Shown: positions 1 through 57,198 of the stretch, piece after piece
Numbering within the stretch: the first letter of the stretch is position 1
How the letters are laid out: every line of letters begins with the position of its first letter
Assembly: GCA_964640225.1 (NCBI GenBank)
Contig: CAZXFI010000002.1
Coordinates: 1 to 57,198 of the forward strand
Length of the DNA: 57,198 nucleotides
Direction: 5' to 3'
Source of the DNA: an uncultured archaeon
GTDB taxonomy: Archaea; Aenigmatarchaeota; Aenigmatarchaeia; PWEA01; JAGHBM01
The notes under the pieces: model-generated
What the model was told of the DNA's origin: nothing
The model's database searches: none
Seen by the model: the letters and a program-made list of their open reading frames with translations, nothing else
Program-made: the position numbers and the translations under genes

Positions 1-169
1 CTACAAGAGGGTCTGCTTTTCCCATATCATATTTCTTCCAGACATTATCGATTTTTATTATTCTTTCTTGTTTCATTCTTTAAGACTTCCTTTTTGGAAT
101 TCAATTTCCGAAAAAATTTTATTAACTCATTATGAACATCTTTATTTATACAAAAAAATAAAAAAAGAT

Positions 170-550
170 TTATTCTGTTGCTACTCTGTGACATCCTTCT
201 TTGAATCCATCTTTCATCTTAGGACACCCTTCAGAGCCATGACAACCGCCCATTCTTTTATGATACTTTTGCATGCTCCTCTCCTTGTCCTGGTGCATTG
301 GGCAGTCTCCAGCGTAGTCACATTCGCCGTCACCATCAGCATCTGCAAATCCTTCTCTTTGGCCTTTGTTGTCACAGACTCCATCGCCATCGCCATCTAC
401 AAAATTGTCGCATACATCATCACTGTCTTCATCTACAAATCCTGTGGCTGGTGCGTTTTCTGTTTCTTGAGCAAAAGCAAAACCCATTGTCGCAAACAGC
501 CCGACAACAAACATTGCTCCAATGCCGATTACCGCTATTTTTCGATCCAT
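170..550 (-). CDS. Secreted Cys/His/Met-rich protein with three DxDxD(G/D)xCD calcium-binding-like repeats
   Basis: ATG at 550 (MDRKIAVIGIG...). Signal peptide ending AFA-Q. Repeats DEDSDDVCD, DGDGDGVCD, DADGDGECD. C-terminal CPMH, GGCHG, CPKM. Confidence 0.7.
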   Translation of the reverse strand: MDRKIAVIGIGAMFVVGLFATMGFAFAQETENAPATGFVDEDSDDVCDNFVDGDGDGVCDNKGQREGFADADGDGECDYAGDCPMHQDKERSMQKYHKRMGGCHGSEGCPKMKDGFKEGCHRVATE

Positions 551-579
551 TAAGTTTTCACCTCCTAAATTTTTATATA

Positions 580-672
580 TTTCATATGTTTGAAACCGTA
601 TATAAAAGTTTGCTGAAACCAATATTTTTGGTTTCATAATAATGAAATTTGGTTTCTAAATAATGAAACCAA
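580..672. promoter_or_regulatory. Divergent promoter with clustered GTTTCA/TGAAAC operator-like inverted repeats
   Basis: Perfect IR TGAAACCAA-N5-TTGGTTTCA (614-636), TTGGTTTC-N8-GAAACCAA (649-672) and TTTCA-N6-TGAAA (580-595), flanked by TATA-like boxes. Confidence 0.6.
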
Positions 673-710
673 TAGCAACTTTTATATATTACCCCCATTT
701 ACAATAAACA

Positions 711-1259
711 ATGAAAGTCAAGAATAAAACATTTTGGTTGCCCATTTCAATAATTGCTTTGGTGGGGGTTGTTTTCATATTTTGGCAAAGCATTTTTACA
801 GGCACACCCATGAACGGGCACGGTATGTGTCCCAGAATGATACCCAATTATCTGTTGTGGCTTTCCATGGTTTTGATGGTAATAGTGGTTGTGCCGATAT
901 CATATCACTTTGTTTCTAAAAAATTGGAAGAAAAGATGGAGAAAAATCTTAATATGATTACTAAATTAATGAATCATAAAATCGCATCAGAAAATAATGA
1001 CGAAAAGATTAGATTAACCAGCAATGGAAATATTTTGAAATTATTAAATCCGAATGAAAGGAAAGTTATTGAAAAAATAATTGAGAACAAGGGAAATGCA
1101 TTACAGTCTGAAATTAGCAGGATGGAAGGCATGACCAAGCTTAAAGCACACAGAGCAGTAAAGGAGCTGGCGAGTAAAGGAATTATCAAAGTTGAGCAAT
1201 ACGGCAAAACAAACCAACTTATTCTGATTGAAGATTTTAAAGACATAATACAAAAATAG
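711..1259 (+). CDS. Membrane-tethered winged-helix transcriptional regulator (2 TM + wHTH)
   Basis: Two hydrophobic helices with a GHGMCP loop. C-terminal LNPNERKVIEKI...QSEISRMEGMTKLKAHRAVKEL...GIIKVEQYGKTN wHTH. Confidence 0.75.
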   Translation: MKVKNKTFWLPISIIALVGVVFIFWQSIFTGTPMNGHGMCPRMIPNYLLWLSMVLMVIVVVPISYHFVSKKLEEKMEKNLNMITKLMNHKIASENNDEKIRLTSNGNILKLLNPNERKVIEKIIENKGNALQSEISRMEGMTKLKAHRAVKELASKGIIKVEQYGKTNQLILIEDFKDIIQK

Positions 1260-1359
1260 GATTACTAATGCGAATCTATAACATGTATCTTAATCTTTCA
1301 AATAACAGGTTATCAGAACTAAAATTGTAAATAATTTTTAATTACAAATAATTTTTTAT

Positions 1360-2106
1360 TCACAATCCCTTTACCATGTTTCTTTTATGAAAATGGATTG
1401 ATATCAACAAGAAAACGACCGTGAAAAAAATCAAAGCAAAGAAATCCACCACCAAAGGAAACACAGACGCACCACCCAACCCAGCATGAAACAAATCAAC
1501 AAGATACGTAAGCGGGGAAACATACGATAAAAACTGTCCAACTCCCTGAAGATCCTGCAATGGAATAAAGATACCGCTAATGAAAATCAACGGAAACCGT
1601 ATCAAACTGGAAAACATCATAATGTGAGATGGCGAGCGAACAGAGGGGGAAGCCAAGGCCACACCCAGCGACGCAAAACAAAGCGTGCCTAGGACCAGTG
1701 CAATGGCCAGTATCAGCAAGTTCATGAGAGGAAACTGCAGGAAAAAAAGAGCAGCTACCGTGACCAGTGAAGTGATTATCAACCCATAGACCGCACCGGC
1801 CAGCACGTCGCCTAAAATGATAGTATGAATGCTCACAGGGAAGGAGAGCAACCGCTCGTATGTCCCCGCCTGCTTCTCCCACGGAGTGATTAGCGGACCG
1901 ACGGATGACGAGGTAAAAAACAAGGCCATCGCAAGAAAACCCGGGAAAAAGAGCGATATGTCGACCGTCCTGCCCATTTGAAATGATACGAACATAAACA
2001 GCGGAAACAAAAGCCCGAATATGATTACGGGCGCTTTCCTGTAGTAAATTTTGATGTTCTTTTCAGTGGTGACCAGGACACCCCGCAGAAAAATCGGCAG
2101 GTTCAT
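1360..2106 (-). CDS. ABC-2 type transporter permease
   Basis: About 6 TM helices, EKQAGTYERLLSFPV motif, PLTYLVD near the C-terminus. Directly downstream of the ABC ATPase. Confidence 0.9.
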   Translation of the reverse strand: MNLPIFLRGVLVTTEKNIKIYYRKAPVIIFGLLFPLFMFVSFQMGRTVDISLFFPGFLAMALFFTSSSVGPLITPWEKQAGTYERLLSFPVSIHTIILGDVLAGAVYGLIITSLVTVAALFFLQFPLMNLLILAIALVLGTLCFASLGVALASPSVRSPSHIMMFSSLIRFPLIFISGIFIPLQDLQGVGQFLSYVSPLTYLVDLFHAGLGGASVFPLVVDFFALIFFTVVFLLISIHFHKRNMVKGL

Positions 2107-3035
2107 TTTCCCCCCTCCGTCAACCTGACGAAAGCTTCTTCAAGGCGGGGGCCGGCTGTCGCCAGGGAGATTATCTTCAAATCGTTCTTTTCCGCAATGG
2201 TCACCACATGTTTGACCGCAGTATCAGGATTTGTTGTATAAAGCACCAATTTATCGCCCTGCCGGTCAATTTTAGAAATGACATCGGATTGAAATAATTC
2301 TGTCCCCACTTTTTCATTAAAGGAAACTTCAATGGATTGTGTTTTGTCAAAAGTGAACTTTAATTTCTCGGGCCGGTCTATCGCAGCGATTTTTCCCTTG
2401 TTGATAATACACACCCGCTTACAGAGTTTATTGGCCTCTTCAATGTTGTGAGTAGTCAAAAAAATAGTGCACCCCCTTTCGTTCATGGTTCGGATGGTTT
2501 TAATTACCAGCCTTCTGCTCTGGACATCGAGGCCCTCCGTCGGCTCGTCCAAAAAAAGAATCTGTGGGTCATGAACTATGGCACAAGCAATGCTGACACG
2601 CTGTTTCATTCCCTTGGAAAAAGTCCTGACGGGGTCATCTTTTCGTTCATAAAGTCCGAGCACAGAAAGGATATCTTCGGATTTATTTTTAAGTTCATCC
2701 TTTGTCAGGCCGTAATATTTGCCCGCTAGGAGAACGTTCTGCTCCGCTGTCAGGTCAACATACACATTTCCCATCTCTGGAATGACTCCCATAATCGCCT
2801 TTGCTTCCATCGCTTTGTGCCTCATGTTGATTCCCTTGATGGTTACATCTCCAGCATCAGGTGTCAATATGCCTGTTAGCAGCCGTATGGTCGTGGTTTT
2901 TCCAGCCCCGTTAGGCCCGAGGAAACCAAAAATCTCTCCCGACTCGACGTCAAAGTTTACGCCATCAACGGCGACAGCACTGCCAAACCTCTTTTTCAGC
3001 CGCTCTGCCCTTATTGCGAATTGTTCGTCGTCCAT
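2103..3035 (-). CDS. ABC transporter ATP-binding protein (multidrug/DrrA-like)
   Basis: Walker A GPNGAGKTT, signature FSKGMKQR, Walker B ILFLDEPT, H-loop LTTH. Confidence 0.95.
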   Translation of the reverse strand: MDDEQFAIRAERLKKRFGSAVAVDGVNFDVESGEIFGFLGPNGAGKTTTIRLLTGILTPDAGDVTIKGINMRHKAMEAKAIMGVIPEMGNVYVDLTAEQNVLLAGKYYGLTKDELKNKSEDILSVLGLYERKDDPVRTFSKGMKQRVSIACAIVHDPQILFLDEPTEGLDVQSRRLVIKTIRTMNERGCTIFLTTHNIEEANKLCKRVCIINKGKIAAIDRPEKLKFTFDKTQSIEVSFNEKVGTELFQSDVISKIDRQGDKLVLYTTNPDTAVKHVVTIAEKNDLKIISLATAGPRLEEAFVRLTEGGK

Positions 3036-3047
3036 CCTCTGCCTCCT

Positions 3048-3353
3048 TTACCTTCTTTTAACCTGGATGCCCATAATCTTCACGCCGGTTTCGGTCCTCA
3101 TTGACAGCGTCGCCGGCTCGGTGATAAGGCATTGGCCTTCCCCGATGGCGGCCTTTTCGCCGTTGACTTCCACCACAGTTTGCCCCTCAACCACGTAGAA
3201 AATTACATGGTCCGCCATCTCGCAGGGCGGCATTTCATCCCCCGGAGAAAGTTCTATGATTCTTGTTTTAAAATCACTGCCCTCGTAAAGGATGTCCTTA
3301 TCCCGCTCGGCATGCGAATGCCCGCTTATTTCATGAAAATCAAGCACCCTCAT
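3048..3353 (-). CDS. Cupin domain protein
   Basis: Cupin beta-barrel pattern [11 protein letters not shown]...[27 protein letters not shown]. Confidence 0.8.
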
Positions 3354-3664
3354 CGGTTCTCCCTCTTTTTTAACAGGTCAATTTCAATTTTTGTTTTTTT
3401 CAGTTTCCATATCTTTTCGGGCGCACCGCCGCCTTCCTCCTTATATTCGGCTACATTGATTATACCCGCTTTTTTCAGCTCTGACAAATGAAAGTATAAT
3501 CCTGACAAAGTGATTCCTTCGCCATCTTTACGTAAAAAATCGTGGATTTGCTTTGTGCTTTTGCTACCTTTCCCGATAAAATGAATTATTTCCCATCGGG
3601 TGGGGCAGTGAAGGGCACGTATGTATTTTCTTAGCGGGTTGAAATGACCATTGCAATCACACAT
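3350..3664 (-). CDS. ArsR/SmtB-like winged-helix regulator with N-terminal CxC/His site
   Basis: [11 protein letters not shown]...[25 protein letters not shown] before the ATG. N-terminus MCDCNGH. Confidence 0.85.
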
Positions 3665-3667
3665 TTT

Positions 3668-3719
3668 ATCACCATGATATTACTGTATAATACTATAATA
3701 TCACAGTGATATTTAAAGC
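3668..3719 (-). promoter_or_regulatory. Operator palindrome and TATA box of the ArsR-cupin-ABC operon
   Basis: Perfect ATATCAC-A-GTGATAT (3698-3712) abutting a TTTAAA box, plus a degenerate copy ATCAC-C-ATGAT near 3668-3678. Confidence 0.6.
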
Positions 3720-3899
3720 TTTGTTTAAAGCTAATTTATTTCTTAAAAAACATATAACGGTGTTATATTCCTGCACTTTGAAATTTAGTTCAACAAAATA
3801 ATTATTACAGAACGAGTTATGTTATTTGCAACGCACTGTGTGTAAACATGGGATGCCAAAATAGAGGGATGCTGACTCCGAAGGCTTCCTCAACAAATC

Positions 3900-3977
3900 C
3901 CTTTCTTTTCAAAAAAGAAAGGTTTTTGTATTATTTGAAAATCAAAGATTTTCAAAATTGAAAACAGAAGTTTTCAA
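3900..3977. repeat. Three consecutive AT-rich hairpins (palindromic repeat cluster)
   Basis: CCTTTCTTTT-like stem with CAA loop (3900-3922), TTTGAAAATC-AAA-GATTTTCAAA (3934-3956), TTGAAAAC-AGAA-GTTTTCAA (3958-3977). Confidence 0.75.
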
Positions 3978-4041
3978 ATCCCAAAGAAAATATACTTAGT
4001 CCATAATCTCAGGTTTTTAAACATTGGCGAGAAATAATATC

Positions 4042-4413
4042 ATGATGGAGATTTCAATTTTTTTCGCGAGGCTATGGGGAAGTTTTTTCCTTATTTTCGG
4101 TTTTCTTTTTATCGTGGCAAGGCAGCTGGGCAAGACCATAGAAATGACCGATGACAAGGCCTTCGTAATTTCCACCGGCTACGTAACAATGCTTATGGGG
4201 CTGGTCACGGTTATTCTGCACAACGTCTGGACGGCCGACTGGAGAGTTGTCATAACCATTCTGGGCTGGTCCACCCTAATCAAGGGAATTATGAAAATCG
4301 GATTCCCGGAATACATTCACAAGCAGGCCCAAAAGTTCAAAAAGAAGCAGGTAATCAGCACCATCATTCTGGCCCTCCTGGGTGCGTGGCTTCTTTGGAT
4401 GAGTTTTGCCTAG
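4042..4413 (+). CDS. Hypothetical integral membrane protein (about 4 TM)
   Basis: Hydrophobic ORF. ATG at 4042 is preferred over TTG at 4024. Confidence 0.65.
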   Translation: MMEISIFFARLWGSFFLIFGFLFIVARQLGKTIEMTDDKAFVISTGYVTMLMGLVTVILHNVWTADWRVVITILGWSTLIKGIMKIGFPEYIHKQAQKFKKKQVISTIILALLGAWLLWMSFA

Positions 4414-4467
4414 CCTGCCGATTATTCAGGCTTTTAAATTCTGGAACTCTAATAATAGTGTGGTAAT

Positions 4468-4806
4468 ATGGCTAAGAAAAAAACGGTCAAGAAAAAAACC
4501 GCCAAAAAAAGAACAACCAAGAAAACGGAAAAGGAGCCTTCCTGGGATGAGATTGGGGAATCCATCGGGAAAAAGATTGAAAAGGCCTCAAAAGAAGGCA
4601 AATTTAATTGCAAGTCCTGGGACTTCAGGCACAAGGTGCACTGCCACGGAACCGGGGGATGCTTTTATTTCCTGGGGTTCGTAGGCGCGCTTGTGTACTA
4701 CGTGACCACCGCCCCGACATTCTGGGACGCGTTCCTGGGATTCTTCAAGGCGCTGCTCTGGCCGGCTTTCCTGGTTTTCGGGATTCTCCATTTAATTGGA
4801 GCTTAA
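4468..4806 (+). CDS. Small membrane protein with Lys-rich N-terminus
   Basis: MAKKKTVKKKTAKK..., HCHG motif, then two TM helices (FYFLGFVGALVYY; FFKALLWPAFLV). Confidence 0.7.
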   Translation: MAKKKTVKKKTAKKRTTKKTEKEPSWDEIGESIGKKIEKASKEGKFNCKSWDFRHKVHCHGTGGCFYFLGFVGALVYYVTTAPTFWDAFLGFFKALLWPAFLVFGILHLIGA

Positions 4807-4868
4807 CAAAAGCGCGCAAGGTTTTCTCTGTTTCATGTTTTTAAACCACGGGCACCAAATCTAATTGT

Positions 4869-5366
4869 ATGTTTTACACGGACAGGAGGTTCTTGGCCGG
4901 AATAATCGCGGTGCTGTCGGCGCTTTCAGTCCTGTATTTCTTTCTTGCACCGGACCTGCCTTCGGAAATTGTGGAAACCCTTTCCGGAAGGGACGCCTCT
5001 CTTGGTGAGGAGGAAGAGGAAACCGGACCGGAGGAGTGCCCCACGTGCGGAAGCGGGGAAACCGCGGAAGGAGACTGGGAGGAAAAAGAAGACTCCGGAG
5101 AAGGAGGAGGCGGCGGGGGCGGAGGCTCGGGAGGCTCTGAACTAGGTCCGCAGGGATGCGAGGCCCACACCGGGAACAAGAGGGACTGGTGCTACAGGGA
5201 CCTGGCCCTTGAACAGGGAGACCACACGATATGCCTGAACATAGTGGACGACTACAACAGGGACAGCTGCTACAGGTACCTGGCCATGGACCTGGACGAC
5301 CCCTCCCTCTGCGACTACATAGAAGACGAGTTCAGAAGGGAATGGTGCCACGAGCTCCTGGACTAG
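4869..5366 (+). CDS. Membrane-anchored surface protein with acidic/Gly linker and three Cys-helix repeats
   Basis: N-terminal TM, Glu/Gly-rich linker, repeats C-x6-RDWCY, C-x7-RDSCY, C-x7-REWCH. Confidence 0.7.
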   Translation: MFYTDRRFLAGIIAVLSALSVLYFFLAPDLPSEIVETLSGRDASLGEEEEETGPEECPTCGSGETAEGDWEEKEDSGEGGGGGGGGSGGSELGPQGCEAHTGNKRDWCYRDLALEQGDHTICLNIVDDYNRDSCYRYLAMDLDDPSLCDYIEDEFRREWCHELLD

Positions 5367-7496
5367 AGCTTTTTCTGTTCTTCCTTCTTCTTACCAAACT
5401 GCTCCATTACTTTCTGCGCAATCTTCGGGCCGAGAAGGTCTCCGAGCCTTTCCTTCGGGGCCTTTCTAAGCGAGGAGACCGTGCGGTAGCCGGAATTGTA
5501 GAGTATCCTTGCCCTGGCTCTTCCTATTTCCCTTAGCTTGACGAGGCTCACCAGCTCCTCTTTTATCCCGTATTTCATCCTAGTCCTGATTTTTCTTATT
5601 TTCTTTGACTCCTCCCTGAGCCTGAGCAGGTTGGAAAGCTCCTGGCAGGAGTAAAGGAGCCAGTCTGCTATATCAACCTTTGACCTGAGGCCTCCGGGCG
5701 TGACGCCGTAGTTGTCCATGAGGAAATCCTCCCCTCTTTCGTTCATCCACTCCTCCAGGGCGAGCGCTGTCTTGAAATAACAGAGAAAATTGTCATACTC
5801 CAGGTCCCAGTTGCCCGGTATCTCTATACCAATATCTTCCCTTAAGGCGAGCTTCTCTTCCAGTTTCTCCAACTCGCTTTTTCTTATTCTGAAAGGGCCC
5901 ATTTCGCTGGTGGAGCTTATCAGGAGAAGGTAGTCAAAGCTCTCCAACCCGTGCCTCATTCCGCATATCAGCCTGTGCGCGGTTTCCGGGTCCAGGTAAA
6001 GCTCCGCCACCCTCTTGCCCATTCTTGTCACCTCAAACCCCCGGTCCCTTTTTATGAAATTTTGCTCCTCCAGCTTTTCCACTATGCCGCAAAGCATGTT
6101 TTTTATCCTGGATATGTCCCCGTACTGGTGGGCAAACAGGGTATCGGAGAAAAAATCCATCAGCTGTTCCTCGTTCCTTACCGTGGTCGCTATGAGAGAA
6201 AGCACGTGTGTTCTTAAAACCGGCTCCACCGAAAGCTTTGAGTATATGTTCTCGGCCTCGCCCATGAGGAACCTTTCCGCAAGCTCCTCGGCATCCCTTT
6301 CGTTCCTTCCTATAAGTATGGATTCGCCCTCCCTGTCGTACCTGGGCCTCCCTGCCCTTCCGGACATCTGTTGGTACTCAAGAACAGGGATGTAGACAGA
6401 GCCGTAGCCGGACTGGTATCTCTTGGCGTCCCTTATTATAACTCTCCACGCCGGAAGGTTCACGCCGGCCGCAAGGGTGGGCGTGGCTGACACGATTTTG
6501 ATTAGGTTCTGCCTGAAGTAGTCCTCTATGATTGTGCGCTGGCCGTTCTGCAGGCCCGCGTGGTGGAAGGCGGTGCCGTTTTTCACGCACTCGGCAAGCC
6601 TTCTGCACTGCCTGGTTGGGTGGGAGGGCACGGACAGTATTTTCTCCGAAATGTCTTGCAACAAAACCTTTTCCTCTTCCGTTAGGAATTTTTTGACAAA
6701 CTTCCCCGTTTCCTCCGCGGTCTTTTCCGCGTTCCTCCTGCTGGACAGGAAAATGAGAGCTTGTTTGTCCCTGGACACGGTCTCTTCCGTGAGCAGAATT
6801 TCCCCGGGGTGCCTGCCCCCGATTCCCACGTCCTTCTTCCCGAGAAACCTGATCTTCTCCCCGTCGTAAACCCCCTCATGAAGCTTTACGGGCCTGTAAT
6901 CGGACTTCACCAGTCCGGCACCCAGCCACTCCGCTATGTCAATAGCGTTGCTTATGGTGGCGGAGAGCCCCAGAATCTGGGCCCTGGTGTCCCTCTTTAG
7001 TTTCGTGAGAACCACTTCCAGCGTGGGCCCCCTGCTCCCGTCATTGAGCAGGTGTATCTCGTCTGCCACTATGAGGCCTATTTCCCTTACCCATACGGGA
7101 TTGTGCCTCAAAAGGGAATCCAGCTTTTCCACGGTGACTATAATCAGGTCGGAATTGGCCAGCCAGTTGTCCGAAGAGTCGTAGTCGCCCACCGAGAGCC
7201 CGACTTTTACGCCCAGACTGCGGTACTTTTTGAAATCCTTGTATTTCTCGTAGGCCAGCGCGCGGAGCGGGACGATGTAAACAGCCTTTCCTTTCCTTTC
7301 CATTATTGTTTTTAGGAAGGCAAGCTCGGCTATTAAGGTTTTTCCAGAGGCGGTTGGCGACGCGACCACGAGATTCTTGTAATCAAGAAGCCCCTTTTCC
7401 ACCGACATTTTCTGAGGAGGGTTTAGTTTCGTGATTCCCTCCAGAACAAGCATCTCCTTCGCCTTTTCCGGCATTTTCAGTTCCTTGGTCAGCATG
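5363..7496 (-). CDS. hel308: Hel308/Hjm SF2 DNA helicase
   Basis: Q motif PPQ, SPTASGKT, DEIH, SAT, HHAGL, TPTLAAGVNLP, QMSGRAGRP, C-terminal HhH. Start taken at ATG 7496, with TTTTATAG about 25 nt upstream. Confidence 0.95.
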
Positions 7497-8804
7497 TAGA
7501 TTATTGGAGGATGAGCTATAAAAGGGTTCGTCCGTTTCAAAGGCGGCTATGTTGAAGCTTTCGTGCTTGTGCCTGCACCCCTGCTCCGGGGTGTAAGTGA
7601 ACTCCGCTCCGGAAAACAGGAGCAGGTATGGGGCGTTGCCCAAATATTTTTCTATCCTTTTCTTCTCCTTGAACACGTTTCCTCCAAGGGCCTCCTGCCT
7701 CGCGGCGCACTCCGCAATAAGGCCCAGCGCGGGCTTTTTGGAAAACCCTTTCAGCGCCTCGTCCACAGCCCCTATCATTGACTCGCCGGAGGCGGTGAGC
7801 ATCGTCATTTCCGGGTTGTCTATCCGCCTTCCCATTATTATATAGTCTCCGTAAAACATGGTTGTTATCTCCGGGTAAAGTGCCCCGTCCTTCTCAAAGG
7901 AGGGCAGGACAAAGAAGGCCCTTTTGGTGATTTGCTCGTTTATGACTCCGGGCCTCCAGCCCAGGATTCTCAGGTACTCCTGCCTGGCGGGCTTCCCGTT
8001 TATCTCCTTTATAATCAGTCCGGTTCTGTCCTTTTTGGTCACGGTGAATTTCTTGTCCGTTTTCCTGAATCCGAAGCCTGTGTCCACGTAAACGTCAAAG
8101 TCGGATTTGAGGCCCACGGCAACTATGGAGTTGTTCAGCACTTCCTTTCCGTAAAACTGCCTGTGGCAGGAAAAGTGGATATCGGCCCAGGTGGAGGCGC
8201 CAAGGCCCTTGAAATCCGGCAGAACCTCCATCATGCCTTCCCTGACTTCCTCTTCCCTGCCCATTCCCCAGCCGAATATTCCCATTATGGGAAGCATGAG
8301 CGAGACAAATCTTCCTATTATCTTGCTGTCGCTTGTTTTCCTGTAGCCGAGAACAGGCATTTTCTTCAGGATTGCCCCGGAAGTTATGTCAAAAACAAAC
8401 CCGTTTTTGCAGGGGGATGCCGCGAGCTGCCTCCTGATTTCCTCCCCTGTTTTCCTCCCGGCCTTTTTGGGATTGCCTTTCGTGCCTTTACCGAATGCCG
8501 AGGCCACGTCCATCCGGTCGCACGCCACCGCAAGCATCACTGCGCCCCAGCTGAAACATCCCCGGGGAATCATGAAGCCGGACGTGGTGCCGCCTATAAG
8601 GTGTGTTCCCTCCGGCAGGACCTCCCAGACTCCGTCCAGAAGTTTTTGGTAACCGCCGTTCCTGTAGTACTCGTAGGTGCAGGATAGAATAACGAACCTG
8701 GGTTTGCCCCCGAGCCTGTCCAGCGCGTCCCGCGCAACCTCCCTTCCCGCTTCCTTCGGGTCCCAGTTTCTTGACAACCCTATACCTACTTTTAAGCTAG
8801 TCAT
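7383..8804 (-). CDS. FIST-domain (FIST_N + FIST_C) sensory protein, copy 1
   Basis: LIGGTTSG, KEINGKPA, ECAARQ and FSGAE patterns typical of FIST proteins. C-terminal extension overlaps hel308. Confidence 0.8.
   Translation of the reverse strand: MTSLKVGIGLSRNWDPKEAGREVARDALDRLGGKPRFVILSCTYEYYRNGGYQKLLDGVWEVLPEGTHLIGGTTSGFMIPRGCFSWGAVMLAVACDRMDVASAFGKGTKGNPKKAGRKTGEEIRRQLAASPCKNGFVFDITSGAILKKMPVLGYRKTSDSKIIGRFVSLMLPIMGIFGWGMGREEEVREGMMEVLPDFKGLGASTWADIHFSCHRQFYGKEVLNNSIVAVGLKSDFDVYVDTGFGFRKTDKKFTVTKKDRTGLIIKEINGKPARQEYLRILGWRPGVINEQITKRAFFVLPSFEKDGALYPEITTMFYGDYIIMGRRIDNPEMTMLTASGESMIGAVDEALKGFSKKPALGLIAECAARQEALGGNVFKEKKRIEKYLGNAPYLLLFSGAEFTYTPEQGCRHKHESFNIAAFETDEPFYSSSSNNLHADQGTENAGKGEGDACSGGNHETKPSSENVGGKGAS
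7932..8080. repeat. 149-bp direct repeat shared by FIST copies 1 and 3
   Basis: Identical by eye to 10520-10668 (offset 2588). Confidence 0.9.
8397..8765. repeat. 369-bp direct repeat shared by FIST copies 1 and 3
   Basis: Identical by eye to 10985-11353 (offset 2588). Confidence 0.9.
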
Positions 8805-8808
8805 TGAA

Positions 8809-10101
8809 TCAGCTTTTTTTATGTCCCATTATCGCGGTGTTGTAGGACATGTTTGCGTAAGTGAACCCTCTTTCCGGGGAATAGGTGCCTTCCCCGGTGG
8901 AGAAAAACAAAAGGAAGGGCTTGTCCCTCATATATTTCCTTATTGTTTTTCTTATCTCCGCCACGTTGTTGCCCAGAGTCTGTAGTATGGTTATGCATAC
9001 AGAGAACAGTCCGAACTCCGGTTTCATGCCCTTGAAGGAGGCCATGTTAGTTTCCATGGAGTCTATCAGGCTCTTCCCGCTCATGTTCATTATCCAGGCA
9101 TCTCCCTTATCCACCTTGCACGGCGTGACAATATAATCCTTGAGTACAAGGGCCATAACCGCGGGAACCTCCCGGTCGTGCCTTTTCATGGAGAGGGGAT
9201 AATAGAAAATCTTTAAAAGAAGCGTTTCATCATTCAGGAAACCCCGGGGCCAGTTCAGCAGCCTGCTTAATTCGGGAACGGCCGGCCTGCCGTTTATCTC
9301 CTGGATTATGTGGCCGTCCTTGCTTAACTTCGTTATCTTTAGCTTTACGTTGCTTTTCTTCATTCCGTGGTTTGTAAACACGTCAAAGTCAAGGTCCGTG
9401 GCTATGCCCAGTCCCACGACGCTGTTTTCCAGAACCCTGTTGCCGAAAAACTGGCAGTTGTACATTCCCTTGAAATTGTCCGTGGAGGAGCCCAGAATCA
9501 TGCCGTAATCGGGAAGTTTTTTTGCGATTTCCTCAAAAATTTCGTCCTCTCTTCCGAGGCCTTTCTGCATTAGAATCTGGGAAACGGAAAAAAACTTGGT
9601 TATGGACTTGCTGAGGAACTCGGAGTCTATGACCTTCCTGTAGCCGTATCCCGGTATCTTCAGCACAACAGAACCGGAAACAAAATCAAAGACAAACCTG
9701 TTTCTATACAAGGAATTCTCAAAATCCTCCTCAATCATCCCGATGAATTTTTTCGCGGCTTTTTCCGGGTTTCTCTTGGTCTGCATCCCGTAGCCCATGG
9801 CCACATCCATGTTCGGGTAGGAGACGGCAAGGGCCGTTGCCCCGCGGGTGAAGCATCCGTCCTGGCTTATGAAACCCGGAACAGTCCCCCCTATCAGCGG
9901 CGTTCCCTTCGGCAAAACTTCCCAGACTCCCTCCAGGAACTTCTCAAAGCCTCCGTTATCTTTGTAGTGCACCGTGGAAAACAGAAGAAAGAAATCTGGC
10001 TTAGCACCCAGCCTGTCAAGTGCGTCCTTGGTCACTTCCCTGCCGGCCTCTTTTGCGTCCCACTTCCTAGAGAGCCCCACTGCCGCCTTTGGTTGAACCG
10101 T
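8809..10101 (-). CDS. FIST-domain sensory protein, copy 2
   Basis: LIGGTVPG, QEINGRPA and STGEG motifs. Start is either ACG at 10101 (behind a GGTGA RBS) or GTG at 10080. Confidence 0.8.
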   Translation of the reverse strand, partial: TVQPKAAVGLSRKWDAKEAGREVTKDALDRLGAKPDFFLLFSTVHYKDNGGFEKFLEGVWEVLPKGTPLIGGTVPGFISQDGCFTRGATALAVSYPNMDVAMGYGMQTKRNPEKAAKKFIGMIEEDFENSLYRNRFVFDFVSGSVVLKIPGYGYRKVIDSEFLSKSITKFFSVSQILMQKGLGREDEIFEEIAKKLPDYGMILGSSTDNFKGMYNCQFFGNRVLENSVVGLGIATDLDFDVFTNHGMKKSNVKLKITKLSKDGHIIQEINGRPAVPELSRLLNWPRGFLNDETLLLKIFYYPLSMKRHDREVPAVMALVLKDYIVTPCKVDKGDAWIMNMSGKSLIDSMETNMASFKGMKPEFGLFSVCITILQTLGNNVAEIRKTIRKYMRDKPFLLFFSTGEGTYSPERGFTYANMSYNTAIMGHKKS

Positions 10102-11404
10102 CTAACTCACCTGTTTTGTCGTTTTTGAACACCGCCACGTTGAAGCTCTCGTACTTGTTCCTGCATCCCTGCTCCGGCGTGTAGGTACATTCCCCTCCGC
10201 TGAAAAGAAGGAAGTACGGCGCGTCGCCCAGATAATTTTCTATCCTATCCTTTTCCTTGAACATGCTCGTGCCCAGGGCCTCCTGCCTCGCGGCGCACTC
10301 AGGAATTATGGCAAGCAGGGGCCGGCCGGAAAACCCTTCAAATGCCTCGTCCACCGCCCCTAGCAAAGATTTACCGGAAGCCTTTATTATGGTCATTTCA
10401 GGGTTGTCTATGGTCTTGGCCACTATTATGTAGTCGCCGTAAAACATTCCAAGTACTTCAGGATAGAGGGCTCCGTCCTTCTCAAAGGAGGGCAGGACGA
10501 ATAAGGTTCTTTTCAGGTGTTGCTCGTTTATGACTCCGGGCCTCCAGCCCAGGATTCTCAGGTACTCCTGCCTGGCGGGCTTCCCGTTTATCTCCTTTAT
10601 AATCAGTCCGGTTCTGTCCTTTTTGGTCACGGTGAATTTCTTGTCCGTTTTCCTGAATCCGAAGCCTGCATTGACGTAAGATTCAAGCTCCGACTTGAAG
10701 CCCAGGGCGACTATGGAGTTTTTGTAAACTTCCTTTCCCAGGAACTGCCTGTGGTAGGCGAACCTGCTGTCATCCCAGGTGGAGATACCCACGCCCTTGA
10801 AATCCGAAAGCGCTTTGGTAAGCTCCTCCCTCACGGGGTCGTTGCGTCCCATACCCCAGCCGAAAAGCCCCATGAGAGGCATCGCGAAGGAGACAGCCTT
10901 GGCTATGAATTTGCTTTCTATCACCTTTCTTTTTCCCACCACCGGTATTTTCGGAAGTAGCGCGGAAGAAGTAAAGTCAATAAAAAACCCGTTTTTGCAG
11001 GGGGATGCCGCGAGCTGCCTCCTGATTTCCTCCCCTGTTTTCCTCCCGGCCTTTTTGGGATTGCCTTTCGTGCCTTTACCGAATGCCGAGGCCACGTCCA
11101 TCCGGTCGCACGCCACCGCAAGCATCACTGCGCCCCAGCTGAAACATCCCCGGGGAATCATGAAGCCGGACGTGGTGCCGCCTATAAGGTGTGTTCCCTC
11201 CGGCAGGACCTCCCAGACTCCGTCCAGAAGTTTTTGGTAACCGCCGTTCCTGTAGTACTCGTAGGTGCAGGATAGAATAACGAACCTGGGTTTGCCCCCG
11301 AGCCTGTCCAGCGCGTCCCGCGCAACCTCCCTTCCCGCTTCCTTCGGGTCCCATTTACGGGACATACCCACAACTGCCTTGAATCCTGATAAATTGCTCA
11401 TCAT
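10067..11404 (-). CDS. FIST-domain sensory protein, copy 3
   Basis: Close paralogue of copy 1 with the same motifs. ATGA overlap with the upstream gene. Confidence 0.82.
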   Translation of the reverse strand: MMSNLSGFKAVVGMSRKWDPKEAGREVARDALDRLGGKPRFVILSCTYEYYRNGGYQKLLDGVWEVLPEGTHLIGGTTSGFMIPRGCFSWGAVMLAVACDRMDVASAFGKGTKGNPKKAGRKTGEEIRRQLAASPCKNGFFIDFTSSALLPKIPVVGKRKVIESKFIAKAVSFAMPLMGLFGWGMGRNDPVREELTKALSDFKGVGISTWDDSRFAYHRQFLGKEVYKNSIVALGFKSELESYVNAGFGFRKTDKKFTVTKKDRTGLIIKEINGKPARQEYLRILGWRPGVINEQHLKRTLFVLPSFEKDGALYPEVLGMFYGDYIIVAKTIDNPEMTIIKASGKSLLGAVDEAFEGFSGRPLLAIIPECAARQEALGTSMFKEKDRIENYLGDAPYFLLFSGGECTYTPEQGCRNKYESFNVAVFKNDKTGELDGSTKGGSGAL

Positions 11405-11790
11405 AAGGTATTGCCCTTTTCCAGAAGCTCTATTATACTTTCTCTTGTGTTTTCAAGCTCCACTTCAAGCAGTCCGCGATTTGCCAGGGCCGGTATGAGG
11501 GCAACAAGGGCGGTGTCGGTCTCAGGTAGAATGAAGAAAATAACGTCGTATTTCCCAAGCTCAAAGTAGATCTTGTTGAGCCCGTATGCCGAGTACTCCT
11601 TGATTATGCTAAAGAACTGGTTCATTGTCTTCTCCAGAGAGCCCCATACTCCCTTGAGCTCGGGATCCCTGGATTCCTCTATCAACACGACTCCGTCAAG
11701 CTCCCTCCTGGCCACCATGCAGGCGTAAACGTCTTCAAGCTTGAGCAAATTATTCCTTAATATAGCTTCTATCTCCGTGTTTAAAGACAT
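11401..11790 (-). CDS. Roadblock/LC7 (MglB/profilin-like) fold protein
   Basis: About 129 aa with a helix, beta-hairpin, helix, three strands, helix pattern. Co-oriented between the KaiC-like gene and the FIST genes. Confidence 0.55.
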   Translation of the reverse strand: MSLNTEIEAILRNNLLKLEDVYACMVARRELDGVVLIEESRDPELKGVWGSLEKTMNQFFSIIKEYSAYGLNKIYFELGKYDVIFFILPETDTALVALIPALANRGLLEVELENTRESIIELLEKGNTL

Positions 11791-11794
11791 GCTT

Positions 11795-12475
11795 TTAACC
11801 CGTTACTTCTATGCCCTTGGGACCGAATTTCATTTCCAAAGCCTTCAGCGTGTGGTAAGTTCCGCGCATTTTTCTTATCTTAACCTTTCTGGTGTCCAAG
11901 GCCTCGTGTATGGTCAGTATTATGACCCCATCCACAATGTACGATTCAACCTCTTCAGAAATGTCAACCTCGTCCGACCTTGACTCCGCCATTATCAGCG
12001 TGGTTAGTCCTGCCCTCTTCAGCGCATCGCAAGTGGAGCTCACCGTGAACTTTATGTTGGTTCCTATGAGGTATTCAAGGGTCTGCATGCTGTCTATCAC
12101 TATTCTCTTGGCGTTTATCTCGTCCGCTCTCTCTATTATGAAGGATATAAGGTCTCTTTTCCCTTCCTCAGCGGAGGACTTGTCGTATATTCTTACAAGG
12201 TTCTGCTCTTCCAACTTCTGCAGGTCAAAGCCGAAATTGGCCATGTCCTGCTTCAGTTGGGCAATGTCCTGCTCAAAATTTATGAGAACGCCGGGTTCTC
12301 CGTGTTCCAAAGCTCCCTTGTAAAGAAACTGGACGCCAAAAGTAGTTTTTCCCGTTCCGCAGCCGCCTGCCACAAGCACTGTCCTGGGTCCCGGAGGCAG
12401 TCCGCCTCCCATCTTCTCGTCTAATCCGGGTATACCTATTGGTCTCCTTTCTTCTGCCATACTTATTATTTCCAT
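11795..12475 (-). CDS. Single-domain KaiC/RAD55/GvpD-family RecA-like ATPase
   Basis: GIPGLDEKMGGG, Walker A GGCGTGKT, Walker B IVIDS, DGVIIL and KMRG arginine finger. Confidence 0.9.
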   Translation of the reverse strand: MEIISMAEERRPIGIPGLDEKMGGGLPPGPRTVLVAGGCGTGKTTFGVQFLYKGALEHGEPGVLINFEQDIAQLKQDMANFGFDLQKLEEQNLVRIYDKSSAEEGKRDLISFIIERADEINAKRIVIDSMQTLEYLIGTNIKFTVSSTCDALKRAGLTTLIMAESRSDEVDISEEVESYIVDGVIILTIHEALDTRKVKIRKMRGTYHTLKALEMKFGPKGIEVTG

Positions 12476-12536
12476 ATTCTTTAAATATAAACCTTTGTCT
12501 TTTGTTTTAAGTATTATGGATTTAATTTATTATTTC

Positions 12537-13160
12537 ATGGAAAAAAGATTCATAGTTTTTGAGGGTATAGACGGCTCCGGCAAGTCCACGCAGTTCAGGC
12601 TCTTCTGCGACAGGCTGAATAAGGAGGGCTGCCGGGTCTGGGAGACGCTGGAGCCCACCAAAAGAAACATAGGAAACGTGATAAGGGAAAGGCTTCATGC
12701 TGGGGCAGGGATGCCCGGAGACTGGGAGGGCCTCGTTTACGGCATGCTGTTCTACGCGGACAGGGTGGAGCACAACTTTGACATAAAAAGGGAGCTGGAT
12801 GCCGGAAAAACCGTGGTCTCCGACCGGTACTACCATTCAACTCTGGCCTACCAGAGGACCCAGGGGCTTGACATGGATTTCCTTCTGGACCTGCACGGTA
12901 AGCTCCAGCAAAGGGGCTATGTAAGGAAGCCGGATGTAACTTTCTTTGTGGACGTGCCCGCGGAAGAGGCCATGAAAAGGATAGACGCGAGGCCGAGGGA
13001 CAAGGTGGATATATTTGAGCGGACCAGGTTCCTGAAGGAGTTGAGGGAGAACTATCTCACACTCAAAGGCGCACTTGACGAAAGGATAGATTTAATAGAC
13101 GGAACCGGTCCGGTGGACGAAGTACACGAGAGGTTATGGTCCGTCTACGAACAGATATAA
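12537..13160 (+). CDS. tmk: Thymidylate kinase
   Basis: FIVFEGIDGSGKST P-loop, EP motif, LFYADR, SDRY. Confidence 0.93.
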   Translation: MEKRFIVFEGIDGSGKSTQFRLFCDRLNKEGCRVWETLEPTKRNIGNVIRERLHAGAGMPGDWEGLVYGMLFYADRVEHNFDIKRELDAGKTVVSDRYYHSTLAYQRTQGLDMDFLLDLHGKLQQRGYVRKPDVTFFVDVPAEEAMKRIDARPRDKVDIFERTRFLKELRENYLTLKGALDERIDLIDGTGPVDEVHERLWSVYEQI

Positions 13161-13196
13161 ATCTTTTTCCGCCCCATTATTAGAAAGGGTGTGGAA

Positions 13197-14537
13197 ATGG
13201 AATATTGTGGCGAATCCAGGGTAAAACTTATTGCTGTCACAGGGGGCTTGCATGACGAGCTTCTGGGCCCCGATGAAATATGCGCTATAGGCGCGCTGGG
13301 ATGTTTTGAGAAGAAGAGTTCCCAGCAGATATGGGAGGAATTGAAAGAAATGACTCCCAAAGGTTATGAAAAAAACTTGGAAGCGGTAACAGGCCACAGT
13401 GACGACAGGGGCCACGAGGCGTTTTCTGACCAGAGTTATTTCGTGTTCTCCATAGAAGATGCCACAAGGGCCACAACCCTTTCCCTCTGCGAGCCCGAAT
13501 ACCTTTCCCATCTCCAGCAGTCCTTGAGAAGGGCCACTGCTGACAGGGGGTTTTATATACCGGACGAGATAGCAGAATCTTCTCGGCTTGGGGAGACGGA
13601 AAAAATCCTGGCCGAGTCATTCTCTTTTTACCAGAGGGCCAGTGAAGCGGGAGTTCCCAAGGAGGACGCGAGGAACACCCTTCCGCTGTACGCCAAGACC
13701 AACATACAGACCGCGGGAACCGCCAGGGAACTCAGGCACCTGAAAAGCGTAAGCTTGGACGGCGGTGTGCCCTCCACGGTGGCTTTCACGGTGGAGGAAA
13801 TGATGATGCAGGCGGAAGAGATAGCGCCAAGGCTTTTCAGGGACAGGGGAGAAAAATACATGACGCTTTCAAAGAGACCATCTGCCCATCTTTTTGCGGA
13901 GACCAACGTGAGCATGAGCAAACTTATAAGGGACAAGGGGCATACTGACCGGCCGGCTCTTGTTTATTACTCGGGTATAGAAACTAACCGGGAGCAGGTG
14001 AGGGATGCCGTTGAAAACGGGAACCTGGCCGAGCTCGCGAACCTGAAGCACGTGCATTTCGGTTTTCTGGCTCCCATGTCGCTGTCGTGTTTTCACCAGG
14101 CCATAAGGCAGAGAACCTGGAACCATTCAATAGAGTCAATATACGACGCGGCCAAGAGGAGGCGGGCCGTGACCCCGCCGAAAATCGCGGATTTAGGATT
14201 TTCAGATGAATATGACCACCAGAACGAAATGATGTTTGACCTTTACGAAAGCCTTGTTGAGGACGGGGTTTCTGCGAGAGAGGCCGTCGGGGTTCTTCCC
14301 CATTCTCTTCAGGTTTACGACCTGGTTCACGTGGACGGCTGGAACGCTGTCCATTCCATAGGCAAAAGGACATGCACGAAAGCCCAGTGGGAGATAAGGG
14401 GGATAGCGAAGGAAATGGCCCGCCTGATAAAAGAGAAGAATCCTCCCGTGGGTGTGTACGCGGAGCCTCAATGTATAACGTACGATAGGTGCCCTGAGAG
14501 CGACCCCTGCGGATATTTCAAATCTCGTAGACCCTGA
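13197..14537 (+). CDS. thyX: Tandem-domain flavin-dependent thymidylate synthase-like protein
   Basis: Domain 1: GHEAFSDQ, QQSLR, EDARNTLP. Domain 2: FHQAIRQR-x7-S and KR-x4-AQWEIR. Lies downstream of tmk. Confidence 0.75.
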   Translation: MEYCGESRVKLIAVTGGLHDELLGPDEICAIGALGCFEKKSSQQIWEELKEMTPKGYEKNLEAVTGHSDDRGHEAFSDQSYFVFSIEDATRATTLSLCEPEYLSHLQQSLRRATADRGFYIPDEIAESSRLGETEKILAESFSFYQRASEAGVPKEDARNTLPLYAKTNIQTAGTARELRHLKSVSLDGGVPSTVAFTVEEMMMQAEEIAPRLFRDRGEKYMTLSKRPSAHLFAETNVSMSKLIRDKGHTDRPALVYYSGIETNREQVRDAVENGNLAELANLKHVHFGFLAPMSLSCFHQAIRQRTWNHSIESIYDAAKRRRAVTPPKIADLGFSDEYDHQNEMMFDLYESLVEDGVSAREAVGVLPHSLQVYDLVHVDGWNAVHSIGKRTCTKAQWEIRGIAKEMARLIKEKNPPVGVYAEPQCITYDRCPESDPCGYFKSRRP

Positions 14538-15186
14538 ACTTCCAGACTTCTTCCAGGGATTTCCTGAGGGAATCAAGCTTCATATGCCTTATGTTCAGGA
14601 CTCTCTCCATGACGCAGAACTTGTCAAGGTAGTTGCAGAACCCGCAGAACTTCTTGACTGTCTGCGAATCGCCGCCGAAGAAAACGTAGTCTATCTTGCT
14701 CTGGTAGGGGCCGAACTTCTCCCTCACCTGGGAGCATACCGACTTGAAGAAGTCGTTTATCTGCCCCTCCCTTATCCTTGAGTAGCGCGCAGCGCTCTGC
14801 CCCCCGGCCCTGGTCTGCCCGCTCACGAACTGGGTTCCGGTCTTGTGGGTGACCAGGTTTTTCCCCTCAAAAACACCCAATGAGTATTCGCCCAGCCTCA
14901 GCAGGATTACGCCCAGCGTGAATTTTCTTTCCATCTGAAGGTGAAGCAGGTTCAGGCCGTCTTCAAAAGTCTTTACTATGGGGAAAGGAGGTATTATTAT
15001 GTAGGATTTCTCCCCACTGAGAAGGATTGCGCCTGTCTCGCTTTTGCCTATCTTGTAGGCGGTTTCCTGTATTTTTTCGTCAAGCCCCTCCGAAAAATCG
15101 GGAAAGTCTTCAGGGTTTATGTAGCAGATTTCCCCGGTAAAGCTTTTTACGAGCTCCAGCATCCCCTCTTTGTTTTTCGTTTTCAT
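14518..15186 (-). CDS. VLRF1 (Vms1/acVLRF1-like) aeRF1-family peptidyl-tRNA release factor
   Basis: GQTRAGGQSAARYSRIRE motif, LLRLGEYSLGVFEG strand, VFFGGD. Confidence 0.75.
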   Translation of the reverse strand: MKTKNKEGMLELVKSFTGEICYINPEDFPDFSEGLDEKIQETAYKIGKSETGAILLSGEKSYIIIPPFPIVKTFEDGLNLLHLQMERKFTLGVILLRLGEYSLGVFEGKNLVTHKTGTQFVSGQTRAGGQSAARYSRIREGQINDFFKSVCSQVREKFGPYQSKIDYVFFGGDSQTVKKFCGFCNYLDKFCVMERVLNIRHMKLDSLRKSLEEVWKFRVYEI

Positions 15187-15753
15187 CTAACTCCTCTTCT
15201 TGTCAAACTTTTCAAAGAAGGCGGCGAAGTCCGAGAGGTATATGTCCTTGAGCTCCTTTCTTCCGGTCTTCATCTTGAACCTGTCAAGCAGTTCCTGCCT
15301 GCTGCTAACGCCGAAGTATCTCATAAACTCGTCGGTGAGAATAAGCATCTTGGTCCTACCGACCTTCTCGGTCTTTATCAGCCCCCGGAGCTCCAAATCC
15401 TTCACGTAGTCATAGGCCCGGTTGCCTATCGTCTTCACAATCTCGCTCTGGGTTATTCCTTTCTTGTACACTGCCAGGGAAAGAACTTTCAGCATGGCCC
15501 TGGAAAGGTCCGCGTAAGGAGTAAGGTGGGATACAAGGTCCAGGTATTTTTCCTTCACTTTTATGTGATAATTATTGTCTATGGAAAGGAGCTCCACTCC
15601 CCTGTGCTCCTGCTCCATTTCCGAACCTATCTGGCTGACCAGCCTGTTTATGTCAGGCTCCTTCAGGCCTGTTATTTTGGATAGCTCGGTTATGTTCAGG
15701 GGCTTGTCGGATATGAAGAGAGCCGCCTCCAGAAGAGCCTTTTTTTCATTCAT
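15187..15753 (-). CDS. scpB: SMC-kleisin accessory (kite) protein ScpB
   Basis: LLEAALF...P, tandem winged helices, ITQSEIVKTIG, GRTKMLILTDEFMRYFG. Confidence 0.9.
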   Translation of the reverse strand: MNEKKALLEAALFISDKPLNITELSKITGLKEPDINRLVSQIGSEMEQEHRGVELLSIDNNYHIKVKEKYLDLVSHLTPYADLSRAMLKVLSLAVYKKGITQSEIVKTIGNRAYDYVKDLELRGLIKTEKVGRTKMLILTDEFMRYFGVSSRQELLDRFKMKTGRKELKDIYLSDFAAFFEKFDKKRS

Positions 15754-16432
15754 CGGTATCTCCCTTTAGTTTTATGTATATGTCCTTAAAAACTTCCTTC
15801 TGCTCGCAGGAAACTTTTCCCCCCTGGGAAAGATGAAGCAGTGGAAGGAACTTGTCCACGATTTCCTTTCTCTCCCACTTGGGCACAAGCTTGTCAAAAG
15901 TTATCTCGCCGGCTCTGAGCTCGTCAAGTATTCCGTTTATGCTCTGGTAAAGGTTTTCTATCCTTTCGTCTATGTCCTCCTCGTCCTCTATCAGTTCCTC
16001 AACCCTTCTCCTGGCCCTGATTCTCTTGTCCTCCCTTATCTCCTTTGTGCGGAAAGCCTTGTCCAGGGCGGAAACCAGCTCCTCCAATGTGACTTTTCTT
16101 CTCGGGATTCTCTTTATCGGAGTTTCAAGGTCAGGGACCTGGGACAGGTCTATCAGTTCCTCCTCCTCCTCTTTCTCCTCCTGTTTTTGTTCCTCCTCTT
16201 CCAGGAGAAGCACCACCTTCATCCTGAGAAGTATGGCGGATATTATGATTATTCTTGAGGGCACCTTGAAATCCAGAATTTCCATTTTCTTTACGTAATC
16301 AAGAAGGGCGTTCGCCAGCTTGACTATGTCTATGTCCCAGGGGTCCATGCCTTCCTCCGTGATTATGTACTCCAGGACTTCCTCCCAGTTGGACTCGGTG
16401 GAGGCCATTTTGACTATATCCTTTTCTTCCAT
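15746..16432 (-). CDS. scpA: Kleisin ScpA
   Basis: MDPWDIDIVKL N-terminal motif and C-terminal FLPLLHL...KV...EQKEVFKDI. Start set at ATG 16432. Confidence 0.9.
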   Translation of the reverse strand: MEEKDIVKMASTESNWEEVLEYIITEEGMDPWDIDIVKLANALLDYVKKMEILDFKVPSRIIIISAILLRMKVVLLLEEEEQKQEEKEEEEELIDLSQVPDLETPIKRIPRRKVTLEELVSALDKAFRTKEIREDKRIRARRRVEELIEDEEDIDERIENLYQSINGILDELRAGEITFDKLVPKWERKEIVDKFLPLLHLSQGGKVSCEQKEVFKDIYIKLKGDTDE

Positions 16433-16535
16433 GAGACTCCCTGCCGTATTCAAGAGATAAAAGCACAAACTCGCTAAAACTTTATATATTATGATTGAGA
16501 AAGTTAAATAGATTAACACCCCCGAGGTAAAATTT

Positions 16536-17018
16536 ATGTTGGGAAACAAAGGTATATCTCCGCTAATAGCCGCGGTAATCCTCATAGCGTTCGTGATAGC
16601 AGTTGCAGGGATAGCGTCAACTTTCTTCACGGGATTCACCAAGGAGCAGAAGGCAGGAGTGGAATCCAAGGCAGGGACTATAGTGGACTGCTCTGTGGCG
16701 ACGCTGGAGCTGGACGATGATGCAGTCAGCATAAACATGAACTCCACCAGCCCCGGAAACTTCAGCCTCGTGGTATCAAACACGGGGAGCGAAGACCTGA
16801 GCGGGCTTAAGGTGATAGTTTTCAACAGCACCTACGCCGGAACGTGCGTGCCAACCACCCAGAGCGTAAACATAGGACAGACTGTAACGCTGATAAACAG
16901 CTCATGCGCCGAGATGCCAAGCGGAACCGCGACAAAAGTGCAGGTAACAACGGAGTCGTGCGCCGGAGTGAAATCCGAGCTCACGAACGTAACCGGAGAA
17001 TGGAGAGTAACTGCCTGA
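16536..17018 (+). CDS. Archaeal type IV pilin with class III signal peptide
   Basis: KG|ISPLIAAVILIAFVIAVAG cleavage and hydrophobic motif. Four Cys in the globular part. Confidence 0.88.
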   Translation: MLGNKGISPLIAAVILIAFVIAVAGIASTFFTGFTKEQKAGVESKAGTIVDCSVATLELDDDAVSINMNSTSPGNFSLVVSNTGSEDLSGLKVIVFNSTYAGTCVPTTQSVNIGQTVTLINSSCAEMPSGTATKVQVTTESCAGVKSELTNVTGEWRVTA

Positions 17019-17067
17019 ATTTTATTTTTTTAAATTTCGGCTAGAATCAGCTCTATTCTCGCTCCGG

Positions 17068-17116
17068 TTTTTTTTTAGTTTTCATGCATTTTTAACTTGC
17101 TTAAAAATATGAAAAC
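17068..17116. terminator. Poly(T) tract and hairpin between convergent pilin and smc genes
   Basis: T9 at 17068-17076, then GTTTTCAT..ATTTTTAA-CTTGC-TTAAAAAT-ATGAAAAC. Confidence 0.55.
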
Positions 17117-17117
17117 C

Positions 17118-19541
17118 TCAGTTTTCAGGCATTTTTATTGCCATGACTTTTGACACGCCGTCCTCCATTGATATCCCGTAGACCTGGTCGGCCATTTTTA
17201 TGGTCACGTCATTGTGGGTTATTACAATAAACTGCGCCCTTTCGGACTGCTTCTTAATGAGCATACCTATCTTCTTTGAGTTAATCTTGTCCAGCGCCGC
17301 ATCCACCTCGTCCAGGACATAAAACGGGGCTGGCTTGTACATCTGCACCGCGAAAAGGAACGCCAGCGCGGTTAGTGTCTTTTCCCCGCCCGACATGGAG
17401 TCTATGCTAAGCATCTTCTTTCCCTTGGGCCTTGCTTTTATTATAAGCCCGGACCTTATGTCTTCAGGCTCCTCAAGCTCCAGGCTTGCGGTGCCCTCTC
17501 CTATTTCCTGGAAAAGCTCCCCGAAGTTCTCGTTTACCGCGTCAAATGCCTTCATAAAGACTTCCCTTCTCCTTGATTCTACCCTTTCAACGGTTTTCAG
17601 TATGGCCTCTTTTTCCTTCACTATTCTCTGGGTTTTTTCGTTCAGGTCGTCGTAAAGCATCTTCATGCTCTCGTAGTCCTCTATGGCCTTCATGTTCACC
17701 GCGCCTATTCTCCTTAGCTTTTCCACCACGGATTTCTTCTGGCTCTGCATTGATTCAATGTCCTGCTCAAGGAAAGTTTCCATGTCCCTGTACTCCTCAA
17801 ACTCCAGCTCAAGGTTCTCTATCTGGGTTTCCAGCCTGGTTTTCTTAATCCTCAGGTCTCCCACCTTTGACTGGTAGGTGAGCTTCTTCTCGTATAGCTT
17901 CTGTCTCTTGCCCCTTATTTCCTCAAGCTCCTCTCCTATCCTGTTTATCTCTCCCTCATACTCCGTGGACTTTATCTCTTTTTCCTCTTCCTGTCTGAGC
18001 TTGCTTATCTTCTCTTCCGCCACGGCAATAAGGTCTTTCAGGTACTCGTTCTCCCCCTCAAGCGCCTTCCTGTCCTCCCTGTACTTGGAGACCTCCTGCA
18101 TCCTTGACTTTTCCTTCCTGTAGCCTCCCGTCATTGCGCCCGATTTCAGTATGAGCTCCCCGTCCAGAGTAACCATCCTGTACCTTCCCATGAGCCTCCT
18201 TGCGTTTTCCAGCCTGTCAACCACGAGCGTGTTGGCGAACACATATTTCATTGCCGGCCCGTAAAGCGGCTCGTATTCAATCAGGTTTACGGCAAAGTCT
18301 ATCACCCCAGGCGCCTCCTTGAGTTTTTCCTGGTGGTGTTTTATTTTGTTGAGCGGAAGGAAAGTTGCCCTGCCGATTCTGTCTTTCTTGAGAAAATCTA
18401 TGCACTCCGCCGCCACACTATCGTCTTTAACCACAATGTCTTTCATGCGACCTCCCGCGGCCACCTCCAGTGCAGTCTGGTATTTCGTGTCAGCGGTGAA
18501 CAAATCAGCCACGCACCCGTAAACCCCGGCCCTCTTTTTCAGCAGGGCGCTTACCTGGTCGTGCTGGGAAAGTCTTTTTATCATTTCCCCAAGCCTCTGT
18601 ATCTCCCTGAGGTTGCTCTCTATCTTGTTCCTGTGCTTGCTTATTTCAGTGTCCAGCCTGTTGTAAGCCTCTGTGTCCCTGTTCCTCTTAAGGGCCTTTG
18701 AGGTGAGTTCTTTCATCTTTTTCTGCCTTTCCTCCATGGAAGAGTCGTAGCCGCCGAATTCATTGTCCGTTTCCCGGAACTCCTTTTCCGTTTTTTCCAG
18801 CGCTTCCTTCACTGTCTTCAAATTTTCCTGTGCCATTGAAAGCTTCTTGTATATAATGGAGCCTGACAGGGCTTTCATCTGCTCGTCCAGAGTTTTGTAC
18901 TCCCTGGCAAGTTTCTCCTCCCTTTCCAACTTTTTCAGCACGTTCCTCTTCTCGTTGAGCCTTATGTCCGCCTCCTTCAGCTTGGCGTCAACCTTGGCCA
19001 GTTCGTTCTCCGCCTTAGTTTTCTTGTCCTCAAACTCCGCTATGCCCGATATCTCATCTATTATCTCCTTTCTCTGAAGGGGGGTCATCTCTATCAGGTT
19101 CGTGACGTCTCCCTGCATTATTATGTTGTGCCCGTCGGCGTATATCCCCGAGCTGGCAAGTATGTCCACTATTTTTCTCCTGTTCACGGTGCTGCCGTTC
19201 AGCTTGTATATACAGACGCCGTTCTTGTTGACCTTCCTGGTTATTTTTAAAAAATCCTCGCCTGCTATGTCACCCTGCTCGTTGTTAAGGTAAAGATTCA
19301 CCACGCCATACTTGGCGCCCGCCCTTTTCTTCCCACCGTTGAAAATAAGATGCTCCAGCCTTTCGGCCCTTATGGTCTTGGCGGACCTTATTCCCAGAAC
19401 GAAGCAGAGAGAATCAACTACGTTTGACTTCCCGGAGCCGTTGGCCCCGCATATTACGTTAAAGCCTGAAGGAAAGGGCATTGCTGTCTTGTTTGCAAAG
19501 GACTTGAATCCCTGCATTGATAGTTTTTCTATCCTTACCAT
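17118..19541 (-). CDS. smc: Chromosome segregation protein Smc (short-armed, 807 aa)
   Basis: FKSF, GANGSGKSN, hinge (GRATFLPL, VTLDG..GAMTGG), SGGEK, VLDEVDAALD, ITHN. Confidence 0.95.
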   Translation of the reverse strand: MVRIEKLSMQGFKSFANKTAMPFPSGFNVICGANGSGKSNVVDSLCFVLGIRSAKTIRAERLEHLIFNGGKKRAGAKYGVVNLYLNNEQGDIAGEDFLKITRKVNKNGVCIYKLNGSTVNRRKIVDILASSGIYADGHNIIMQGDVTNLIEMTPLQRKEIIDEISGIAEFEDKKTKAENELAKVDAKLKEADIRLNEKRNVLKKLEREEKLAREYKTLDEQMKALSGSIIYKKLSMAQENLKTVKEALEKTEKEFRETDNEFGGYDSSMEERQKKMKELTSKALKRNRDTEAYNRLDTEISKHRNKIESNLREIQRLGEMIKRLSQHDQVSALLKKRAGVYGCVADLFTADTKYQTALEVAAGGRMKDIVVKDDSVAAECIDFLKKDRIGRATFLPLNKIKHHQEKLKEAPGVIDFAVNLIEYEPLYGPAMKYVFANTLVVDRLENARRLMGRYRMVTLDGELILKSGAMTGGYRKEKSRMQEVSKYREDRKALEGENEYLKDLIAVAEEKISKLRQEEEKEIKSTEYEGEINRIGEELEEIRGKRQKLYEKKLTYQSKVGDLRIKKTRLETQIENLELEFEEYRDMETFLEQDIESMQSQKKSVVEKLRRIGAVNMKAIEDYESMKMLYDDLNEKTQRIVKEKEAILKTVERVESRRREVFMKAFDAVNENFGELFQEIGEGTASLELEEPEDIRSGLIIKARPKGKKMLSIDSMSGGEKTLTALAFLFAVQMYKPAPFYVLDEVDAALDKINSKKIGMLIKKQSERAQFIVITHNDVTIKMADQVYGISMEDGVSKVMAIKMPEN

Positions 19542-19596
19542 AATTATACCTCACCGGCACCCCCTTTATATATGGAGCCGAGAACTTTAAATTTTT

Positions 19597-20202
19597 TCAG
19601 CACTTTTCAAGGCTCTCCAGAAGTTTCTTCCTAATTTTTCTTCCTATTTTCTGAGCTCCAGGCCAATCGGGCGCGTGCTGCTTCCCGTAATGGTTGCAGT
19701 AAGTGAACTGGGAGATGTTATCCCTGTCCGGAACGCGCGGCTCTTCCCTCGGGTATCCCACGGTTATGAGCGCCACGGGCCTTATTATATCCAGGCATTT
19801 TAGTATTTTCCTGACCTCGCCTTCCTCAAAGGCACCCACGCAGCAGGAGCCGAGACCCAGAGAGTGCGCGGCCAGCATTATGTTCTCCGCTGCCATACCC
19901 ATGGTCTGCAGGGCGTAAAGTTCGCCCCTTTCGCCGTAAGTTCCTTTTGCTATGTTCTCGTTAAGGCACATCGCAAGTATCAGAGGGGCGGTTTTCATCC
20001 ACATCTGGTCCAGGGACGCGCAGGCAAGCTTTTCTATGATTTCGGGGTTGTCCACAATCACGATTTCCCATGGCTGGCGGTTGCCGGCGGAGGGGGACCA
20101 TCTGCAGGCCTCAAGTAGCATACCCACCTTTTCCTGCTCCACGGGCCTGTTCTCGTACTTCCTCACGCTCCTTCTTCCCTGTATTGCCTCAAAAATATCC
20201 AT
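19597..20202 (-). CDS. Nitroreductase family protein
   Basis: RRSVRKY, WSPSAGNRQPW, ENIMLAAHSLGLGSC. Confidence 0.92.
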   Translation of the reverse strand: MDIFEAIQGRRSVRKYENRPVEQEKVGMLLEACRWSPSAGNRQPWEIVIVDNPEIIEKLACASLDQMWMKTAPLILAMCLNENIAKGTYGERGELYALQTMGMAAENIMLAAHSLGLGSCCVGAFEEGEVRKILKCLDIIRPVALITVGYPREEPRVPDRDNISQFTYCNHYGKQHAPDWPGAQKIGRKIRKKLLESLEKC

Positions 20203-20267
20203 ATTATCACTAAGTCCTTGAAAGTTATAAATAGTTTTTTTTATTTCTTAAAAGTTTAATATTTCTT

Positions 20268-22997
20268 ATGAAGTATTCCGAGCTGACCCGGACCTACGAG
20301 AGGCTGGAGAGCACCCAGTCAAAGCTGGAAAAAGCGGACATACTCGCAGAACTTTTCAGGAAGGCCAACGACCGGGACTTGCCGAAGCTAGTTCTCCTGG
20401 CTTCGGGCCGCGTGTTCCCGTCCTATTCCAAGGAGGTTATAGGAATAGCCTCAAAGCTTATGGTAAAGGCCATAGCAAAGGCCGCTGGGTTCTCGCTGAA
20501 AGAGGTTGAGGGCAAGTTCAAGGAAACAGGGGACCTCGGGCTTACGGCGGCTTATTTCGTTGGCTCAAGGAAACAGCAGACGCTTTTCAAAAAGGACCTT
20601 GACACGGACAAGGTTTTTGAAAACCTTAGAAAACTGCCGGGCATAACCGGTTTGCGCTCGCAGGAAAAGAAGATGAACCTGATAGCGGAGCTTTTCGCCT
20701 CCGCCGGCCCGAAAGAATCCGTTTACATAACACGCACCATTCTGGAGGAGATGAGGGTGGGAGTTGCAAGGGGCATAATAAGGGATTCAATTGTCAAAGC
20801 TTTCCTTGAGCCGGAGGACAAGGAGAAAAAGAAAGAGCTTACGGAGGCGGTGGAGTACGCCTTCAACATCACGTCCGATTTCAGCAGGGTAATTGTTATA
20901 GCCAAGGAGAAAGGAGAAAAAGGCCTGAAGAGCGTCAAGGTGCATCCCGGCCGGCCCCACCACCTGATGCTCGGGGAAAAGGCCGAATCCATAAAGGAGA
21001 TAACGGACAAGTTCGGAAAGGTTGCCGTTGAGTACAAGTACGATGGCATGAGATGCGTTTCAGGTTTCACCTACATATATGTGAAGAATAAAGGCATGTT
21101 CCCGGTCAGGGATGTTAAAGTTGGTGATGAGGTTCTGACACATAAAGGAAGGTTCAGGAAAGTTATTGCTAAAAACAAGAGAAAATTGGACAAAGGAGAA
21201 AAAATATTTAGATTTTCTACATATCTTGGCAATGAATTTAAAATTACGGAAGGACACGAAATTTTAGTAAATACAAAAAGTAAAATTAAATGGGTTCCAG
21301 TAGAAAAGGTTCCCAAAGGAGCCGAAGCGGTATTTTCCATACCGCGGATTAAAAACAAAGAAAAAGTTCCAAACAAAATGGTGCTCAGTACCATAGGCAA
21401 TTACAAAAAAGAAATTAAATTAAATGAAGATTTTTTCCGTTTCATGGGCTGTTGGGTAGGCGATGGGTATTCCAACGAATATAACAATACACACAGGCTG
21501 GGAATAGTTTTCAACCAAAACAAAAGAAAAAAAATAGAGTATTACAAGAACATAATCATAAAAAAATTGGGTATATTAAAAGACAAAGTTTCTGAACATA
21601 CGCATAACGGTGGCACGAGCGTTTACTGGACAGACACGCCTTTACTTAAATGGATTTCAGCTAATTTCAGAAAAGAAGGCGGAAAAGGATGTAGAGACAA
21701 AAAACTGCCCTCTTGGTTTTGGAATATCTCTGAAAACCAATTTAAGGCCTTTTTAAAGGGATGGAAAGATGCCGATGGATATGAAGATAAAACAGGAATA
21801 GCTTCCATAATGACCAAAGAAAAGCAATTGGCTTCTCTCACCCAACTAATAGCCCTGAAATTTGGCATAATACTGGGCGTTAGAAAGGTTAGGGTAAATG
21901 ATAAAAACTATTATAAAATCATTTTTACCAAATCAAGCAAACATGCCCGCATAAAAAATAATACACTTTTTGTCAGAATCCTGAAAAAGGAGAAAATAAA
22001 ATATCCTGACCCGAGAACAATAGTTTATAATCTTCAGGTTAAAGACGATGAAAGTTATTGTACAACCATAGCTTCCTTGCATAATTGCGAAATTCACAAG
22101 AAGAACGACAAAATATGGGTTTTCACAAGAAGGCTGGACGACGTTAGCAGGCAGTTTCCGGACCTTGTGGAGCTGTGCAAAAAGGGGCTTAAGCCAGCAG
22201 AGTGCGTGGTGGAAGGCGAAGTGCTGTCCGTGGACGAAAAAGGCTACCCCAAGCCCTTCCAGAGCCTGTCGCAGAGAATACAGAGAAAATACGACATAAA
22301 GGAGATAGTAAAGAAAATACCCATACAGATAAACCTTTTTGACATAACCTACCTTAACGGGAAAATGCTTTTTGACAAGACCTTCAGCGAAAGGAGAAGG
22401 TTGCTGGAAAAATCCGTCAAATCCCGGGAAGGGAAACTGCAGCTGGCCAGGCAGATAGTCACCGATGACCCGAAAAAAGCGGGCAAATTCTACAAGGAGG
22501 CCCTCAAGGCAAGGCAGGAGGGGGTTTTTCTCAAGGTTCCCGGTTCAAAATACGTTTTCGGCAGGCACGTCAACGGCTGGTACAAGATAAAGCCCATAAT
22601 GGAGACTCTTGACCTGGTTATCGTGGCGGCCACATGGGGCGAGGGCAAGCGCTCAAAGTGGTTGAGCTCCTACGTGCTGGCCTGCAGGGACCCCGATACA
22701 GACGAGTTCCTCCCCTGCGGCATGATGGGCACGGGTCTCACGGAGGAGATGTTCCAGACCATGACGGACACTCTAGAACCCATGGTAACGGAGGAAAAAG
22801 GCAAGAACGTGAAGGTAAGGCCGAAAGTAGTCGTGGAGGTGGCCTACCAGGAGATACAGAAGTCCCCAACCTACAGGGCAGGCTACGCCCTGCGGTTCCC
22901 GAGGCTCCTTAAAATCAGGGAAGACAAGGGTCCCGAGGAGGCGGACACCCTGGAAAGGCTTGAAAAGCTTTACAAGACCCAGGGAAGAGGGGGCTGA
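20268..22997 (+). CDS. lig: ATP-dependent DNA ligase (precursor containing an intein; about 565 aa after splicing)
   Basis: Motif I EYKYDG, VVEGE, FDITY, EGVFLK, WYKIK, LRFPR. Confidence 0.96.
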   Translation: MKYSELTRTYERLESTQSKLEKADILAELFRKANDRDLPKLVLLASGRVFPSYSKEVIGIASKLMVKAIAKAAGFSLKEVEGKFKETGDLGLTAAYFVGSRKQQTLFKKDLDTDKVFENLRKLPGITGLRSQEKKMNLIAELFASAGPKESVYITRTILEEMRVGVARGIIRDSIVKAFLEPEDKEKKKELTEAVEYAFNITSDFSRVIVIAKEKGEKGLKSVKVHPGRPHHLMLGEKAESIKEITDKFGKVAVEYKYDGMRCVSGFTYIYVKNKGMFPVRDVKVGDEVLTHKGRFRKVIAKNKRKLDKGEKIFRFSTYLGNEFKITEGHEILVNTKSKIKWVPVEKVPKGAEAVFSIPRIKNKEKVPNKMVLSTIGNYKKEIKLNEDFFRFMGCWVGDGYSNEYNNTHRLGIVFNQNKRKKIEYYKNIIIKKLGILKDKVSEHTHNGGTSVYWTDTPLLKWISANFRKEGGKGCRDKKLPSWFWNISENQFKAFLKGWKDADGYEDKTGIASIMTKEKQLASLTQLIALKFGIILGVRKVRVNDKNYYKIIFTKSSKHARIKNNTLFVRILKKEKIKYPDPRTIVYNLQVKDDESYCTTIASLHNCEIHKKNDKIWVFTRRLDDVSRQFPDLVELCKKGLKPAECVVEGEVLSVDEKGYPKPFQSLSQRIQRKYDIKEIVKKIPIQINLFDITYLNGKMLFDKTFSERRRLLEKSVKSREGKLQLARQIVTDDPKKAGKFYKEALKARQEGVFLKVPGSKYVFGRHVNGWYKIKPIMETLDLVIVAATWGEGKRSKWLSSYVLACRDPDTDEFLPCGMMGTGLTEEMFQTMTDTLEPMVTEEKGKNVKVRPKVVVEVAYQEIQKSPTYRAGYALRFPRLLKIREDKGPEEADTLERLEKLYKTQGRGG
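21054..22085 (+). mobile_element. Intein (344 aa) with LAGLIDADG homing endonuclease
   Basis: Starts CVSG, contains VGDEVLTH and ITEGHEIL, blocks GCWVGDG and FLKGWKDADG, ends VYNLQV...LHN followed by Cys+1. DNA is visibly more AT-rich than the flanks. Confidence 0.93.
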
Positions 22998-23142
22998 TTT
23001 TACGCTTGTAAAACCTCCAAAATTAAGAAAAAGTTTAAATACTTAAGAATCTCACTTTAGGTAAAGTTTAGCACTTATCAGTGACACAACACCAATAACT
23101 ATATAAATATAGAATTGAAATATTTTTTCAGGTAGATAAAAA

Positions 23143-23961
23143 ATGGTAGAAGCTTTGGTAAACCAGGAAGTAATGGACACGCTAAAATCTTTGGGGCTTA
23201 ACTCTTACGAAAGAAAGCTCTACGTGACCTTGATAGGAAAGGGAACTTCAAACGCAGGGACTTTGTCTGAATTATCGGGGGTGCCCAGGTCAAGGACTTA
23301 CGACGTTCTGGAAAGCCTGGCCGACAAGGGTTTCGTGGTGATACAGTCCAGCAAGCCCTTGAAGTATGTGGCAATAGATCCAAAGGAGGCTCTGGAAAGG
23401 CTGAAAACAAACCACGAAAGCAATTACAAGGACATGGTAAAGAGAATAGAAAATGTAAAGAAAGGCAGGCATCTTGACGAGCTGCAGAAGCTTTTCAAGA
23501 ACGGCCTAAAGACGGTGGATCCAACCGAGCTTACAGGCGCCCTGAAAGGAAGAAGTTCCATGAATCAGCAGATGCAGGCTCTTTTAAGGAGTTCGGAAAA
23601 AAGCTTTTCTCTCCTGACATCATATGAAGGACTGAATGAGTTTTTTGAAAACCATTCAAAACTTGTGGAAAGCGCCGCTAAGAGGGGGGTGAAAATAAGG
23701 ATTGCCGCTCCCTTTGAAAAGGCTCCCGACGACATGGTGAAAGGCCTGAGATCTTTCGCGGACTTGAGGGACACCAAGGAAATGGATATATCGGGAAGAG
23801 TTGCCCTGGCAGACGGAAAGGAGCTTATACTCGCCCTTACAAGAGACAGCGACACGCACCCGACCCAGGATCTGCATTTTTGGTCTCACAGCAGCCACGC
23901 CACGGGGGAGGTTCTGGAGCCCCTGTTTGAAATAGTATGGAAGAATTCTTCCAAAATATAA
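23143..23961 (+). CDS. trmB: TrmB-family transcriptional regulator
   Basis: LGLNSYERKLY...LSELSGVPRSRTYDVLESLADKG...PLKY, with a C-terminal PLD-like effector domain. Confidence 0.88.
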   Translation: MVEALVNQEVMDTLKSLGLNSYERKLYVTLIGKGTSNAGTLSELSGVPRSRTYDVLESLADKGFVVIQSSKPLKYVAIDPKEALERLKTNHESNYKDMVKRIENVKKGRHLDELQKLFKNGLKTVDPTELTGALKGRSSMNQQMQALLRSSEKSFSLLTSYEGLNEFFENHSKLVESAAKRGVKIRIAAPFEKAPDDMVKGLRSFADLRDTKEMDISGRVALADGKELILALTRDSDTHPTQDLHFWSHSSHATGEVLEPLFEIVWKNSSKI

Positions 23962-24016
23962 GCTATTCCAACCTGTTTTCAGGTATTTTTATATTTCTTT
24001 TTAGAAAATAGTCTTT

Positions 24017-24484
24017 ATGATTGTTCCTGAGATTAACCAGATACTTGTCCTGGGGTTGATAACCATAGTTCCCTGGATAGAGCTCAGGGGATCCATCCCC
24101 TACGGTATAGGAATGGGCCTGGATTCCTGGTTCGTTTTTCTTTTTACTCTTGCCCTAAATATAGCAATAATACCCCTGATATACTGGGGTCTTGAGATTT
24201 TCTACAATAGGGTTTTCTCCAGATTCAGGGTTTGCAGGACTCTGGTGGAGAGAGTGAGGAACAGGGGGGAGAAATACATAAAGAAATACGGGATGCCCGG
24301 GCTGATAATATTCGTGGGAATACCTCTGCCGGGTACAGGAGCCTACTCAGGGGCCATCCTGGCATGGCTTCTGGGAATGAGAAAGCGCAGGGCTTTTGTA
24401 TCCATAGCTCTGGGAGTTGGCATAGCGGCTCTTGTGGTTACCCTTTTCTCTGTGGGCCTGTTCAGCTCAGTTTTCTCCTTATAA
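24017..24484 (+). CDS. Small multidrug export-type membrane protein (COG2426-like)
   Basis: PWIELRGSIPYG and FVGIPLPGTGAYSG motifs. Confidence 0.8.
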   Translation: MIVPEINQILVLGLITIVPWIELRGSIPYGIGMGLDSWFVFLFTLALNIAIIPLIYWGLEIFYNRVFSRFRVCRTLVERVRNRGEKYIKKYGMPGLIIFVGIPLPGTGAYSGAILAWLLGMRKRRAFVSIALGVGIAALVVTLFSVGLFSSVFSL

Positions 24485-25664
24485 GCTTTCCCAGCCTCCT
24501 TATACCCTCTTCTATTCTTGATTCGTTTTCGTAGCTGAAGTTAAGCCTCATGGAATTGCGCCCCGAGCCGTCCACGCAGAAGGCGGCGCCGTGTACGTAA
24601 CATATCTTGTACTTCTTCACGGCATCCGCAAACATTTCCTTGGTGTCAATCTTATCCGGGACCGTGGCCCACAGAAACATGCCACCCTCAGGCTTTGTCC
24701 AGGTGCAGCCTCCGGGAAGGTACCTCTCCAGGGCGTCCAGCATGACATCCCGCCTCTTCCTGTATAATTTTCTTGTCTTGGGAAGCTGCCTATCCATCCA
24801 TCCCGATTCAATGTATTCGCTGGCCATGTACTGCGAGAAAACATTGGTGCAAAGGTCCGTTCCCTGTTTCGCAATCGTTATTTTCCTTGCCAGCTCTTTT
24901 TCCGCCACAATCCATCCCAGCCTGAACCCGGGCGCAAATATCTTTGAGAAGGAGCTTATGTACATGACAAGTCCCTGGCTGTCCAGGCTTTTTATGCTTT
25001 TCAAGGCCTTCCCTGAATACCTGAGTTCCGCGTAGGGGTCGTCCTCCATTACAGGTATGCTGTATTTTTCCGCGATTTCAGCCAGATGCTTTCTCCTTTT
25101 CCTGGACATTGACACGCCGGCGGGGTTGTGGAAATTCGGTATGGCGTAAATAAGCTTGACCCTTTCCCTTTTCTTGCCCATCTTCCTGAGTTTTTCTTCA
25201 AGTTCCCCTGTTTTCATGCCGTGCTGGTCCATTCCCACGGTCAGGAAGCGGGACTGGTAGTTCCGGAAACTGCATATACCGCCAAGGTAACTGGGAACCT
25301 CCAGGGCAACAAAGTCCCTGGGGTTGACGAATATCTTGGTCACGAGGTCCAGTGCCTCCTGGGCCCCGTTGGTCATTATAACGTTTTCCTTCCTGCACTT
25401 GACCCCGAATTTTTTCATTCTCTTGGCAAGCGTTTCCCTCGCTTCGTTAATCCCCTCCGTGGCTCCGTACTGAAGCGGGGAAGTGGAGTACTTCTTGAGA
25501 ATCTTGGAGCAAAGCTTCTTTATCCTGCTGACAGGAAAGGTCTTGGAGCTGGGCAGACCGCCCGCAAAGGAAATTATTTCCGGGTCCTTCCCCAGCTTGA
25601 GAAGCTCTCTTATTTCCGAGGCTCTCATGTCATCGGTCCTTTCTGCAAACCTCATCGTTATCAC
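24462..25664 (-). CDS. PLP-dependent aminotransferase, class I (MocR/ARO8/LysN-like)
   Basis: ISFAGGLP, PNFHNPAG, EDDPY, SFSKIFAPGFRLGW, MRLNFS. Confidence 0.92.
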   Translation of the reverse strand: MITMRFAERTDDMRASEIRELLKLGKDPEIISFAGGLPSSKTFPVSRIKKLCSKILKKYSTSPLQYGATEGINEARETLAKRMKKFGVKCRKENVIMTNGAQEALDLVTKIFVNPRDFVALEVPSYLGGICSFRNYQSRFLTVGMDQHGMKTGELEEKLRKMGKKRERVKLIYAIPNFHNPAGVSMSRKRRKHLAEIAEKYSIPVMEDDPYAELRYSGKALKSIKSLDSQGLVMYISSFSKIFAPGFRLGWIVAEKELARKITIAKQGTDLCTNVFSQYMASEYIESGWMDRQLPKTRKLYRKRRDVMLDALERYLPGGCTWTKPEGGMFLWATVPDKIDTKEMFADAVKKYKICYVHGAAFCVDGSGRNSMRLNFSYENESRIEEGIRRLGKLIRRKLS

Positions 25665-26125
25665 TTCCTTTTGCGGCCTTTAAAAATCTCAGCCTCCAGC
25701 TCTCGTTCCACCTTGCCAAATCTCAGTATAAAGAAAGACAAAAGAGCGGCCGCGGAAGAGAGAGCGTAGCCTCCCATTCCCGTAATCAGGCCTATCGCAG
25801 CCACAATCCAGAGGCTTGCGGCGGTCGTGACCCCGCTAACGTGGCCCCTGTTAGCTATAATCGCGCCGGCCCCTATGAATCCTATACCCGTGACTATTCC
25901 CGCGGCTATCCTTGAATAGTCCGCATTGAGAAGAACCGAGCCCTCTGGTACCATGTAGAAAGAGGCTATGGCGAAGAGGCAGGCCCCCATGGAAACAAGC
26001 GCGTGGGTTCTCAGCCCGGCTGGTTTTTTTGTTATTTCCCTCTCAAACCCCACAAGCGCGCCCAGAATTACCGAGAAAACAAGCCTTAAAAAAATTTCCA
26101 CCATCATGGGGTCCAGATTAGTCAT
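25661..26125 (-). CDS. MgtC/SapB family membrane protein
   Basis: GFERE...PAGLRTH, RIAAGIVTGIGFIGAG, TTAASLW. Confidence 0.9.
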   Translation of the reverse strand: MTNLDPMMVEIFLRLVFSVILGALVGFEREITKKPAGLRTHALVSMGACLFAIASFYMVPEGSVLLNADYSRIAAGIVTGIGFIGAGAIIANRGHVSGVTTAASLWIVAAIGLITGMGGYALSSAAALLSFFILRFGKVERELEAEIFKGRKRK

Positions 26126-26200
26126 GATAATAATAAAGAAGCGTGATTTAAAAAGATTTTTTGAACAGGAAACATCCACCGAAAGCTTTAAATAGTATTA

Positions 26201-26265
26201 TGAATATATATTCAATATTAGTAATGAATTCATATTCAAAAAGGTTCTTGAGACTGAAGTCTCAA
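26201..26265. promoter_or_regulatory. Paired TGAAT-N4-ATTCA operators and a TTGAGAC-N4-GTCTCAA inverted repeat
   Basis: TGAATATATATTCA (26201-26214), TGAATTCATATTCA (26225-26238), IR at 26248-26265, all upstream of the DUF5320 operon. Confidence 0.6.
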
Positions 26266-26299
26266 ACTTTTTTGTAAAAACAAAAAAGAGGTGAAAAAA

Positions 26300-26599
26300 A
26301 TGCCAAGAGGAGACGAAACAGGCCCTGACGGGGCAGGCCCCATGACCGGAAGAGGAGCGGGCTACTGCGCTGGTTATGAGAGCCCTGGATTCACGAGGGG
26401 GGTGCCGGGAGGCGGTGCCGGTTTTGGCAGGGGCTTCGGAAGAGGCTTCAGGTTCAGGAGACTCTGGAGAGCGGCTCCCGCATACCCCGCGCAACCTCTG
26501 ACCAAAGAGGAGCAGAAAAAAGCGCTGGAGCAGGAAAGGAAGATAATAGAGGAAGAACTGAAGGCCGTTAACGAAAAAATAGAAGAGCTGAGCAAATGA
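26300..26599 (+). CDS. DUF5320-family Gly/Arg-rich protein
   Basis: MPRGDETGPDGAGPMTGRGAGYCAG, GRG repeats and a C-terminal coiled coil. Confidence 0.85.
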   Translation: MPRGDETGPDGAGPMTGRGAGYCAGYESPGFTRGVPGGGAGFGRGFGRGFRFRRLWRAAPAYPAQPLTKEEQKKALEQERKIIEEELKAVNEKIEELSK

Positions 26600-27012
26600 G
26601 CAGGCTGAAGGAAAGCATAACCAAATCGGCCATGGCTCTGTGGAACGTAACGCCCGTGCTGGCCGGAGTTGTTTTGCTTGTCGGCCTGGCCAACACCCTA
26701 ATTCCCAAATCCGCTTACTCATCGGTTTTCACCGGAAGTTTTTTGGACCCTGTAATAGGGGGAGCGCTGGGCAGCATTCTTGCCGGGAATCCGGCCACCA
26801 GTTACGTGCTGGGTGGGGAGTTCCTGGTACAGGGAGTCAGCCTTGTTGCTGTCACAGCCTTTCTGGTGGCTTGGGTGACCGTGGGCCTGGTTCAGCTGCC
26901 CGCAGAGTCAATAATCCTGGGAAGGAAGTTCGCCCTGACAAGAAACTTGCTAAGCTTCATTTTTTCCATAATGGTGGCCTTAACAACGGTCTTTTTGATG
27001 GGGTTTATATGA
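26596..27012 (+). CDS. Predicted permease subunit (DUF318/ArsP-like half)
   Basis: Hydrophobic ORF with GNPATSYVLGGE and TVGLVQLPAE. ATGA-coupled. Confidence 0.7.
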   Translation: MSRLKESITKSAMALWNVTPVLAGVVLLVGLANTLIPKSAYSSVFTGSFLDPVIGGALGSILAGNPATSYVLGGEFLVQGVSLVAVTAFLVAWVTVGLVQLPAESIILGRKFALTRNLLSFIFSIMVALTTVFLMGFI

Positions 27013-27518
27013 AGAAAAACAAAATTCCTGCTGCATGGTATTTTCTCGCAGTTGTTACTATTTTTTATATTTCTGTGTGGATTACTACACCGGGAGCGGT
27101 TCCTGTTGCCCTGGATTTCAGTCTGGGAATATTCTGGGGCATAATTCCTGTGTTCATATTCGTATTCCTTTTCATGATTCTTCTAAACCTTTACATAAAA
27201 CCCAAGTCCGTGGCCAGGCATCTGGGACAGGCATCCGGCTTCAAAAAATGGTTCTTTGCCGTGGTTGGAGGCATAATTTCCAGCGGGCCTGCATATATGT
27301 GGTATCCGGTGCTCAAGGAACTGAAGAAAAAGGGAGTAAATTACGGATTCATTGCCACCTTCCTCTACAACCGGGCCATCAAGCTGCCTTTAATCCCACT
27401 TGTAATATTTTATTTCGGACTCAAGTTTACCATAATACTAACCGTAATTATGATTTTATTTTCCGTTTTTCAGGGCGTTGTTATTGAAAAAATAATGGAA
27501 TTAAAGGATGAAAATTAA
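27009..27518 (+). CDS. Predicted permease subunit (second half)
   Basis: ATG at 27009. GGIISSGPAYMWYP and NRAIKLPL motifs. Confidence 0.7.
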   Translation: MKKNKIPAAWYFLAVVTIFYISVWITTPGAVPVALDFSLGIFWGIIPVFIFVFLFMILLNLYIKPKSVARHLGQASGFKKWFFAVVGGIISSGPAYMWYPVLKELKKKGVNYGFIATFLYNRAIKLPLIPLVIFYFGLKFTIILTVIMILFSVFQGVVIEKIMELKDEN

Positions 27519-27545
27519 GGTTTATAAAAAAGAGGTGATGTTCAA

Positions 27546-28313
27546 ATGAAAATAGCAGTAAGCTCAAAAGGAAAGGAAATTGACAGCGGGTTAGACCCGA
27601 GATTCGGCAGATGCGCCTATTTCCTGGTCTTGGACAAGGACACCCTGGATTTTGAGGTTGTACCAAATGAAAGCGCGAACGCTTTTGGAGGGGCAGGAAT
27701 ACAGGCAGCTCAAAACCTGGCAAAAACAGGCGCCAAAGTTGTTCTTACCGGAAACATAGGTCCCAACGCCTTTCAGACACTAAAGGCGGGCGGAATAAAA
27801 GTCATTACAGGAATGGGAGGCACGGTAAGGGAGGCTGTTGAAAAATACAAAAAAGCGGGAGCAGAAGAGACGAAAGCGCCAACCGTGGGCAGCCACTTTG
27901 GGGCCAAGGGAAATGCAGAAAACCCGGGCAAAAAAAAATCACGGAAAGTCTGCATACCCACGGAAGGTGAAGGAGGATTGGAGGGCTTGGTTGGCGAGCA
28001 TTTCGGTAGGGTACCAACCTATACGATAGTGGACCTTGATACTAACGAAACAAAGGCTGTTCCTAACGTAAGCCACCATGCGGGCGGTCAAGGCTATCCC
28101 CCGGAAATTATGAAAAGAGAGGGAGTGAGTGTTATGTTATGCAAAGGGATAGGCATGCGGGCAATAGGAATGTTTGAGGAATTGGGAATAGAAGTATACA
28201 CAGGCGCAAAAGGAACTGTAAGCGATACGATTGAATCTTTCAAAAAAAGACTTTTGAAAAAAGCCGGCCGGGATGATGCGTGCATCAAACACGAATTCAG
28301 GGGCCTGGATTAA
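27546..28313 (+). CDS. Tandem NifB/NifX (IssA-like) Fe-Mo/Fe-S cluster-binding protein
   Basis: Two domains: PRFGRCAYF...GAGIQAA...GNIGPNA and HFGRVPTY...GIGMRA. Confidence 0.88.
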   Translation: MKIAVSSKGKEIDSGLDPRFGRCAYFLVLDKDTLDFEVVPNESANAFGGAGIQAAQNLAKTGAKVVLTGNIGPNAFQTLKAGGIKVITGMGGTVREAVEKYKKAGAEETKAPTVGSHFGAKGNAENPGKKKSRKVCIPTEGEGGLEGLVGEHFGRVPTYTIVDLDTNETKAVPNVSHHAGGQGYPPEIMKREGVSVMLCKGIGMRAIGMFEELGIEVYTGAKGTVSDTIESFKKRLLKKAGRDDACIKHEFRGLD

Positions 28314-28334
28314 AGATAAAAGAATGGTGATAAA

Positions 28335-29165
28335 ATGATTGTTTCAGTTGCAAGCGGGAAAGGAGGAACGGGAAAGACACTGATTGCAACTAACCTGGCC
28401 CTGAGTTTGAACAATTCACAGCTAATAGACTGCGACGTTGAAGAGCCAAACTCCAACATATTCGTAAAAGCGAAAATGGAAGAGATTGAGGAAGTAAAAA
28501 CAAGCGTCCCGGAAATAGACAAGGAAAAATGTGATTTTTGCGGAAAGTGCGCAGATTTCTGCGCATACAATGCCCTTGCTGTAGTTCCAAATGACATTCT
28601 TGTCTTTCCCGGGCTGTGCCACTCCTGCGGGGGCTGCGAGCTTGTCTGCCCGAAAGGCGCGATAAGCTGGAAAAAAAGGACCGTGGGAAAAATTGAGCAC
28701 GGTTTTTCAAAAGGTTTGGATTTCTATCAGGGAGTATTGAATGTGGGAGAAAACATGACAATCCCCGTAATAAAGGCCCTGAAAAGAAAAATTGACAAAA
28801 ACAAGGATGTTATTCTGGATTCCCCTCCGGGAACTTCCTGCCCTGTCATAGAAGCGGTTTCCGGCTCGGATTTTTGCATACTGGTGACCGAACCCACGCC
28901 CTTCGGACTTTACGACCTTAAGCTGGCCGTGGAGGTAGTGAGGCACCTTAAAATACCTTTCGGAGTGATTATCAACCGCGAGGGAATCGGGGATGAGGGA
29001 GTGGAATCGTACTGCAGGGAAGAGGGAATAGAGGTTCTTATGAAAATACCACAAAGCAAGGAAATTGCAGAGCTCTATTCCAGGGGGATTCCTTTCATGG
29101 ATGAAATGACGGAATGGAAAGACAAGTTTGTCAAAATTTTCAAAAGATTAGGGAAAGAGTTATGA
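28335..29165 (+). CDS. MinD/Mrp-like P-loop ATPase with inserted 2x[4Fe-4S] ferredoxin
   Basis: SGKGGTGKT, DCDVEEPN, CDFCGKCADFC, CHSCGGCELVCP, DSPPGTSCP. Confidence 0.9.
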   Translation: MIVSVASGKGGTGKTLIATNLALSLNNSQLIDCDVEEPNSNIFVKAKMEEIEEVKTSVPEIDKEKCDFCGKCADFCAYNALAVVPNDILVFPGLCHSCGGCELVCPKGAISWKKRTVGKIEHGFSKGLDFYQGVLNVGENMTIPVIKALKRKIDKNKDVILDSPPGTSCPVIEAVSGSDFCILVTEPTPFGLYDLKLAVEVVRHLKIPFGVIINREGIGDEGVESYCREEGIEVLMKIPQSKEIAELYSRGIPFMDEMTEWKDKFVKIFKRLGKEL

Positions 29166-30031
29166 AACAGCTTACAGTAATCAGCGGAAAAGGAGGCACG
29201 GGCAAGACCTCCGTTACGGCGGCCTTCGCCTCTCTCGCAAAAAATTCAGTTTTTTCAGACTGCGATGTGGATGCCGCCGACTTGCATCTTATACTTAAGC
29301 CCAAAATCAAAAAAACCATTGATTTTCACGGGCTGAAGATACCAGAAATAGACAAAGGAAAATGCATTCTTTGCGGCAAATGCCGTGAATATTGCAAGTT
29401 TGACGCAATTAGCGAGAAGATAGAAATAAAAAAAGACGCGTGCGAGGGCTGCGGGGTTTGCAAACACGTCTGTCCGGTCGGAGCGATTCAAATGGTGGAA
29501 AGGAATTCAGGCCACGCTTACATTTCCGACACGCGTTTTGGTCCCATGTCACACGCCAAACTGAACACGGCCGAAGAGGCATCAGGCAAGCTGGTCACGC
29601 TGGTCAGGGAAAATGCAAAAACCCTTGCAGAAGAAAAGGATTTGATTGTCATAGACGGCCCTCCTGGAATAGGATGCCCTGTTATAGCTTCAATAACCGG
29701 CGCGGACCTTTTGCTGGTCGTGACAGAACCCACTATTTCCGCAATTCATGATTTGGAAAGAATAATCGGGGTTGCAAAACATTTCGGCATTCCCGCGGTG
29801 GTTTGCATAAACAAGCACGATATAAACCCGGAGAACACGAAGAAAATAGAGATTTATTGCCGAAAAAACAAATTGGAAATCGTAGGAAAGCTTCCGTACG
29901 ACACAATCGTAACGGAGGCCATGATTCAGGGAAAAAACGTGATTGAATTTTCAAACGGGAATTTTTCAGATAAGGTCAGGGTCATGTGGGAGAAAATAGA
30001 AAATCTGCTGGGGGGCGAGAAAAATGCCTAG
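29162..30031 (+). CDS. Second MinD/Mrp-like P-loop ATPase with 2x[4Fe-4S] ferredoxin
   Basis: ATG at 29162. SGKGGTGKT, DCDVDAAD, CILCGKCREYC, CEGCGVCKHVCP, DGPPGIGCP. Confidence 0.9.
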   Translation: MKQLTVISGKGGTGKTSVTAAFASLAKNSVFSDCDVDAADLHLILKPKIKKTIDFHGLKIPEIDKGKCILCGKCREYCKFDAISEKIEIKKDACEGCGVCKHVCPVGAIQMVERNSGHAYISDTRFGPMSHAKLNTAEEASGKLVTLVRENAKTLAEEKDLIVIDGPPGIGCPVIASITGADLLLVVTEPTISAIHDLERIIGVAKHFGIPAVVCINKHDINPENTKKIEIYCRKNKLEIVGKLPYDTIVTEAMIQGKNVIEFSNGNFSDKVRVMWEKIENLLGGEKNA

Positions 30032-30458
30032 GCCCAGGAGGTGCAGGAAAATAGGCTTTATGCCCGGCTTCACCCAGTTCGGCCCGAGCGGCATAGCAAA
30101 ACCCGAAGTTTCTGTGCTGACAATGGGAGAGTTTGAGTCAATAAGACTCAAAGACCACGAGGGAATGGACCAGTCCAAGGCGGCCAAAAAGATGAACGTC
30201 TCGCAGCCCACGTTCAACCGCATACTCAAGTCGGCCAGAAAGAAAATCGCGGATGCTCTGGTTTCAGGCAAACTTATAAAAATAGAAGGGGGTGAATACA
30301 AGATGGTTATGCCCAGGGGAAGAATGGGCGGTTTCGGCGCAGGCCCTTCCGGGGATTGCTTGTGCCCGAAGTGCGGTTTCAGGAGCGCCCACCAGAGAGG
30401 CGTTCCCTGCTACAACCAGAAATGCCCGAAGTGCGGCAGCGTGATGACGCGCGGGTAG
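30024..30458 (+). CDS. DUF134 HTH protein fused to a C-terminal Cys4 zinc-ribbon-like domain
   Basis: MPRPRRCRKI, EFESIRLKD...QSKAAKKMNVSQPTF. C-terminal CPKC-x-C-x-CPKC. Confidence 0.88.
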   Translation: MPRPRRCRKIGFMPGFTQFGPSGIAKPEVSVLTMGEFESIRLKDHEGMDQSKAAKKMNVSQPTFNRILKSARKKIADALVSGKLIKIEGGEYKMVMPRGRMGGFGAGPSGDCLCPKCGFRSAHQRGVPCYNQKCPKCGSVMTRG

Positions 30459-30492
30459 AGAAGTACAAAAGTATAAATAAGGAGGTGAAAAC

Positions 30493-30699
30493 ATGCCAGG
30501 CGGAGACAGGACAGGCCCTGAAGGAAGAGGTTCCAAGACAGGAAGGGCCCTTGGTTACTGCACGGGAAACGACGAGCCGGGTTATGCCAGCAACCTTCCC
30601 GGGATGGGAATGGGCAGAGGCCCGAGGAACGGAGACGGTCCCGGACGCGGAAGAGGGTTCGGCCCCGGAAGAGGCCGGGGAAGAGGATACAGAAGGTAG
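30493..30699 (+). CDS. DUF5320-family protein (second copy)
   Basis: MPGGDRTGPEGRGSKTGRALGYCTG and an RG-rich tail. GGAGGTG RBS. Confidence 0.82.
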   Translation: MPGGDRTGPEGRGSKTGRALGYCTGNDEPGYASNLPGMGMGRGPRNGDGPGRGRGFGPGRGRGRGYRR

Positions 30700-30722
30700 A
30701 ATTTTTGACAGAGGAACTTTGA

Positions 30723-31130
30723 ATGGAAAGAGAAGAATTGGTAAGGCAATTTCTGGACAAAAGTAATATTTTTGCGGTTGTCGGAGCCTCTAAAAATCCG
30801 GAAAAATACGGGCATAAAGTTTACAAGGACCTGAAGGAATCGGGCTACCGTGTTTACCCGATAAACCCCAACACGGACAAAGTCCTCGGGGAAAGGTGCT
30901 ACCCCTCCCTGAAAGACTTGCCCGAAAAGCCCGATGTAGTTGATATGGTGGTAAAGCCAGAGGTAACGGAAAAAATAGCAAAGGAATGCAAAAGCTTGGG
31001 AATAAACAAAGTCTGGTTTCAGCCAGGGTCGGAATCCCGGAAAGCCATAGAATTTTGCAAGGAAAACGGAATCCGGGTTCTGCACGGGATATGCGTGATA
31101 GTCAAAAGGGCAGAGTCGGAGAAGAAGTGA
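30723..31130 (+). CDS. CoA-binding protein (YccU-like)
   Basis: AVVGASKNPEKYG, VYPINP, VWFQPG. Confidence 0.88.
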   Translation: MEREELVRQFLDKSNIFAVVGASKNPEKYGHKVYKDLKESGYRVYPINPNTDKVLGERCYPSLKDLPEKPDVVDMVVKPEVTEKIAKECKSLGINKVWFQPGSESRKAIEFCKENGIRVLHGICVIVKRAESEKK

Positions 31131-31322
31131 AAAATTCACCACCATTTAAGTATTATATTTTACCGCATACATGTCTTTATAAAGTATTTTAACTAGTTTT
31201 TCAACAGAGCTACAGTACCGCATTCAGTGATTTACATGATGGAAATTTTCTTGAGTTTTGGAATATGTTTTAATTTCCTTTAGTCTTTAGAATTATTTCT
31301 GTAGCCATATAAGGTATTTGAA

Positions 31323-33416
31323 ATGTTCGTTGGAATAAAAAAGCGTAACGGAAAAGTCGTTAAGTTTAATCCAAATAAGATTACCGATGCAATAGCCAAA
31401 GCAGGTGAATCCACAGGAGAATTTGACAGAGGAGTTGCCGAAAAATTAGCCTTAAGAGTTCTTAGTATGTCTCAGCAGATTTTTCAGGACAAGATGCCTA
31501 CCGTGGAGGAAATACAGGACATTGTGGAAGAAGTTCTTCTATCTTCCACATACAGAAAAACAGCAAAGGCCTACATAATCTACAGGGAACAACACGCCAA
31601 GATGAGGGAGATTTCCGAAAATGCAAGCGTTGACCTGGTAAACCAGTACCTGAAAAAAGTGGACTGGCAGGTGAACGAGAACAGCAACATGACTTTCTCG
31701 TTGCAGGGGCTTAACAACTACGTTTCATCAGAGATAAGCAAGATATACTGGCTTAACGAGATTTACCCTCCGGAAGTAAGGGAAGCCGCTAAAAACGAAG
31801 ATTTTCACATACATGATTTAAATCTCTTGGCAGTTTACTGCGTGGGATGGGACCTTTACGATCTGCTGACCCAGGGATTCAGGGGGGTGGACGGCAAGAT
31901 AGAGAGCAGGCCCGCAAAGCACTTCAGGAGCGCACTAGGGCAGGTTGTAAATTTTTTCTACACACTCCAGGGAGAGGCGGCCGGGGCTCAGGCCTTTTCC
32001 AACTTTGATACGTTGCTGGCCCCGTTCATAAGGTACGACAACCTTAACTATACTCAGGTAAAGCAGGCCCTTCAGGAGTTTCTTTTCAACATAAACGTTC
32101 CCACTAGGGTGGGATTCCAGACTCCCTTCACCAACGTAACCTTGGACCTGAATCCTCCGAGTTACTACAGAGATCAGGGGGTCATCGTAGGCGGGGAACA
32201 AAAGAAAGAGACCTACGGGGATTTCCAGAAAGAAATGGACATGTTCAACAAAGCTTTTTTTGAAGTGATGACAGAGGGCGACGCCAAGGGAAGAGTGTTC
32301 ACCTTTCCCATACCCACATATAATATAACAAAGGACTTTGACTGGGAAAACGAGAATTTGGAGGGCCTGTGGAGCATGTCCGCTAAATACGGGATACCTT
32401 ACTTTTCCAACTTCGTAAATTCTGACATGAAACCTGAAGATGCCCGTTCCATGTGCTGCCGGCTGCGCCTGGATAAACGCGAACTTGAAAAGAGGGGAGG
32501 CGGGCTTTTCGGCTCAAGCCCGCTCACCGGATCCGTGGGCGTGGTAACCATAAACATGCCCAGGCTGGGTATTTTATCCAAAGGTGAAGAGGAATTTATA
32601 GAAAACTTGGATAAACTTATGGTAAAGGCCAAGGAAAGTCTGGAAATAAAAAGAAAAATTCTGGAGAAATTCACTGAAAAAAATCTCTATCCTTACTCAA
32701 AATTTTACCTGAGAAACATGAAAGAGAGGTTCGGGGAGTACTGGAAAAATCATTTCTCCACCATAGGGCTTATAGGCATGAACGAGGCATGTCTTAACCT
32801 TATAGGGGAAGACATAGGGAGCGATAAAGGAAAGAAATTCTCGCTGAAAGTTTTGGATTTTATGAGAAAAAGGCTGATTGATTTTCAGAAGGAAACCGGC
32901 AACAACTACAATCTGGAGGCAACCCCCGCGGAGGGAACTTCTTATAGGCAGGCAAAGCTGGACAAAAAAATTCACCCCAATATAAAATGCGCGAACGAAG
33001 AAGAATACAAAGAAGGTGCAGAGCCCTATTATACCAACTCCACACAGCTTCCCGTGAACTACACGGACGATGTGTTTGAGGCGCTTGACCTTCAGGACGA
33101 GCTTCAGTCCAGATATACAGGGGGAACAGTCCTTCACATATTTGCCGGCGAAAGAATAAGGGACTCCGAAGCTTTAAAGGATTTGGTGAAAAAAATTTGC
33201 CAAAATTATCACCTACCCTACTTTACCTTCACCCCGACGTTCAGTATTTGCCCGACACACGGATATCTGGAAGGCGAAAAAAAGACATGTCCAAATTGCG
33301 GGGAAAATTGCGAGATATACTCAAGGGTAGTGGGCTACCTGCGTCCGGTCAAGCAGTGGAACAAGGGCAAGCAGGAGGAGTTCAGGGAAAGGAAAAATTT
33401 CAAGGCGAAAAAATGA
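31323..33416 (+). CDS. nrdD: Class III (anaerobic) ribonucleoside-triphosphate reductase with N-terminal ATP cone
   Basis: IKKRNG ATP cone, MCCRL finger loop, EATPAEG, CPTH...CPNC zinc site, glycyl-radical loop SRVVGYLRP. Confidence 0.95.
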   Translation: MFVGIKKRNGKVVKFNPNKITDAIAKAGESTGEFDRGVAEKLALRVLSMSQQIFQDKMPTVEEIQDIVEEVLLSSTYRKTAKAYIIYREQHAKMREISENASVDLVNQYLKKVDWQVNENSNMTFSLQGLNNYVSSEISKIYWLNEIYPPEVREAAKNEDFHIHDLNLLAVYCVGWDLYDLLTQGFRGVDGKIESRPAKHFRSALGQVVNFFYTLQGEAAGAQAFSNFDTLLAPFIRYDNLNYTQVKQALQEFLFNINVPTRVGFQTPFTNVTLDLNPPSYYRDQGVIVGGEQKKETYGDFQKEMDMFNKAFFEVMTEGDAKGRVFTFPIPTYNITKDFDWENENLEGLWSMSAKYGIPYFSNFVNSDMKPEDARSMCCRLRLDKRELEKRGGGLFGSSPLTGSVGVVTINMPRLGILSKGEEEFIENLDKLMVKAKESLEIKRKILEKFTEKNLYPYSKFYLRNMKERFGEYWKNHFSTIGLIGMNEACLNLIGEDIGSDKGKKFSLKVLDFMRKRLIDFQKETGNNYNLEATPAEGTSYRQAKLDKKIHPNIKCANEEEYKEGAEPYYTNSTQLPVNYTDDVFEALDLQDELQSRYTGGTVLHIFAGERIRDSEALKDLVKKICQNYHLPYFTFTPTFSICPTHGYLEGEKKTCPNCGENCEIYSRVVGYLRPVKQWNKGKQEEFRERKNFKAKK

Positions 33417-34102
33417 GGATAGGCGGTTTCCAGAGATTTTCTCTGATAGATTATCCCGGAAAAATATGCGCAATAGTTTTCGCCCAGGGTTGCAACTTCA
33501 GTTGCCCTTACTGCCATAATCCGGAACTTGTAAACCCGGAAATTTTTTCTCCTACAATTTCCGAGAAAGACGTTTTTTCTTTTCTCAAAGAAAGGAAAGG
33601 CAAACTGGATGCCGTTTCCATAACCGGCGGCGAGCCGACTCTACAGAAAGACCTAACGGGATTCATAAATAAAATAAAAAAAATGGGATTTTTGGTGAAG
33701 ATGGATTCCAATGGAACCAACCCCGATATTGTTGAAAATATAATCAGCAGAGGAATTGTGGATTATCTGGCCATGGACGTAAAGGCTCCGCTAGAAAAGT
33801 ACGAAGATGTTGCAAGAGTTAAGGTAGACACAGAAAAAATAAAAAGAAGCATAGAGTTGATAAAGAAATCCGGAATTGAACACGAGTTTCGCACAACAGT
33901 CGTAAAGTCCCAATTATCGGAAAAAGACATTACCGGCATATTAAAATTGATAAAAGGCGCAAATCTTTACATAATCCAGAAATTTGTTCCTTCCAAGACA
34001 CTTGACTCAGCCTTTGCCGAAGAAGAGACATATACTGATGAAGAGTTCAGGTATTTAAAAAATAAGGCAGAAAAATACGTGAGAGAGTGTGAGTTAAGAT
34101 GA
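33413..34102 (+). CDS. nrdG: Anaerobic RNR activating radical SAM enzyme
   Basis: ATGA overlap with nrdD. SLIDYPG, GCNFSCPYCHN, ITGGEPT. Confidence 0.93.
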   Translation: MRIGGFQRFSLIDYPGKICAIVFAQGCNFSCPYCHNPELVNPEIFSPTISEKDVFSFLKERKGKLDAVSITGGEPTLQKDLTGFINKIKKMGFLVKMDSNGTNPDIVENIISRGIVDYLAMDVKAPLEKYEDVARVKVDTEKIKRSIELIKKSGIEHEFRTTVVKSQLSEKDITGILKLIKGANLYIIQKFVPSKTLDSAFAEEETYTDEEFRYLKNKAEKYVRECELR

Positions 34103-34671
34103 ACAAAGAGGAAAAAATGAAGATTTTGGAAAAGGAAGTGAAAAAGTGCCAAAGGTGCTCCCTGCACGAAACCAGGAACAATCCCGTGCCCGGGGAAGGC
34201 TTTCTGGACGCAAAAATCATGTTCATCGGCGAAGGTCCGGGTTACTGGGAAGACAAAGAAGGAAAGCCTTTTGTGGGAAAGGCAGGCAGGGTTCTGGACG
34301 AGCTTCTCGGCTCAGCAGGACTCTCCAGGGAAAAAATTTACATAACCAACGTACTGAAATGCAGGCCTCCGGAAAACAGAGACCCTACCGGAGAGGAGGT
34401 GAAAGCCTGCACTTCCTATCTTGACAGGCAGATTGAGATAATTCAGCCAAAAATAATAGCGGCCCTGGGAAGGTTCGCCACCTCTTACATATTCGGCAAA
34501 TTCGGCCTGGAGGAAAGGAAGATAAGCGCTGTGCACGGGGAAGTTTTCAAAGTCAGCACGGTTGCCGGACAGATTAAAATAATCCCTCTTCTTCACCCGG
34601 CAGTGGCCACCTACAATCCCGGCAGGATTGAGGAGCTTAAAAGGGACTTTGAAAAGTTGAAAGAGATTTAA
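34099..34671 (+). CDS. udg: Family 4 uracil-DNA glycosylase ([4Fe-4S])
   Basis: CQRCSL, GEGPG, GKPFVG, KCRPPENR, HPA. Confidence 0.93.
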   Translation: MNKEEKMKILEKEVKKCQRCSLHETRNNPVPGEGFLDAKIMFIGEGPGYWEDKEGKPFVGKAGRVLDELLGSAGLSREKIYITNVLKCRPPENRDPTGEEVKACTSYLDRQIEIIQPKIIAALGRFATSYIFGKFGLEERKISAVHGEVFKVSTVAGQIKIIPLLHPAVATYNPGRIEELKRDFEKLKEI

Positions 34672-35120
34672 AGCAAACTTGAAATTTTTTCTTTCAGTTT
34701 CACTATGTTTATCTTTCCGATTGTTTCCTTTTCTACAAGGCCCCTGCTTTTAAACCTCTTAAGTACGCGGGAAACCTTTACCTTGGAAAGGCCGGATTCT
34801 CTTACGAGTTCGGCCTGGTTTATTTCAGGTTTTTCCAGAATTATTTTGAAAATTTTCCTTTCCTCTCCCTCAAGGAAATCCAGCAGGCTTTTCTTGTCCA
34901 CCTTCCTGTCAAATCTGGGTGAAAGAAGATAGTAAACTATGGTGCCTATGAAAAGCCCGATGGAAGCTATGAAAGGTATGAAAATGGGAATAGGAATAAA
35001 GCAGCCGCAGGCGTTTCCAGACGATATCTCTGTCTGCACATACAGAGAACTTATTGACACTATGAGCACGAAAATGGAAACCAGCAGGATGCCAAAAATA
35101 ATTTTCTTTGATTGCTCCAT
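34668..35120 (-). CDS. Membrane-tethered winged-helix regulator (2 TM + wHTH), paralogue of 711-1259
   Basis: Two TM helices with an ACGC loop, then EERKIFKII...QAELVRESGLSKVKVSRVLKR...GLVEKETIGK. Confidence 0.78.
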   Translation of the reverse strand: MEQSKKIIFGILLVSIFVLIVSISSLYVQTEISSGNACGCFIPIPIFIPFIASIGLFIGTIVYYLLSPRFDRKVDKKSLLDFLEGEERKIFKIILEKPEINQAELVRESGLSKVKVSRVLKRFKSRGLVEKETIGKINIVKLKEKISSLL

Positions 35121-35139
35121 AGTTTCATATTTTGAAACT
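35121..35139. promoter_or_regulatory. Operator-like inverted repeat AGTTTCA-N5-TGAAACT
   Basis: Perfect 7-bp IR immediately upstream of the wHTH start codon, in a 45-bp divergent intergenic region. Confidence 0.6.
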
Positions 35140-35165
35140 TAACTATTTATATAATTTCAGTTATT

Positions 35166-36025
35166 ATGAGACTTATGAGGAAGGCTTTTATTATATTGCT
35201 GTCCGTTTTTTTAGCCTTTTCTCTTTACAGCAATTTAACTCTGGCCCAGGATTCCTGCCTGTATTTCTTTTACGGACAGGGCTGTCCCCACTGCGGGGAA
35301 GTCAAGCCTTTTCTGGAGCAGATTTAGAGCTAGGACCATTCAATTGAGGTAAAGGAATTTGAGGTTTACAACGAAAGGGAAAACGCCCTGCTTCTGCAGG
35401 ATTATTTTGAGGCCTACGGGGTTCCGCAGAATCACAGGGGCGTGCCCGTGGTTTTCATAGGGGACACGCCTATAATAAGAAACATTGAAGCGAAGATAGA
35501 AGAGTTCAGGGAATATCCTTGCCCCAGCCTGCAGGTGGGAAGCGTCAGCGGAGAAATAGGCTCTTCCTCTCCCGCGGAGAAACTGGAATCGCTTTCCCTG
35601 CTGACCGTGGTGGGTGCGGCCTTCGTTGATTCCATAAACCCCTGCGCAATAGCGGTTCTCCTTATCCTAATGGGAGCGCTCCTTGCCTCGGGAGACAGGA
35701 AAAGGGCGCTCAAGGCGGGACTGGGTTTCACTGCTTCCATTTACATAGTCTACTTCCTTTTCGGGCTGGGTTTGTTCTCAGCCATACAGATTTCAGGTCT
35801 TTCCTTCTGGTTCTACAAGTTCATAAGTTTCCTGGCCATACTAATTGGCCTTTTCAACATAAAGGACTATTTCAGCTACGGGGCCGGCGGATTCGTCATT
35901 ACAGGGGCCTGACAAACGTGGAAAAGGCCTCGGAGTGGAAGGAAAGGAACATAAAGAAGCTGCACCTGGTGGCAGGCCTGATAATGCTTATTCTGGGGCT
36001 TTTGGTCATTCTGGGATTTATATGA
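35166..36025 (+). pseudogene. Decayed secreted thioredoxin/glutaredoxin (CPHC) plus CcdA/DsbD-like membrane fusion
   Basis: Signal peptide and GCPHC, in-frame TAG at 35325 and 35331, then DSINPCA. Near 35900 a frameshift and apparent internal deletion join to the C-terminal KERNIKKLHLVAGLIMLILG. Confidence 0.8.
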
Positions 36026-36055
36026 ATTAAAACCAATAATTTTACAGGGTTGCCT

Positions 36056-45049: not shown

Positions 45050-46056
45050 CTTCTTAGCAAGTTTCCCAAGATCGTCTGGTAAGCCTCGCAAGGAGTCCAA
45101 CACCCCGGACATTTGTTTTTCTCAACAAGTTTTCTGGTTTCATCCGATTTCTCCGAGTTCCATATCTTCTTCAGGTCATAGCCGGCATTCCTGATGTTGC
45201 CGAGCTTTTTGTTGAAAATCGTGCAGGGGTAAACGTTTCCTTCAGGGTCCATGTAACAGGAGGAAGACAGGGCCTTGCAGGGCAGAGGGGAAATCCCTGA
45301 CTTGAGATAACTATCCACGTTTTTCAGGTAACTCCTTTCAAGAAAGGATACGGGACCGAGGCCTTTTTTTGCTTTCATAAATTCCTCTATTTCTTCCCCG
45401 AATTTTTTCCTGTAGCCGCCGGGCGCACACCCTTTGTTGTTGAAGTAAACCTCGGACTCGTGGTAGAAGTTTACGTGAAAGTCGCTCATCTTCAGTCCAG
45501 GGACTGGTTTTTTCAATTCCTCAAAGGTTTCGCTGAGCTTTCCCGTGTTGTAAGGGGAAATCGTGTAGCCTATGTAGGTTTCCAGTCCCATTTTCCTTGC
45601 CCGGGCGAAAGTATTGGAGGCTTTGTCCCAGCATTTTACGCCCCTTACTTTGTCGTGCAGTTCCCGGGGGCCGTCTACGCTTACTGTGAGGATGAACCTG
45701 GGAACGCTTTTCTCCAGCTCCTTGCAGTCACTCAGGATTTTTTCGGTAAGAATTCCGTTCGTGGTTATGTTAAGCAGGTAAGTCCCTTTCATTGATTTCG
45801 CTATATCAACCAGGTCTTTTCTAAGGAAAACTTCCCCTCCCGTGAGGTTCACCCAGGGAAAAACGTTTTTGCTGAAAAATTCTTTTACTTCCTCTGTTGA
45901 GAGCTCGCTACCGGATTTTCTTTTCCATATGCCGCACGTCCTGCACCTTGAATTGCACCTGTAAGTCAGGGCAAAGGTCAGCTTGTACGGGCTTTTCAGC
46001 GTAATGAAATTTGAGGCAAGTGCCTTTGATGCCAGCGTTAAAGCTTCCTTAATCAT
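45046..46056 (-). CDS. Radical SAM/SPASM-Twitch domain enzyme
   Basis: CNSRCRTC, TGGEVFLR, SVDG. C-terminal C-x7-...GNVYPC...CPGCWTPC. Confidence 0.9.
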   Translation of the reverse strand: MIKEALTLASKALASNFITLKSPYKLTFALTYRCNSRCRTCGIWKRKSGSELSTEEVKEFFSKNVFPWVNLTGGEVFLRKDLVDIAKSMKGTYLLNITTNGILTEKILSDCKELEKSVPRFILTVSVDGPRELHDKVRGVKCWDKASNTFARARKMGLETYIGYTISPYNTGKLSETFEELKKPVPGLKMSDFHVNFYHESEVYFNNKGCAPGGYRKKFGEEIEEFMKAKKGLGPVSFLERSYLKNVDSYLKSGISPLPCKALSSSCYMDPEGNVYPCTIFNKKLGNIRNAGYDLKKIWNSEKSDETRKLVEKNKCPGCWTPCEAYQTILGNLLRR

Positions 46057-46756
46057 TTAAAAAACCCAGTCTTATTTTCAGGGCGGTCATAAAAAATTCC
46101 AGTATATCTTCCCTGGAAAGCTTGCTGTTTCCCATGCTCCTGTTGTAGAATACTATGGGTATGGAGCCTACAATAAAACCGCTGGAAATACATCTGGCCA
46201 TAATCTCCAGCTGGAATGCGTAGCCGCTTGATTTTATTTTATCCAAATTAACGGATTTTAGAACTTCTTTCCTGTAGGCCCTATAGCCCGTTGTGAGGTC
46301 TTTTATTTTAATACCGGCAAGATTTCTTCCTATAAAATTTCCACAGAAGGAAACTGATTTTCTGTACCAATTCCAGCCAACAATCTCCTCCCTGGCTCCT
46401 ATAACAACGTCAAATCCTTCCATAATTTTCCTGATGAAATATGGTATGTATGAAGGGTCGTGTGACAAGTCTGCATCCATTTCAAATATCACATCCTTCC
46501 CGTCTTTCAGGGATTCCTTGAAGCCTTTTATATACGCCGAGCCCAGGCCCATTTTTCTTTCTCTTCTCACGACCTTAACACTGTATTTTTTCAACTCTTC
46601 CAAAAAATCGGCCGTGCCATCCGGCGAGTTGTCATCAACAACCAGGACATCCCCTCTTATACCATGACTCTTGAATGTGTTGAAAATTTTTGGAATAAGG
46701 ATTTTGATGTTTTCGATTTCATTGTAAGTAGGCAAAATAATTCTTGTTTCCATCAA
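46049..46756 (-). CDS. GT2 polyprenol-phosphate sugar synthase (Dpm1-like)
   Basis: LPTYNE, VDDNSPDGT, GLGSAY, MDADLSH, TTGYRAY. Confidence 0.92.
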   Translation of the reverse strand: MMETRIILPTYNEIENIKILIPKIFNTFKSHGIRGDVLVVDDNSPDGTADFLEELKKYSVKVVRRERKMGLGSAYIKGFKESLKDGKDVIFEMDADLSHDPSYIPYFIRKIMEGFDVVIGAREEIVGWNWYRKSVSFCGNFIGRNLAGIKIKDLTTGYRAYRKEVLKSVNLDKIKSSGYAFQLEIMARCISSGFIVGSIPIVFYNRSMGNSKLSREDILEFFMTALKIRLGFLND

Positions 46757-46757
46757 A

Positions 46758-47423
46758 TCATCTTCCGAAAAGTTCGCATATGATTGTCTTAAGTATGTTC
46801 CACCCGTCCCTGAAGCTTCTCAGGTTCCCTTTCCCGTATTTTCTTGCCTTTTCAAAGCTGGGAACTTCCAGGACCTTCAGCTCCCCTTTGGCGGCCTTTA
46901 TGGAAATCTCGGTCTCTATGCCGAACCCGTCCCTTTTCAGTTCCAGCTTTCTTACGGCGGATTTCCTGAAGGCCCTGTAGCCGTAGCAGAGGTCTGAGTA
47001 TTTCTTGTGCCAGAACAGGTTTACAATGGACACGAAGAACTTGTTGCCGAGTTTCCGGAAGATTGGCATGTCCTCGGTCCCCCCTCCCTGTATGAAGCGG
47101 GAGCCCATGCAAACGTCGTAGCCGGCCTCTATGCCCGCCTTGAGAAGCAGGATTTCCCTGGGTATCATGGAGCAGTCCGCGTCCATGTTTATGACAACAT
47201 CCCCTTTGGCGGCTTTCATACCGGCTCTCAGTGCCGAGCCCTTGCCTTTCCTGTCGTAAAGTATCCTGCAACCAAACTTTCTGGCTATTTTCACGGTCCC
47301 GTCCCCCGAATAACCGTCCACAACCACTATCTCGCTCACGCATTTCATTTCTTTCAGTTCCTTGAGGACTATGGGCAGGTTTTTCTCCTCGTTCAGGGTG
47401 GGAATCACGACCGAAACTTTCAT
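46758..47423 (-). CDS. GT2 glycosyltransferase (Dpm1-like)
   Basis: IPTLNEE, VDGYSGDGT, GKGSA, MDADCS, GSRF. Confidence 0.9.
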   Translation of the reverse strand: MKVSVVIPTLNEEKNLPIVLKELKEMKCVSEIVVVDGYSGDGTVKIARKFGCRILYDRKGKGSALRAGMKAAKGDVVINMDADCSMIPREILLLKAGIEAGYDVCMGSRFIQGGGTEDMPIFRKLGNKFFVSIVNLFWHKKYSDLCYGYRAFRKSAVRKLELKRDGFGIETEISIKAAKGELKVLEVPSFEKARKYGKGNLRSFRDGWNILKTIICELFGR

Positions 47424-48214
47424 TTTTTCTCACTCCGTTTCAGGTAGATAAATATTGACAGGAGGGCAATAAATAGCGTCGCCAGAATCCATATAACACC
47501 GAATCCTTCCTTTGCCTCTAATATCCTTACCGTGCCCCTGGCATAAGAGGCGTGGTGTTTTCCGGAATCATATTCCAGGGAGGCCAGAACGGAATAGGTG
47601 CTTCCCACCAGGGCATTCTGTGGCTCCATAACGTACTTTATTTCCCTTTCCTCAAAAGGGCCCAGCGCAACCGTTTTTTCGCTGTCGTCTACTTTTATCT
47701 CGTCGGGAAGGTAAACCATGACTTTCACCTCCTTTGAATCCCCCTCAAGGTTTTTTATTTTCAGCTTCGCTTCCCCGGTTCCGGATTGGGGAACCTCAGC
47801 CGTTCCCATGCTGCCCGAGACGCCTGTCCCGTAATCCGCCACATTTTTAGTAAAATACCCGGCAACAACGGAAAAGGGGTGCCCGTTGGCATCGTGGTAC
47901 GTTGTTCTTATGACCAGGGGATACAGCCCTTCGGCCAGGCTGCCCTTTGAGGAAAAATTAAAGAAGCCGTACATTGATTCTCCCGGAGACAGCCTGTCCG
48001 CTTCCATTTTTCCCGAATATTCAAAATACGCTGAGGGTTCGGGCACGGCCTCAGCTTTGTAGGCCGACTCGTCGCCTTTCTGCTCCACGAAAACCCTGAA
48101 TTCCCCCTCGCCCCCGTAAAGGGTTCCTCCCGACACGGTGGTTGCCATGGTTATGTATTTTGCGGCCGCGGCCGGAATCAAGAGAAGAAAAACCAAAACC
48201 AAGACAGCCTTCAT
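47420..48214 (-). CDS. Secreted, C-terminally membrane-anchored protein with two predicted Ig-like domains
   Basis: Signal peptide ending AAAA-K, beta-rich body, C-terminal TM helix plus basic tail. ATGA-coupled to the GT2 gene. Confidence 0.7.
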   Translation of the reverse strand: MKAVLVLVFLLLIPAAAAKYITMATTVSGGTLYGGEGEFRVFVEQKGDESAYKAEAVPEPSAYFEYSGKMEADRLSPGESMYGFFNFSSKGSLAEGLYPLVIRTTYHDANGHPFSVVAGYFTKNVADYGTGVSGSMGTAEVPQSGTGEAKLKIKNLEGDSKEVKVMVYLPDEIKVDDSEKTVALGPFEEREIKYVMEPQNALVGSTYSVLASLEYDSGKHHASYARGTVRILEAKEGFGVIWILATLFIALLSIFIYLKRSEKK

Positions 48215-48245
48215 AACAAATCTTTATTCCCCATCAATATAAATT

Positions 48246-49157
48246 TCATTTCTTAAGAAGGACGACTCTGCTGTGCCTGCTCTCGTCTTTTACGGAATAG
48301 CCGCAACTTTCCTCTATTTTCCTTGAAAACTCCCTTATCTCGGGGTGAAGGGGCATGGCCTCGTAAGGAAGCCTGTTCCTGGAGAAGCCAACGCTCATAA
48401 AGCTTTTCACTTCAAGAAAATCGGGCTCATACTTGTCCACGAGCTTTGCGTAAAGCTCGGGTTTGACAAAGTTCAGGCCCTTGACAAGGGTAAGTCTGAC
48501 CACGGTGTTGCATGAAAAATTCTTCAAAAGTTCAAGACTTTTCATTATTCTATTCCAGCAGTCCTCAATGGGCACGCAGGTCTTGCGGTAGGTTTCCCTG
48601 TCCGGGGCGGGAAGGGTTACGTAAAGGTTCGTGGGTTCTTCCAGTTTCTCCAAGGCCTGAGGGTTCGTGCCATTTGTTACCAGAAATACGGAAAATTTCC
48701 TTTTCCTGAAAGCCTGCACAAGCTCCGATATTTTGGGGTATTCGGTTGGCTCTCCTGCCAGGGATATCGCTGCCTGGTTGGGATTCCATGCCTCCCTTAC
48801 CTTTTTTTTATCCGCCTTCTCGTTTCCCCTGAAGCCGGACAGGAGCTCCCTCTGCGCCTCTATGCTCTCTTCTATTATGTCATCGGGCTCGTCCGCAGTC
48901 CCCTCCCACTTGGGATAGGTGATGCTCGTGTCGCGCCAGCAGAATCTGCACCTGTGCTTGCAGAAAGGCACGGCCGGGCTCATCTGCAGGCAGCGGTGGG
49001 TTTGTATCCCGTAAAACTTCTGCTTGTAACAAATCCCGTCCCCTACCAAGGATTTTCTGGTCCAGGAGCAGGTCTTCACCGCGCTATGTTTATGCGCGCC
49101 AGCAAACCTGTAGCCGATTTTCTCCAGTCTTTCTACGTCCTTTTCAGAAATAATCAT
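48246..49157 (-). CDS. taw1: 4-demethylwyosine synthase (radical SAM, archaeal TYW1)
   Basis: HSAVKTCSWT, CYKQKFYGI..HRCLQMSP, CKHRCRFCWR, SLAGEPT, NGTNP. Confidence 0.93.
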   Translation of the reverse strand: MIISEKDVERLEKIGYRFAGAHKHSAVKTCSWTRKSLVGDGICYKQKFYGIQTHRCLQMSPAVPFCKHRCRFCWRDTSITYPKWEGTADEPDDIIEESIEAQRELLSGFRGNEKADKKKVREAWNPNQAAISLAGEPTEYPKISELVQAFRKRKFSVFLVTNGTNPQALEKLEEPTNLYVTLPAPDRETYRKTCVPIEDCWNRIMKSLELLKNFSCNTVVRLTLVKGLNFVKPELYAKLVDKYEPDFLEVKSFMSVGFSRNRLPYEAMPLHPEIREFSRKIEESCGYSVKDESRHSRVVLLKK

Positions 49158-49349
49158 AAAATTAATAAAAAAGGCAGGTTTAAAAGCTTTTAAAGCATGT
49201 CACATCTTTAAAGTGGTTAAAATAGAAAGATTTAAATACTTTTAGGTAGTAACATATTGTATTGCAACTTTCGTTGCAAATATCTGGAACCTTGTTTCAG
49301 ATATACCCAAACACCACACCCGAGAGGCATTTTTGCCGATGACCCATAA

Positions 49350-50273
49350 TTACCCCAGTTCTATTTCCTTCAGGTCGTGGGAAGCTTCCGTTTTCGGAAA
49401 AAATTTTCTTGCCTCCTTTTGCAACGCTTTTATGTTCCTGTATCTTCTGGAAAAATGCGTAATAACGAGCCTCTTAACGCCGGCCTCTTTGGCTATTCTG
49501 GCGGCCTCCGTCACACTTGTGTGCCTTCTTTTTAAATATTCTTTCTTTTCAGAAATCTCGTCTTCCATGAAGGTCCCGTCATGTATGAGCAGGTCGGCAT
49601 TCCTGGCCAGGCTTTCCAGGCCTTTGCACGGTGCGGTATCCCCGGAATAAACTATTTTTTTGCCGGGAGTCCTGACGGCCAAGTCCCTTATTCCCACGGT
49701 CTTCCCGCCGTGTCTTATTTTTCCCTTTTTCTTCAGCTCCTCCAGAACGGGCCCCTCCTCAAGCCCCAGTTTTCTGGCCTTTTTCATGTCTATGTTCCAT
49801 CTGTCTTTCTCCTCCAGGCAGTATGCCACTGCAGGAACCGAGTGCTTCACGGGCACGGAGAGTATCTTGTAGTCTTCGTTCTCAAAAATTTTTGATATGT
49901 CCTTTCCCTCAAAATTCACGTCAACGGCTTCCAGCTCAAAGCCGAAATCCCAGTAGCTCAGCTCCGAGAAGGCGTCTATAAAGCGCGAGGCCTCTGGTCC
50001 GTAAACGGCAAGCGGTTTTTTCCTGTTCTCCAGGTTTAGGGTTTCTATCAGGCCTATAAGCCCCGCAAAATGGTCCGCGTGCCAGTGGGTTATGAAAATC
50101 CGGCTTATTTTCATAAAGTGCAAAGACGCCTCCATCATCCTGACCTGGGTCCCCTCGCCGCAGTCCCAGAGCATCGTTTCCCCGTTGTAGTCTATGAATA
50201 TGGATGGATGACCCCTTTCGGGAGTGGGTATACTGGAACCGGAACCGAGAAAAACAAGCTTTATTTTTGTCAT
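49350..50273 (-). CDS. rnz: Ribonuclease Z
   Basis: LGSGSSIP, DCGEGTQ, THWHADH, exosite with GP motif, SGDT, HDGT, HTS, THFS.RY. Confidence 0.95.
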   Translation of the reverse strand: MTKIKLVFLGSGSSIPTPERGHPSIFIDYNGETMLWDCGEGTQVRMMEASLHFMKISRIFITHWHADHFAGLIGLIETLNLENRKKPLAVYGPEASRFIDAFSELSYWDFGFELEAVDVNFEGKDISKIFENEDYKILSVPVKHSVPAVAYCLEEKDRWNIDMKKARKLGLEEGPVLEELKKKGKIRHGGKTVGIRDLAVRTPGKKIVYSGDTAPCKGLESLARNADLLIHDGTFMEDEISEKKEYLKRRHTSVTEAARIAKEAGVKRLVITHFSRRYRNIKALQKEARKFFPKTEASHDLKEIELG

Positions 50274-50311
50274 GATTTTAATTTAATAAAGAGTATATTT
50301 AAGTGAGTGTT

Positions 50312-52051
50312 ATGAAGTTCAGGAAAGTCTACCTGCTTTTTTCAATACTGCTTCTTTACAGCGTGATTATGGCGGTCAGCCTTCCCGAAACCGAGAAAAT
50401 CCACACGGAGACCGAGCCGCTCGGCGAAAAGCAGGTCATTGCTCTTTATGCCTACCACGTGCTAGACAGCAAGTTCGGACTAAATTCCACTTATGAAAGG
50501 GGTATCGCAGACAGGGATTTTGATATGATGTTCCTGACAATAATGCACAACAACTCCATAAAGTGCTGCATGAGCGGAACCGGCAGCAATTTTTCCCTCT
50601 ACACAGAGGAGGCCGTGGAAAACTGCATAAACGACGAGAGGTTTGGAGGGATTCTGAAAAAAGAGGAAACAGGCAACGCTGAGCTTGTGTTCAATTTTCT
50701 TTCAAACAGGACGCGCATAAACGGGACGCTCAAAAATCTGGAGAAGGAGATAGAATTGGGAATACATGGCATAGAGGTTGAAAAGGAGGGAAAAAGAGCT
50801 TTTTTCAAGGAATCCGTTCCCATAACCAAGAATTACGACCTGGAAAAAACCATGGAGAGGCTCTGCCAGAAGGCGGGGCTTGACTCTGCCTGCTACGAAG
50901 ACCCGCAGACGGAGATTTACAGGTACGACACGGAGACCTTCAAGAGTGACAGGGAAAGCGTGGAAGACCTCTACAGGTACAACGTTCTTATGGAAACGGA
51001 TGATATAGACAATGAAATGCTTTATGAAAGGGTTTCAATGGCTAGGTCCTGGTTCCTGAAAAACATCAACAACGGCACCGGAATCCTGGAATACGTTTAC
51101 TACCCCAGCCTGGATGAATACTCGCCTGACAACAACCACGTCAGGCAGCTTGCCACGCTTTGGGCGATGAGCAAGGCCAGTAACTTCCTCAACGACACCG
51201 CCCTCAACCGGGTTGCGGAAAACACGCTTGATTTTTACCTTGGTTACAGGGTATGTAGGGAAGACTATTGCTATTTGGAAATAGAGAACAGGTCCAAGCT
51301 GGCATACAGCGCATTCCTTATTCTTGCCCTGATAAACAACCCGGATTACCCTGAGAGCAAGGAGCTGCAGGAATCCTTTGCAAGGGGAATCCTTTCCCTG
51401 CAGAACGGAGACGGCTCCTTCAGAACTTATTTTCTTTCAAATTCCACCAGCGGAACGGATTATTACCCCGGTGAGGCCATGCTTTCACTCATGACGCTTT
51501 ACCGGAACACGGGGAAAACCGCGTACCTTGACTCCGTTATAAAGGCTTTTCCTTATTACAGGGATTACTGGAGAGGGAACAAGAACACTGCCTTTGTTCC
51601 GTGGCATTCGCAAACCTACCTGCTCCTGTACAATGAGACCGAAAACCCGGAAGTAGCTGATTTCGTGTTTGAGATGAATGACTGGCTGATTCTAAACTAC
51701 CAGATAAGGGAGAGCGAATACGCGGACGAGATAGGGGGTTTTCCGAAAGGCAAACCCAGGAATTCCGCCTCCTCTTATCTTGAGGGGATAAACGACGCCT
51801 ACGTTCTTGCAAAAATACTAGGAGACGGATACCATTCGCAAAAATACGGGGATTCCGTTAGGGAGGGAACGCGCTTCATACTTCTCACGCAGTACACGAA
51901 GGACAACGCCTTCTACATAAGCAACCAGGAGCGCGCAATCGGGGGCTTCAGGCACTCCCTTGAAAGGAACGACCAGAGGAACGATTACACACAGCACGCA
52001 GTGATGGCTCTCATGAAGGCTTATAAAAACGGAATTTTCAACGCGAGGTGA
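50312..52051 (+). CDS. Membrane-anchored exported protein: AMMECR1-like domain plus C-terminal alpha/alpha-barrel
   Basis: N-terminal TM. GIHGIEV...AFFKESVP...LCQKAGL resembles the AMMECR1 C-terminus. Helical repeats YYPGEAMLSL and GGFRHS...DYTQHA suggest a toroid. Confidence 0.6.
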   Translation: MKFRKVYLLFSILLLYSVIMAVSLPETEKIHTETEPLGEKQVIALYAYHVLDSKFGLNSTYERGIADRDFDMMFLTIMHNNSIKCCMSGTGSNFSLYTEEAVENCINDERFGGILKKEETGNAELVFNFLSNRTRINGTLKNLEKEIELGIHGIEVEKEGKRAFFKESVPITKNYDLEKTMERLCQKAGLDSACYEDPQTEIYRYDTETFKSDRESVEDLYRYNVLMETDDIDNEMLYERVSMARSWFLKNINNGTGILEYVYYPSLDEYSPDNNHVRQLATLWAMSKASNFLNDTALNRVAENTLDFYLGYRVCREDYCYLEIENRSKLAYSAFLILALINNPDYPESKELQESFARGILSLQNGDGSFRTYFLSNSTSGTDYYPGEAMLSLMTLYRNTGKTAYLDSVIKAFPYYRDYWRGNKNTAFVPWHSQTYLLLYNETENPEVADFVFEMNDWLILNYQIRESEYADEIGGFPKGKPRNSASSYLEGINDAYVLAKILGDGYHSQKYGDSVREGTRFILLTQYTKDNAFYISNQERAIGGFRHSLERNDQRNDYTQHAVMALMKAYKNGIFNAR

Positions 52052-52055
52052 TTGT

Positions 52056-52544
52056 TTGTCTAAGAAGCTGGTGGTTTTTTATTCGTTTGAGGGAAACACC
52101 AAGTTTGTGGCCGAGGCCATAGCAAGGTCCGCCGGATGCGATTTGTTGGAGCTAAAACCCGAGAAAGAAATAAAAACAAGGGGTTTCATGAAATATTTCT
52201 GGGGAGGCCGGCAGGTAATAATGAAGAAAAAACCGAAACTCCTTCCGCTCGGCAAGAAACCGGAGGGCTACGACCTGCTTTTCATAGGCACTCCCGTGTG
52301 GGCGTCCAACTTTGCGCCTGCCTTGAGGACTTTCCTGTCCGAAAACAGACTCAAAGGCAAGAAAATAGCGCTTTTCTGCTGCTACGGAGGCAGCCCGGGA
52401 GAAGCGCTGGAAAACATGAAGAAAGAGCTTGCCGGTAATTCCATAATAGGGGAAATCGGCTTCAAGGAGCCAAAAAACAGCGGGGAAAGCAGGAAAAAAG
52501 CCGAAGAATGGGCCAGAAAGATGATTTCCGGGGCAGGTTTATGA
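52056..52544 (+). CDS. Flavodoxin
   Basis: FYSFEGNT phosphate loop, GTPVW, FCCYGG. Confidence 0.9.
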   Translation: MSKKLVVFYSFEGNTKFVAEAIARSAGCDLLELKPEKEIKTRGFMKYFWGGRQVIMKKKPKLLPLGKKPEGYDLLFIGTPVWASNFAPALRTFLSENRLKGKKIALFCCYGGSPGEALENMKKELAGNSIIGEIGFKEPKNSGESRKKAEEWARKMISGAGL

Positions 52545-53071
52545 TTCTCACAAAGGAAGACTCGGGCAGGATAAAAGGGCTAATGCTGGAAGGCCTGGTG
52601 TTTATATACCCAACGGACACAATTTACGGCCTGGGCTGCGACGCCACCAGCGAGAAGTCCGTGAAGAGGATTAGGGACATGAAAAAACGCGAAAAAAAGC
52701 CCTTTTCCGTGATAGCCCCCTCAAAAAAATGGATTCTGGAGAACTGTTTTGCGGAAAAAGAGGACCTTGTAAAACTGCCAGGCCCTTATACGCTTGTACT
52801 TAAACTCAAGAGAAAATGCGTGGCATCAGGTGTGAACCCGGGATTGGAGACACTAGGCGTGCGCATCCCCGACCACTGGTTTTCAAAGACCGTGGGGGAG
52901 GCCGGAATCCCTGTGGTAACCACTTCCGTCAACGTTTCCAGCCAAAAATTCATGACATCAATTGACAACATTGACGTTAAAATAAGAAAATTAGTGGACT
53001 TCATTGTTTATGAGGGCCCCTTGCGCGGTAGCCCTTCGGAAATAATTAACCTGACCGCAAAAACGCACTAG
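52541..53071 (+). CDS. tsaC: Threonylcarbamoyl-AMP synthase (YrdC-only, no Sua5 C-terminal domain)
   Basis: ATG at 52541. YPTDTIYGLGC, KKR..KPF, PGPYT, GVRIP, TTSVN.S. Confidence 0.9.
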   Translation: MILTKEDSGRIKGLMLEGLVFIYPTDTIYGLGCDATSEKSVKRIRDMKKREKKPFSVIAPSKKWILENCFAEKEDLVKLPGPYTLVLKLKRKCVASGVNPGLETLGVRIPDHWFSKTVGEAGIPVVTTSVNVSSQKFMTSIDNIDVKIRKLVDFIVYEGPLRGSPSEIINLTAKTH

Positions 53072-54357
53072 GGCTTGTACCTTTTCGCCGTTCTGGGAAA
53101 GGGGATGGCGTCCCTTATGTGATCCAGCTTGCAAATCCACTGGATTACTCGCTCAGTTCCCAATCCGAACCCGGAGTGGGGAACGCTCCCGTAGCGCCTT
53201 GTTTCCAGGTAAAAATCATAATCCTTAACGTCTTCCCCTTTGCTTTTTAGGGATTTTTTAAGTTCCTCTGTGTCCAGGTCGCGCTCCGAACCCCCTACTA
53301 TCTCTATCCCCAGTTCCGGGCACAGGATGTCATAGCACCTTGCGGTTTTCGGGTTTTCCGGGTCTTTGGGCTTGTAGAAGGCCATTATATCCTTGGGGTA
53401 GTGAGTAACAATCAGGGGTTTTTTGTAGTGGGTCATGAGCTGCTTTTCTTCCAGGGTTCTCAGGTCCTTGCCCCATTTCACGTCTATGCCATCCTTCTTC
53501 AGGATTTTCAGGGCTTCTGTGTACGTTATTCTGGGAAAAGGGGGTTTTATTGTCAGGAGCTCTTTGGGATCCCTTCCCAAAACCTCCAGCTCCTTCTTAC
53601 ATTCCTTGGCGACCTTAAGGCATACGTGCGAAATCAGGTCCTCGCTAATCTTTATGCAACAGTCCAGATCGCACCAGGCCATTTCCGCCTCAGTCATCCA
53701 GAACTCGGTTAGGTGCCTGCTTGTCCTGCTTTTTTCGGCGCGGAACGTTGGCGCTATCGTGAAGATTTTTTCCAATCCGAACAGGATGGACTCGGCATAA
53801 AGCTGCCAAGTCTGCGAGAGAAAAGCCTTTTCTTTGTAGTATTTGACTTCAAACAGGGTCGGGCCCTCCTCTGCGCCTCCGGGTATTAGTATAGGGGAAT
53901 GCGTTTCGTAAAACCCTTCCCCACGGAAATATTCTCTTATTGCCTCAAAAACCTTTGACCTGACTTTCATTGCATTGGTGATTTTCTGGGATCTTACCCA
54001 TAGATGGCGCACATCCATCAGAAATTCCTCGCTAAGGTCGCGGCCTATGGGGAAAGTTTCTGCAAGGTGCACCACTTCCAATTCCTTGCCGGAGACCTCA
54101 AAGCCTCCCGGAGCCCGCTTGTCTTCCCTGACCTCGCCTTTTATTTTGATCGAGGACTCAATTGTCAAAGACTCGACTTTTTTGAAAACCTCATCCCCGA
54201 CTTCCTTTTTCTTGAAAGTGCACTGCACAATGCCGGATGAATCCCTGATTAAGGCGAAAACAACGTCTTTTGAAACCCTGTGCCTGTACACCCAGCCCCT
54301 TATATGGGCTTTTTTGGGCTTCTTTTCAAAGATATCTTCTATCTTGGTGAAGAGCAT
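53068..54357 (-). CDS. asnS: Asparagine--tRNA ligase
   Basis: OB fold IRGWVYR, LSQTWQLY, FRAEKSRTSRHLTEFWM, YGSVPHSGFGLGTER. Confidence 0.9.
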   Translation of the reverse strand: MLFTKIEDIFEKKPKKAHIRGWVYRHRVSKDVVFALIRDSSGIVQCTFKKKEVGDEVFKKVESLTIESSIKIKGEVREDKRAPGGFEVSGKELEVVHLAETFPIGRDLSEEFLMDVRHLWVRSQKITNAMKVRSKVFEAIREYFRGEGFYETHSPILIPGGAEEGPTLFEVKYYKEKAFLSQTWQLYAESILFGLEKIFTIAPTFRAEKSRTSRHLTEFWMTEAEMAWCDLDCCIKISEDLISHVCLKVAKECKKELEVLGRDPKELLTIKPPFPRITYTEALKILKKDGIDVKWGKDLRTLEEKQLMTHYKKPLIVTHYPKDIMAFYKPKDPENPKTARCYDILCPELGIEIVGGSERDLDTEELKKSLKSKGEDVKDYDFYLETRRYGSVPHSGFGLGTERVIQWICKLDHIRDAIPFPRTAKRYKP

Positions 54358-54389
54358 GCTTATATTTCAGGAGAAATAAATAAAAAACT

Positions 54390-55685
54390 ATGCCGAAACT
54401 CAGGAGAGCCTTGGGGCTTTTTGAAACAAGCATTTACGGCATAGGGGTTATTCTGGGCGCCGGTATTTACGTGCTTATAGGCGAAGCGGCCGCCATTACC
54501 GGCAACTCGCTCTGGGTTTCATTTCTTCTGACTGCACTGATAGCCTCTTTCACGGGTTTCAGCTACGCCGAGCTTTCTTCCATGTATCCCAAGGCCGCCG
54601 CCGAGTACGTCTACGCGAAAAACGCCTTCAAGAACAGGAGCTTCCCGTTTGTTCTCGGGTGGCTCATAATTTTCACGGGAATATTATCCGGCTCCACTGT
54701 TGCCCTGGGCTTTGGGGGATACCTGCACAGCTTCCTTTCCGGCTTCATCATAGTTCCGGTAATCCCGCTGGCCCTGGCCCTTGTTTTCTTTCTTTCACTG
54801 CTGAATTTCTACGGAATCAAGGAATCGGCGCGATTTAACGTTATTTTAACGTTGATAGAGACATTAGGCCTGATTTTTATAATATTTCTCGGCCTGGGTT
54901 ACATTGGATCTGTGGATTACACGGAAATGCCGGCGGGGATGGGGGGAGTTTTCTCGGCCGCGGCCCTCATATTCTTTGCATACCTTGGCTTTGAGGAGAT
55001 GGCCAACATAGCCGAGGAGGCAAAAAACGCAAGGAAAACGGTGCCCCTTGCCATACTTATTTCCCTGGTTGTCACGACGATACTTTACATTCTGGTGTCC
55101 ATATCCGCTGTAAGCATACTGCCCTGGCAGGAGCTCGGACAGTCCGTTGCCCCGCTTGCGGACGTTGCCGAGGCGGCCATGCCCGGCTCTTCCCCGCTTC
55201 TCTACTTTATAGCGCTTTTCGCCACCCTGAATACGGTGCTAATAATACTTGTGGTTACTTCAAGGATGTTTTACGGGATGGGCAAGGATACAAGAATGCT
55301 CCGGTCGCTCTCCATTGTTCACAAAAAGAGAAGGACTCCCTGGATTTCGGTTTTTGTCACCATGATTTTCGTAATGGTTTTTACTCTGATAGGAGACATA
55401 GGCGTGGTCGCCCTCATAGCAGACCTGGGCTCTTTTATGATTTTCCTTCTGGTAAACGTCTCACTGATAGTTCTGAGGTACAGGAAGCCTTACACTAAAA
55501 GGCCCTTTAAAGTCCCGCTGAACATAGGAAAGTTTCCAGTTTTGCCTTTTCTGGGAATTATCTCCTGTATGTTCATGATGTTTCATTTTGACTGTTTCAC
55601 GATTCTTTTTACCGTTTCAATATTGGCCGCGGGCTTTGTCACTTTCTATTTTTATGATAAAATAACTTCACGTGATTCACTTTAG
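54390..55685 (+). CDS. APC-family amino acid permease
   Basis: GVILGAGIY, SYAELSS, FFAYLGFE, RPFKVP. Confidence 0.93.
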   Translation: MPKLRRALGLFETSIYGIGVILGAGIYVLIGEAAAITGNSLWVSFLLTALIASFTGFSYAELSSMYPKAAAEYVYAKNAFKNRSFPFVLGWLIIFTGILSGSTVALGFGGYLHSFLSGFIIVPVIPLALALVFFLSLLNFYGIKESARFNVILTLIETLGLIFIIFLGLGYIGSVDYTEMPAGMGGVFSAAALIFFAYLGFEEMANIAEEAKNARKTVPLAILISLVVTTILYILVSISAVSILPWQELGQSVAPLADVAEAAMPGSSPLLYFIALFATLNTVLIILVVTSRMFYGMGKDTRMLRSLSIVHKKRRTPWISVFVTMIFVMVFTLIGDIGVVALIADLGSFMIFLLVNVSLIVLRYRKPYTKRPFKVPLNIGKFPVLPFLGIISCMFMMFHFDCFTILFTVSILAAGFVTFYFYDKITSRDSL

Positions 55686-55728
55686 AGAGACAGAAAGCGT
55701 GACATTTGTATTCTAAAGCAACGAAAAC

Positions 55729-55878
55729 TTTATAAATAGGGGACTACAAAAGAAATATTGGAATCTAGATGTTTGGGCAAATTATCTAGATTTAATAACC
55801 AACTTCACACGTTCACTTCAAATTTTTGGGCGAATTTGAAGCTAGTGTGACACACACTTTTTGGGCATTTATTAGGGC
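55729..55878 (+). promoter_or_regulatory. TATA box and structured leader upstream of ftsZ
   Basis: TTTATAAATA near 55729, two 9-bp-stem hairpins and three TTTGGGC motifs. Confidence 0.45.
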
Positions 55879-55968
55879 TAGTTATTAAGCTTTTTCTAAA
55901 GAAGATAGTGTTTGCTATCTAAAAAGTATTTCGCTATAAGGAAATATATGTTTTAGTATATAAGAGAG

Positions 55969-57099
55969 GTGGAGTGGATGGATTCAATGATTCAAAAAGC
56001 ATTTGAAAAAACTTTTGAAAAAAATTCTGAGCAGAAATGTCTTAACCAGAGTTTTGACAGCCAGAGGATTGAGGAGGAATTTAATATAGATTTCAGGCAG
56101 GCAAGGATTTGCGTGATAGGCGCCGGGGGTGCGGGAAACAACACGGTGAGCACCCTGACCGACATGGGAATTGAAGGCGCGCAGACAATTGCCGTAAACA
56201 CGGACGCCAAGCACCTGAGCGTCACTAAATCAGGAAAAAAACTTCTTATAGGCAAAGAAACAACAAGAGGCCTCGGCGCGGGAGGATACCCTGGAATAGG
56301 CAAGAAAGCCGCCGAGGAATCAAAGAAGGAAATAAAGGAAATCCTTGAAGGAGTGGATATGATTTTTATAACATGCGGCCTGGGAGGAGGAACAGGTACG
56401 GGCTGCGCTCCAGTGATAGCTGAGATAGCAAAGAGTATGGGAGCAATAGTCATAGGAACGGTTACAATGCCGTTCAAGATGGAGGGAACCAGAATTCACA
56501 AGGCCGAGGAGGGCCTTATGGAGCTCAGGAAGGTCTCGGACACAGTGATAGTGATAGAGAACCAGAAGCTCCTGCAGTACGCGGGAGACCTCCCGCTGAA
56601 GCAGGCCTTTGCCGTAGCCGACGAGCTTATCTCAACCATGATAAAGGGAATAACAGAAACCATAACCCAGCCCTCCCTGGTGAATCTTGACTACGCCGAT
56701 GTAAAGGCCATAATGCACAGCGGAGGGGTTGCCGCAATAGGAGTCGGAGACGCGGATTCCTCCAACAGGGCAAAAGAAGCGATAGAGAAGGCTCTCAAAC
56801 ATCCCTTGCTGGAGATGGAGGTAAGCGGCGCGAACGGCGCCATAGTCCAGATAATAGGAGGGGATGATCTCAAGCTGGACGAGATAAACACCATAGGAGA
56901 AACCGTTTACAAAAGAATGAACCCGGAAGCGCAGGTCATATGGGGTGCAAGGGTTTTGCCTGAATTTGCAGGCAAGATACACGTGATAACCATAATAACA
57001 GGAGTGAAAAGCCCCTACATACTGGGACCTGTACAAAGGGAGAGCTTGGGCACCGAAAAGAACCCGGTAAACGAGTTGGGAATACCGGTGCTTAACTAA
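55969..57099 (+). CDS. ftsZ: Cell division protein FtsZ (FtsZ2-like)
   Basis: GAGGAGNN, NTD, GLGAGG, GLGGGTGTG tubulin motif, NLDYAD T7 loop. Confidence 0.97.
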   Translation: MEWMDSMIQKAFEKTFEKNSEQKCLNQSFDSQRIEEEFNIDFRQARICVIGAGGAGNNTVSTLTDMGIEGAQTIAVNTDAKHLSVTKSGKKLLIGKETTRGLGAGGYPGIGKKAAEESKKEIKEILEGVDMIFITCGLGGGTGTGCAPVIAEIAKSMGAIVIGTVTMPFKMEGTRIHKAEEGLMELRKVSDTVIVIENQKLLQYAGDLPLKQAFAVADELISTMIKGITETITQPSLVNLDYADVKAIMHSGGVAAIGVGDADSSNRAKEAIEKALKHPLLEMEVSGANGAIVQIIGGDDLKLDEINTIGETVYKRMNPEAQVIWGARVLPEFAGKIHVITIITGVKSPYILGPVQRESLGTEKNPVNELGIPVLN

Positions 57100-57173
57100 A
57101 TCAAAGTCATTCGATGATGTTGGAACGAGAGTTCCAAGAGCCGAATGCAACCAAAATCAAAGTCATTCGATGA
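57098..57173 (+). repeat. 20-bp direct repeat flanking a GNRA-capped hairpin
   Basis: AAATCAAAGTCATTCGATGA at 57098-57117 and 57154-57173. TTGGAAC-GAGA-GTTCCAA lies between them. Confidence 0.8.
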
Positions 57174-57198
57174 CACACCCCCACACACTGGGAAGGGC

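Follow-up and report, generated by a model that had tools for sequence, protein, structure and literature searches.

Two putative membrane-bound DUF7343 regulators with conserved, spacing-specific candidate operators in an uncultured archaeon

Results

Two putative regulators with a predicted membrane hairpin

The window, i.e., the whole stretch of DNA analyzed here, spans positions 1 to 57,198 of the 108-kb contig C2, part of an assembly of 1.17 Mb in 116 contigs with 47.6% G+C that comes from an archaeon of the Aenigmatarchaeota, a DPANN group. Two of its genes, encoding R1 (711-1259, plus strand, 182 aa) and R2 (34668-35120, minus strand, 150 aa), had originally been predicted to share an architecture of two transmembrane (TM) helices and a winged-helix (wHTH) domain. 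Both ORFs were present, and hydropathy, Pfam searches and AlphaFold models (for R2 Foldseek as well) confirmed this architecture; the coordinates given in the original prediction were at most one base off. In R1, the hydrophobic segments cover residues 5-33 and 42-70 with the loop GTPMNGHGMCPRM in between, and the two predicted TM helices with their outer loop (GTPMNGHGMCPRMIPN) are followed by a long helix in the cytoplasm and, at the C-terminus, by the DUF7343 wHTH domain. In R2, the hydrophobic segments (residues 2-32 and 36-68) enclose the loop SSGNACGC, the outer motif GNACGC-FIPIP is located at the outer end of TM2, and a DUF7343/MarR-like wHTH domain forms the C-terminus.

Both proteins scored above the gathering cut-off of Pfam family DUF7343 (PF24034; 27.6 bits), R1 with 31.2 bits over residues 114-171 and R2 with 44.5 bits over residues 96-142, indicating that they belong to one family of membrane-tethered wHTH regulators, as had been proposed. 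Their identity was 35% over 68 aa and was confined to the wHTH domain. R2 also exceeded the Pfam thresholds for HTH_24, MarR_2 and TrmB; it reached 31.0 bits for MarR_2 (cut-off 27) and 24.5 bits for MarR (cut-off 24.6). The scores of R1 for MarR_2 and MarR (PF12802 and PF01047) were 13.7 and 13.9 bits, both under the cut-off. For the ArsR/SmtB family (NF033788, NCBIfam cut-off 55 bits), R2 stayed under the cut-off with 23.3 bits and R1 gave no match. The AlphaFold models of R1 and R2 (mean pLDDT 79 and 71) consisted of two long helices, a low-confidence loop and a winged helix with a pLDDT of about 90, in which the elements were ordered helix-helix-strand-helix-helix-hairpin (the wing); after the wing there was one short C-terminal helix only. 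The best Foldseek matches of the R2 model were the MarR/ArsR-type proteins ZitR, AbfR, OhrR and CzrA (E about 2e-4 to 1e-3). An N-in topology was predicted for both proteins because their N-termini are basic (MKVKNK in R1 and MEQSKK in R2), and the loop would therefore face out while the C-terminal domain would be cytoplasmic.

A Cys-containing outer loop had also been named as a common feature of these sensors, and this claim held for part of the family. In the R2 family, C38 and C40 were at least 90% conserved within the motif GN-x-CGC-x-IP-[IL]-P. The single loop Cys of R1 aligns with the first Cys of the CxC of R2, and both motifs are followed by "..IP". However, in an alignment of the 188 homologues of R1 this Cys was kept only in a close clade of relatives with at least about 55% identity (loop G-x-C-P-R-M-[IV]-P-N-Y), and the more distant relatives had a loop without any Cys. 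A profile search of 1.84 billion representative proteins returned 878 clusters at E <= 1e-10, which came from DPANN, Bathyarchaeia and other groups. Among the best 150 family representatives, CxC was present in 73 of the 137 full-length sequences and the rest had other Cys patterns or none. A residue that is missing from part of the family cannot be how all of its members sense their signal, whereas a Cys-based signal is plausible in the R2 clade and in R1's close clade.

Partner genes and promoters at the two loci

Both regulators are divergent from genes for exported Cys-containing proteins (170-553 for R1; 35166/35175 onward for R2), as had been predicted, though the second of these is a pseudogene. 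The gene at 170-553 (minus strand) encodes a small exported protein of 127 aa, counted from the ATG at 553 with GGAGGTG upstream, which has a signal-like N-terminus and seven Cys. It carries thrombospondin-type-3-like repeats (D-x-D-x-D-G-x-C-D) and a C-terminal Cys/His/Met cluster (CPMH...GGCHGSEGCPKMK...GCH), and it gave no family match in Pfam and NCBIfam. Next in this divergent operon is the N-terminus of a MacB-like ABC ATPase (MKQERIIKIDNVWKKYDMG..., 1-76, minus strand), which is cut by the contig end.

The intergenic region of locus 1 harbors the densest cluster of GTTTCA/TGAAAC half-sites in the genome (591-669). Operator site A (ATTTCA-N6-TGAAAC, 579-596) is flanked by TATA1 on one side and, on the other, by the transcription start and Shine-Dalgarno sequence predicted for the divergent gene. 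TATA1 (599-608, minus strand; TATATAAAAG on the plus strand and AACTTTTATATA on the minus strand) is conserved and, with its orientation inferred, is the predicted promoter of 170-553. It is followed by a convergent pair of half-sites, exactly TGAAACCAA-N5-TTGGTTTCA, i.e., TGAAAC-N11-GTTTCA (614-636), by operator site C (GTTTCA-N6-TGAAAT, 631-648), which was recognized in the genome scan and in the orthologous promoters, and by operator site D (GTTTCT-N6-TGAAAC, 652-669), which ends 10 nt before TATA2. TATA2 (TTTTATATA, 680-688, plus strand), whose center is about 26 nt before the ATG of R1, is the predicted promoter of a leaderless R1 transcript. TATA1, read on the minus strand, and TATA2 are one BRE/TATA word (AACTTTTATATA) in opposite orientations. 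R1 orthologues have a conserved TTTATA box about 25-30 nt 5' of the start codon, and the R1 mRNA is probably leaderless. The three N6 palindromes of locus 1, each with one mismatch, represent three of only seven in the whole genome. The location of site A suggests a repressor position for the divergent operon, while sites C and D, just upstream of the BRE/TATA2 of R1, would imply autoregulation of R1, their position fitting activation as well as repression.

At locus 2, the candidate R2 operator AGTTTCA-TATTT-TGAAACT (35121-35139) abuts the R2 start codon and is situated between the TATA box and the predicted leaderless start. Its core, GTTTCA-N5-TGAAAC at 35122-35138, is the sole exact copy both in the 57-kb window (0.05 expected) and in the 1.17-Mb genome. 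The shared promoter element (35146-35159, minus strand) consists of the TATA box TTTATATAA (35146-35154) and then a degenerate half-site, ATTTCA (35154-35159); this third half-site reads TGAAAT on the minus strand and is placed at the BRE position of R2. The palindrome fills the 17 bp from the TATA box to the start codon, a location that fits a leaderless transcript and the classic position of archaeal repressors. With no more than 45 bp between the two genes, the control region of R2 is probably shared by its divergent neighbor. That gene (35166-35974, plus strand) encodes a secreted thioredoxin-like (CPHC) and CcdA/DsbD-like protein with a signal peptide and is decayed: two TAG codons (35325-35327 and 35331-35333) interrupt the frame, internal parts have been lost, and a C-terminal piece is read in a different frame. 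Recoding of TAG was rejected as an explanation, since TAG serves as a normal stop here, terminating 186 of 763 long ORFs, and since the gene shows deletions and the frame change in addition. A ZIP metal transporter gene (36050-36796, plus strand; PF02535, E 1.3e-40) is the last conserved member of the divergent operon.

Conservation of the palindromes across relatives

For footprinting, related genomes supplied the R2 relatives, and the R1 relatives came from genomes as well as metagenomes; the start codon of each was located and the DNA upstream was read. In the R1 family (32-78% protein identity to the window), GTTTCA-N6-TGAAAC with at most one mismatch was observed in 56 of 57 distinct promoters (120 sites, 74 of them exact) and only twice in 155.7 kb of flanking DNA from these loci. 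In the R2 family (45-69% protein identity to the window), GTTTCA-N5-TGAAAC with at most one mismatch was observed in 28 of 30 distinct promoters, 25 of them exact, and not at all in 90 kb of such flanks; the palindrome sits 0-10 nt before the ATG. These promoters are related by descent, so that 56/57 and 28/30 do not count independent events; at these protein distances, unconstrained intergenic DNA would no longer be alignable. The enrichment of the motif upstream of orthologues, proposed as a check with the original prediction, was thus clear (84/87 promoters versus near none in the flanks), and the view of the repeats as conserved candidate operators at the regulators' own and divergent promoters was sustained. 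Chance origin of the repeats was ruled out by shuffles, by the whole-genome scan and by footprinting.

The arrangement around the palindromes was conserved as well, and in both families the consensus and its position relative to the TATA box and the start codon were fixed. The R1 module reads gTTTCA-N6-TGAAAC-C-a-TATATAAA-N7-TGAAACC-N9-GGTTTCA-N6-TGAAAC. Within it, site A was conserved in 46 aligned orthologous promoters as [G/A]TTTCA-N6-TGAAAC-C-[A/G]-TATATAAA, and TGAAAC-N11-GTTTCA was exact in 39 of the 57 promoters; the close clade of R1, which includes the window, has an extra palindrome before the second TATA box, which is located about 26 nt upstream of the ATG. The R2 module reads TGAAAC-ca-TATATATA-tTTAA-GTTTCA-N5-TGAAAC, followed within 0-10 nt by the ATG, the promoter consensus of the orthologues being TGAAACcaTATATATAtTTAA-GTTTCA-N5-TGAAAC. 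The half-sites that flank the TATA box here (TGAAAC-N15-GTTTCA) were exact in 23 of 30 promoters.

Inverted repeats of this kind could also act as RNA leader hairpins or DNA cruciforms instead of protein sites. Indeed, folding of the region 575-675 was much stronger than that of shuffled sequences (z about -6 for both strands), and the R2 palindrome can be drawn as a 7-bp hairpin (z about -2). However, 52 of 64 deviations in variant sites break the pairing and only three are compensatory, indicating that sequence rather than structure is under selection. Furthermore, the letters of the half-sites are nearly invariant whereas the spacers vary, the half-site occurs also as direct repeats at other family members (e.g., C1:88500-88548 and L030), and no Rfam match was obtained. 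Most of the repeats are probably untranscribed, because they lie between divergent TATA boxes or between a TATA box and a leaderless start. We consider a purely structural role highly improbable, and the repeats are treated below as protein-binding sites.

Spacing and genome-wide distribution

The spacing between the half-sites differed strictly between the families. Among the 57 R1 promoters, spacings of N3-N5, N7, N8 and N11 between GTTTCA and TGAAAC were essentially absent, and N6 was absent from the 30 R2 promoters. It had been suggested that R1 and R2 share one operator and hence one regulon. This was not borne out, since the R1 family used N6 only and the R2 family N5 only, and the genome held no further convincing targets: the scan for GTTTCA-N5/6-TGAAAC found local sites only, those beyond the window loci being just the promoters beside two more paralogues. 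We therefore read them as two insulated local circuits rather than one regulon. In both, the palindrome is conserved at the regulator's own or divergent promoter and rare elsewhere, as befits an autoregulated local operator circuit. Downstream of each of the two additional paralogues (C19:9644-10126 with loop ACGC, and R4, C24:4457-4951 with loop SCSC) there is a CPHC thioredoxin-like gene, in whose promoter one-mismatch N5 sites are located. Five paralogues in this genome agree in their recognition helix, which follows the pattern [TS]K[LV]K-x-[HS]R (K and R invariant).

Several other occurrences were inspected and set aside. GAAAC is not a general BRE of this organism, as it precedes only 4 of 170 strong TATA promoters and the general signal before the TATA box is just A-rich. 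Single (T)GAAAC words before the TATA box of a pilin-like gene (C1:127156), a rhomboid gene (C2:79169) and at C7:2474 were too weak to be regarded as targets. Of two further half-site clusters, one (C33:179-358) is an unrelated repeat and the other (C2:55580-55619) is coding sequence.

An ArsR-like gene (C24:4948-5211) adjoins R4, and ArsR-like genes are likewise found beside several R1 orthologues. The repeats might accordingly be operators of another, soluble regulator, for example of the ArsR/SmtB type, with the membrane wHTH proteins as co-regulated cargo or in another DNA-related role. However, the motif accompanies the membrane regulator gene at 84 of 87 promoters, with or without ArsR, and neither window locus has an ArsR gene. 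The N5/N6 spacing moreover co-varies with the subfamily of the membrane regulator, and the recognition helix is conserved together with the half-site. A soluble regulator as the owner of the sites is thus improbable, and there is a strong circumstantial case, short of proof, that the sites are bound by the adjacent membrane regulator.

Conserved gene partnerships

That the partner genes encode exported Cys-rich or thiol-redox proteins, as originally described, was substantiated by the neighborhoods of both families. Nearly all close-clade R1 orthologues were divergent from a small Cys-rich protein of the 170-553 type. Relatives of this protein have 78-130 aa, D-x-D-G-x-C-D-N-x-x-N-C-P repeats and the tail GGCHGSEGCP-x-MK...GGCH. 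In R1 relatives, the genes 3' of it encode an ABC ATPase or an FtsX-type permease, or else ArsR, glutaredoxin-like and thioredoxin-like proteins. Distant R1 relatives were directly divergent from ABC exporters (the MacB-like ATPase itself) or from helical secreted proteins. For about 25 of 30 R2 orthologues, the divergent gene lies about 50 nt away and encodes a protein with a signal peptide and the motif C-x-VYFTG-x-GCPHC; this protein often has about 480 aa and is fused to a CcdA/DsbD-like membrane domain. The operon order Trx-like, CcdA-like, ZIP was present in three of five genus or family relatives examined, and the window has the same order.

Discussion

R1 and R2 are very probably membrane-bound gene switches, still putative as judged from sequence, for exported Cys-rich and thiol- or metal-handling proteins. 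It is likely that they are paralogous one-component transmembrane transcription regulators which bind as dimers to spacing-specific GTTTCA/TGAAAC palindromes, with a predicted local control of the adjoining genes. In the mechanism that we propose, each protein would form an N-in hairpin of two membrane helices whose short outward loop is the sole possible sensor, and a MarR/ArsR-like winged helix in the cytoplasm. Each would bind as a dimer to the palindromes, most probably those with N6 spacing in the case of R1 and N5 in the case of R2. Because its palindrome fills the gap from the TATA box to the start and a third half-site lies beyond the TATA box, bound R2 is predicted to block the assembly of the pre-initiation complex, and it would thus repress both its own gene and the divergent thioredoxin-like/CcdA/ZIP operon through the shared 45-bp promoter. 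R1 at site A would repress the divergent operon for the secreted Cys/His/Met-rich protein and the ABC exporter, while two or three further palindromes upstream of its own BRE/TATA would serve autoregulation. The target is in every case a neighbor of the regulator gene, as would suit a factor in the membrane that controls the locus of its own insertion.

With respect to the signal, we infer that the outward Cys motif (CGC in R2 and G-x-C-P-R-M in R1), once oxidized or loaded with metal, may shift the packing of the hairpin dimer. The altered geometry of the winged helices would then release the operator, and the adjacent genes for thiol and metal handling outside the cytoplasm would be induced. 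A thiol or metal signal is plausible in view of the gene neighborhood. It counts against the proposal that the presumed main target of R2 is a pseudogene here, yet R2 and its operator are intact.

The positions of the operators suggest repression. They could also be read the other way, with the regulators as activators that recruit TFB/TBP from the flanks of the BRE/TATA and respond to envelope or export stress through the hairpin or a partner protein, not to thiol or metal chemistry. Such a role would suit the R1 sites C and D and the third R2 half-site, which are placed upstream of or at the BRE position. It would also suit the distant R1 relatives, whose loop has no Cys and whose divergent genes encode ABC exporters or helical secreted proteins, and the presence of CxC in little more than half of the full-length top representatives. 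Nevertheless, the best-conserved palindromes, i.e., the R2 site and site A of R1, lie between the TATA box and the start, where archaeal repressors classically bind; the CxC is nearly invariant in the R2 clade, and this clade is tightly linked to CPHC/CcdA genes. Activation by envelope stress thus appears unlikely to us, and repression with release by a thiol or metal signal is the reading that we follow.

A broader generalization is offered more tentatively, and we hold it to be possible rather than probable. The DUF7343 two-helix regulators would represent a widespread archaeal signaling system, in which a bare hairpin with an outward CxC (or Cys/His/Met) directly senses thiol oxidation or thiophilic metals outside the cytoplasm and switches the adjacent genes for thiol reductases, metal transporters and metal buffering. 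Paralogues would reuse one half-site and be insulated only by a spacing difference of 1 bp and by action in cis at the locus of co-translational insertion.

Gene regulation in DPANN archaea is, to our knowledge, scarcely understood. In the literature that we searched, we found no DPANN signal-sensing transcription factor with a defined operator. The DUF7343 family has a Pfam entry (PF24034) as a domain of unknown function, nearly all homologues of R1 and R2 carry this same annotation, and no publication on the family or its operators was found in the literature searched, which included archaeal membrane-bound wHTH proteins and regulators of DPANN thioredoxin/CcdA genes.

The known systems that come nearest differ from R1 and R2 in one respect or another. 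ToxR, TcpP and CadC of gamma-proteobacteria are membrane-bound one-component regulators that bind promoters from the membrane, and their activity is modulated by periplasmic Cys residues; the analogy is one of function only. In these proteins, an OmpR-type wHTH at the N-terminus is joined by one TM helix to a folded sensor domain in the periplasm, and activation is their usual mode of action. R1 and R2, in contrast, gave no Trans_reg_C match and show the reversed order, with the hairpin of two TM helices first and the MarR/ArsR-like wHTH last, a loop of about 10-15 residues and no extracytoplasmic domain; the position of their operators would suit repression, and they would work with an archaeal basal transcription machinery. 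The closest folds to their C-terminal domain are those of the MarR/ArsR/SmtB sensors (OhrR, AbfR, ZitR, CzrA and CadC of pI258), which are dimeric wHTH repressors on palindromes that overlap the promoter and are released by Cys oxidation or metal binding. However, these sensors are soluble and keep their sensing residues inside the cytoplasmic dimer, whereas the candidate Cys of R1 and R2 faces outward according to the predicted topology. A membrane hairpin replaces the canonical N-terminal dimerization helix of MarR, which sets R1 and R2 apart from soluble MarR dimers, in which helices N- and C-terminal to the wHTH form the dimer, and the R1 and R2 sequence scores for the MarR/ArsR families are mostly at or under the cut-offs. 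ArnR and ArnR1, the archaellum activators of Sulfolobus acidocaldarius, are archaeal membrane-bound transcription factors, as R1 and R2 are predicted to be. Their HTH is N-terminal and their TM helices are C-terminal; they switch on archaellin genes under starvation and have no sequence relationship to R1 and R2.

Transmembrane transcription regulators (TTRs) as a class have already been described and counted in archaea. A census listed 1,384 archaeal TTRs, about four per genome, and reported that archaeal TTRs regulate motility and pilin genes and that 17% of all TTRs have two TM regions (Demey et al., 2023; PMC10269533). Like R1 and R2, whose membrane insertion is predicted, TTRs combine a predicted TM region and a DNA-binding domain in one polypeptide. 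That study is a count: it gives no operator, regulon or signal for the DUF7343 family, and the terms DPANN, MarR and TrmB are absent from its main text (PMC10269533).

A large unstudied family of regulators is hereby paired with precise DNA sites which can be tested at the bench, together with a specificity rule (one half-site with N5 versus N6 spacing) and a coherent set of candidate targets, i.e., exported thioredoxin-like, CcdA and ZIP proteins, a Cys/His/Met-rich secreted protein and ABC exporters. Should the outward Cys motif prove to be the sensor, the regulators would be among the smallest transmembrane signaling devices known and would show how cells with minimal genomes monitor the chemistry beyond their membrane. 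Even without the signal, the operators permit the prediction of regulons in hundreds of uncultured archaeal genomes. The half-site itself proved to be family-wide: upstream of 18 more distant two-TM DUF7343 genes, which stem from other families within the class, GTTTCA/TGAAAC half-sites occurred at 15.9 per kb within 150 nt, compared with 0.95 per kb elsewhere.

R2 and its decayed partner

Our inspection of the R2 locus revealed that the predicted membrane-tethered regulator R2 (34668-35120, minus strand) and its operator were both intact despite the decay of the divergent partner. This partner, a secreted CPHC thioredoxin-like and CcdA/DsbD-like gene (35166-35974, plus strand), is a pseudogene here: two in-frame TAG codons occur at 35325-35327 and 35331-35333, internal portions are absent, and the C-terminal piece is frame-shifted and lies at 35867-35974. 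TAG functions as a normal stop in this genome. A divergent CPHC thioredoxin-like/CcdA gene is the conserved partner of the R2 type. On the other side, R2 is convergent with a gene at 34099-34671 (plus strand), and the stop codons of the two share 4 bases; judged from the sequence alone, the product of this gene resembles a family-4 uracil-DNA glycosylase. In four loci of related genomes carrying R2 relatives (L155-L158), a gene of about 130-135 aa is conserved. It lies 3' of the ZIP gene or, in L157, where ZIP is absent, directly 3' of the CcdA-like gene. Its pattern (LKGSYILL...VGSLG...YVGSAM...R..RH...K..WHIDYLL) looks, by eye, like that of a GIY-YIG/DUF123-type protein. An Rfam scan of the whole window at the gathering threshold returned zero matches, tRNA genes included.

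Origin of the R1 cassette

The locus of the second window regulator, R1 (window 1-2000), has a G+C content of 37.8% vs 47.6% genome-wide and is placed at the contig end. No match to R1 at E <= 1e-10 was found in the 18 genomes searched, all from the organism's own genus, family or order, yet metagenomes hold R1-like proteins at 75-81% identity. Taken together, these observations suggest that the entire R1 cassette was laterally acquired. In the divergent operon of R1, the gene after the secreted Cys-rich protein encodes a MacB-like ABC ATPase, of which only the N-terminus (MKQERIIKIDNVWKKYDMG...) is present at 1-76 (minus strand), truncated by the contig end.

Paralogues outside the window

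The same genome holds two further CxC-loop paralogues, each within a thiol/metal island (C19:5217-10126 and C24:2604-5211). In both islands the membrane regulator is accompanied by an ArsR-type gene and by a gene for a secreted CPHC thioredoxin-like protein, with degenerate GTTTCA-N5-TGAAAC palindromes upstream of the latter; one of the two ArsR-type genes contains a CVC motif, and the thioredoxin-like protein of C24 (579 aa) carries a membrane domain. A fifth paralogue, with a long loop devoid of Cys (C1:88559-89083, within C1:85518-89083), is divergent from an operon encoding an ABC ATPase, a secreted beta-rich protein and an FtsX permease. In the promoter of this paralogue, TGAAACG occurs as three direct repeats, one of them immediately 5' of the TATA box. 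Elsewhere in the genome, C33:100-360 is a repeat region with arrays of CACAGAGT and inverted CTCTGTGAAAC words. The half-site clusters there were rejected as regulator sites, since they arise from this repeat region, which is unrelated to the regulators.

Follow-up and report, generated by a model that had tools for sequence, protein, structure and literature searches.

A conserved archaeal gene neighborhood linking a KaiC-like ATPase, a Roadblock-fold protein and FIST proteins as a candidate regulatory module

Operon organization

Within the stretch of DNA analyzed here (the window, 57,198 nucleotides), which comes from an uncultured archaeon of Altiarchaeota type, positions 7383 to 12475 encode on the minus strand a KaiC-like ATPase, a Roadblock-fold protein (Rbl), and three FIST proteins (Table 1). 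An ORF check recovered all five genes exactly where the original prediction had placed a set of co-oriented, tightly coupled genes; from KaiC to FIST-C, the junctions are a 4-nt gap, a 4-nt overlap, a 14-nt overlap, and a 4-nt gap. A sequence scan identified one strong archaeal TATA-box-like element upstream of KaiC and no second element of like strength inside the cluster, and we take GGTTTATATTT to be the putative operon promoter. Judged from its sequence, the cluster is a real operon: co-oriented, nearly contiguous, and with a single TATA box in front. No recognizable output domain is encoded within it, and among the RNA runs searched, none was found with the locus.

Table 1. Features of the KaiC-Roadblock-FIST locus
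Feature	Position	Strand	Description
KaiC-like ATPase gene	11795..12475	-	226 aa, single domain
Roadblock-fold protein gene (Rbl)	11401..11790	-	129 aa; divergent Roadblock/LC7/MglB
FIST-A gene	10067..11404	-	445 aa; A-type, stand-alone, FIST_N+FIST_C
FIST-B gene	8809..10080	-	423 aa; B-type, stand-alone
FIST-C gene	7383..8804	-	473 aa; second A-type; ~45-aa C-terminal tail
Archaeal TATA-box-like element GGTTTATATTT	12481..12491	-	Sequence scan; 16 nt upstream of KaiC ATG 12475; putative promoter
369-nt conversion tract in FIST-A	10985..11353	-	Identical to 8397-8765 in FIST-C
149-nt second conversion tract in FIST-A	10520..10668	-	Identical to 7932-8080 in FIST-C

The KaiC-like gene contains a second in-frame ATG at 12460, use of which would make the mRNA nearly leaderless and bring the N terminus closer to those of the homologs. 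FIST-B starts with GTG, and the homology of its N-terminal strand extends a few codons upstream of this codon. At the other end of the operon, the C-terminal tail of FIST-C, which has no counterpart in any homolog, overlaps both the start of the Hel308 gene (ATG 7495) and the TATA-like element that Hel308 has of its own, 27 nt ahead of its ATG.

The tandem FIST array is no assembly artifact. It was tiled by independent contigs from four microbial-mat metagenomes; in two metagenomes, the 369-nt tract common to FIST-A and FIST-C was seen as a collapsed repeat contig at ~2x the flanking depth, and Logan contigs ended at the borders of the 149-nt tract.

The KaiC-like ATPase

The gene identities given by the original prediction (KaiC-like, roadblock-like, and FIST) proved correct by PF06745, by the Roadblock fold of a structural model, and by PF08495, respectively. 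The KaiC-like ATPase matched PF06745 over residues 12-225 of 226 (E 1.4e-51; 175.5 bits vs a cut-off of 26.6), and its top PDB matches were the CI/CII domains of KaiC (1e-52) and PH0186 (2e-36). Walker A (G38CGTGKT), F67-E68-Q with the catalytic Glu, Walker B (R124IVIDS), and R201KMRGT were kept across 30 orthologs. Missing from this protein were an insert of ~30 aa and a ..KKLF tail, both typical of most other Altiarchaeota orthologs.

Assignment to the circadian clock KaiC (NF006799 / TIGR02655) was rejected, with scores of 141 vs 408 bits and 92 vs 546 bits and no CI+CII tandem. A timer of the KaiABC type, whether hourglass or oscillator, with the Roadblock protein in place of KaiB and the FIST proteins as environmental input, would nevertheless share several features with this locus: a KaiC-family ATPase, a small obligatory partner that is always adjacent, and a serine (Ser178) that aligns with the KaiC CII phosphosite S431 in a HMMER alignment. 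We consider such a timer extremely unlikely. The protein has one KaiC domain instead of two and the low clock-KaiC score given above; its partner has a Roadblock rather than a thioredoxin-like fold; Ser178 is replaced by Glu in ~8/30 orthologs; and the genes called in seven annotated neighborhoods, like the scanned window genes, included no KaiA or KaiB Pfam family.

The Roadblock-fold protein

Rbl had no Pfam or NCBIfam match in profile searches. PF03259 (Robl_LC7) gave none even at E<=10, and one distant member of the Rbl family reached only E 0.12, while some homologs are labeled COG "Roadblock/LC7/MglB" by JGI. Its AF2 model (pLDDT 87.7) has the topology alpha-beta-beta-alpha-beta-beta-beta-alpha, and the top 50 Foldseek PDB matches to it were all Roadblock/LC7/MglB/LAMTOR proteins (E down to 8.5e-6; TM 0.6-0.77). 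By its modeled fold, then, Rbl is a member of the Roadblock/LC7/MglB superfamily. Rbl belongs to a narrow family, with 79 clusters out of 1.84 billion representatives, whose best-conserved motif, PALANRGLLEVExEN, lies at the beta5/alpha3 junction.

Like MglA-MglB and Rag-Ragulator, the locus has a Roadblock gene directly beside an NTPase gene, and the Rbl model includes the C-terminal helix that characterizes MglB and the Roadblock proteins of Asgard archaea. Unlike those systems, the NTPase is a RecA-superfamily ATPase rather than a Ras-like GTPase, and the Roadblock protein lacks a PF03259 match. No small GTPase families were found in the annotated neighborhoods of the module.

The FIST proteins

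All three FIST proteins matched FIST_N (PF08495; cut-off 23.2 bits): FIST-A with 68.4 bits (E 1e-18), FIST-B with 69.0 bits (E 6.4e-19), and FIST-C with 73.7 bits (E 2.3e-20). Matches to FIST_C (PF10442) fell below the cut-off of 28.5 bits for FIST-A (22.2) and FIST-C (20.9), and FIST-B had none; some homologs carry a precomputed PF10442 match. In the AF2 model of FIST-A (pLDDT 85.9), the best structural match was the FIST_N+FIST_C module of FBXO22, a eukaryotic FIST-domain F-box protein (8ua6, 8s7d; E 2e-8). FBXO22 shows that FIST modules are able to serve as protein-recognition surfaces, although FIST-A has 8-10% sequence identity to it, lacks an F-box, and belongs to a different biology.

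Across 106 FIST family members, His49 was conserved in 91% and Cys370 in 96%, and Cys87 was conserved as well. The His49 site is occupied by Glu in the A-type proteins FIST-A and FIST-C, whereas FIST-B keeps the His (STVHY). The FIST_N domain also carries an insert of ~35-45 residues that a second FIST subfamily lacks and that one relative has lost by deletion. The original prediction had described an amphipathic insert in each FIST protein; the insert is real, but it is better described as a hydrophobic, subfamily-specific helix, with a hydrophobic moment of only 0.19-0.43 across FIST-A and FIST-C. It is hydrophobic in these two (Kyte-Doolittle 19-residue maximum of 1.57 in FIST-C) and only mildly so in FIST-B.

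That the FIST proteins stand alone had been regarded as unusual, yet the bacterial NosP likewise consists of a single FIST domain and regulates in trans a neighboring sensor-less, autophosphorylating kinase (PMC12570481). NosP-NosK (NahK) resembles the present module in that a stand-alone FIST_N/FIST_C protein is encoded beside an ATP-using enzyme. It differs in that a RecA-fold KaiC-like ATPase takes the place of the histidine kinase here, a Roadblock protein is interposed, the hosts are archaeal, and there is no response regulator or c-di-GMP enzyme. Neither a histidine kinase nor a response regulator was found in the operon or the annotated neighborhoods, and the NosP equivalog (NF041558) was rejected for FIST-A, FIST-B, and FIST-C (40.6, 61.9, and 40.0 bits vs a cut-off of 450). 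For an NO-binding heme cofactor like that of NosP, the conserved His49 and Cys370 of the family, with the His kept in FIST-B but not in FIST-A or FIST-C, are indirect evidence at most.

FIST copy number and gene conversion

FIST-A grouped with the A-type paralogs of two relatives (L036-FIST3 and L038-FIST2), and FIST-B with the first FIST gene of three (L007, L036, and L038). Segments of FIST-A and FIST-C flanking the two identical tracts (Table 1) had diverged to dS values from 0.56 up to saturation, a pattern that points to recent gene conversion between these two genes. In their non-converted parts, dN/dS was 0.2-0.4; both paralog types (B and A/C) are under purifying selection. The "three diversified sensors" of the original prediction are not a fixed set: only two types occur here, and close relatives that are syntenic between tmk/thyX and Hel308 have 3, 2, or 0 FIST genes. 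The three FIST genes are thus a lineage-specific expansion, made up of two paralog types and FIST-A/FIST-C conversion.

Conservation of gene order

A gene order confined to this locus would have counted against the original prediction; instead, the partnership recurs in dozens of related genomes, so that objection falls away. In a neighborhood scan of species-level genomes, counting informative loci only, KaiC immediately preceded the Roadblock gene, in the same orientation, in 26/28 loci (Altiarchaeota-type genomes), and FIST lay downstream of the Roadblock gene in 17/20. The reciprocal search from FIST found the Roadblock gene directly upstream in 63/70 informative loci. The KaiC-Roadblock pair was also present in all four of four further metagenomic loci, one of which has two such pairs in tandem. 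One contig encodes a Roadblock-FIST fusion as a single 595-aa ORF, with no second fusion among 756 homologs.

The association of KaiC, Roadblock, and FIST is far beyond chance. Mere adjacency of neighbors without a common function would fit the free gain and loss of FIST genes and the lack of KaiC at many Roadblock-FIST loci, but we find it scarcely credible: the overlaps are of the translational-coupling type, and gene adjacency is kept across loci at 35-60% protein identity with otherwise unrelated flanks.

Of the three possible pairings, KaiC-Roadblock and Roadblock-FIST are linked more tightly than FIST-KaiC. In the FIST-side search, KaiC was adjacent to 9/30 Roadblock-FIST pairs and to none of the other 21/30, and FIST-Roadblock therefore appears workable without a cis-encoded KaiC. 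Conversely, FIST was missing beside KaiC-Roadblock in 3/20 informative species-level loci, as well as in one close relative with synteny and in at least one metagenomic locus (L006). From these neighborhoods and FIST copy counts, the Roadblock protein would be the hub, with KaiC and FIST as its two partners. The idea that FIST sensors feed a roadblock-modulated KaiC accordingly stands in part: a functional link is the most economical explanation, but a direct FIST-KaiC connection is not the tightest one, as the 21 loci lacking KaiC illustrate.

A role in DNA metabolism was suggested by the downstream neighbor. KaiC-Roadblock-(FIST)n-Hel308 is contiguous and co-oriented in four syntenic loci, in one of which (L037) only 42 nt separate the Roadblock gene from Hel308, and the KaiC-like ATPase is a RecA-superfamily protein that matches RadA and DnaB weakly. 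It could thus be a RecA/RadA-family paralog acting with Hel308 (and the divergent tmk/thyX) in replication or repair, regulated by the Roadblock and FIST proteins. This is very unlikely: Hel308 synteny is limited to one clade, all other loci having different neighbors; Hel308 has its own TATA-like element; and the match to RadA is only 4e-4, against 1e-52 to KaiC.

Neighbors in relatives

In relatives, the module is often found near genes for lipid-type functions. GGR-family (geranylgeranyl-reductase) paralogs were next to FIST in 38/57 loci, a conserved uncharacterized polytopic membrane protein adjoined the module in 18/36, and a B12 radical-SAM C-methyltransferase did so in 10/26. None of the three is encoded within the 57-kb window. 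The suggested membrane location of the module is hence supported only indirectly, by its surroundings in relatives but not by those in the window itself.

These neighbors raise an alternative in which FIST and Roadblock are subunits, chaperones, or substrate carriers of isoprenoid- or lipid-modifying enzymes, and KaiC is an assembly or remodeling ATPase added in Altiarchaeota. Roadblock-FIST genes do occur beside GGR, the membrane protein, and the B12 radical-SAM enzyme even where KaiC is not adjacent, including in a 1.9-Mb Thermoplasmatales genome. Moreover, structural matches of the FIST-A model include Toblerone-fold cyclic amide hydrolases and chorismatases, so that an enzymatic role for FIST is conceivable, and the conserved His and Cys residues and the hydrophobic insert would suit this reading. 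We nevertheless regard it as unlikely, if the most serious of the alternatives. The GGR genes are mostly convergent to the module (35/38 loci) rather than cotranscribed with it, the window and close relatives carry the module without such enzymes nearby, the structural matches to enzymes are weak (TM 0.3-0.4; rmsd >11 A), and the only characterized FIST proteins (NosP and FBXO22) are binding or sensing modules.

A proposed three-component switch

Archaeal KaiC-like ATPases have been put forward as "signal-transduction hubs" (Makarova, Galperin & Koonin 2017, mBio, as cited in PMC5847659 and PMC6393860), and a second component that reads the state of the ATPase is expected (PMC4858521). The KaiC-like partners named in the literature searched were KaiB-like, DEATH-like, REC, and HalOD1 proteins. 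That literature, which did not extend to Makarova, Galperin & Koonin 2017, contained no description of a KaiC-Roadblock-FIST partnership and did not pair FIST with KaiC in any relevant way. The present operon resembles the archaeal KaiC hubs in combining a single-domain KaiC-like ATPase with a variable set of small partner and sensor proteins.

The module is probably a regulatory switch. For the more specific proposal, that the Roadblock-fold protein serves as the central adaptor in a regulatory module of three components, we put the chances at about even. The Roadblock protein would bind the KaiC-like ATPase and set its ATPase or autophosphorylation state, and would therefore fill the role of "second component," as KaiB does for cyanobacterial KaiC and MglB for the MglA GTPase. 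The FIST proteins, each standing alone, would sense ligands in an auxiliary role and dock on the Roadblock protein in the way that NosP docks on its sensor-less kinase; because A- and B-type FIST differ at a pocket-type position conserved elsewhere in the family (His49 to Glu) and in the hydrophobic insert, they probably respond to different cues. The output would be encoded outside the operon. Its likely target, given the GGR, membrane-protein, and B12 radical-SAM genes that adjoin the module in relatives, is membrane isoprenoid or lipid modification; that this is the process controlled is the weakest step of the mechanism. By analogy with known systems, FIST proteins in these archaea would thus serve as auxiliary sensors whose effect on a KaiC-like ATPase passes through a Roadblock adaptor, in signaling of the KaiC-hub type that may govern the modification of membrane isoprenoids or lipids.

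Operon anatomy and flanking genes

The five co-oriented, coupled genes that the original prediction placed at 7383-12475 were borne out by their ORFs, by their short junctions, and by the single strong TATA element that precedes them (see table). Reading downstream from the KaiC-like gene, the first two genes are separated by 4 nt, the second and third share 4 nt (ATGA), the third and fourth overlap by 14 nt, and a 4-nt gap precedes the fifth. A sequence scan placed a strong archaeal TATA element (GGTTTATATTT) 16 nt 5' of the first ATG of the KaiC-like gene and found none of comparable strength inside the five-gene cluster. Given the position of this element, a second in-frame ATG five codons into the ORF (M6; 12460-12475, minus strand), which also fits the N termini of orthologues better, may be the real, near-leaderless start.

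Features of the module in the window and in relative loci (numbered L001 onward)
Feature	Location	Strand	Basis or remarks
KaiC-like ATPase, 226 aa	11795-12475	-	ORF
Roadblock-fold protein, 129 aa	11401-11790	-	ORF
FIST-A, 445 aa	10067-11404	-	ORF
FIST-B, 423 aa	8809-10080	-	ORF
FIST-C, 473 aa	7383-8804	-	ORF
Identical tract, 369 nt	8397-8765 (FIST-C) = 10985-11353 (FIST-A)	-	direct comparison
Identical tract, 149 nt	7932-8080 (FIST-C) = 10520-10668 (FIST-A)	-	direct comparison
Apparent Roadblock-FIST fusion ORF, ~592-595 aa	L120 1749-3527	+	Roadblock at residues 7-125, FIST at 173-594
Polytopic membrane protein (example)	L001 10476-11120		
Polytopic membrane protein (example)	L011 10423-11112		
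Polytopic membrane protein (example)	L015 944-1531		
Polytopic membrane protein (example)	L005 17812-18432	-	
Thermoplasmata-type locus L122	CP070798.1, 1319301-1336572		no KaiC adjacent; L123 alike

Divergent tmk and thyX genes flank the operon upstream, and the gene for the Hel308 helicase follows it downstream. The Hel308 profile alignment starts at the ATG at 7495, and the sequence TTTATAG at 7522, 27 nt ahead of this codon, resembles a TATA element; the mechanically called ORF start, a TTG at 7540, is probably not the true helicase start. Because Hel308 has its own TATA-like element and its synteny with the module is restricted to one clade, we judge it unlikely to be a sixth member of the operon; a reading in which the module serves DNA repair is given very little weight at most.

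Elsewhere the window holds genes usual for an archaeal chromosome (SMC/ScpAB, DNA ligase, NrdD, tRNA synthetases, FtsZ), and the names attached to homologues put the source among Altiarchaeota-type archaea. Its sequence was found in four microbial-mat metagenomes, and a search for transcript evidence did not find the operon locus in RNA runs. The ATP-dependent DNA ligase ORF (20268-22997, plus strand; 909 aa) carries an Intein_splicing and LAGLIDADG_3 insertion at about residues 240-606 that resembles an intein containing a homing endonuclease; in L036 and L037, two loci syntenic with the window, the orthologous ligases are 566 aa long. A 165-aa ORF (4869-5366, plus strand) without a Pfam match has a hydrophobic stretch at its N terminus, a linker rich in Gly and acidic residues (GGGGGGGSGG), and several DxCY-like motifs that contain Cys.

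A single-domain ATPase paired with a divergent Roadblock-fold protein

The KaiC-like ATPase matches PF06745 (E value of 1.4e-51), and its closest solved structures are the KaiC CI/CII domains and Pyrococcus PH0186. The protein is single-domain and scores far under the circadian KaiC equivalog cutoffs; a reading of the module as a timer is, in our estimate, very improbable. Walker A, the catalytic Glu (FEQ), Walker B, and the RKMRGT motif are intact across 30 orthologues, while the window clade does not have the ~30-residue insert and C-terminal ..KKLF tail common to most of the others. Ser178 aligns with the KaiC CII phosphosite S431, a position occupied by Glu in roughly one-quarter of orthologues.

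The 129-aa protein had no match in Pfam or NCBIfam searches, and a profile search against the PDB returned noise only; PF27410 was present as a precomputed annotation on four homologues. With sequence searches having failed, its identity was settled by fold. A structure model built from a 41-sequence alignment (pLDDT, 87.7; pTM, 0.84) has the topology alpha-beta-beta-alpha-beta-beta-beta-alpha, and its best 50 PDB fold matches were all Roadblock, MglB, MglC, or LAMTOR proteins, led by the Asgard Roadblock structures 9jue and 7yh1. As modeled, the protein belongs to a divergent Roadblock-fold family of narrow distribution: when 1.84 billion representatives were searched exhaustively with a profile, just 79 clusters were recovered. 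A distant homologue in another locus (L039 4238-4648; E value of 1.9e-6) directly follows and overlaps a gene for a CDC48-like AAA+ ATPase and is the first of ~18 small co-oriented genes, a run that looks virus- or mobile-element-like.

FIST paralogues, gene conversion, and the FIST_N insert

FIST-A, FIST-B, and FIST-C all score well over the FIST_N threshold, and matches to FIST_C are weak, those of FIST-A and FIST-C lying under the cutoff; their scores against the NosP model are an order of magnitude under its cutoff. The best structural match of the FIST-A model (pLDDT, 85.9) is the FIST module of the eukaryotic protein FBXO22, with weaker matches to Toblerone-fold hydrolases and chorismatases. 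A neighbor-joining tree resolved two paralogue types. FIST-B groups with the FIST gene that comes first in L007, L036, and L038 (B-type), whereas FIST-A and FIST-C group with the one that comes last in L036 and L038 (A-type). Copy number is fluid, with A-type duplicated in the window, B-type duplicated in L036, and both types lost in L037. Among 106 family members, Cys370 (96%), His49 (91%), and Cys87 (82%) are conserved. Since His49 is kept in FIST-B and replaced by Glu in FIST-A and FIST-C, the two types plausibly bind different things.

Outside two identical tracts, synonymous divergence between FIST-A and FIST-C ranges from 0.56 to saturation and dN/dS is 0.2-0.4, a sign of purifying selection, and by this measure they are old, functional paralogues rather than young copies. 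The tracts, found by direct comparison (they escaped a repeat finder, which listed just a 74% family), lie inside otherwise strongly diverged genes and therefore argue for recent gene conversion. An assembly artifact is ruled out by the roughly doubled depth of the shared tract in metagenome contigs (53.8 versus 26.5, and 70.6 versus 42.1) and by an independent 1,549-nt contig spanning 7217-8765; together with independent contigs from four samples that tile the FIST array, the depth establishes the duplication as real. In one metagenome, X1, a collapsed shared-tract contig carries 14 clustered differences at window positions 8462-8495, so that either the two copies or coexisting strains are nonidentical in that population.

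Two of the FIST genes have peculiarities at their termini. The C-terminal tail of FIST-C (~45 residues; region 7383-7540, minus strand) is common to no homologue, overlaps the Hel308 gene by ~113 nt, crossing its TATA-like element and start, and was probably gained when the original stop codon was lost. For FIST-B, GTG is the sole start codon available, and homology to the conserved N-terminal strand (PKAAVGLSRKWD versus FKAVVGMSRKWD in FIST-A) runs upstream of it to an in-frame TAG (10080-10104, minus strand), which leaves the true N terminus uncertain.

The amphipathic insert ascribed to each FIST protein in the original prediction stood in part. An insert of 35 to 45 residues within FIST_N (about 150-190 in FIST-A) is present throughout the Roadblock-associated FIST subfamily, is missing from a second FIST subfamily near geranylgeranyl-reductase (GGR) family genes, and is precisely deleted in the middle FIST gene of L036. 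In the FIST-A model it forms a helix (165-180) that leads into a GxGRE loop (pLDDT, 70 to 86). The A-type insert is strongly hydrophobic (IIGRFVSLMLPIMGIFGWG; Kyte-Doolittle mean, 1.57), but its hydrophobic moment is modest (0.19-0.43) and the FIST-B insert is much less hydrophobic, for which reasons an amphipathic membrane helix is possible rather than established. Diversifying selection on the insert was unsupported, synonymous sites there being saturated and dN/dS elsewhere being 0.2-0.4. Members of the insert-less subfamily (~395-415 aa; L001 13430-20384, L011 15084-16277, L019 15354-16601) cluster with GGR-like flavoproteins and ferredoxins a few kilobases from a KaiC-Roadblock pair.

Conservation of the gene arrangement

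A scan from the Roadblock side, using one genome per species, yielded 29 loci in which ORFs were called and then searched with custom HMMs. A KaiC-like gene lay on the same strand upstream of Roadblock in 26 of 28 informative loci, and in 17 of 20 a FIST gene of the window subfamily lay downstream. Synteny with the window (tmk/thyX through Hel308) is seen in three loci, which hold three (L036), two (L038), or no (L037) FIST genes. The KaiC-Roadblock pair was kept in four further metagenomic loci. One of these four has two such pairs in tandem (L006 7316-10372), between which is encoded a protein of ~245 aa that weakly matches a winged-helix (MarR/TrmB-like) domain, possibly a DNA-binding output in that lineage.

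A search from the FIST side added 80 metagenomic loci; 70 were informative, and in 63 of them the gene immediately upstream of FIST was Roadblock. KaiC was present in only 9 of the 30 with enough upstream sequence; the other 21 had unrelated housekeeping genes upstream (gcvT/H, Cdc6, primase, endonuclease III). The Roadblock proteins of these loci make up a sister clade, within which KaiC-bearing and KaiC-less loci are intermixed, and the source names of the wider FIST family, along with two genome loci, suggest that many derive from Thermoplasmatota. Roadblock is thus the hub of the arrangement, linked to KaiC at one flank and to FIST at the opposite one, and a locus may lack either of these partners in cis. 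Examined in this way, the gene order of the predicted module recurred elsewhere and is conserved across two archaeal lineages; we consider chance association very improbable.

On a single contig, one continuous ORF is an apparent Rosetta-stone fusion of Roadblock and FIST; its neighbors are a Roadblock-FIST pair encoded as separate genes and two GGR genes. Because no second case was found among 756 homologues, we count it as weak support for the Roadblock-FIST link.

Lipid-type enzymes adjoining the module in relatives

Clustering all neighbor genes, with the FIST-side loci included, revealed three recurrent companions, none of which is encoded within the 57-kb window. One to three GGR-family flavoproteins lie directly beyond FIST in 38 of 57 loci (35 of the 38 convergent), with TIGR02032 scores of up to 164 bits against a cutoff of 158.8. 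A polytopic membrane protein of ~200-230 aa with invariant KYxDQAYD, KxDN, and DE motifs occurs in 12 Roadblock-side loci and 18 of 36 FIST-side loci and had no Pfam, NCBIfam, or PDB-profile match; in many loci its gene is inserted into the KaiC-Roadblock or the Roadblock-FIST pair. Reading KYxDQAYD as a prenyltransferase mark was unsupported and was dropped. A B12-binding radical-SAM (rSAM) C-methyltransferase of ~640 aa (TIGR03975, 329-365 bits against 281.85) is present in 10 of 26 loci. The full set of Roadblock, FIST, GGR, membrane protein, rSAM, and an Lrp/AsnC regulator occurs in a 1.9-Mb Thermoplasmatales genome (CP070798.1) with no adjacent KaiC. In this locus (L122) and in L123, both Thermoplasmata-type, Roadblock and one or two FIST genes are accompanied by GGR paralogues, the membrane protein, the ~640-aa rSAM enzyme, and a double Lrp/AsnC regulator, and the gene set looks like an isoprenoid or lipid-modification cluster.

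A metabolic-accessory role, with FIST and Roadblock as parts of the enzyme system and KaiC as an add-on, is in our estimate unlikely. That the five genes constitute a regulatory module we rate at about even chances.

Proposed mechanism and implications

Archaeal KaiC-like ATPases are expected to need a second-component partner (PMC4858521), and we propose that Roadblock would bind the KaiC-like ATPase in this capacity. The FIST proteins might act in trans as auxiliary sensors by analogy with NosP, which acts on its sensor-less kinase (PMC12570481). The lipid-type enzymes that recurrently adjoin the module in relatives suggest control of isoprenoid or membrane-lipid modification as its output, and the recurring GGR, membrane-protein, and rSAM genes likewise point to archaeal lipid chemistry as the regulated process. 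Put together, a hydrophobic or redox cue, perhaps an isoprenoid, quinone, or lipid intermediate, would be read by FIST through its subfamily-specific hydrophobic insert and passed through the Roadblock adaptor to the KaiC-like ATPase; dedicated GGR paralogues, the new polytopic membrane protein, and the B12 rSAM C-methyltransferase would then carry out remodeling of membrane isoprenoid lipids. The whole chain is speculative, and we doubt that it holds in every step.

By analogy, the module may work like the NosP-kinase, KaiC-KaiB, and MglA-MglB pairs, yet it belongs to none of those families. A literature search, whose reach did not extend to the central 2017 mBio paper on KaiC hubs, returned nothing linking FIST or Roadblock to KaiC, and one combining Altiarchaeota with FIST or KaiC returned nothing relevant. 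KaiC-like ATPases are proposed to be the main native signaling hubs of archaea, a general concept that the module fits; we know of almost none with a known input, partner, or output. To our knowledge, FIST-domain ligands are likewise mostly unknown, and archaeal lipid chemistry has few known regulators.

The module offers a defined three-part system of ATPase, adaptor, and sensor, and its relatives supply natural experiments: loci that differ only in carrying zero to three FIST genes, Roadblock-FIST pairs that do or do not have KaiC beside them, and one apparent fusion. The hub hypothesis is therefore directly testable with three small soluble proteins. Roadblock proteins are best known as regulators of small GTPases; if the proposal is true, their role would be extended to RecA-fold ATPases, in what would be the first such case, FIST domains would gain a second type of output besides histidine kinases, and archaeal lipid modification would have its first identified signaling input.

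Follow-up and report, generated by a model that had tools for sequence, protein, structure and literature searches.

A mosaic of identical and diverged segments in two tandem FIST genes of an Aenigmarchaeota genome, very probably the result of recent gene conversion

A tandem triplet of FIST genes is found in the window of 57,198 nt, the whole stretch of DNA that was analysed, which belongs to a metagenome-assembled genome (MAG) of the Aenigmarchaeota (DPANN; 116 contigs, 91% complete, genome size about 1.2 Mb). The genes are arranged on the minus strand as A' (copy 3), B (copy 2) and A (copy 1), all on one 108-kb contig, and are encoded together with the following neighbours:

5363-7540, minus strand: Hel308/Ski2-type archaeal helicase, directly downstream (Pfam DEAD, Helicase_dom4_arc and HHH_5)
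7383-8804, minus strand: FIST copy 1, type A, 473 aa, adjoining Hel308 (ORF; Pfam FIST_N, E 2.3e-20)
8809-10080, minus strand: FIST copy 2, type B, 423 aa, GTG start
10067-11404, minus strand: FIST copy 3, type A', 445 aa, the extra copy upstream of B
11401-11790, minus strand: 129-aa ORF, upstream in the conserved cluster (ORF, synteny)
11795-12475, minus strand: KaiC-like ATPase, upstream in the conserved cluster (Pfam PF06745, E 1.4e-51; synteny)

The cluster order in relatives is KaiC-like ATPase, 128/129-aa protein, B, A and Hel308, with two FIST genes only, and since these genomes possess B-A and lack A', A' is regarded as the extra copy. Copy 1 occupies the place of the relatives' A-type gene, whose conserved 3' neighbour is Hel308, and placing A' upstream of B needs at least two rearrangement steps. 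The homologous core of copy 1 ends near position 7527 and is followed by a tail of about 50 aa, which is absent from orthologues and overlaps the helicase start. Copy 2 shares 40% identity with copies 1 and 3, compared with 62-70% with the B-type genes of relatives, and no conversion tract common to copy 2 and copies 1/3 was found (longest shared run 13 nt). The 129-aa ORF has no family match in Pfam or NCBIfam. Assemblies of relatives break at the FIST cluster.

The assignment of the three genes to the FIST family, made in the original prediction without database searches, is borne out by Pfam PF08495 (FIST_N), which all three match well above its cut-off of 23.2 bits (73.7, 69.0 and 68.4 bits; E 1e-18 to 2e-20). 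PF10442 (FIST_C) remains below its cut-off of 28.5 bits in copies 1 and 3 (20.9 and 22.2 bits) and does not match copy 2; the C-terminal subdomain is still predicted by AlphaFold2 to adopt the same beta-alpha repeat. The AlphaFold2 model (pLDDT 86.8, pTM 0.86) has the three pseudo-symmetric subdomains of the FIST fold, as described in 10.1101/2024.06.03.596960, and its best PDB match is the FIST domain of FBXO22 (8ua6_C, E 1.2e-9), followed by Toblerone-fold enzymes. In contrast to FBXO22 and to NosP, a characterised bacterial member of the family, the archaeal proteins stand alone, without an F-box or output domain. NosP itself (NCBIfam NF041558) was rejected as an assignment: its model covers only residues 187-295 and reaches 40.6 bits, far short of the equivalog cut-off of 450.

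When copies 1 and 3 are compared at an offset of 2588 nt, perfect runs alternate with diverged segments:

8397-8765, minus strand: Block I of copy 1, a perfect tract of 369 nt, codons 14-136
10985-11353, minus strand: Block I of copy 3, identical to 8397-8765
7932-8080, minus strand: Block II of copy 1, a perfect tract of 149 nt
10520-10668, minus strand: Block II of copy 3, identical to 7932-8080 and spanned in its copy-3 context by a contig of sample X5 (10355-10830)
7885-7910, minus strand: Block III of copy 1, a perfect run of 26 nt, equal to 10473-10498
7687-7712, minus strand: a fourth run of 26 nt, equal to 10275-10300, on the conserved ECAARQEALG motif

The coordinates of the first three runs were reproduced exactly as originally predicted, and the fourth had been missed; the alternation with diverged segments was likewise recovered, the segments between the runs having identities of 55-80%, and 30-nt windows within them 47-87%. 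According to the predicted model, Block I codes for FIST subdomain A and the first beta-alpha unit of subdomain B, and Block II for a beta-hairpin and a helix that lie between subdomains B and C and contain an INGKPA motif. The core of 1278 nt contains 236 differences; in 100,000 random placements of these, the longest run was 29 nt on average and 83 nt at most, compared with the observed 369 and 149 nt. At third codon positions alone, runs of 126 and 51 were observed, while the permutations did not go beyond 47. The two 26-nt runs, with a chance expectation of 0.02-0.1 in 700 nt and both situated on conserved motifs, are only suggestive as conversion tracts. In all, homogenisation extends over about 45% of the gene, while the rest is saturated at synonymous sites, as seen in the two variable segments V1 and V3:

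8081-8396, minus strand: V1 of copy 1 (partner 10669-10984), 65% nucleotide identity, dS 1.42, dN 0.335, coding for the remainder of subdomain B in the predicted model
7527-7884, minus strand: V3 of copy 1 (partner 10115-10472), 73% nucleotide identity, dS 1.18, dN 0.197, coding for subdomain C in the predicted model

Outside the blocks, dS between copies 1 and 3 is 1.29 and dN 0.26, giving a dN/dS of 0.20 (0.24 for V1 and 0.17 for V3). In the variable segments the two proteins are 62% identical to one another and 63-65% identical to the A-type orthologues G4A (from G004, a genome of the same genus), Z_3 (from L022) and E27_2 (from L027), and their dN to G4A is nearly the same (0.238 for copy 1 and 0.239 for copy 3). 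Copies 1 and 3 are old paralogues, about as far from each other as from the orthologues of other species. The tree of the variable segments does not resolve them as sisters; in the blocks, where their sequences are the same, they are sisters. For the variable segments, a clade of copies 1 and 3 stays short of formal rejection in an AU test (p = 0.137), and these segments are thus compatible with a duplication before or after the split from G004.

Old divergence outside the blocks combined with perfect identity within them points to recent interlocus gene conversion between copies 1 and 3, which is very probably the origin of the mosaic. Non-reciprocal homologous recombination between copies separated by 2588 nt on one chromosome would have overwritten at least two tracts (369 and 149 nt), and possibly the two of 26 nt, leaving the overwritten tracts identical at synonymous sites as well. 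We infer conversion, rather than another form of recombination, as the mechanism, and the placement of the tracts is probably set mainly by where similarity is high enough for recombination to start and resolve. Conversion requires near-identical DNA to start, so the location of the tracts can be explained without selection, and Block I is the most conserved subdomain of the family. Conversion as the cause of the mosaic thus stands as originally predicted, with the addition that it is recent and still segregating. The accompanying proposal, that conversion homogenises a scaffold and leaves ligand-specifying segments distinct, fares poorly: dN/dS is 0.20, and conservation among A-type orthologues is hardly higher in the converted blocks (0.66 and 0.62) than in the rest (0.57 and 0.61). 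The dN/dS and structure-mapping checks suggested with it place Block I on subdomain A and V3 on subdomain C and reveal only ordinary purifying selection. V3 matches Block II in conservation but is unconverted.

The blocks also contain patches that vary among source samples. Logan contigs (k=31), built with a different assembler from five source samples (X1-X5), resolve the locus at contig level, with the patches unphased to copy, and contain two alternative haplotypes:

8462-8495, minus strand: patch 1 in Block I (11050-11083 in copy 3), alternative haplotype with 14 substitutions, SAFGKGTKGNPKKAGR to SAVGKNTAGRPKKTGR
8006-8025, minus strand: patch 2 in Block II (10594-10613 in copy 3), alternative haplotype with 9 substitutions, KDRTGLIIKEIN to KDRTGILVKKIN

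The variant of patch 1 is found in a contig of X1, and X5 holds reference and variant at 3.3:3.5; the variant of patch 2 is found in contigs of X2 and X3, and the reference in X1, X4 and X5. The substitutions are clustered (14 in 34 nt and 9 in 20 nt), mostly non-synonymous and of all types, and some variant residues are shared with the orthologue G4A, namely V and N in patch 1 and the K of a KKIN motif in patch 2. By their sequence, the variant patches look like leftover pre-conversion sequence. As the patches inside the blocks differ among samples, the tracts are still segregating, and the process is probably ongoing in the population; the 'perfect' blocks are the dominant assembled haplotype and not the state of every cell. 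Patch 1 could also be a real difference between copies 1 and 3 that was merged by the assemblers, in which case Block I would consist of two tracts of about 65 and about 270 nt.

A comparable block is found in a second lineage. The two B genes produced by a duplication in L022 share 69% amino acid identity, with a dS of 2.4 outside a perfect 235-nt block at the 5' end (codons 8-85), and Logan contigs from two other runs begin exactly 30 nt before the end of this block. The L022 block, located between B copies, arose independently, and G003 possibly has a 5' block over the same subdomain. Such recurrence can also be read as selected concerted evolution, in which subdomain A and the B-C linker are kept identical for a shared putative partner and conversions that erase the differences in B and C are purged. 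The KaiC-like ATPase, the 129-aa protein or the FIST copies themselves have been named as candidate partners for such a shared surface. Block I does correspond to subdomain A, the L022 block lies on the same subdomain, and the solved structure of the FBXO22 FIST domain has the partner bound to subdomain C (10.1101/2024.06.03.596960), which is unconverted here. Conservation between A and B types also peaks in Block I, at 0.51 compared with 0.30-0.37 elsewhere. However, higher conservation alone favours the start of recombination, the dN/dS of 0.17-0.24 in unconverted segments gives no sign of diversifying selection, the blocks are barely above V3 in conservation among A orthologues, and an overlap of two or three tracts is statistically uncompelling. 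We therefore entertain selection only tentatively and consider it doubtful. A wider proposal, that FIST arrays across the Aenigmarchaeota are modular sensors in which recurrent conversion is preferentially retained in subdomain A, appears unlikely to us. If true, subdomain A would be a common dock for the KaiC-like ATPase and the 129-aa partner, subdomains B and C would diverge freely and give each copy its own specificity, and the clustered patches would be segregating recombinant alleles under selection.

The order of events could also be reversed, with copy 3 as a very recent exact duplicate of copy 1 and the diverged segments imported later into one of the two, by recombination with DNA of other Aenigmarchaeota lineages. 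Neither copy is clearly native in the variable segments, with 63-65% identity to the three orthologues and 62% to each other, and the unresolved tree of these segments would fit such a history. However, DNA with no more than 65-73% identity would have to be imported on at least three separate occasions, and the anchors of each import would have to equal the recipient, yet identity among orthologues in Block I is only about 68%. Copies 1 and 3 also differ in their 5' leaders and 3' tails, the B/B' pair of L022 displays the same pattern in another lineage, and the variant patches resemble residual old sequence inside the blocks. Hence, we regard this history as highly improbable.

An assembly chimera between paralogues was named in the original prediction as the finding that would overturn it, and independent assemblies reveal none at block level. 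Under such an artefact, paralogues diverged throughout their length would have acquired the blocks through graph collapse or a chimeric path, as might be suspected from a MAG of 116 contigs, from the popped bubbles present in both blocks and from the broken assemblies of relatives. However, five per-sample assemblies from another pipeline recover the same graph, and their contigs stop exactly 30 nt inside every block border. In X1, the 369-nt and 149-nt tracts each form a node of their own, at 53.8x and 48.9x, respectively, while single-copy neighbours have 25.6-32.4x; in X2, block depth stays below twofold (70.6 and 58.1 compared with about 84), that is, 1.4-1.7-fold over the flanks. The branching of the graph at the block borders, together with the raised block depth of up to about twofold, argues against a chimera. 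No diverged alternative of either block was found beyond the 34-nt and 20-nt patches, and the low-depth samples X4 (copy 1 flanks only) and X5 (copy 3 flanks only) carry the same Block II sequence. A contig of X4 (7217-8765) and the X5 contig tie each variable segment to its copy, and a unitig at flank depth (8736-10549) links the start of copy 1, the whole of copy 2 and the 3' part of copy 3. The identity thus appears to lie in the DNA itself, as seen at k=31 in five assemblies with raised depth, at the level of contigs and with the variant patches unphased, and the blocks are very probably not an artefact.

Programmed variation, either by cassettes as in pilE/pilS or by a diversity-generating retroelement (DGR), would account for clustered, mostly non-synonymous patches that vary among samples and for the one reverse transcriptase encoded in the genome, but it is hardly credible given that the substitutions are of all types and not adenine-specific and that blastn-short and tblastn searches of the assembled genome (91% complete) gave no match to the variant patches (up to 3 mismatches) or to FIST fragments outside 7300-11500. 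The reverse transcriptase, on contig C41, looks by eye like a group II intron type, with a YADD motif and a maturase-like C-terminal part, and no template repeat matching FIST was found near it.

Gene conversion between copies 1 and 3 has well-known counterparts; the event type is ordinary concerted evolution, and the pattern is real and clean. RecA-dependent gene conversion underlies the concerted evolution of tufA/tufB of Salmonella and of rRNA operons, with which the FIST genes share non-reciprocal intragenomic transfer, identity at synonymous sites and tracts of tens to hundreds of nucleotides; however, those genes are homogenised over almost their full length under strong constraint, and the FIST genes only in part. 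Neisseria pilE/pilS and Borrelia vlsE likewise become mosaic and heterogeneous in the population through short segmental conversions. In contrast to these systems, there is no silent cassette library here, both FIST copies are full-length and apparently functional, their products are predicted to be sensor-type proteins of the cytoplasm, and nothing points to a programmed mechanism. An archaeal parallel is the partial gene conversion of mtrA-1/mtrA-2, which share the mtr operon in Methanococcales and Methanomicrobiales (Wang et al. 2015, PMC4632066); here, too, one part is homogenised and another kept distinct within one operon, and this recurs in separate lineages. While the unconverted part of mtrA is a different, acquired transmembrane domain, the FIST segments are all homologous, and one fold holds the whole alternating mosaic; moreover, the FIST tracts are perfect and polymorphic, and so very recent.

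The locus is a well-controlled case in which paralogues of a DPANN archaeon with about 1.2 Mb of DNA evolve partly in concert, and it shows that homologous recombination between repeats as short as 150-370 nt operates in such reduced genomes. Such blocks break up or distort the assembly of this locus in relatives and mislead whole-gene phylogenies and the dating of duplications, and the mosaic may hint at which FIST subdomain is interchangeable between paralogues of the KaiC-like/FIST/Hel308 cluster. The suggestion that the direct repeats would let recombination delete copy 2 is mechanistically possible with 369 nt of identity, but neither depth nor joints give a sign of it: no deletion joints are reported in the contigs, and the depth of copy 2 equals that of its flanks (26.6 compared with 26.5 and 27.6, and 42.4 compared with 42.1 and 42.2).

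Old FIST paralogues that lie in tandem in this Aenigmarchaeota genome have undergone genuine interlocus gene conversion; the locus is heterogeneous in the population, and a sister lineage offers a parallel case. The host is a DPANN archaeon, since the annotation of the homologue from the same genus reads Candidatus Aenigmarchaeota. Three tandem FIST genes, two of type A (copy 1, A; copy 3, A') and one of type B (copy 2), form the full set of this genome (1.17 Mb, 91% complete), with none found elsewhere in it. All three score well above the cut-off of Pfam FIST_N, and copies 1 and 3 score slightly under that of FIST_C. Amino-acid identity is 76% between copies 1 and 3 and 40% between copy 2 and either of them.

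FIST genes of the window, and perfect runs common to copies 1 and 3 from self-comparison at an offset of 2588 nt
7383-8804, minus strand: copy 1, tandem ORF
8809-10080, minus strand: copy 2, tandem ORF
10067-11404, minus strand: copy 3, tandem ORF
8397-8765 = 10985-11353: Block I, 369 nt perfect
7932-8080 = 10520-10668: Block II, 149 nt perfect
7885-7910 = 10473-10498: third run, 26 nt perfect
7687-7712 = 10275-10300: fourth run, 26 nt perfect

Comparison of the window with itself reproduced the exact coordinates of the three perfect runs of the original prediction and added the fourth; the segments separating the runs are diverged, as had been claimed (47-87% identity in 30-nt windows), and the homology of copies 1 and 3 ends at about 7527 and 8790. 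The core of 1278 nt has 236 differences; when these were scattered randomly in 100,000 rounds, the longest run had a mean of 29 nt and a maximum of 83, against 369 and 149 observed, and at third codon positions only, runs of 126 and 51 compare with a permuted maximum of 47. Chance is thus far from able to account for the two long blocks. Both 26-nt runs sit on conserved motifs and are only suggestive. Outside the converted parts, copies 1 and 3 differ with a dS of 1.29 and a dN of 0.26 (dN/dS 0.20), lie equally far from G4A, the A-type orthologue in the same-genus genome G004 (dN 0.238 and 0.239), and have 62% amino-acid identity to each other, compared with 63-65% to the orthologues in three other lineages. 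In a tree built from these segments the two copies are not resolved as a sister pair, and within the blocks their sequences are the same. The age of the paralogues is thus about that of the genus's species and the blocks are very recent, the pattern that interlocus gene conversion classically leaves. GC3 of the three FIST genes (7383-11404) is 0.65-0.67 vs 0.37-0.41 in G004, and so large a shift within one genus inflates between-species dS.

The blocks as such are probably not assembly chimeras. The locus is present in five runs (X1-X5) of one microbial-mat study, whose Logan contigs (k=31, each sample assembled separately) come from a pipeline other than that of the window's assembly. These contigs stop exactly 30 nt inside every block border, and each of the two long blocks forms a node of its own; in X1 these nodes (369 and 149 nt) stand at 53.8x and 48.9x, with flanking single-copy nodes at 25.6-32.4x. 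The block/flank ratio is lower in X2 than in X1 (70.6 and 58.1 vs about 42), and branch depths back-calculated from mean contig depth in X2 gave inconsistent values. One unitig at flank depth (8736-10549) contains copy 2 in full, with the start of copy 1 on one side and the 3' part of copy 3 on the other; as it joins all three copies, the order A'-B-A is physical. The assignment of the variable segments (V1 and V3, between and beyond the blocks) to their copies is confirmed by a contig of the low-depth run X4 (7217-8765), which leads from Block II through V1 of copy 1 into Block I, and by one of X5 (10355-10830), which crosses Block II in the context of copy 3. The 369-nt repeats had also been expected to allow recombination to delete copy 2, of which there is no sign: copy 2 stands at flank depth, and no deletion joints were seen. 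A scan of JGI metagenome contigs with one 30-mer of Block I gave no matches, and the exact copy 1 protein has nothing on record in public assemblies.

Searches of the PDB by single sequence and by profile gave no meaningful match, and only a fold search was productive: with an AlphaFold2 model of copy 3 (pLDDT 86.8), human FBXO22 supplies the nearest structure, its FIST domain, and the threefold 'Toblerone' enzymes come next. According to the FBXO22 study, FIST consists of three pseudo-symmetric beta-alpha subdomains, A, B and C, of which subdomain C binds the partner. On the model, Block I covers subdomain A and extends over the first beta-alpha of B, V1 takes in what remains of B, Block II corresponds to the hairpin and helix that connect B with C, and V3 to subdomain C. 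The original prediction combined gene conversion, which stands, with a division into homogenised scaffold and possibly ligand-specifying segments, which came out weak. Selection for a common, putative docking subdomain alongside distinct, putative sensing subdomains would fit the conservation between A and B types, which is highest in Block I (0.51 vs 0.30-0.37), but among A orthologues Block I, V1, Block II and V3 are nearly equal (0.66, 0.57, 0.62 and 0.61) and the unconverted parts show ordinary purifying selection; we consider this reading rather unlikely. The simplest reading is mechanistic, namely that conversion begins and resolves at the points of greatest similarity between the copies.

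Within both blocks, the Logan contigs carry an alternative haplotype of clustered substitutions.

Polymorphic patches
8462-8495: patch 1, inside Block I, 14 substitutions
10594-10613 = 8006-8025: patch 2, inside Block II, 9 substitutions

Patch 1 has the variant form in X1 and both reference and variant, at about 1:1, in X5; patch 2 has the variant form in X2 and X3. Both alter several residues and share states with G4A, namely V and N (patch 1) and the K of a KKIN motif (patch 2); they resemble remnants that predate the conversion. Patch 2 is in the reference form in both X4 (essentially copy 1 context only) and X5 (copy 3 only), and is therefore a strain or sample polymorphism and not a fixed copy difference. 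Patch 1 may be a true copy difference collapsed by bubble popping. Under either reading of patch 1 the mosaic holds and tracts still segregate, which supports the description of the conversion as 'ongoing'. Programmed diversification, by donor cassettes or a retroelement, is unlikely, because no donor for the patches was found elsewhere in the assembled genome, the substitutions are not adenine-specific and the sole reverse transcriptase of the genome (contig C41, 572-1570, outside the window) looks, by eye, like a group II intron type with a YADD motif and a maturase-like tail. C41 is a 2.2-kb GC-rich contig with masked stretches; it has nothing to do with the FIST genes and may have entered the bin by mistake. 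Conversion involving copy 2 was rejected, its longest run in common with copy 1 or copy 3 being 13 nt.

A comparable tract occurs in L022 (ZINK19-1 scaffold_551), from another Aenigmarchaeota lineage, whose tandem B-type genes have a perfect 5' block in common, and a further identity was found in the genome G003.

Tracts in relatives
L022, 3500-3734 and 4829-5063: codons 8-85, 235 nt perfect
G003, L021 1-55 and L020 329-383: 55-nt identity

The L022 genes have 69% amino-acid identity and, outside the block, a dS of 2.4 and a dN of 0.25, synonymous sites being saturated; Logan contigs of two further runs (L023, L024) start exactly 30 nt before the block end. In G003, contig C54 opens with the 55 nt identical to the interior of a FIST gene on contig C53 (about codons 102-120), which suggests, as a fit and not as proof, a collapsed common 5' block in a third genome. 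Gene conversion between paralogues has an archaeal precedent in mtrA-1/mtrA-2 (PMC4632066); the phenomenon is already well known, and the interest of this case is modest.

The cluster conserved in relatives comprises a thymidylate kinase (divergent), a KaiC-like ATPase, an ORF of 128/129 aa, the FIST genes and a Hel308 helicase. KaiC-like ATPases were reportedly described as signalling hubs in an mBio 2017 paper. The 129-aa ORF (11401-11790) separates the KaiC-like ATPase gene from the FIST genes, is conserved in every relative and has no Pfam or NCBIfam match even at E = 10 with four orthologues searched. Copy 3 is the extra A-type gene, because four relatives (L027, L028, L029 and G004, the last read from two contigs overlapping by 59 nt) have B then A alone; the order is A'-B-A in the window and B-B'-A in L022. 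For A' to reach its position upstream of B, at least two rearrangement steps are needed. The leader of copy 3 reads GMS, the form of most B types, and that of copy 2 reads GLS, the A-type form; this one residue hints, though not conclusively, at a crossover in the conserved 5' region. In the region 10060-10110, copy 2 lacks an ATG: its conserved leader (..KAAVG) lies in frame right after a TAG, and the only possible start is a GTG (10080), where the tail of copy 3 overlaps in another frame. This start region looks like a scar of the rearrangement that set A' upstream of B. Copy 1 has no stop where orthologues terminate (422-425 aa) and continues for about 50 further residues (7383-7540), overlapping the Hel308 start in another frame; the extra tail is either a genuine extension or the result of a lost stop. 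The N-terminal 75 residues of copy 2 gave a weak tblastn match (E 4e-5) on contig C1 (97440-97664, outside the window), which could be distantly related to FIST subdomain A.

Follow-up and report, generated by a model that had tools for sequence, protein, structure and literature searches.

The window analysed here, 57,198 nt of contig CAZXFI010000002.1 (GCA_964640225.1), in whose coordinates all positions are given, encodes an Smc-like protein of only 807 aa. The question raised by this locus is whether a protein with arms of about half the usual length is a regular Smc, or rather a decaying one, a specialised relative from another SMC-like family or an artefact of assembly. SMC arms are usually viewed as a ruler of conserved length, about 50 nm. 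Our reading, to which we give a probability of about 0.8, is that this is the gene for the housekeeping Smc ATPase of a DPANN archaeon from the Aenigmatarchaeota, with half-length arms as a natural and conserved format. The relevant features are the following:

17118–19541, minus strand: smc, 807 aa from an ATG start, no interruption in the ORF, stop codon at 17118–17120
19041–19541, minus strand: N-terminal half of the ATPase head, aa 1–167, with Walker A GANGSGKS (19425–19448), R58 and Q-loop Q143
18531–19040, minus strand: N-terminal arm strand, aa 168–337, from the AF2 model, the heptad signal and an anchor-based length of 170 aa
18120–18530, minus strand: SMC hinge dimerisation domain, aa 338–474, from Pfam PF06470 and PDB hinge matches
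17577–18119, minus strand: C-terminal arm strand, aa 475–655, from the AF2 model and the heptad signal
17121–17576, minus strand: C-terminal half of the ATPase head, aa 656–807, from PDB Smc head matches (5xei, 5xns)
17289–17396, minus strand: signature MSGGEK, Walker B FYVLDE and D-loop DAALD (H776 also lies in the C-terminal head half)
15746–16432, minus strand: scpA (kleisin), 228 aa from an internal ATG at 16432, according to start-codon analysis
15187–15753, minus strand: scpB (kite subunit), 188 aa, with an 8-nt overlap with the end of scpA

Pfam assigned the protein to SMC_N over aa 4–797 (E 1.5e-67) and to SMC_hinge (PF06470) over aa 338–450 (E 1.3e-33). A split ABC-ATPase head of the Smc type was found with all six motif types: Walker A at aa 32–39, Q143, MSGGEK at aa 716–721, FYVLDE at aa 740–745, DAALD and H776. 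The hinge carries the glycines G461-x6-G468-x3-GG472/473, a G-x6-G-x3-GG pattern at aa 461–473 that we take to be the canonical Smc hinge motif, and both ATPase and hinge motifs were invariant or nearly so among 44 relatives compared. The top PDB matches were Pyrococcus Smc head, joint and hinge structures (head-joint, 5xei and 5xns), with 4rsj, 3nwc and 1gxl as hinge matches. ORF, Pfam and motif analyses thus bear out the uninterrupted 807-aa frame with all ABC motifs and a full hinge described in the initial annotation, whose boundaries (arm at about aa 170–325, hinge at about aa 326–474) were within a few residues of those adopted here.

The genes for the expected partners were found 0.7 kb downstream of smc. 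A longer ORF listed for scpA, of 361 aa from 16831, overlaps a gene on the opposite strand, and its first 130 aa or so gave no family match; the Pfam SMC_ScpA domain covers aa 157–355 of this longer ORF (E 2e-16). ScpB was recognised by Pfam SMC_ScpB (E 1.1e-33) and by TIGR00281 (90.3 bits, cut-off 89.2). As an opposite-strand pilin-like gene separates smc from scpAB, they do not form a single operon here. The order smc–scpA was present in 46 of 80 related loci, nanohaloarchaeal ones included, and scpB followed scpA in 30 of the 80. Since archaeal ScpB often does not bind ScpA despite the neighbourhood of their genes (Jeon et al. 2020), the complex may, by analogy, be a binary one without ScpB.

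The anatomy of the arm was derived from an AF2 model of the single 807-aa chain (pLDDT 80.8, pTM 0.46), dimer and rod geometry being beyond such a single-chain model. The N-terminal strand was predicted as a helix from aa 168 to 280, a break at aa 281–290 (18672–18701) and a second helix from aa 291 to 324, and the C-terminal strand as a helix from aa 480 to 515, a break at aa 516–528 (17958–17996) and a helix from aa 529 to 584, followed by two interruptions (aa 585–594 and 613–617; 17691–17789) that correspond to the joint and face a continuous N-terminal helix. In the model, aa 168–280 pair with aa 529–655, and aa 291–324 with aa 480–515, so the chain is predicted to fold back into the antiparallel coiled coil expected of an Smc arm, intramolecular and with a joint close to the head. 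In addition, a hydrophobic periodicity of 3.5 residues, the heptad signal, runs along both strands. The joint pattern was equal in a folded long orthologue, but the helices are far longer there.

Measured between AF2 boundaries, the two strands have 170 and 181 aa (ratio 0.94), and the anchor-based inter-domain lengths are 170 aa (N) and 137 aa (C). The corresponding anchor-based medians were 182 and 141 aa in the short class (n = 144) versus 349 and 304 aa in the long class (n = 113), the offset between N and C strands being nearly equal in both (median 40 vs 45). Compared with the long-class medians, the protein is shorter by 179 aa (N) and 167 aa (C), and compared with one folded long orthologue, by about 192 and 175 aa. 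Consequently, about 165–190 residues per strand have been lost with respect to long orthologues, symmetrically on both strands; the shortening of about 190 aa per arm proposed initially was of the right order, although slightly high. Instead of the approximately 340 aa per strand that are typical of Smc, although not strictly defining, the arm has about 155–170 aa, which corresponds to a predicted length of about 23 nm, versus about 47–50 nm in long Smc. These values are residue counts multiplied by the textbook coiled-coil rise of about 0.148 nm per residue and not measurements.

The short arm keeps the head-proximal joint, about 45 residues of hinge-proximal coil and one hinge-proximal break, and lacks the long uninterrupted middle stretches on both strands alike. 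In a MAFFT alignment, the columns specific to long proteins come after aa 286 on one strand and after aa 521 on the other, the positions of the two breaks in the AF2 model. On the limits of the lost segment, MAFFT E-INS-i and two AF2 models are in only rough agreement, and phmmer local alignments are uninformative, as they reach out equally well from the head or from the hinge. The break at aa 281–290/516–528 may be either a deletion scar or the homologue of a break that AF2 places at aa 419–421/788–796 of the long-form orthologue.

Compared with canonical Smc, such as those of B. subtilis (1186 aa) and Pyrococcus, the head, hinge, joint, antiparallel coiled coil and adjoining scpAB are alike, and the difference lies in the missing uninterrupted middle arm. 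The outline is also that of the engineered B. subtilis Mini-Smc, in which the hinge with a short hinge-proximal coil is placed on a head-proximal coil with joint, and according to MAFFT and AF2 the segment missing from the 807-aa protein lies between those two coil parts; in contrast to the engineered protein, the short form described here is natural and conserved. The closest long relatives were the Smc proteins of Woesearchaeota and other DPANN archaea, with about 35% identity overall and about 50% over head and hinge, which also come from organisms with small genomes.

At least 144 relatives, the most distant with 34% identity, share a format of 790–860 aa, and nearly all of the best 120 matches had 797–855 aa. 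In 79 GTDB species genomes with the short format, the median lengths were 182 aa (N strand) and 140 aa (C strand). The holders belong to Aenigmatarchaeota and nanohaloarchaea, although the cluster look-up gives names for almost no distant members, and their related chromosomes are small (0.74–1.05 Mb). In contrast, the other DPANN surveyed (Woesearchaeota, Nanoarchaeota/Nanoarchaeia, Parvarchaeota and Ca. Tiddalikarchaeum) have long Smc of 1097–1207 aa, with arms of about 300–350 aa per strand. The half-arm format is therefore standard in Aenigmatarchaeota and nanohaloarchaea and not a one-off. The DPANN origin presumed initially is right (Aenigmatarchaeota), but the short arm is not a DPANN-wide trait: since other DPANN keep long arms, genome streamlining alone does not explain the short ones, which are lineage-specific and not a simple by-product of a general DPANN reduction.

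A neighbour-joining tree built from 503 columns of head and hinge (261 proteins, 100 bootstraps) broke up the short class, with 127 proteins in a main group, 7 in a second group of Aenigmatarchaeota, 9 in a group of nanohaloarchaeal type and one on its own, and monophyly of the whole class was recovered in only 1 of 100 bootstraps. Such a tree is too coarse a tool for telling one origin from several: the short arm may have arisen once, as a rare genomic change linking both groups, or several times, converging on a permitted length. A stepwise path from long through mid-length to short proteins found no support, as the four mid-length proteins (943–1012 aa) adjoin the long ones, and not the short ones, in core-domain identity.

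Three other explanations had to be weighed. In a metagenome, and in a coiled-coil gene with its repetitive, Glu/Lys-rich sequence, a collapsed repeat might have cost about 1.1 kb of a normal 3.5-kb smc during assembly or gene calling. However, the region 16400–19700 was identical in contigs from four independent metagenome runs, in two of which a single 27.9-kb contig, covered at depths of 42 and 28, holds it without any variant or joint, and there is no misassembly at smc, the check that had been proposed for this possibility. Furthermore, two separate places of the gene would have had to lose matching lengths in a collapse, and orthologues from unrelated studies, closed chromosomes and a single-cell genome among them, are equally long; an artefact is thus of practically negligible probability. 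It is also highly improbable that the protein is a specialised SMC-family paralogue, either Rad50/SbcC-like, an ASRP or an SMC from a defence system (JetC or LmuB, for instance), even if several SMC-like families typically have short coils and NCBI often labels the orthologues just as "AAA family ATPase". The NCBIfam equivalog for SMC_prok_A, TIGR02169, was passed with 782.5 bits (cut-off 729.4) and TIGR02168 with 589.3 (cut-off 567.35), whereas the scores stayed far below the cut-offs for the best Rad50 model (89.7 vs 700), ASRP NF045487 (110.3 vs 300), RecN (46 vs 408) and arcadin-4 (19.7 vs 860). The apex is a true SMC hinge with no zinc hook, and no second SMC-like ORF was found within the window. 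PADLOC defence profiles did cross-match (mad3 with 202 bits over aa 497–806, LmuB with 67 and JetC with at most 34), but only on partial, generic head segments, and smc has scpA and scpB as neighbours and no defence partner gene beside it, neither a nuclease nor JetABD or LmuA. The Rad50, ASRP, RecN, arcadin and defence SMC readings were rejected on these curated cut-offs and gene context, and judged from its sequence the protein is a canonical archaeal Smc, passing the SMC_prok_A cut-off and with scpA and scpB just downstream.

The remaining explanation holds that genome reduction truncated the arms of a now decaying or crippled Smc, whose DNA-organising function would be lost or fading. Both the small size of DPANN genomes and the experiments in B. 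subtilis speak for it: most shortened arms were non-functional, most of those below 253–267 aa remained stuck at the loading site, and the functional shortened arms in the main text had 253–267 aa only, with none near 160 aa (Bürmann et al. 2017, PMC5344682), so that no half-length arm is known to be functional in the sole system tested. Against it, more than 140 relatives have retained this length, the catalytic and hinge motifs are invariant, both strands are shortened equally with heptad signal and joint preserved, the partner genes stay in synteny, and other DPANN with equally small genomes have a long Smc. In addition, dN/dS was about 0.07–0.09 in both arm strands in comparison with a 77%-identical orthologue, rough values because dS is near saturation, and this substitution pattern indicates that the arms are under purifying selection. 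Decay is, accordingly, very unlikely, and the asymmetric or out-of-register arms that it might have produced were not observed. The housekeeping Smc with short arms appears functional, as far as intact motifs, symmetric heptad-bearing arms, low dN/dS, synteny and at least 144 relatives of the same length can indicate. The initial idea of a naturally minimised but functional protein stands as regards a natural, functional-looking half-length Smc, though not as an individual curiosity, since this is the standard form of the lineage.

As to previous knowledge of this length class, natural Smc arms were described with modes at 163 (a "possible minor mode"), 238 and 341 aa and a period of 91 aa (Bürmann et al. 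2017, Mol Cell 65:861, PMC5344682). A member of the 163-aa class should have a mean of the N and C strands near that value and a shorter strand with at least 75% of the longer one, and the protein agrees with both. Estimating arm length as (total length − 498)/2 gave about 155 aa for the protein, (807 − 498)/2, and about 165 aa for the family median, (828 − 498)/2, in agreement with the 163-aa mode, an agreement good to about ±10 aa because the boundaries differ from those of that paper. The family, which sits at this mode, lies about two 91-aa periods below the norm of 341–344 aa (344 − 182 = 162), so the arithmetic of two periods put forward in the initial annotation fits at the family level (about 165 vs 162), but as the natural modes are unevenly spaced the periodicity argument is only suggestive. 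The accessible portions of the text and supplements of the 2017 paper give no taxon, structure or gene context for the 163-aa mode. In our search for short-armed archaeal Smc in the literature, that minor-mode remark was the only one found, and an Ureaplasma SMC preprint does not address arm length. The concern that the class was already well catalogued thus holds only for a taxon-less glimpse: this is a thinly described natural length class, to which taxa (Aenigmatarchaeota and nanohaloarchaea) and the synteny with scpAB are added here.

By homology with other Smc-ScpAB complexes, two Smc copies would dimerise through the hinge, each folding back as an antiparallel coiled-coil arm, the kleisin ScpA would bridge the two ATP-binding heads, perhaps with ScpB bound to it, and the complex would entrap or extrude chromosomal DNA. 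We infer purely by analogy that the protein may dimerise, hydrolyse ATP, form a ring and entrap DNA or extrude loops, with a possible effect on step size.

In models of loop extrusion, both the step size and the capture of DNA depend on how long the arm is and on its superhelical phase, and to our knowledge the "tuned arm" rule has so far rested on engineered B. subtilis variants, so the short class offers a natural test of it. Our tentative view, which we consider possible rather than probable, is that the halving of the arm by about two superhelical periods was a discrete, lineage-defining change, fixed in Aenigmatarchaeota and nanohaloarchaea, and, with one origin or with several, would be natural evidence for a quantised arm length. 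If true, this would provide a minimal Smc-ScpAB for testing arm length against the loop-extrusion step. Arms of about 23 nm would make the complex convenient in size for cryo-EM and single-molecule studies, and some nanohaloarchaea grow in co-culture. Finally, the relationship between Aenigmatarchaeota and nanohaloarchaea is disputed, and the short arm may serve as a rare genomic change by which to place nanohaloarchaea.

The smc gene at 17118..19541 (-) is one ORF of 807 codons with an ATG start, ~25-30 nt upstream of which ATATATAAA looks like a candidate archaeal TATA box. The initial annotation had called its product a Mini-Smc, with coordinates and domain boundaries that were right within a few residues. 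Pfam matched SMC_N over aa 4-797, with SMC_hinge at aa 338-450, and the NCBIfam equivalog for archaeal-type Smc, TIGR02169, gave 782.5 bits (cut-off 729.4); Rad50, RecN, ASRP and arcadin were rejected as identities, the corresponding NCBIfam models scoring far under their own cut-offs. The following catalytic and hinge motifs showed little or no variation when 44 relatives were aligned:

aa 32-39, Walker A, GANGSGKS
Q143, catalytic motif
aa 716-721, signature, MSGGEK
aa 740-745, Walker B, FYVLDE
D-loop and H776, both present
G461-x6-G-x3-GG, hinge glycine motif

The intact head and hinge with short arms noticed earlier were thus confirmed by the ORF, the Pfam domains, the motifs and the strand lengths, and the protein is a canonical Smc of a natural half-arm class conserved across two archaeal lineages.

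For the extent of the shortening, HMM anchors were built for the N-head (aa 1-167), the hinge (aa 338-474) and the C-head (aa 612 onward), and the inter-domain strands were measured in 261 relatives.

Table. Strand lengths (aa) between HMM anchors.
Window Smc: N strand 170, C strand 137
Short class (~790-860 aa), median (n = 144): N 182, C 141
Mid class (943-1012 aa), median (n = 4): N 251, C 207
Long class, median (n = 113): N 349, C 304

As the anchor-caused offset between N and C strands is near constant across classes (40, 44, 45), the shortening is equal on both strands, with losses relative to the long class of 167/163 aa for the short-class median and 179/167 aa for the window Smc. Calibration on B. 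subtilis Smc (1186 aa, arm of 344 aa, hence 498 non-arm residues) gave an arm of ~165 aa at the family-median length of 828 aa and ~155 aa for the window Smc. N-strand lengths in the short class peak at 170, 177 and 184 aa, that is, in heptad steps, and the window's own subclade (P0001-P0014) has the 170-aa form, among the shortest.

An AlphaFold2 model, based on the alignment of 44 relatives (mean pLDDT 80.8), predicted this arm anatomy:

N strand: helix aa 168-280, break 281-290, helix 291-324
C strand, hinge side: helix aa 480-515, break 516-528, helix 529-584
C strand, head side: loop aa 585-594, helix 595-612, loop 613-617, helix 618-681 entering the head

Since the hinge-side (34 vs 36 residues) and head-side (113 vs ~112 helical residues) helix pairs match in length, the predicted arm is symmetric. 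In the model, the two C-strand loops facing the unbroken N helix are the Smc "joint" that Diebold-Durand et al. 2017 described for the B. subtilis and Pyrococcus proteins. In P0145, an orthologue of 1178 aa folded by the same method, the joint is seen at aa 947-959 and 976-983, and the predicted helices are much longer (N strand 167-418 and 422-509; C strand 672-787 and 797-946). A hydrophobic periodicity of 3.5 residues, averaged over the family, is clear on each strand except in the joint zone (aa 211-240 and 554-582), where it is weak. The top Foldseek matches were SMC structures, including crystal structures of the Pyrococcus Smc head with its joint, and chains of cohesin/condensin. Coiled coils rise ~0.148 nm per residue, and the ~157 arm residues would correspond to ~23 nm, vs ~50 nm in the long form, as estimated from residue counts. 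Most long-specific columns in a MAFFT E-INS-i alignment of short, mid and long proteins fall after aa 286 and aa 521, coinciding with the two AlphaFold2 breaks. The simplest reading is that the mid-arm was lost, leaving the hinge and ~45 coil residues on ~110 head-proximal residues, which is a best guess because coiled-coil alignment is soft.

The name Mini-Smc was coined for engineered B. subtilis proteins by Bürmann et al. 2017 (PMC5344682), in which the viability of resized arms followed a 91-aa period and the only shortened arms reported as functional in the text were those of 253-267 aa. The proposal that two such periods had been lost is numerically sound at family level (344 - 2 x 91 = 162 aa, with the window Smc about one heptad lower), but the natural modes of that study (163, 238 and 341 aa) are separated by 75 and 103 aa rather than 91; the family is consistent with the periodic rule without proving it. 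The family (median ~165 aa) does fall on the 163-aa mode, a possible minor one whose organisms are not named in the text, and no other description of a short-armed archaeal Smc was found in the literature searched. The half-arm class had been glimpsed in statistics, but not characterised.

The short length as an assembly artefact was ruled out by matching metagenome contigs and independent orthologues. Region 16400-19700 was found in four public microbial-mat metagenome runs, with no joint or difference seen; two of them hold it within a single 27.9-kb contig (word depths 42 and 28), likewise free of differences, indels and joints. Same-length orthologues come from many unrelated studies; among their sources are closed MAG chromosomes, Ca. 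Aenigmarchaeum subterraneum (a single-cell genome) and Ca. Nanosalina sp. VS9-1 (a complete genome).

The best 120 database matches were almost all of 797-855 aa, at identities down to 42%, the named ones being Aenigmatarchaeota; two of ~1385 aa owe their size to inteins. All the best 80 GTDB loci (one genome per species) had the short format, mainly in Aenigmatarchaeota, plus Nanohalarchaeota MAGs and Ca. Nanosalina. In an exhaustive search (50%-identity representatives), the short class was followed directly by proteins of 1072-1220 aa, and just four fell in between, at 943-1012 aa. The closest long relatives (1097-1207 aa) belong to Woesearchaeota, Nanoarchaeota/Nanoarchaeia, Parvarchaeota and Ca. 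Tiddalikarchaeum, so the short arm is no general DPANN trait, and small genome size does not by itself account for it. Neighbour-joining trees, which are crude, did not join the short class into a single clade (1 of 100 bootstraps); it may have arisen once or by convergence. As nanohaloarchaea sit apart from DPANN in the NCBI taxonomy, an arm deletion shared with Aenigmatarchaeota could inform phylogeny.

Other length variants were observed. Short-class proteins of 1320-1390 aa (P0063, P0111, P0124, P0127, P0130, P0248; loci L024, L049, L062, L073) carry a ~550-aa intein near Walker A (~aa 23-38, window Smc numbering); in P0063, query aa 38-807 aligned to aa 589-1383. Inteins also occur in long-class Smc of 1660-1805 aa. 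Lengths in other DPANN (P0296-P0408) group at ~1097-1112 and ~1160-1167 aa, which hints at a smaller step of ~25-30 aa per arm strand inside the long class. Two short-class loci, L077 (CAZTJJ010000027.1) and L071 (JAIVYS010000002.1), come from MAGs labelled "Thermotogae bacterium" and "Bathyarchaeota", probably through mis-binning or mislabelling; the L077 Smc is nearest to nanohaloarchaeal-type sequences.

Elsewhere in the window, the following genes were found, the helicase, NrdD and synthetase being an ordinary archaeal housekeeping context:

5363..7540 (-), Hel308-like archaeal helicase
7383..11404 (-), tandem array of three paralogues (473, 423, 445 aa), a FIST N sensory domain in each
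13191..14537 (+), 448-aa ThyX (flavin-dependent thymidylate synthase), ~2x usual size, whose two Thy1 stretches suggest internal duplication or fusion
20268..22997 (+), 909-aa ATP-dependent DNA ligase, three ligase domains flanking an intein (~aa 240-606) that carries a LAGLIDADG homing-endonuclease region
31323..33416 (+), anaerobic ribonucleotide reductase NrdD with ATP-cone
37208..39070 (-), archaeal-type threonyl-tRNA synthetase with editing domain

The neighbours of smc itself are:

16536..17018 (+), pilin-like gene, a 160-aa ORF between smc and scpA
15746..16432 (-), scpA, 228 aa counted from an internal ATG, just downstream of smc
15187..15753 (-), scpB, on the smc strand, overlapping scpA by 8 nt
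14518..15186 (-), 222-aa protein with eRF1 domain 2/VLRF1-type release-factor-like matches, directly downstream of scpB with zero gap

The N-terminus of the 160-aa product (MLGNKGISPLIAAVILIAFVIAV...) resembles an archaeal class III signal peptide/pilin, with a weak Arch_flagellin match, and its opposite orientation makes smc and scpA separate transcription units in the window. Among related loci, scpA follows smc in 46 of 80, with scpB also next in 30, and the smc-scpA(-scpB) order extends to nanohaloarchaeal loci. Against the 77%-identical CP070662.1 orthologue, dN/dS was 0.07 in the N arm, 0.09 in the C arm, 0.07 in the hinge and 0.05-0.09 in the heads, at a dS (~1-2.5) near saturation. No second SMC-like ORF was found within the window. 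Low dN/dS, adjoining scpAB, conserved synteny and the single SMC ORF argue, at the level of sequence, for a working Smc-ScpA(B) complex, with caution because several archaeal ScpA do not bind their own ScpB despite adjoining genes (Jeon et al. 2020). The half-arm Smc is valuable mainly as a minimal, naturally occurring SMC complex for probing models of arm length.
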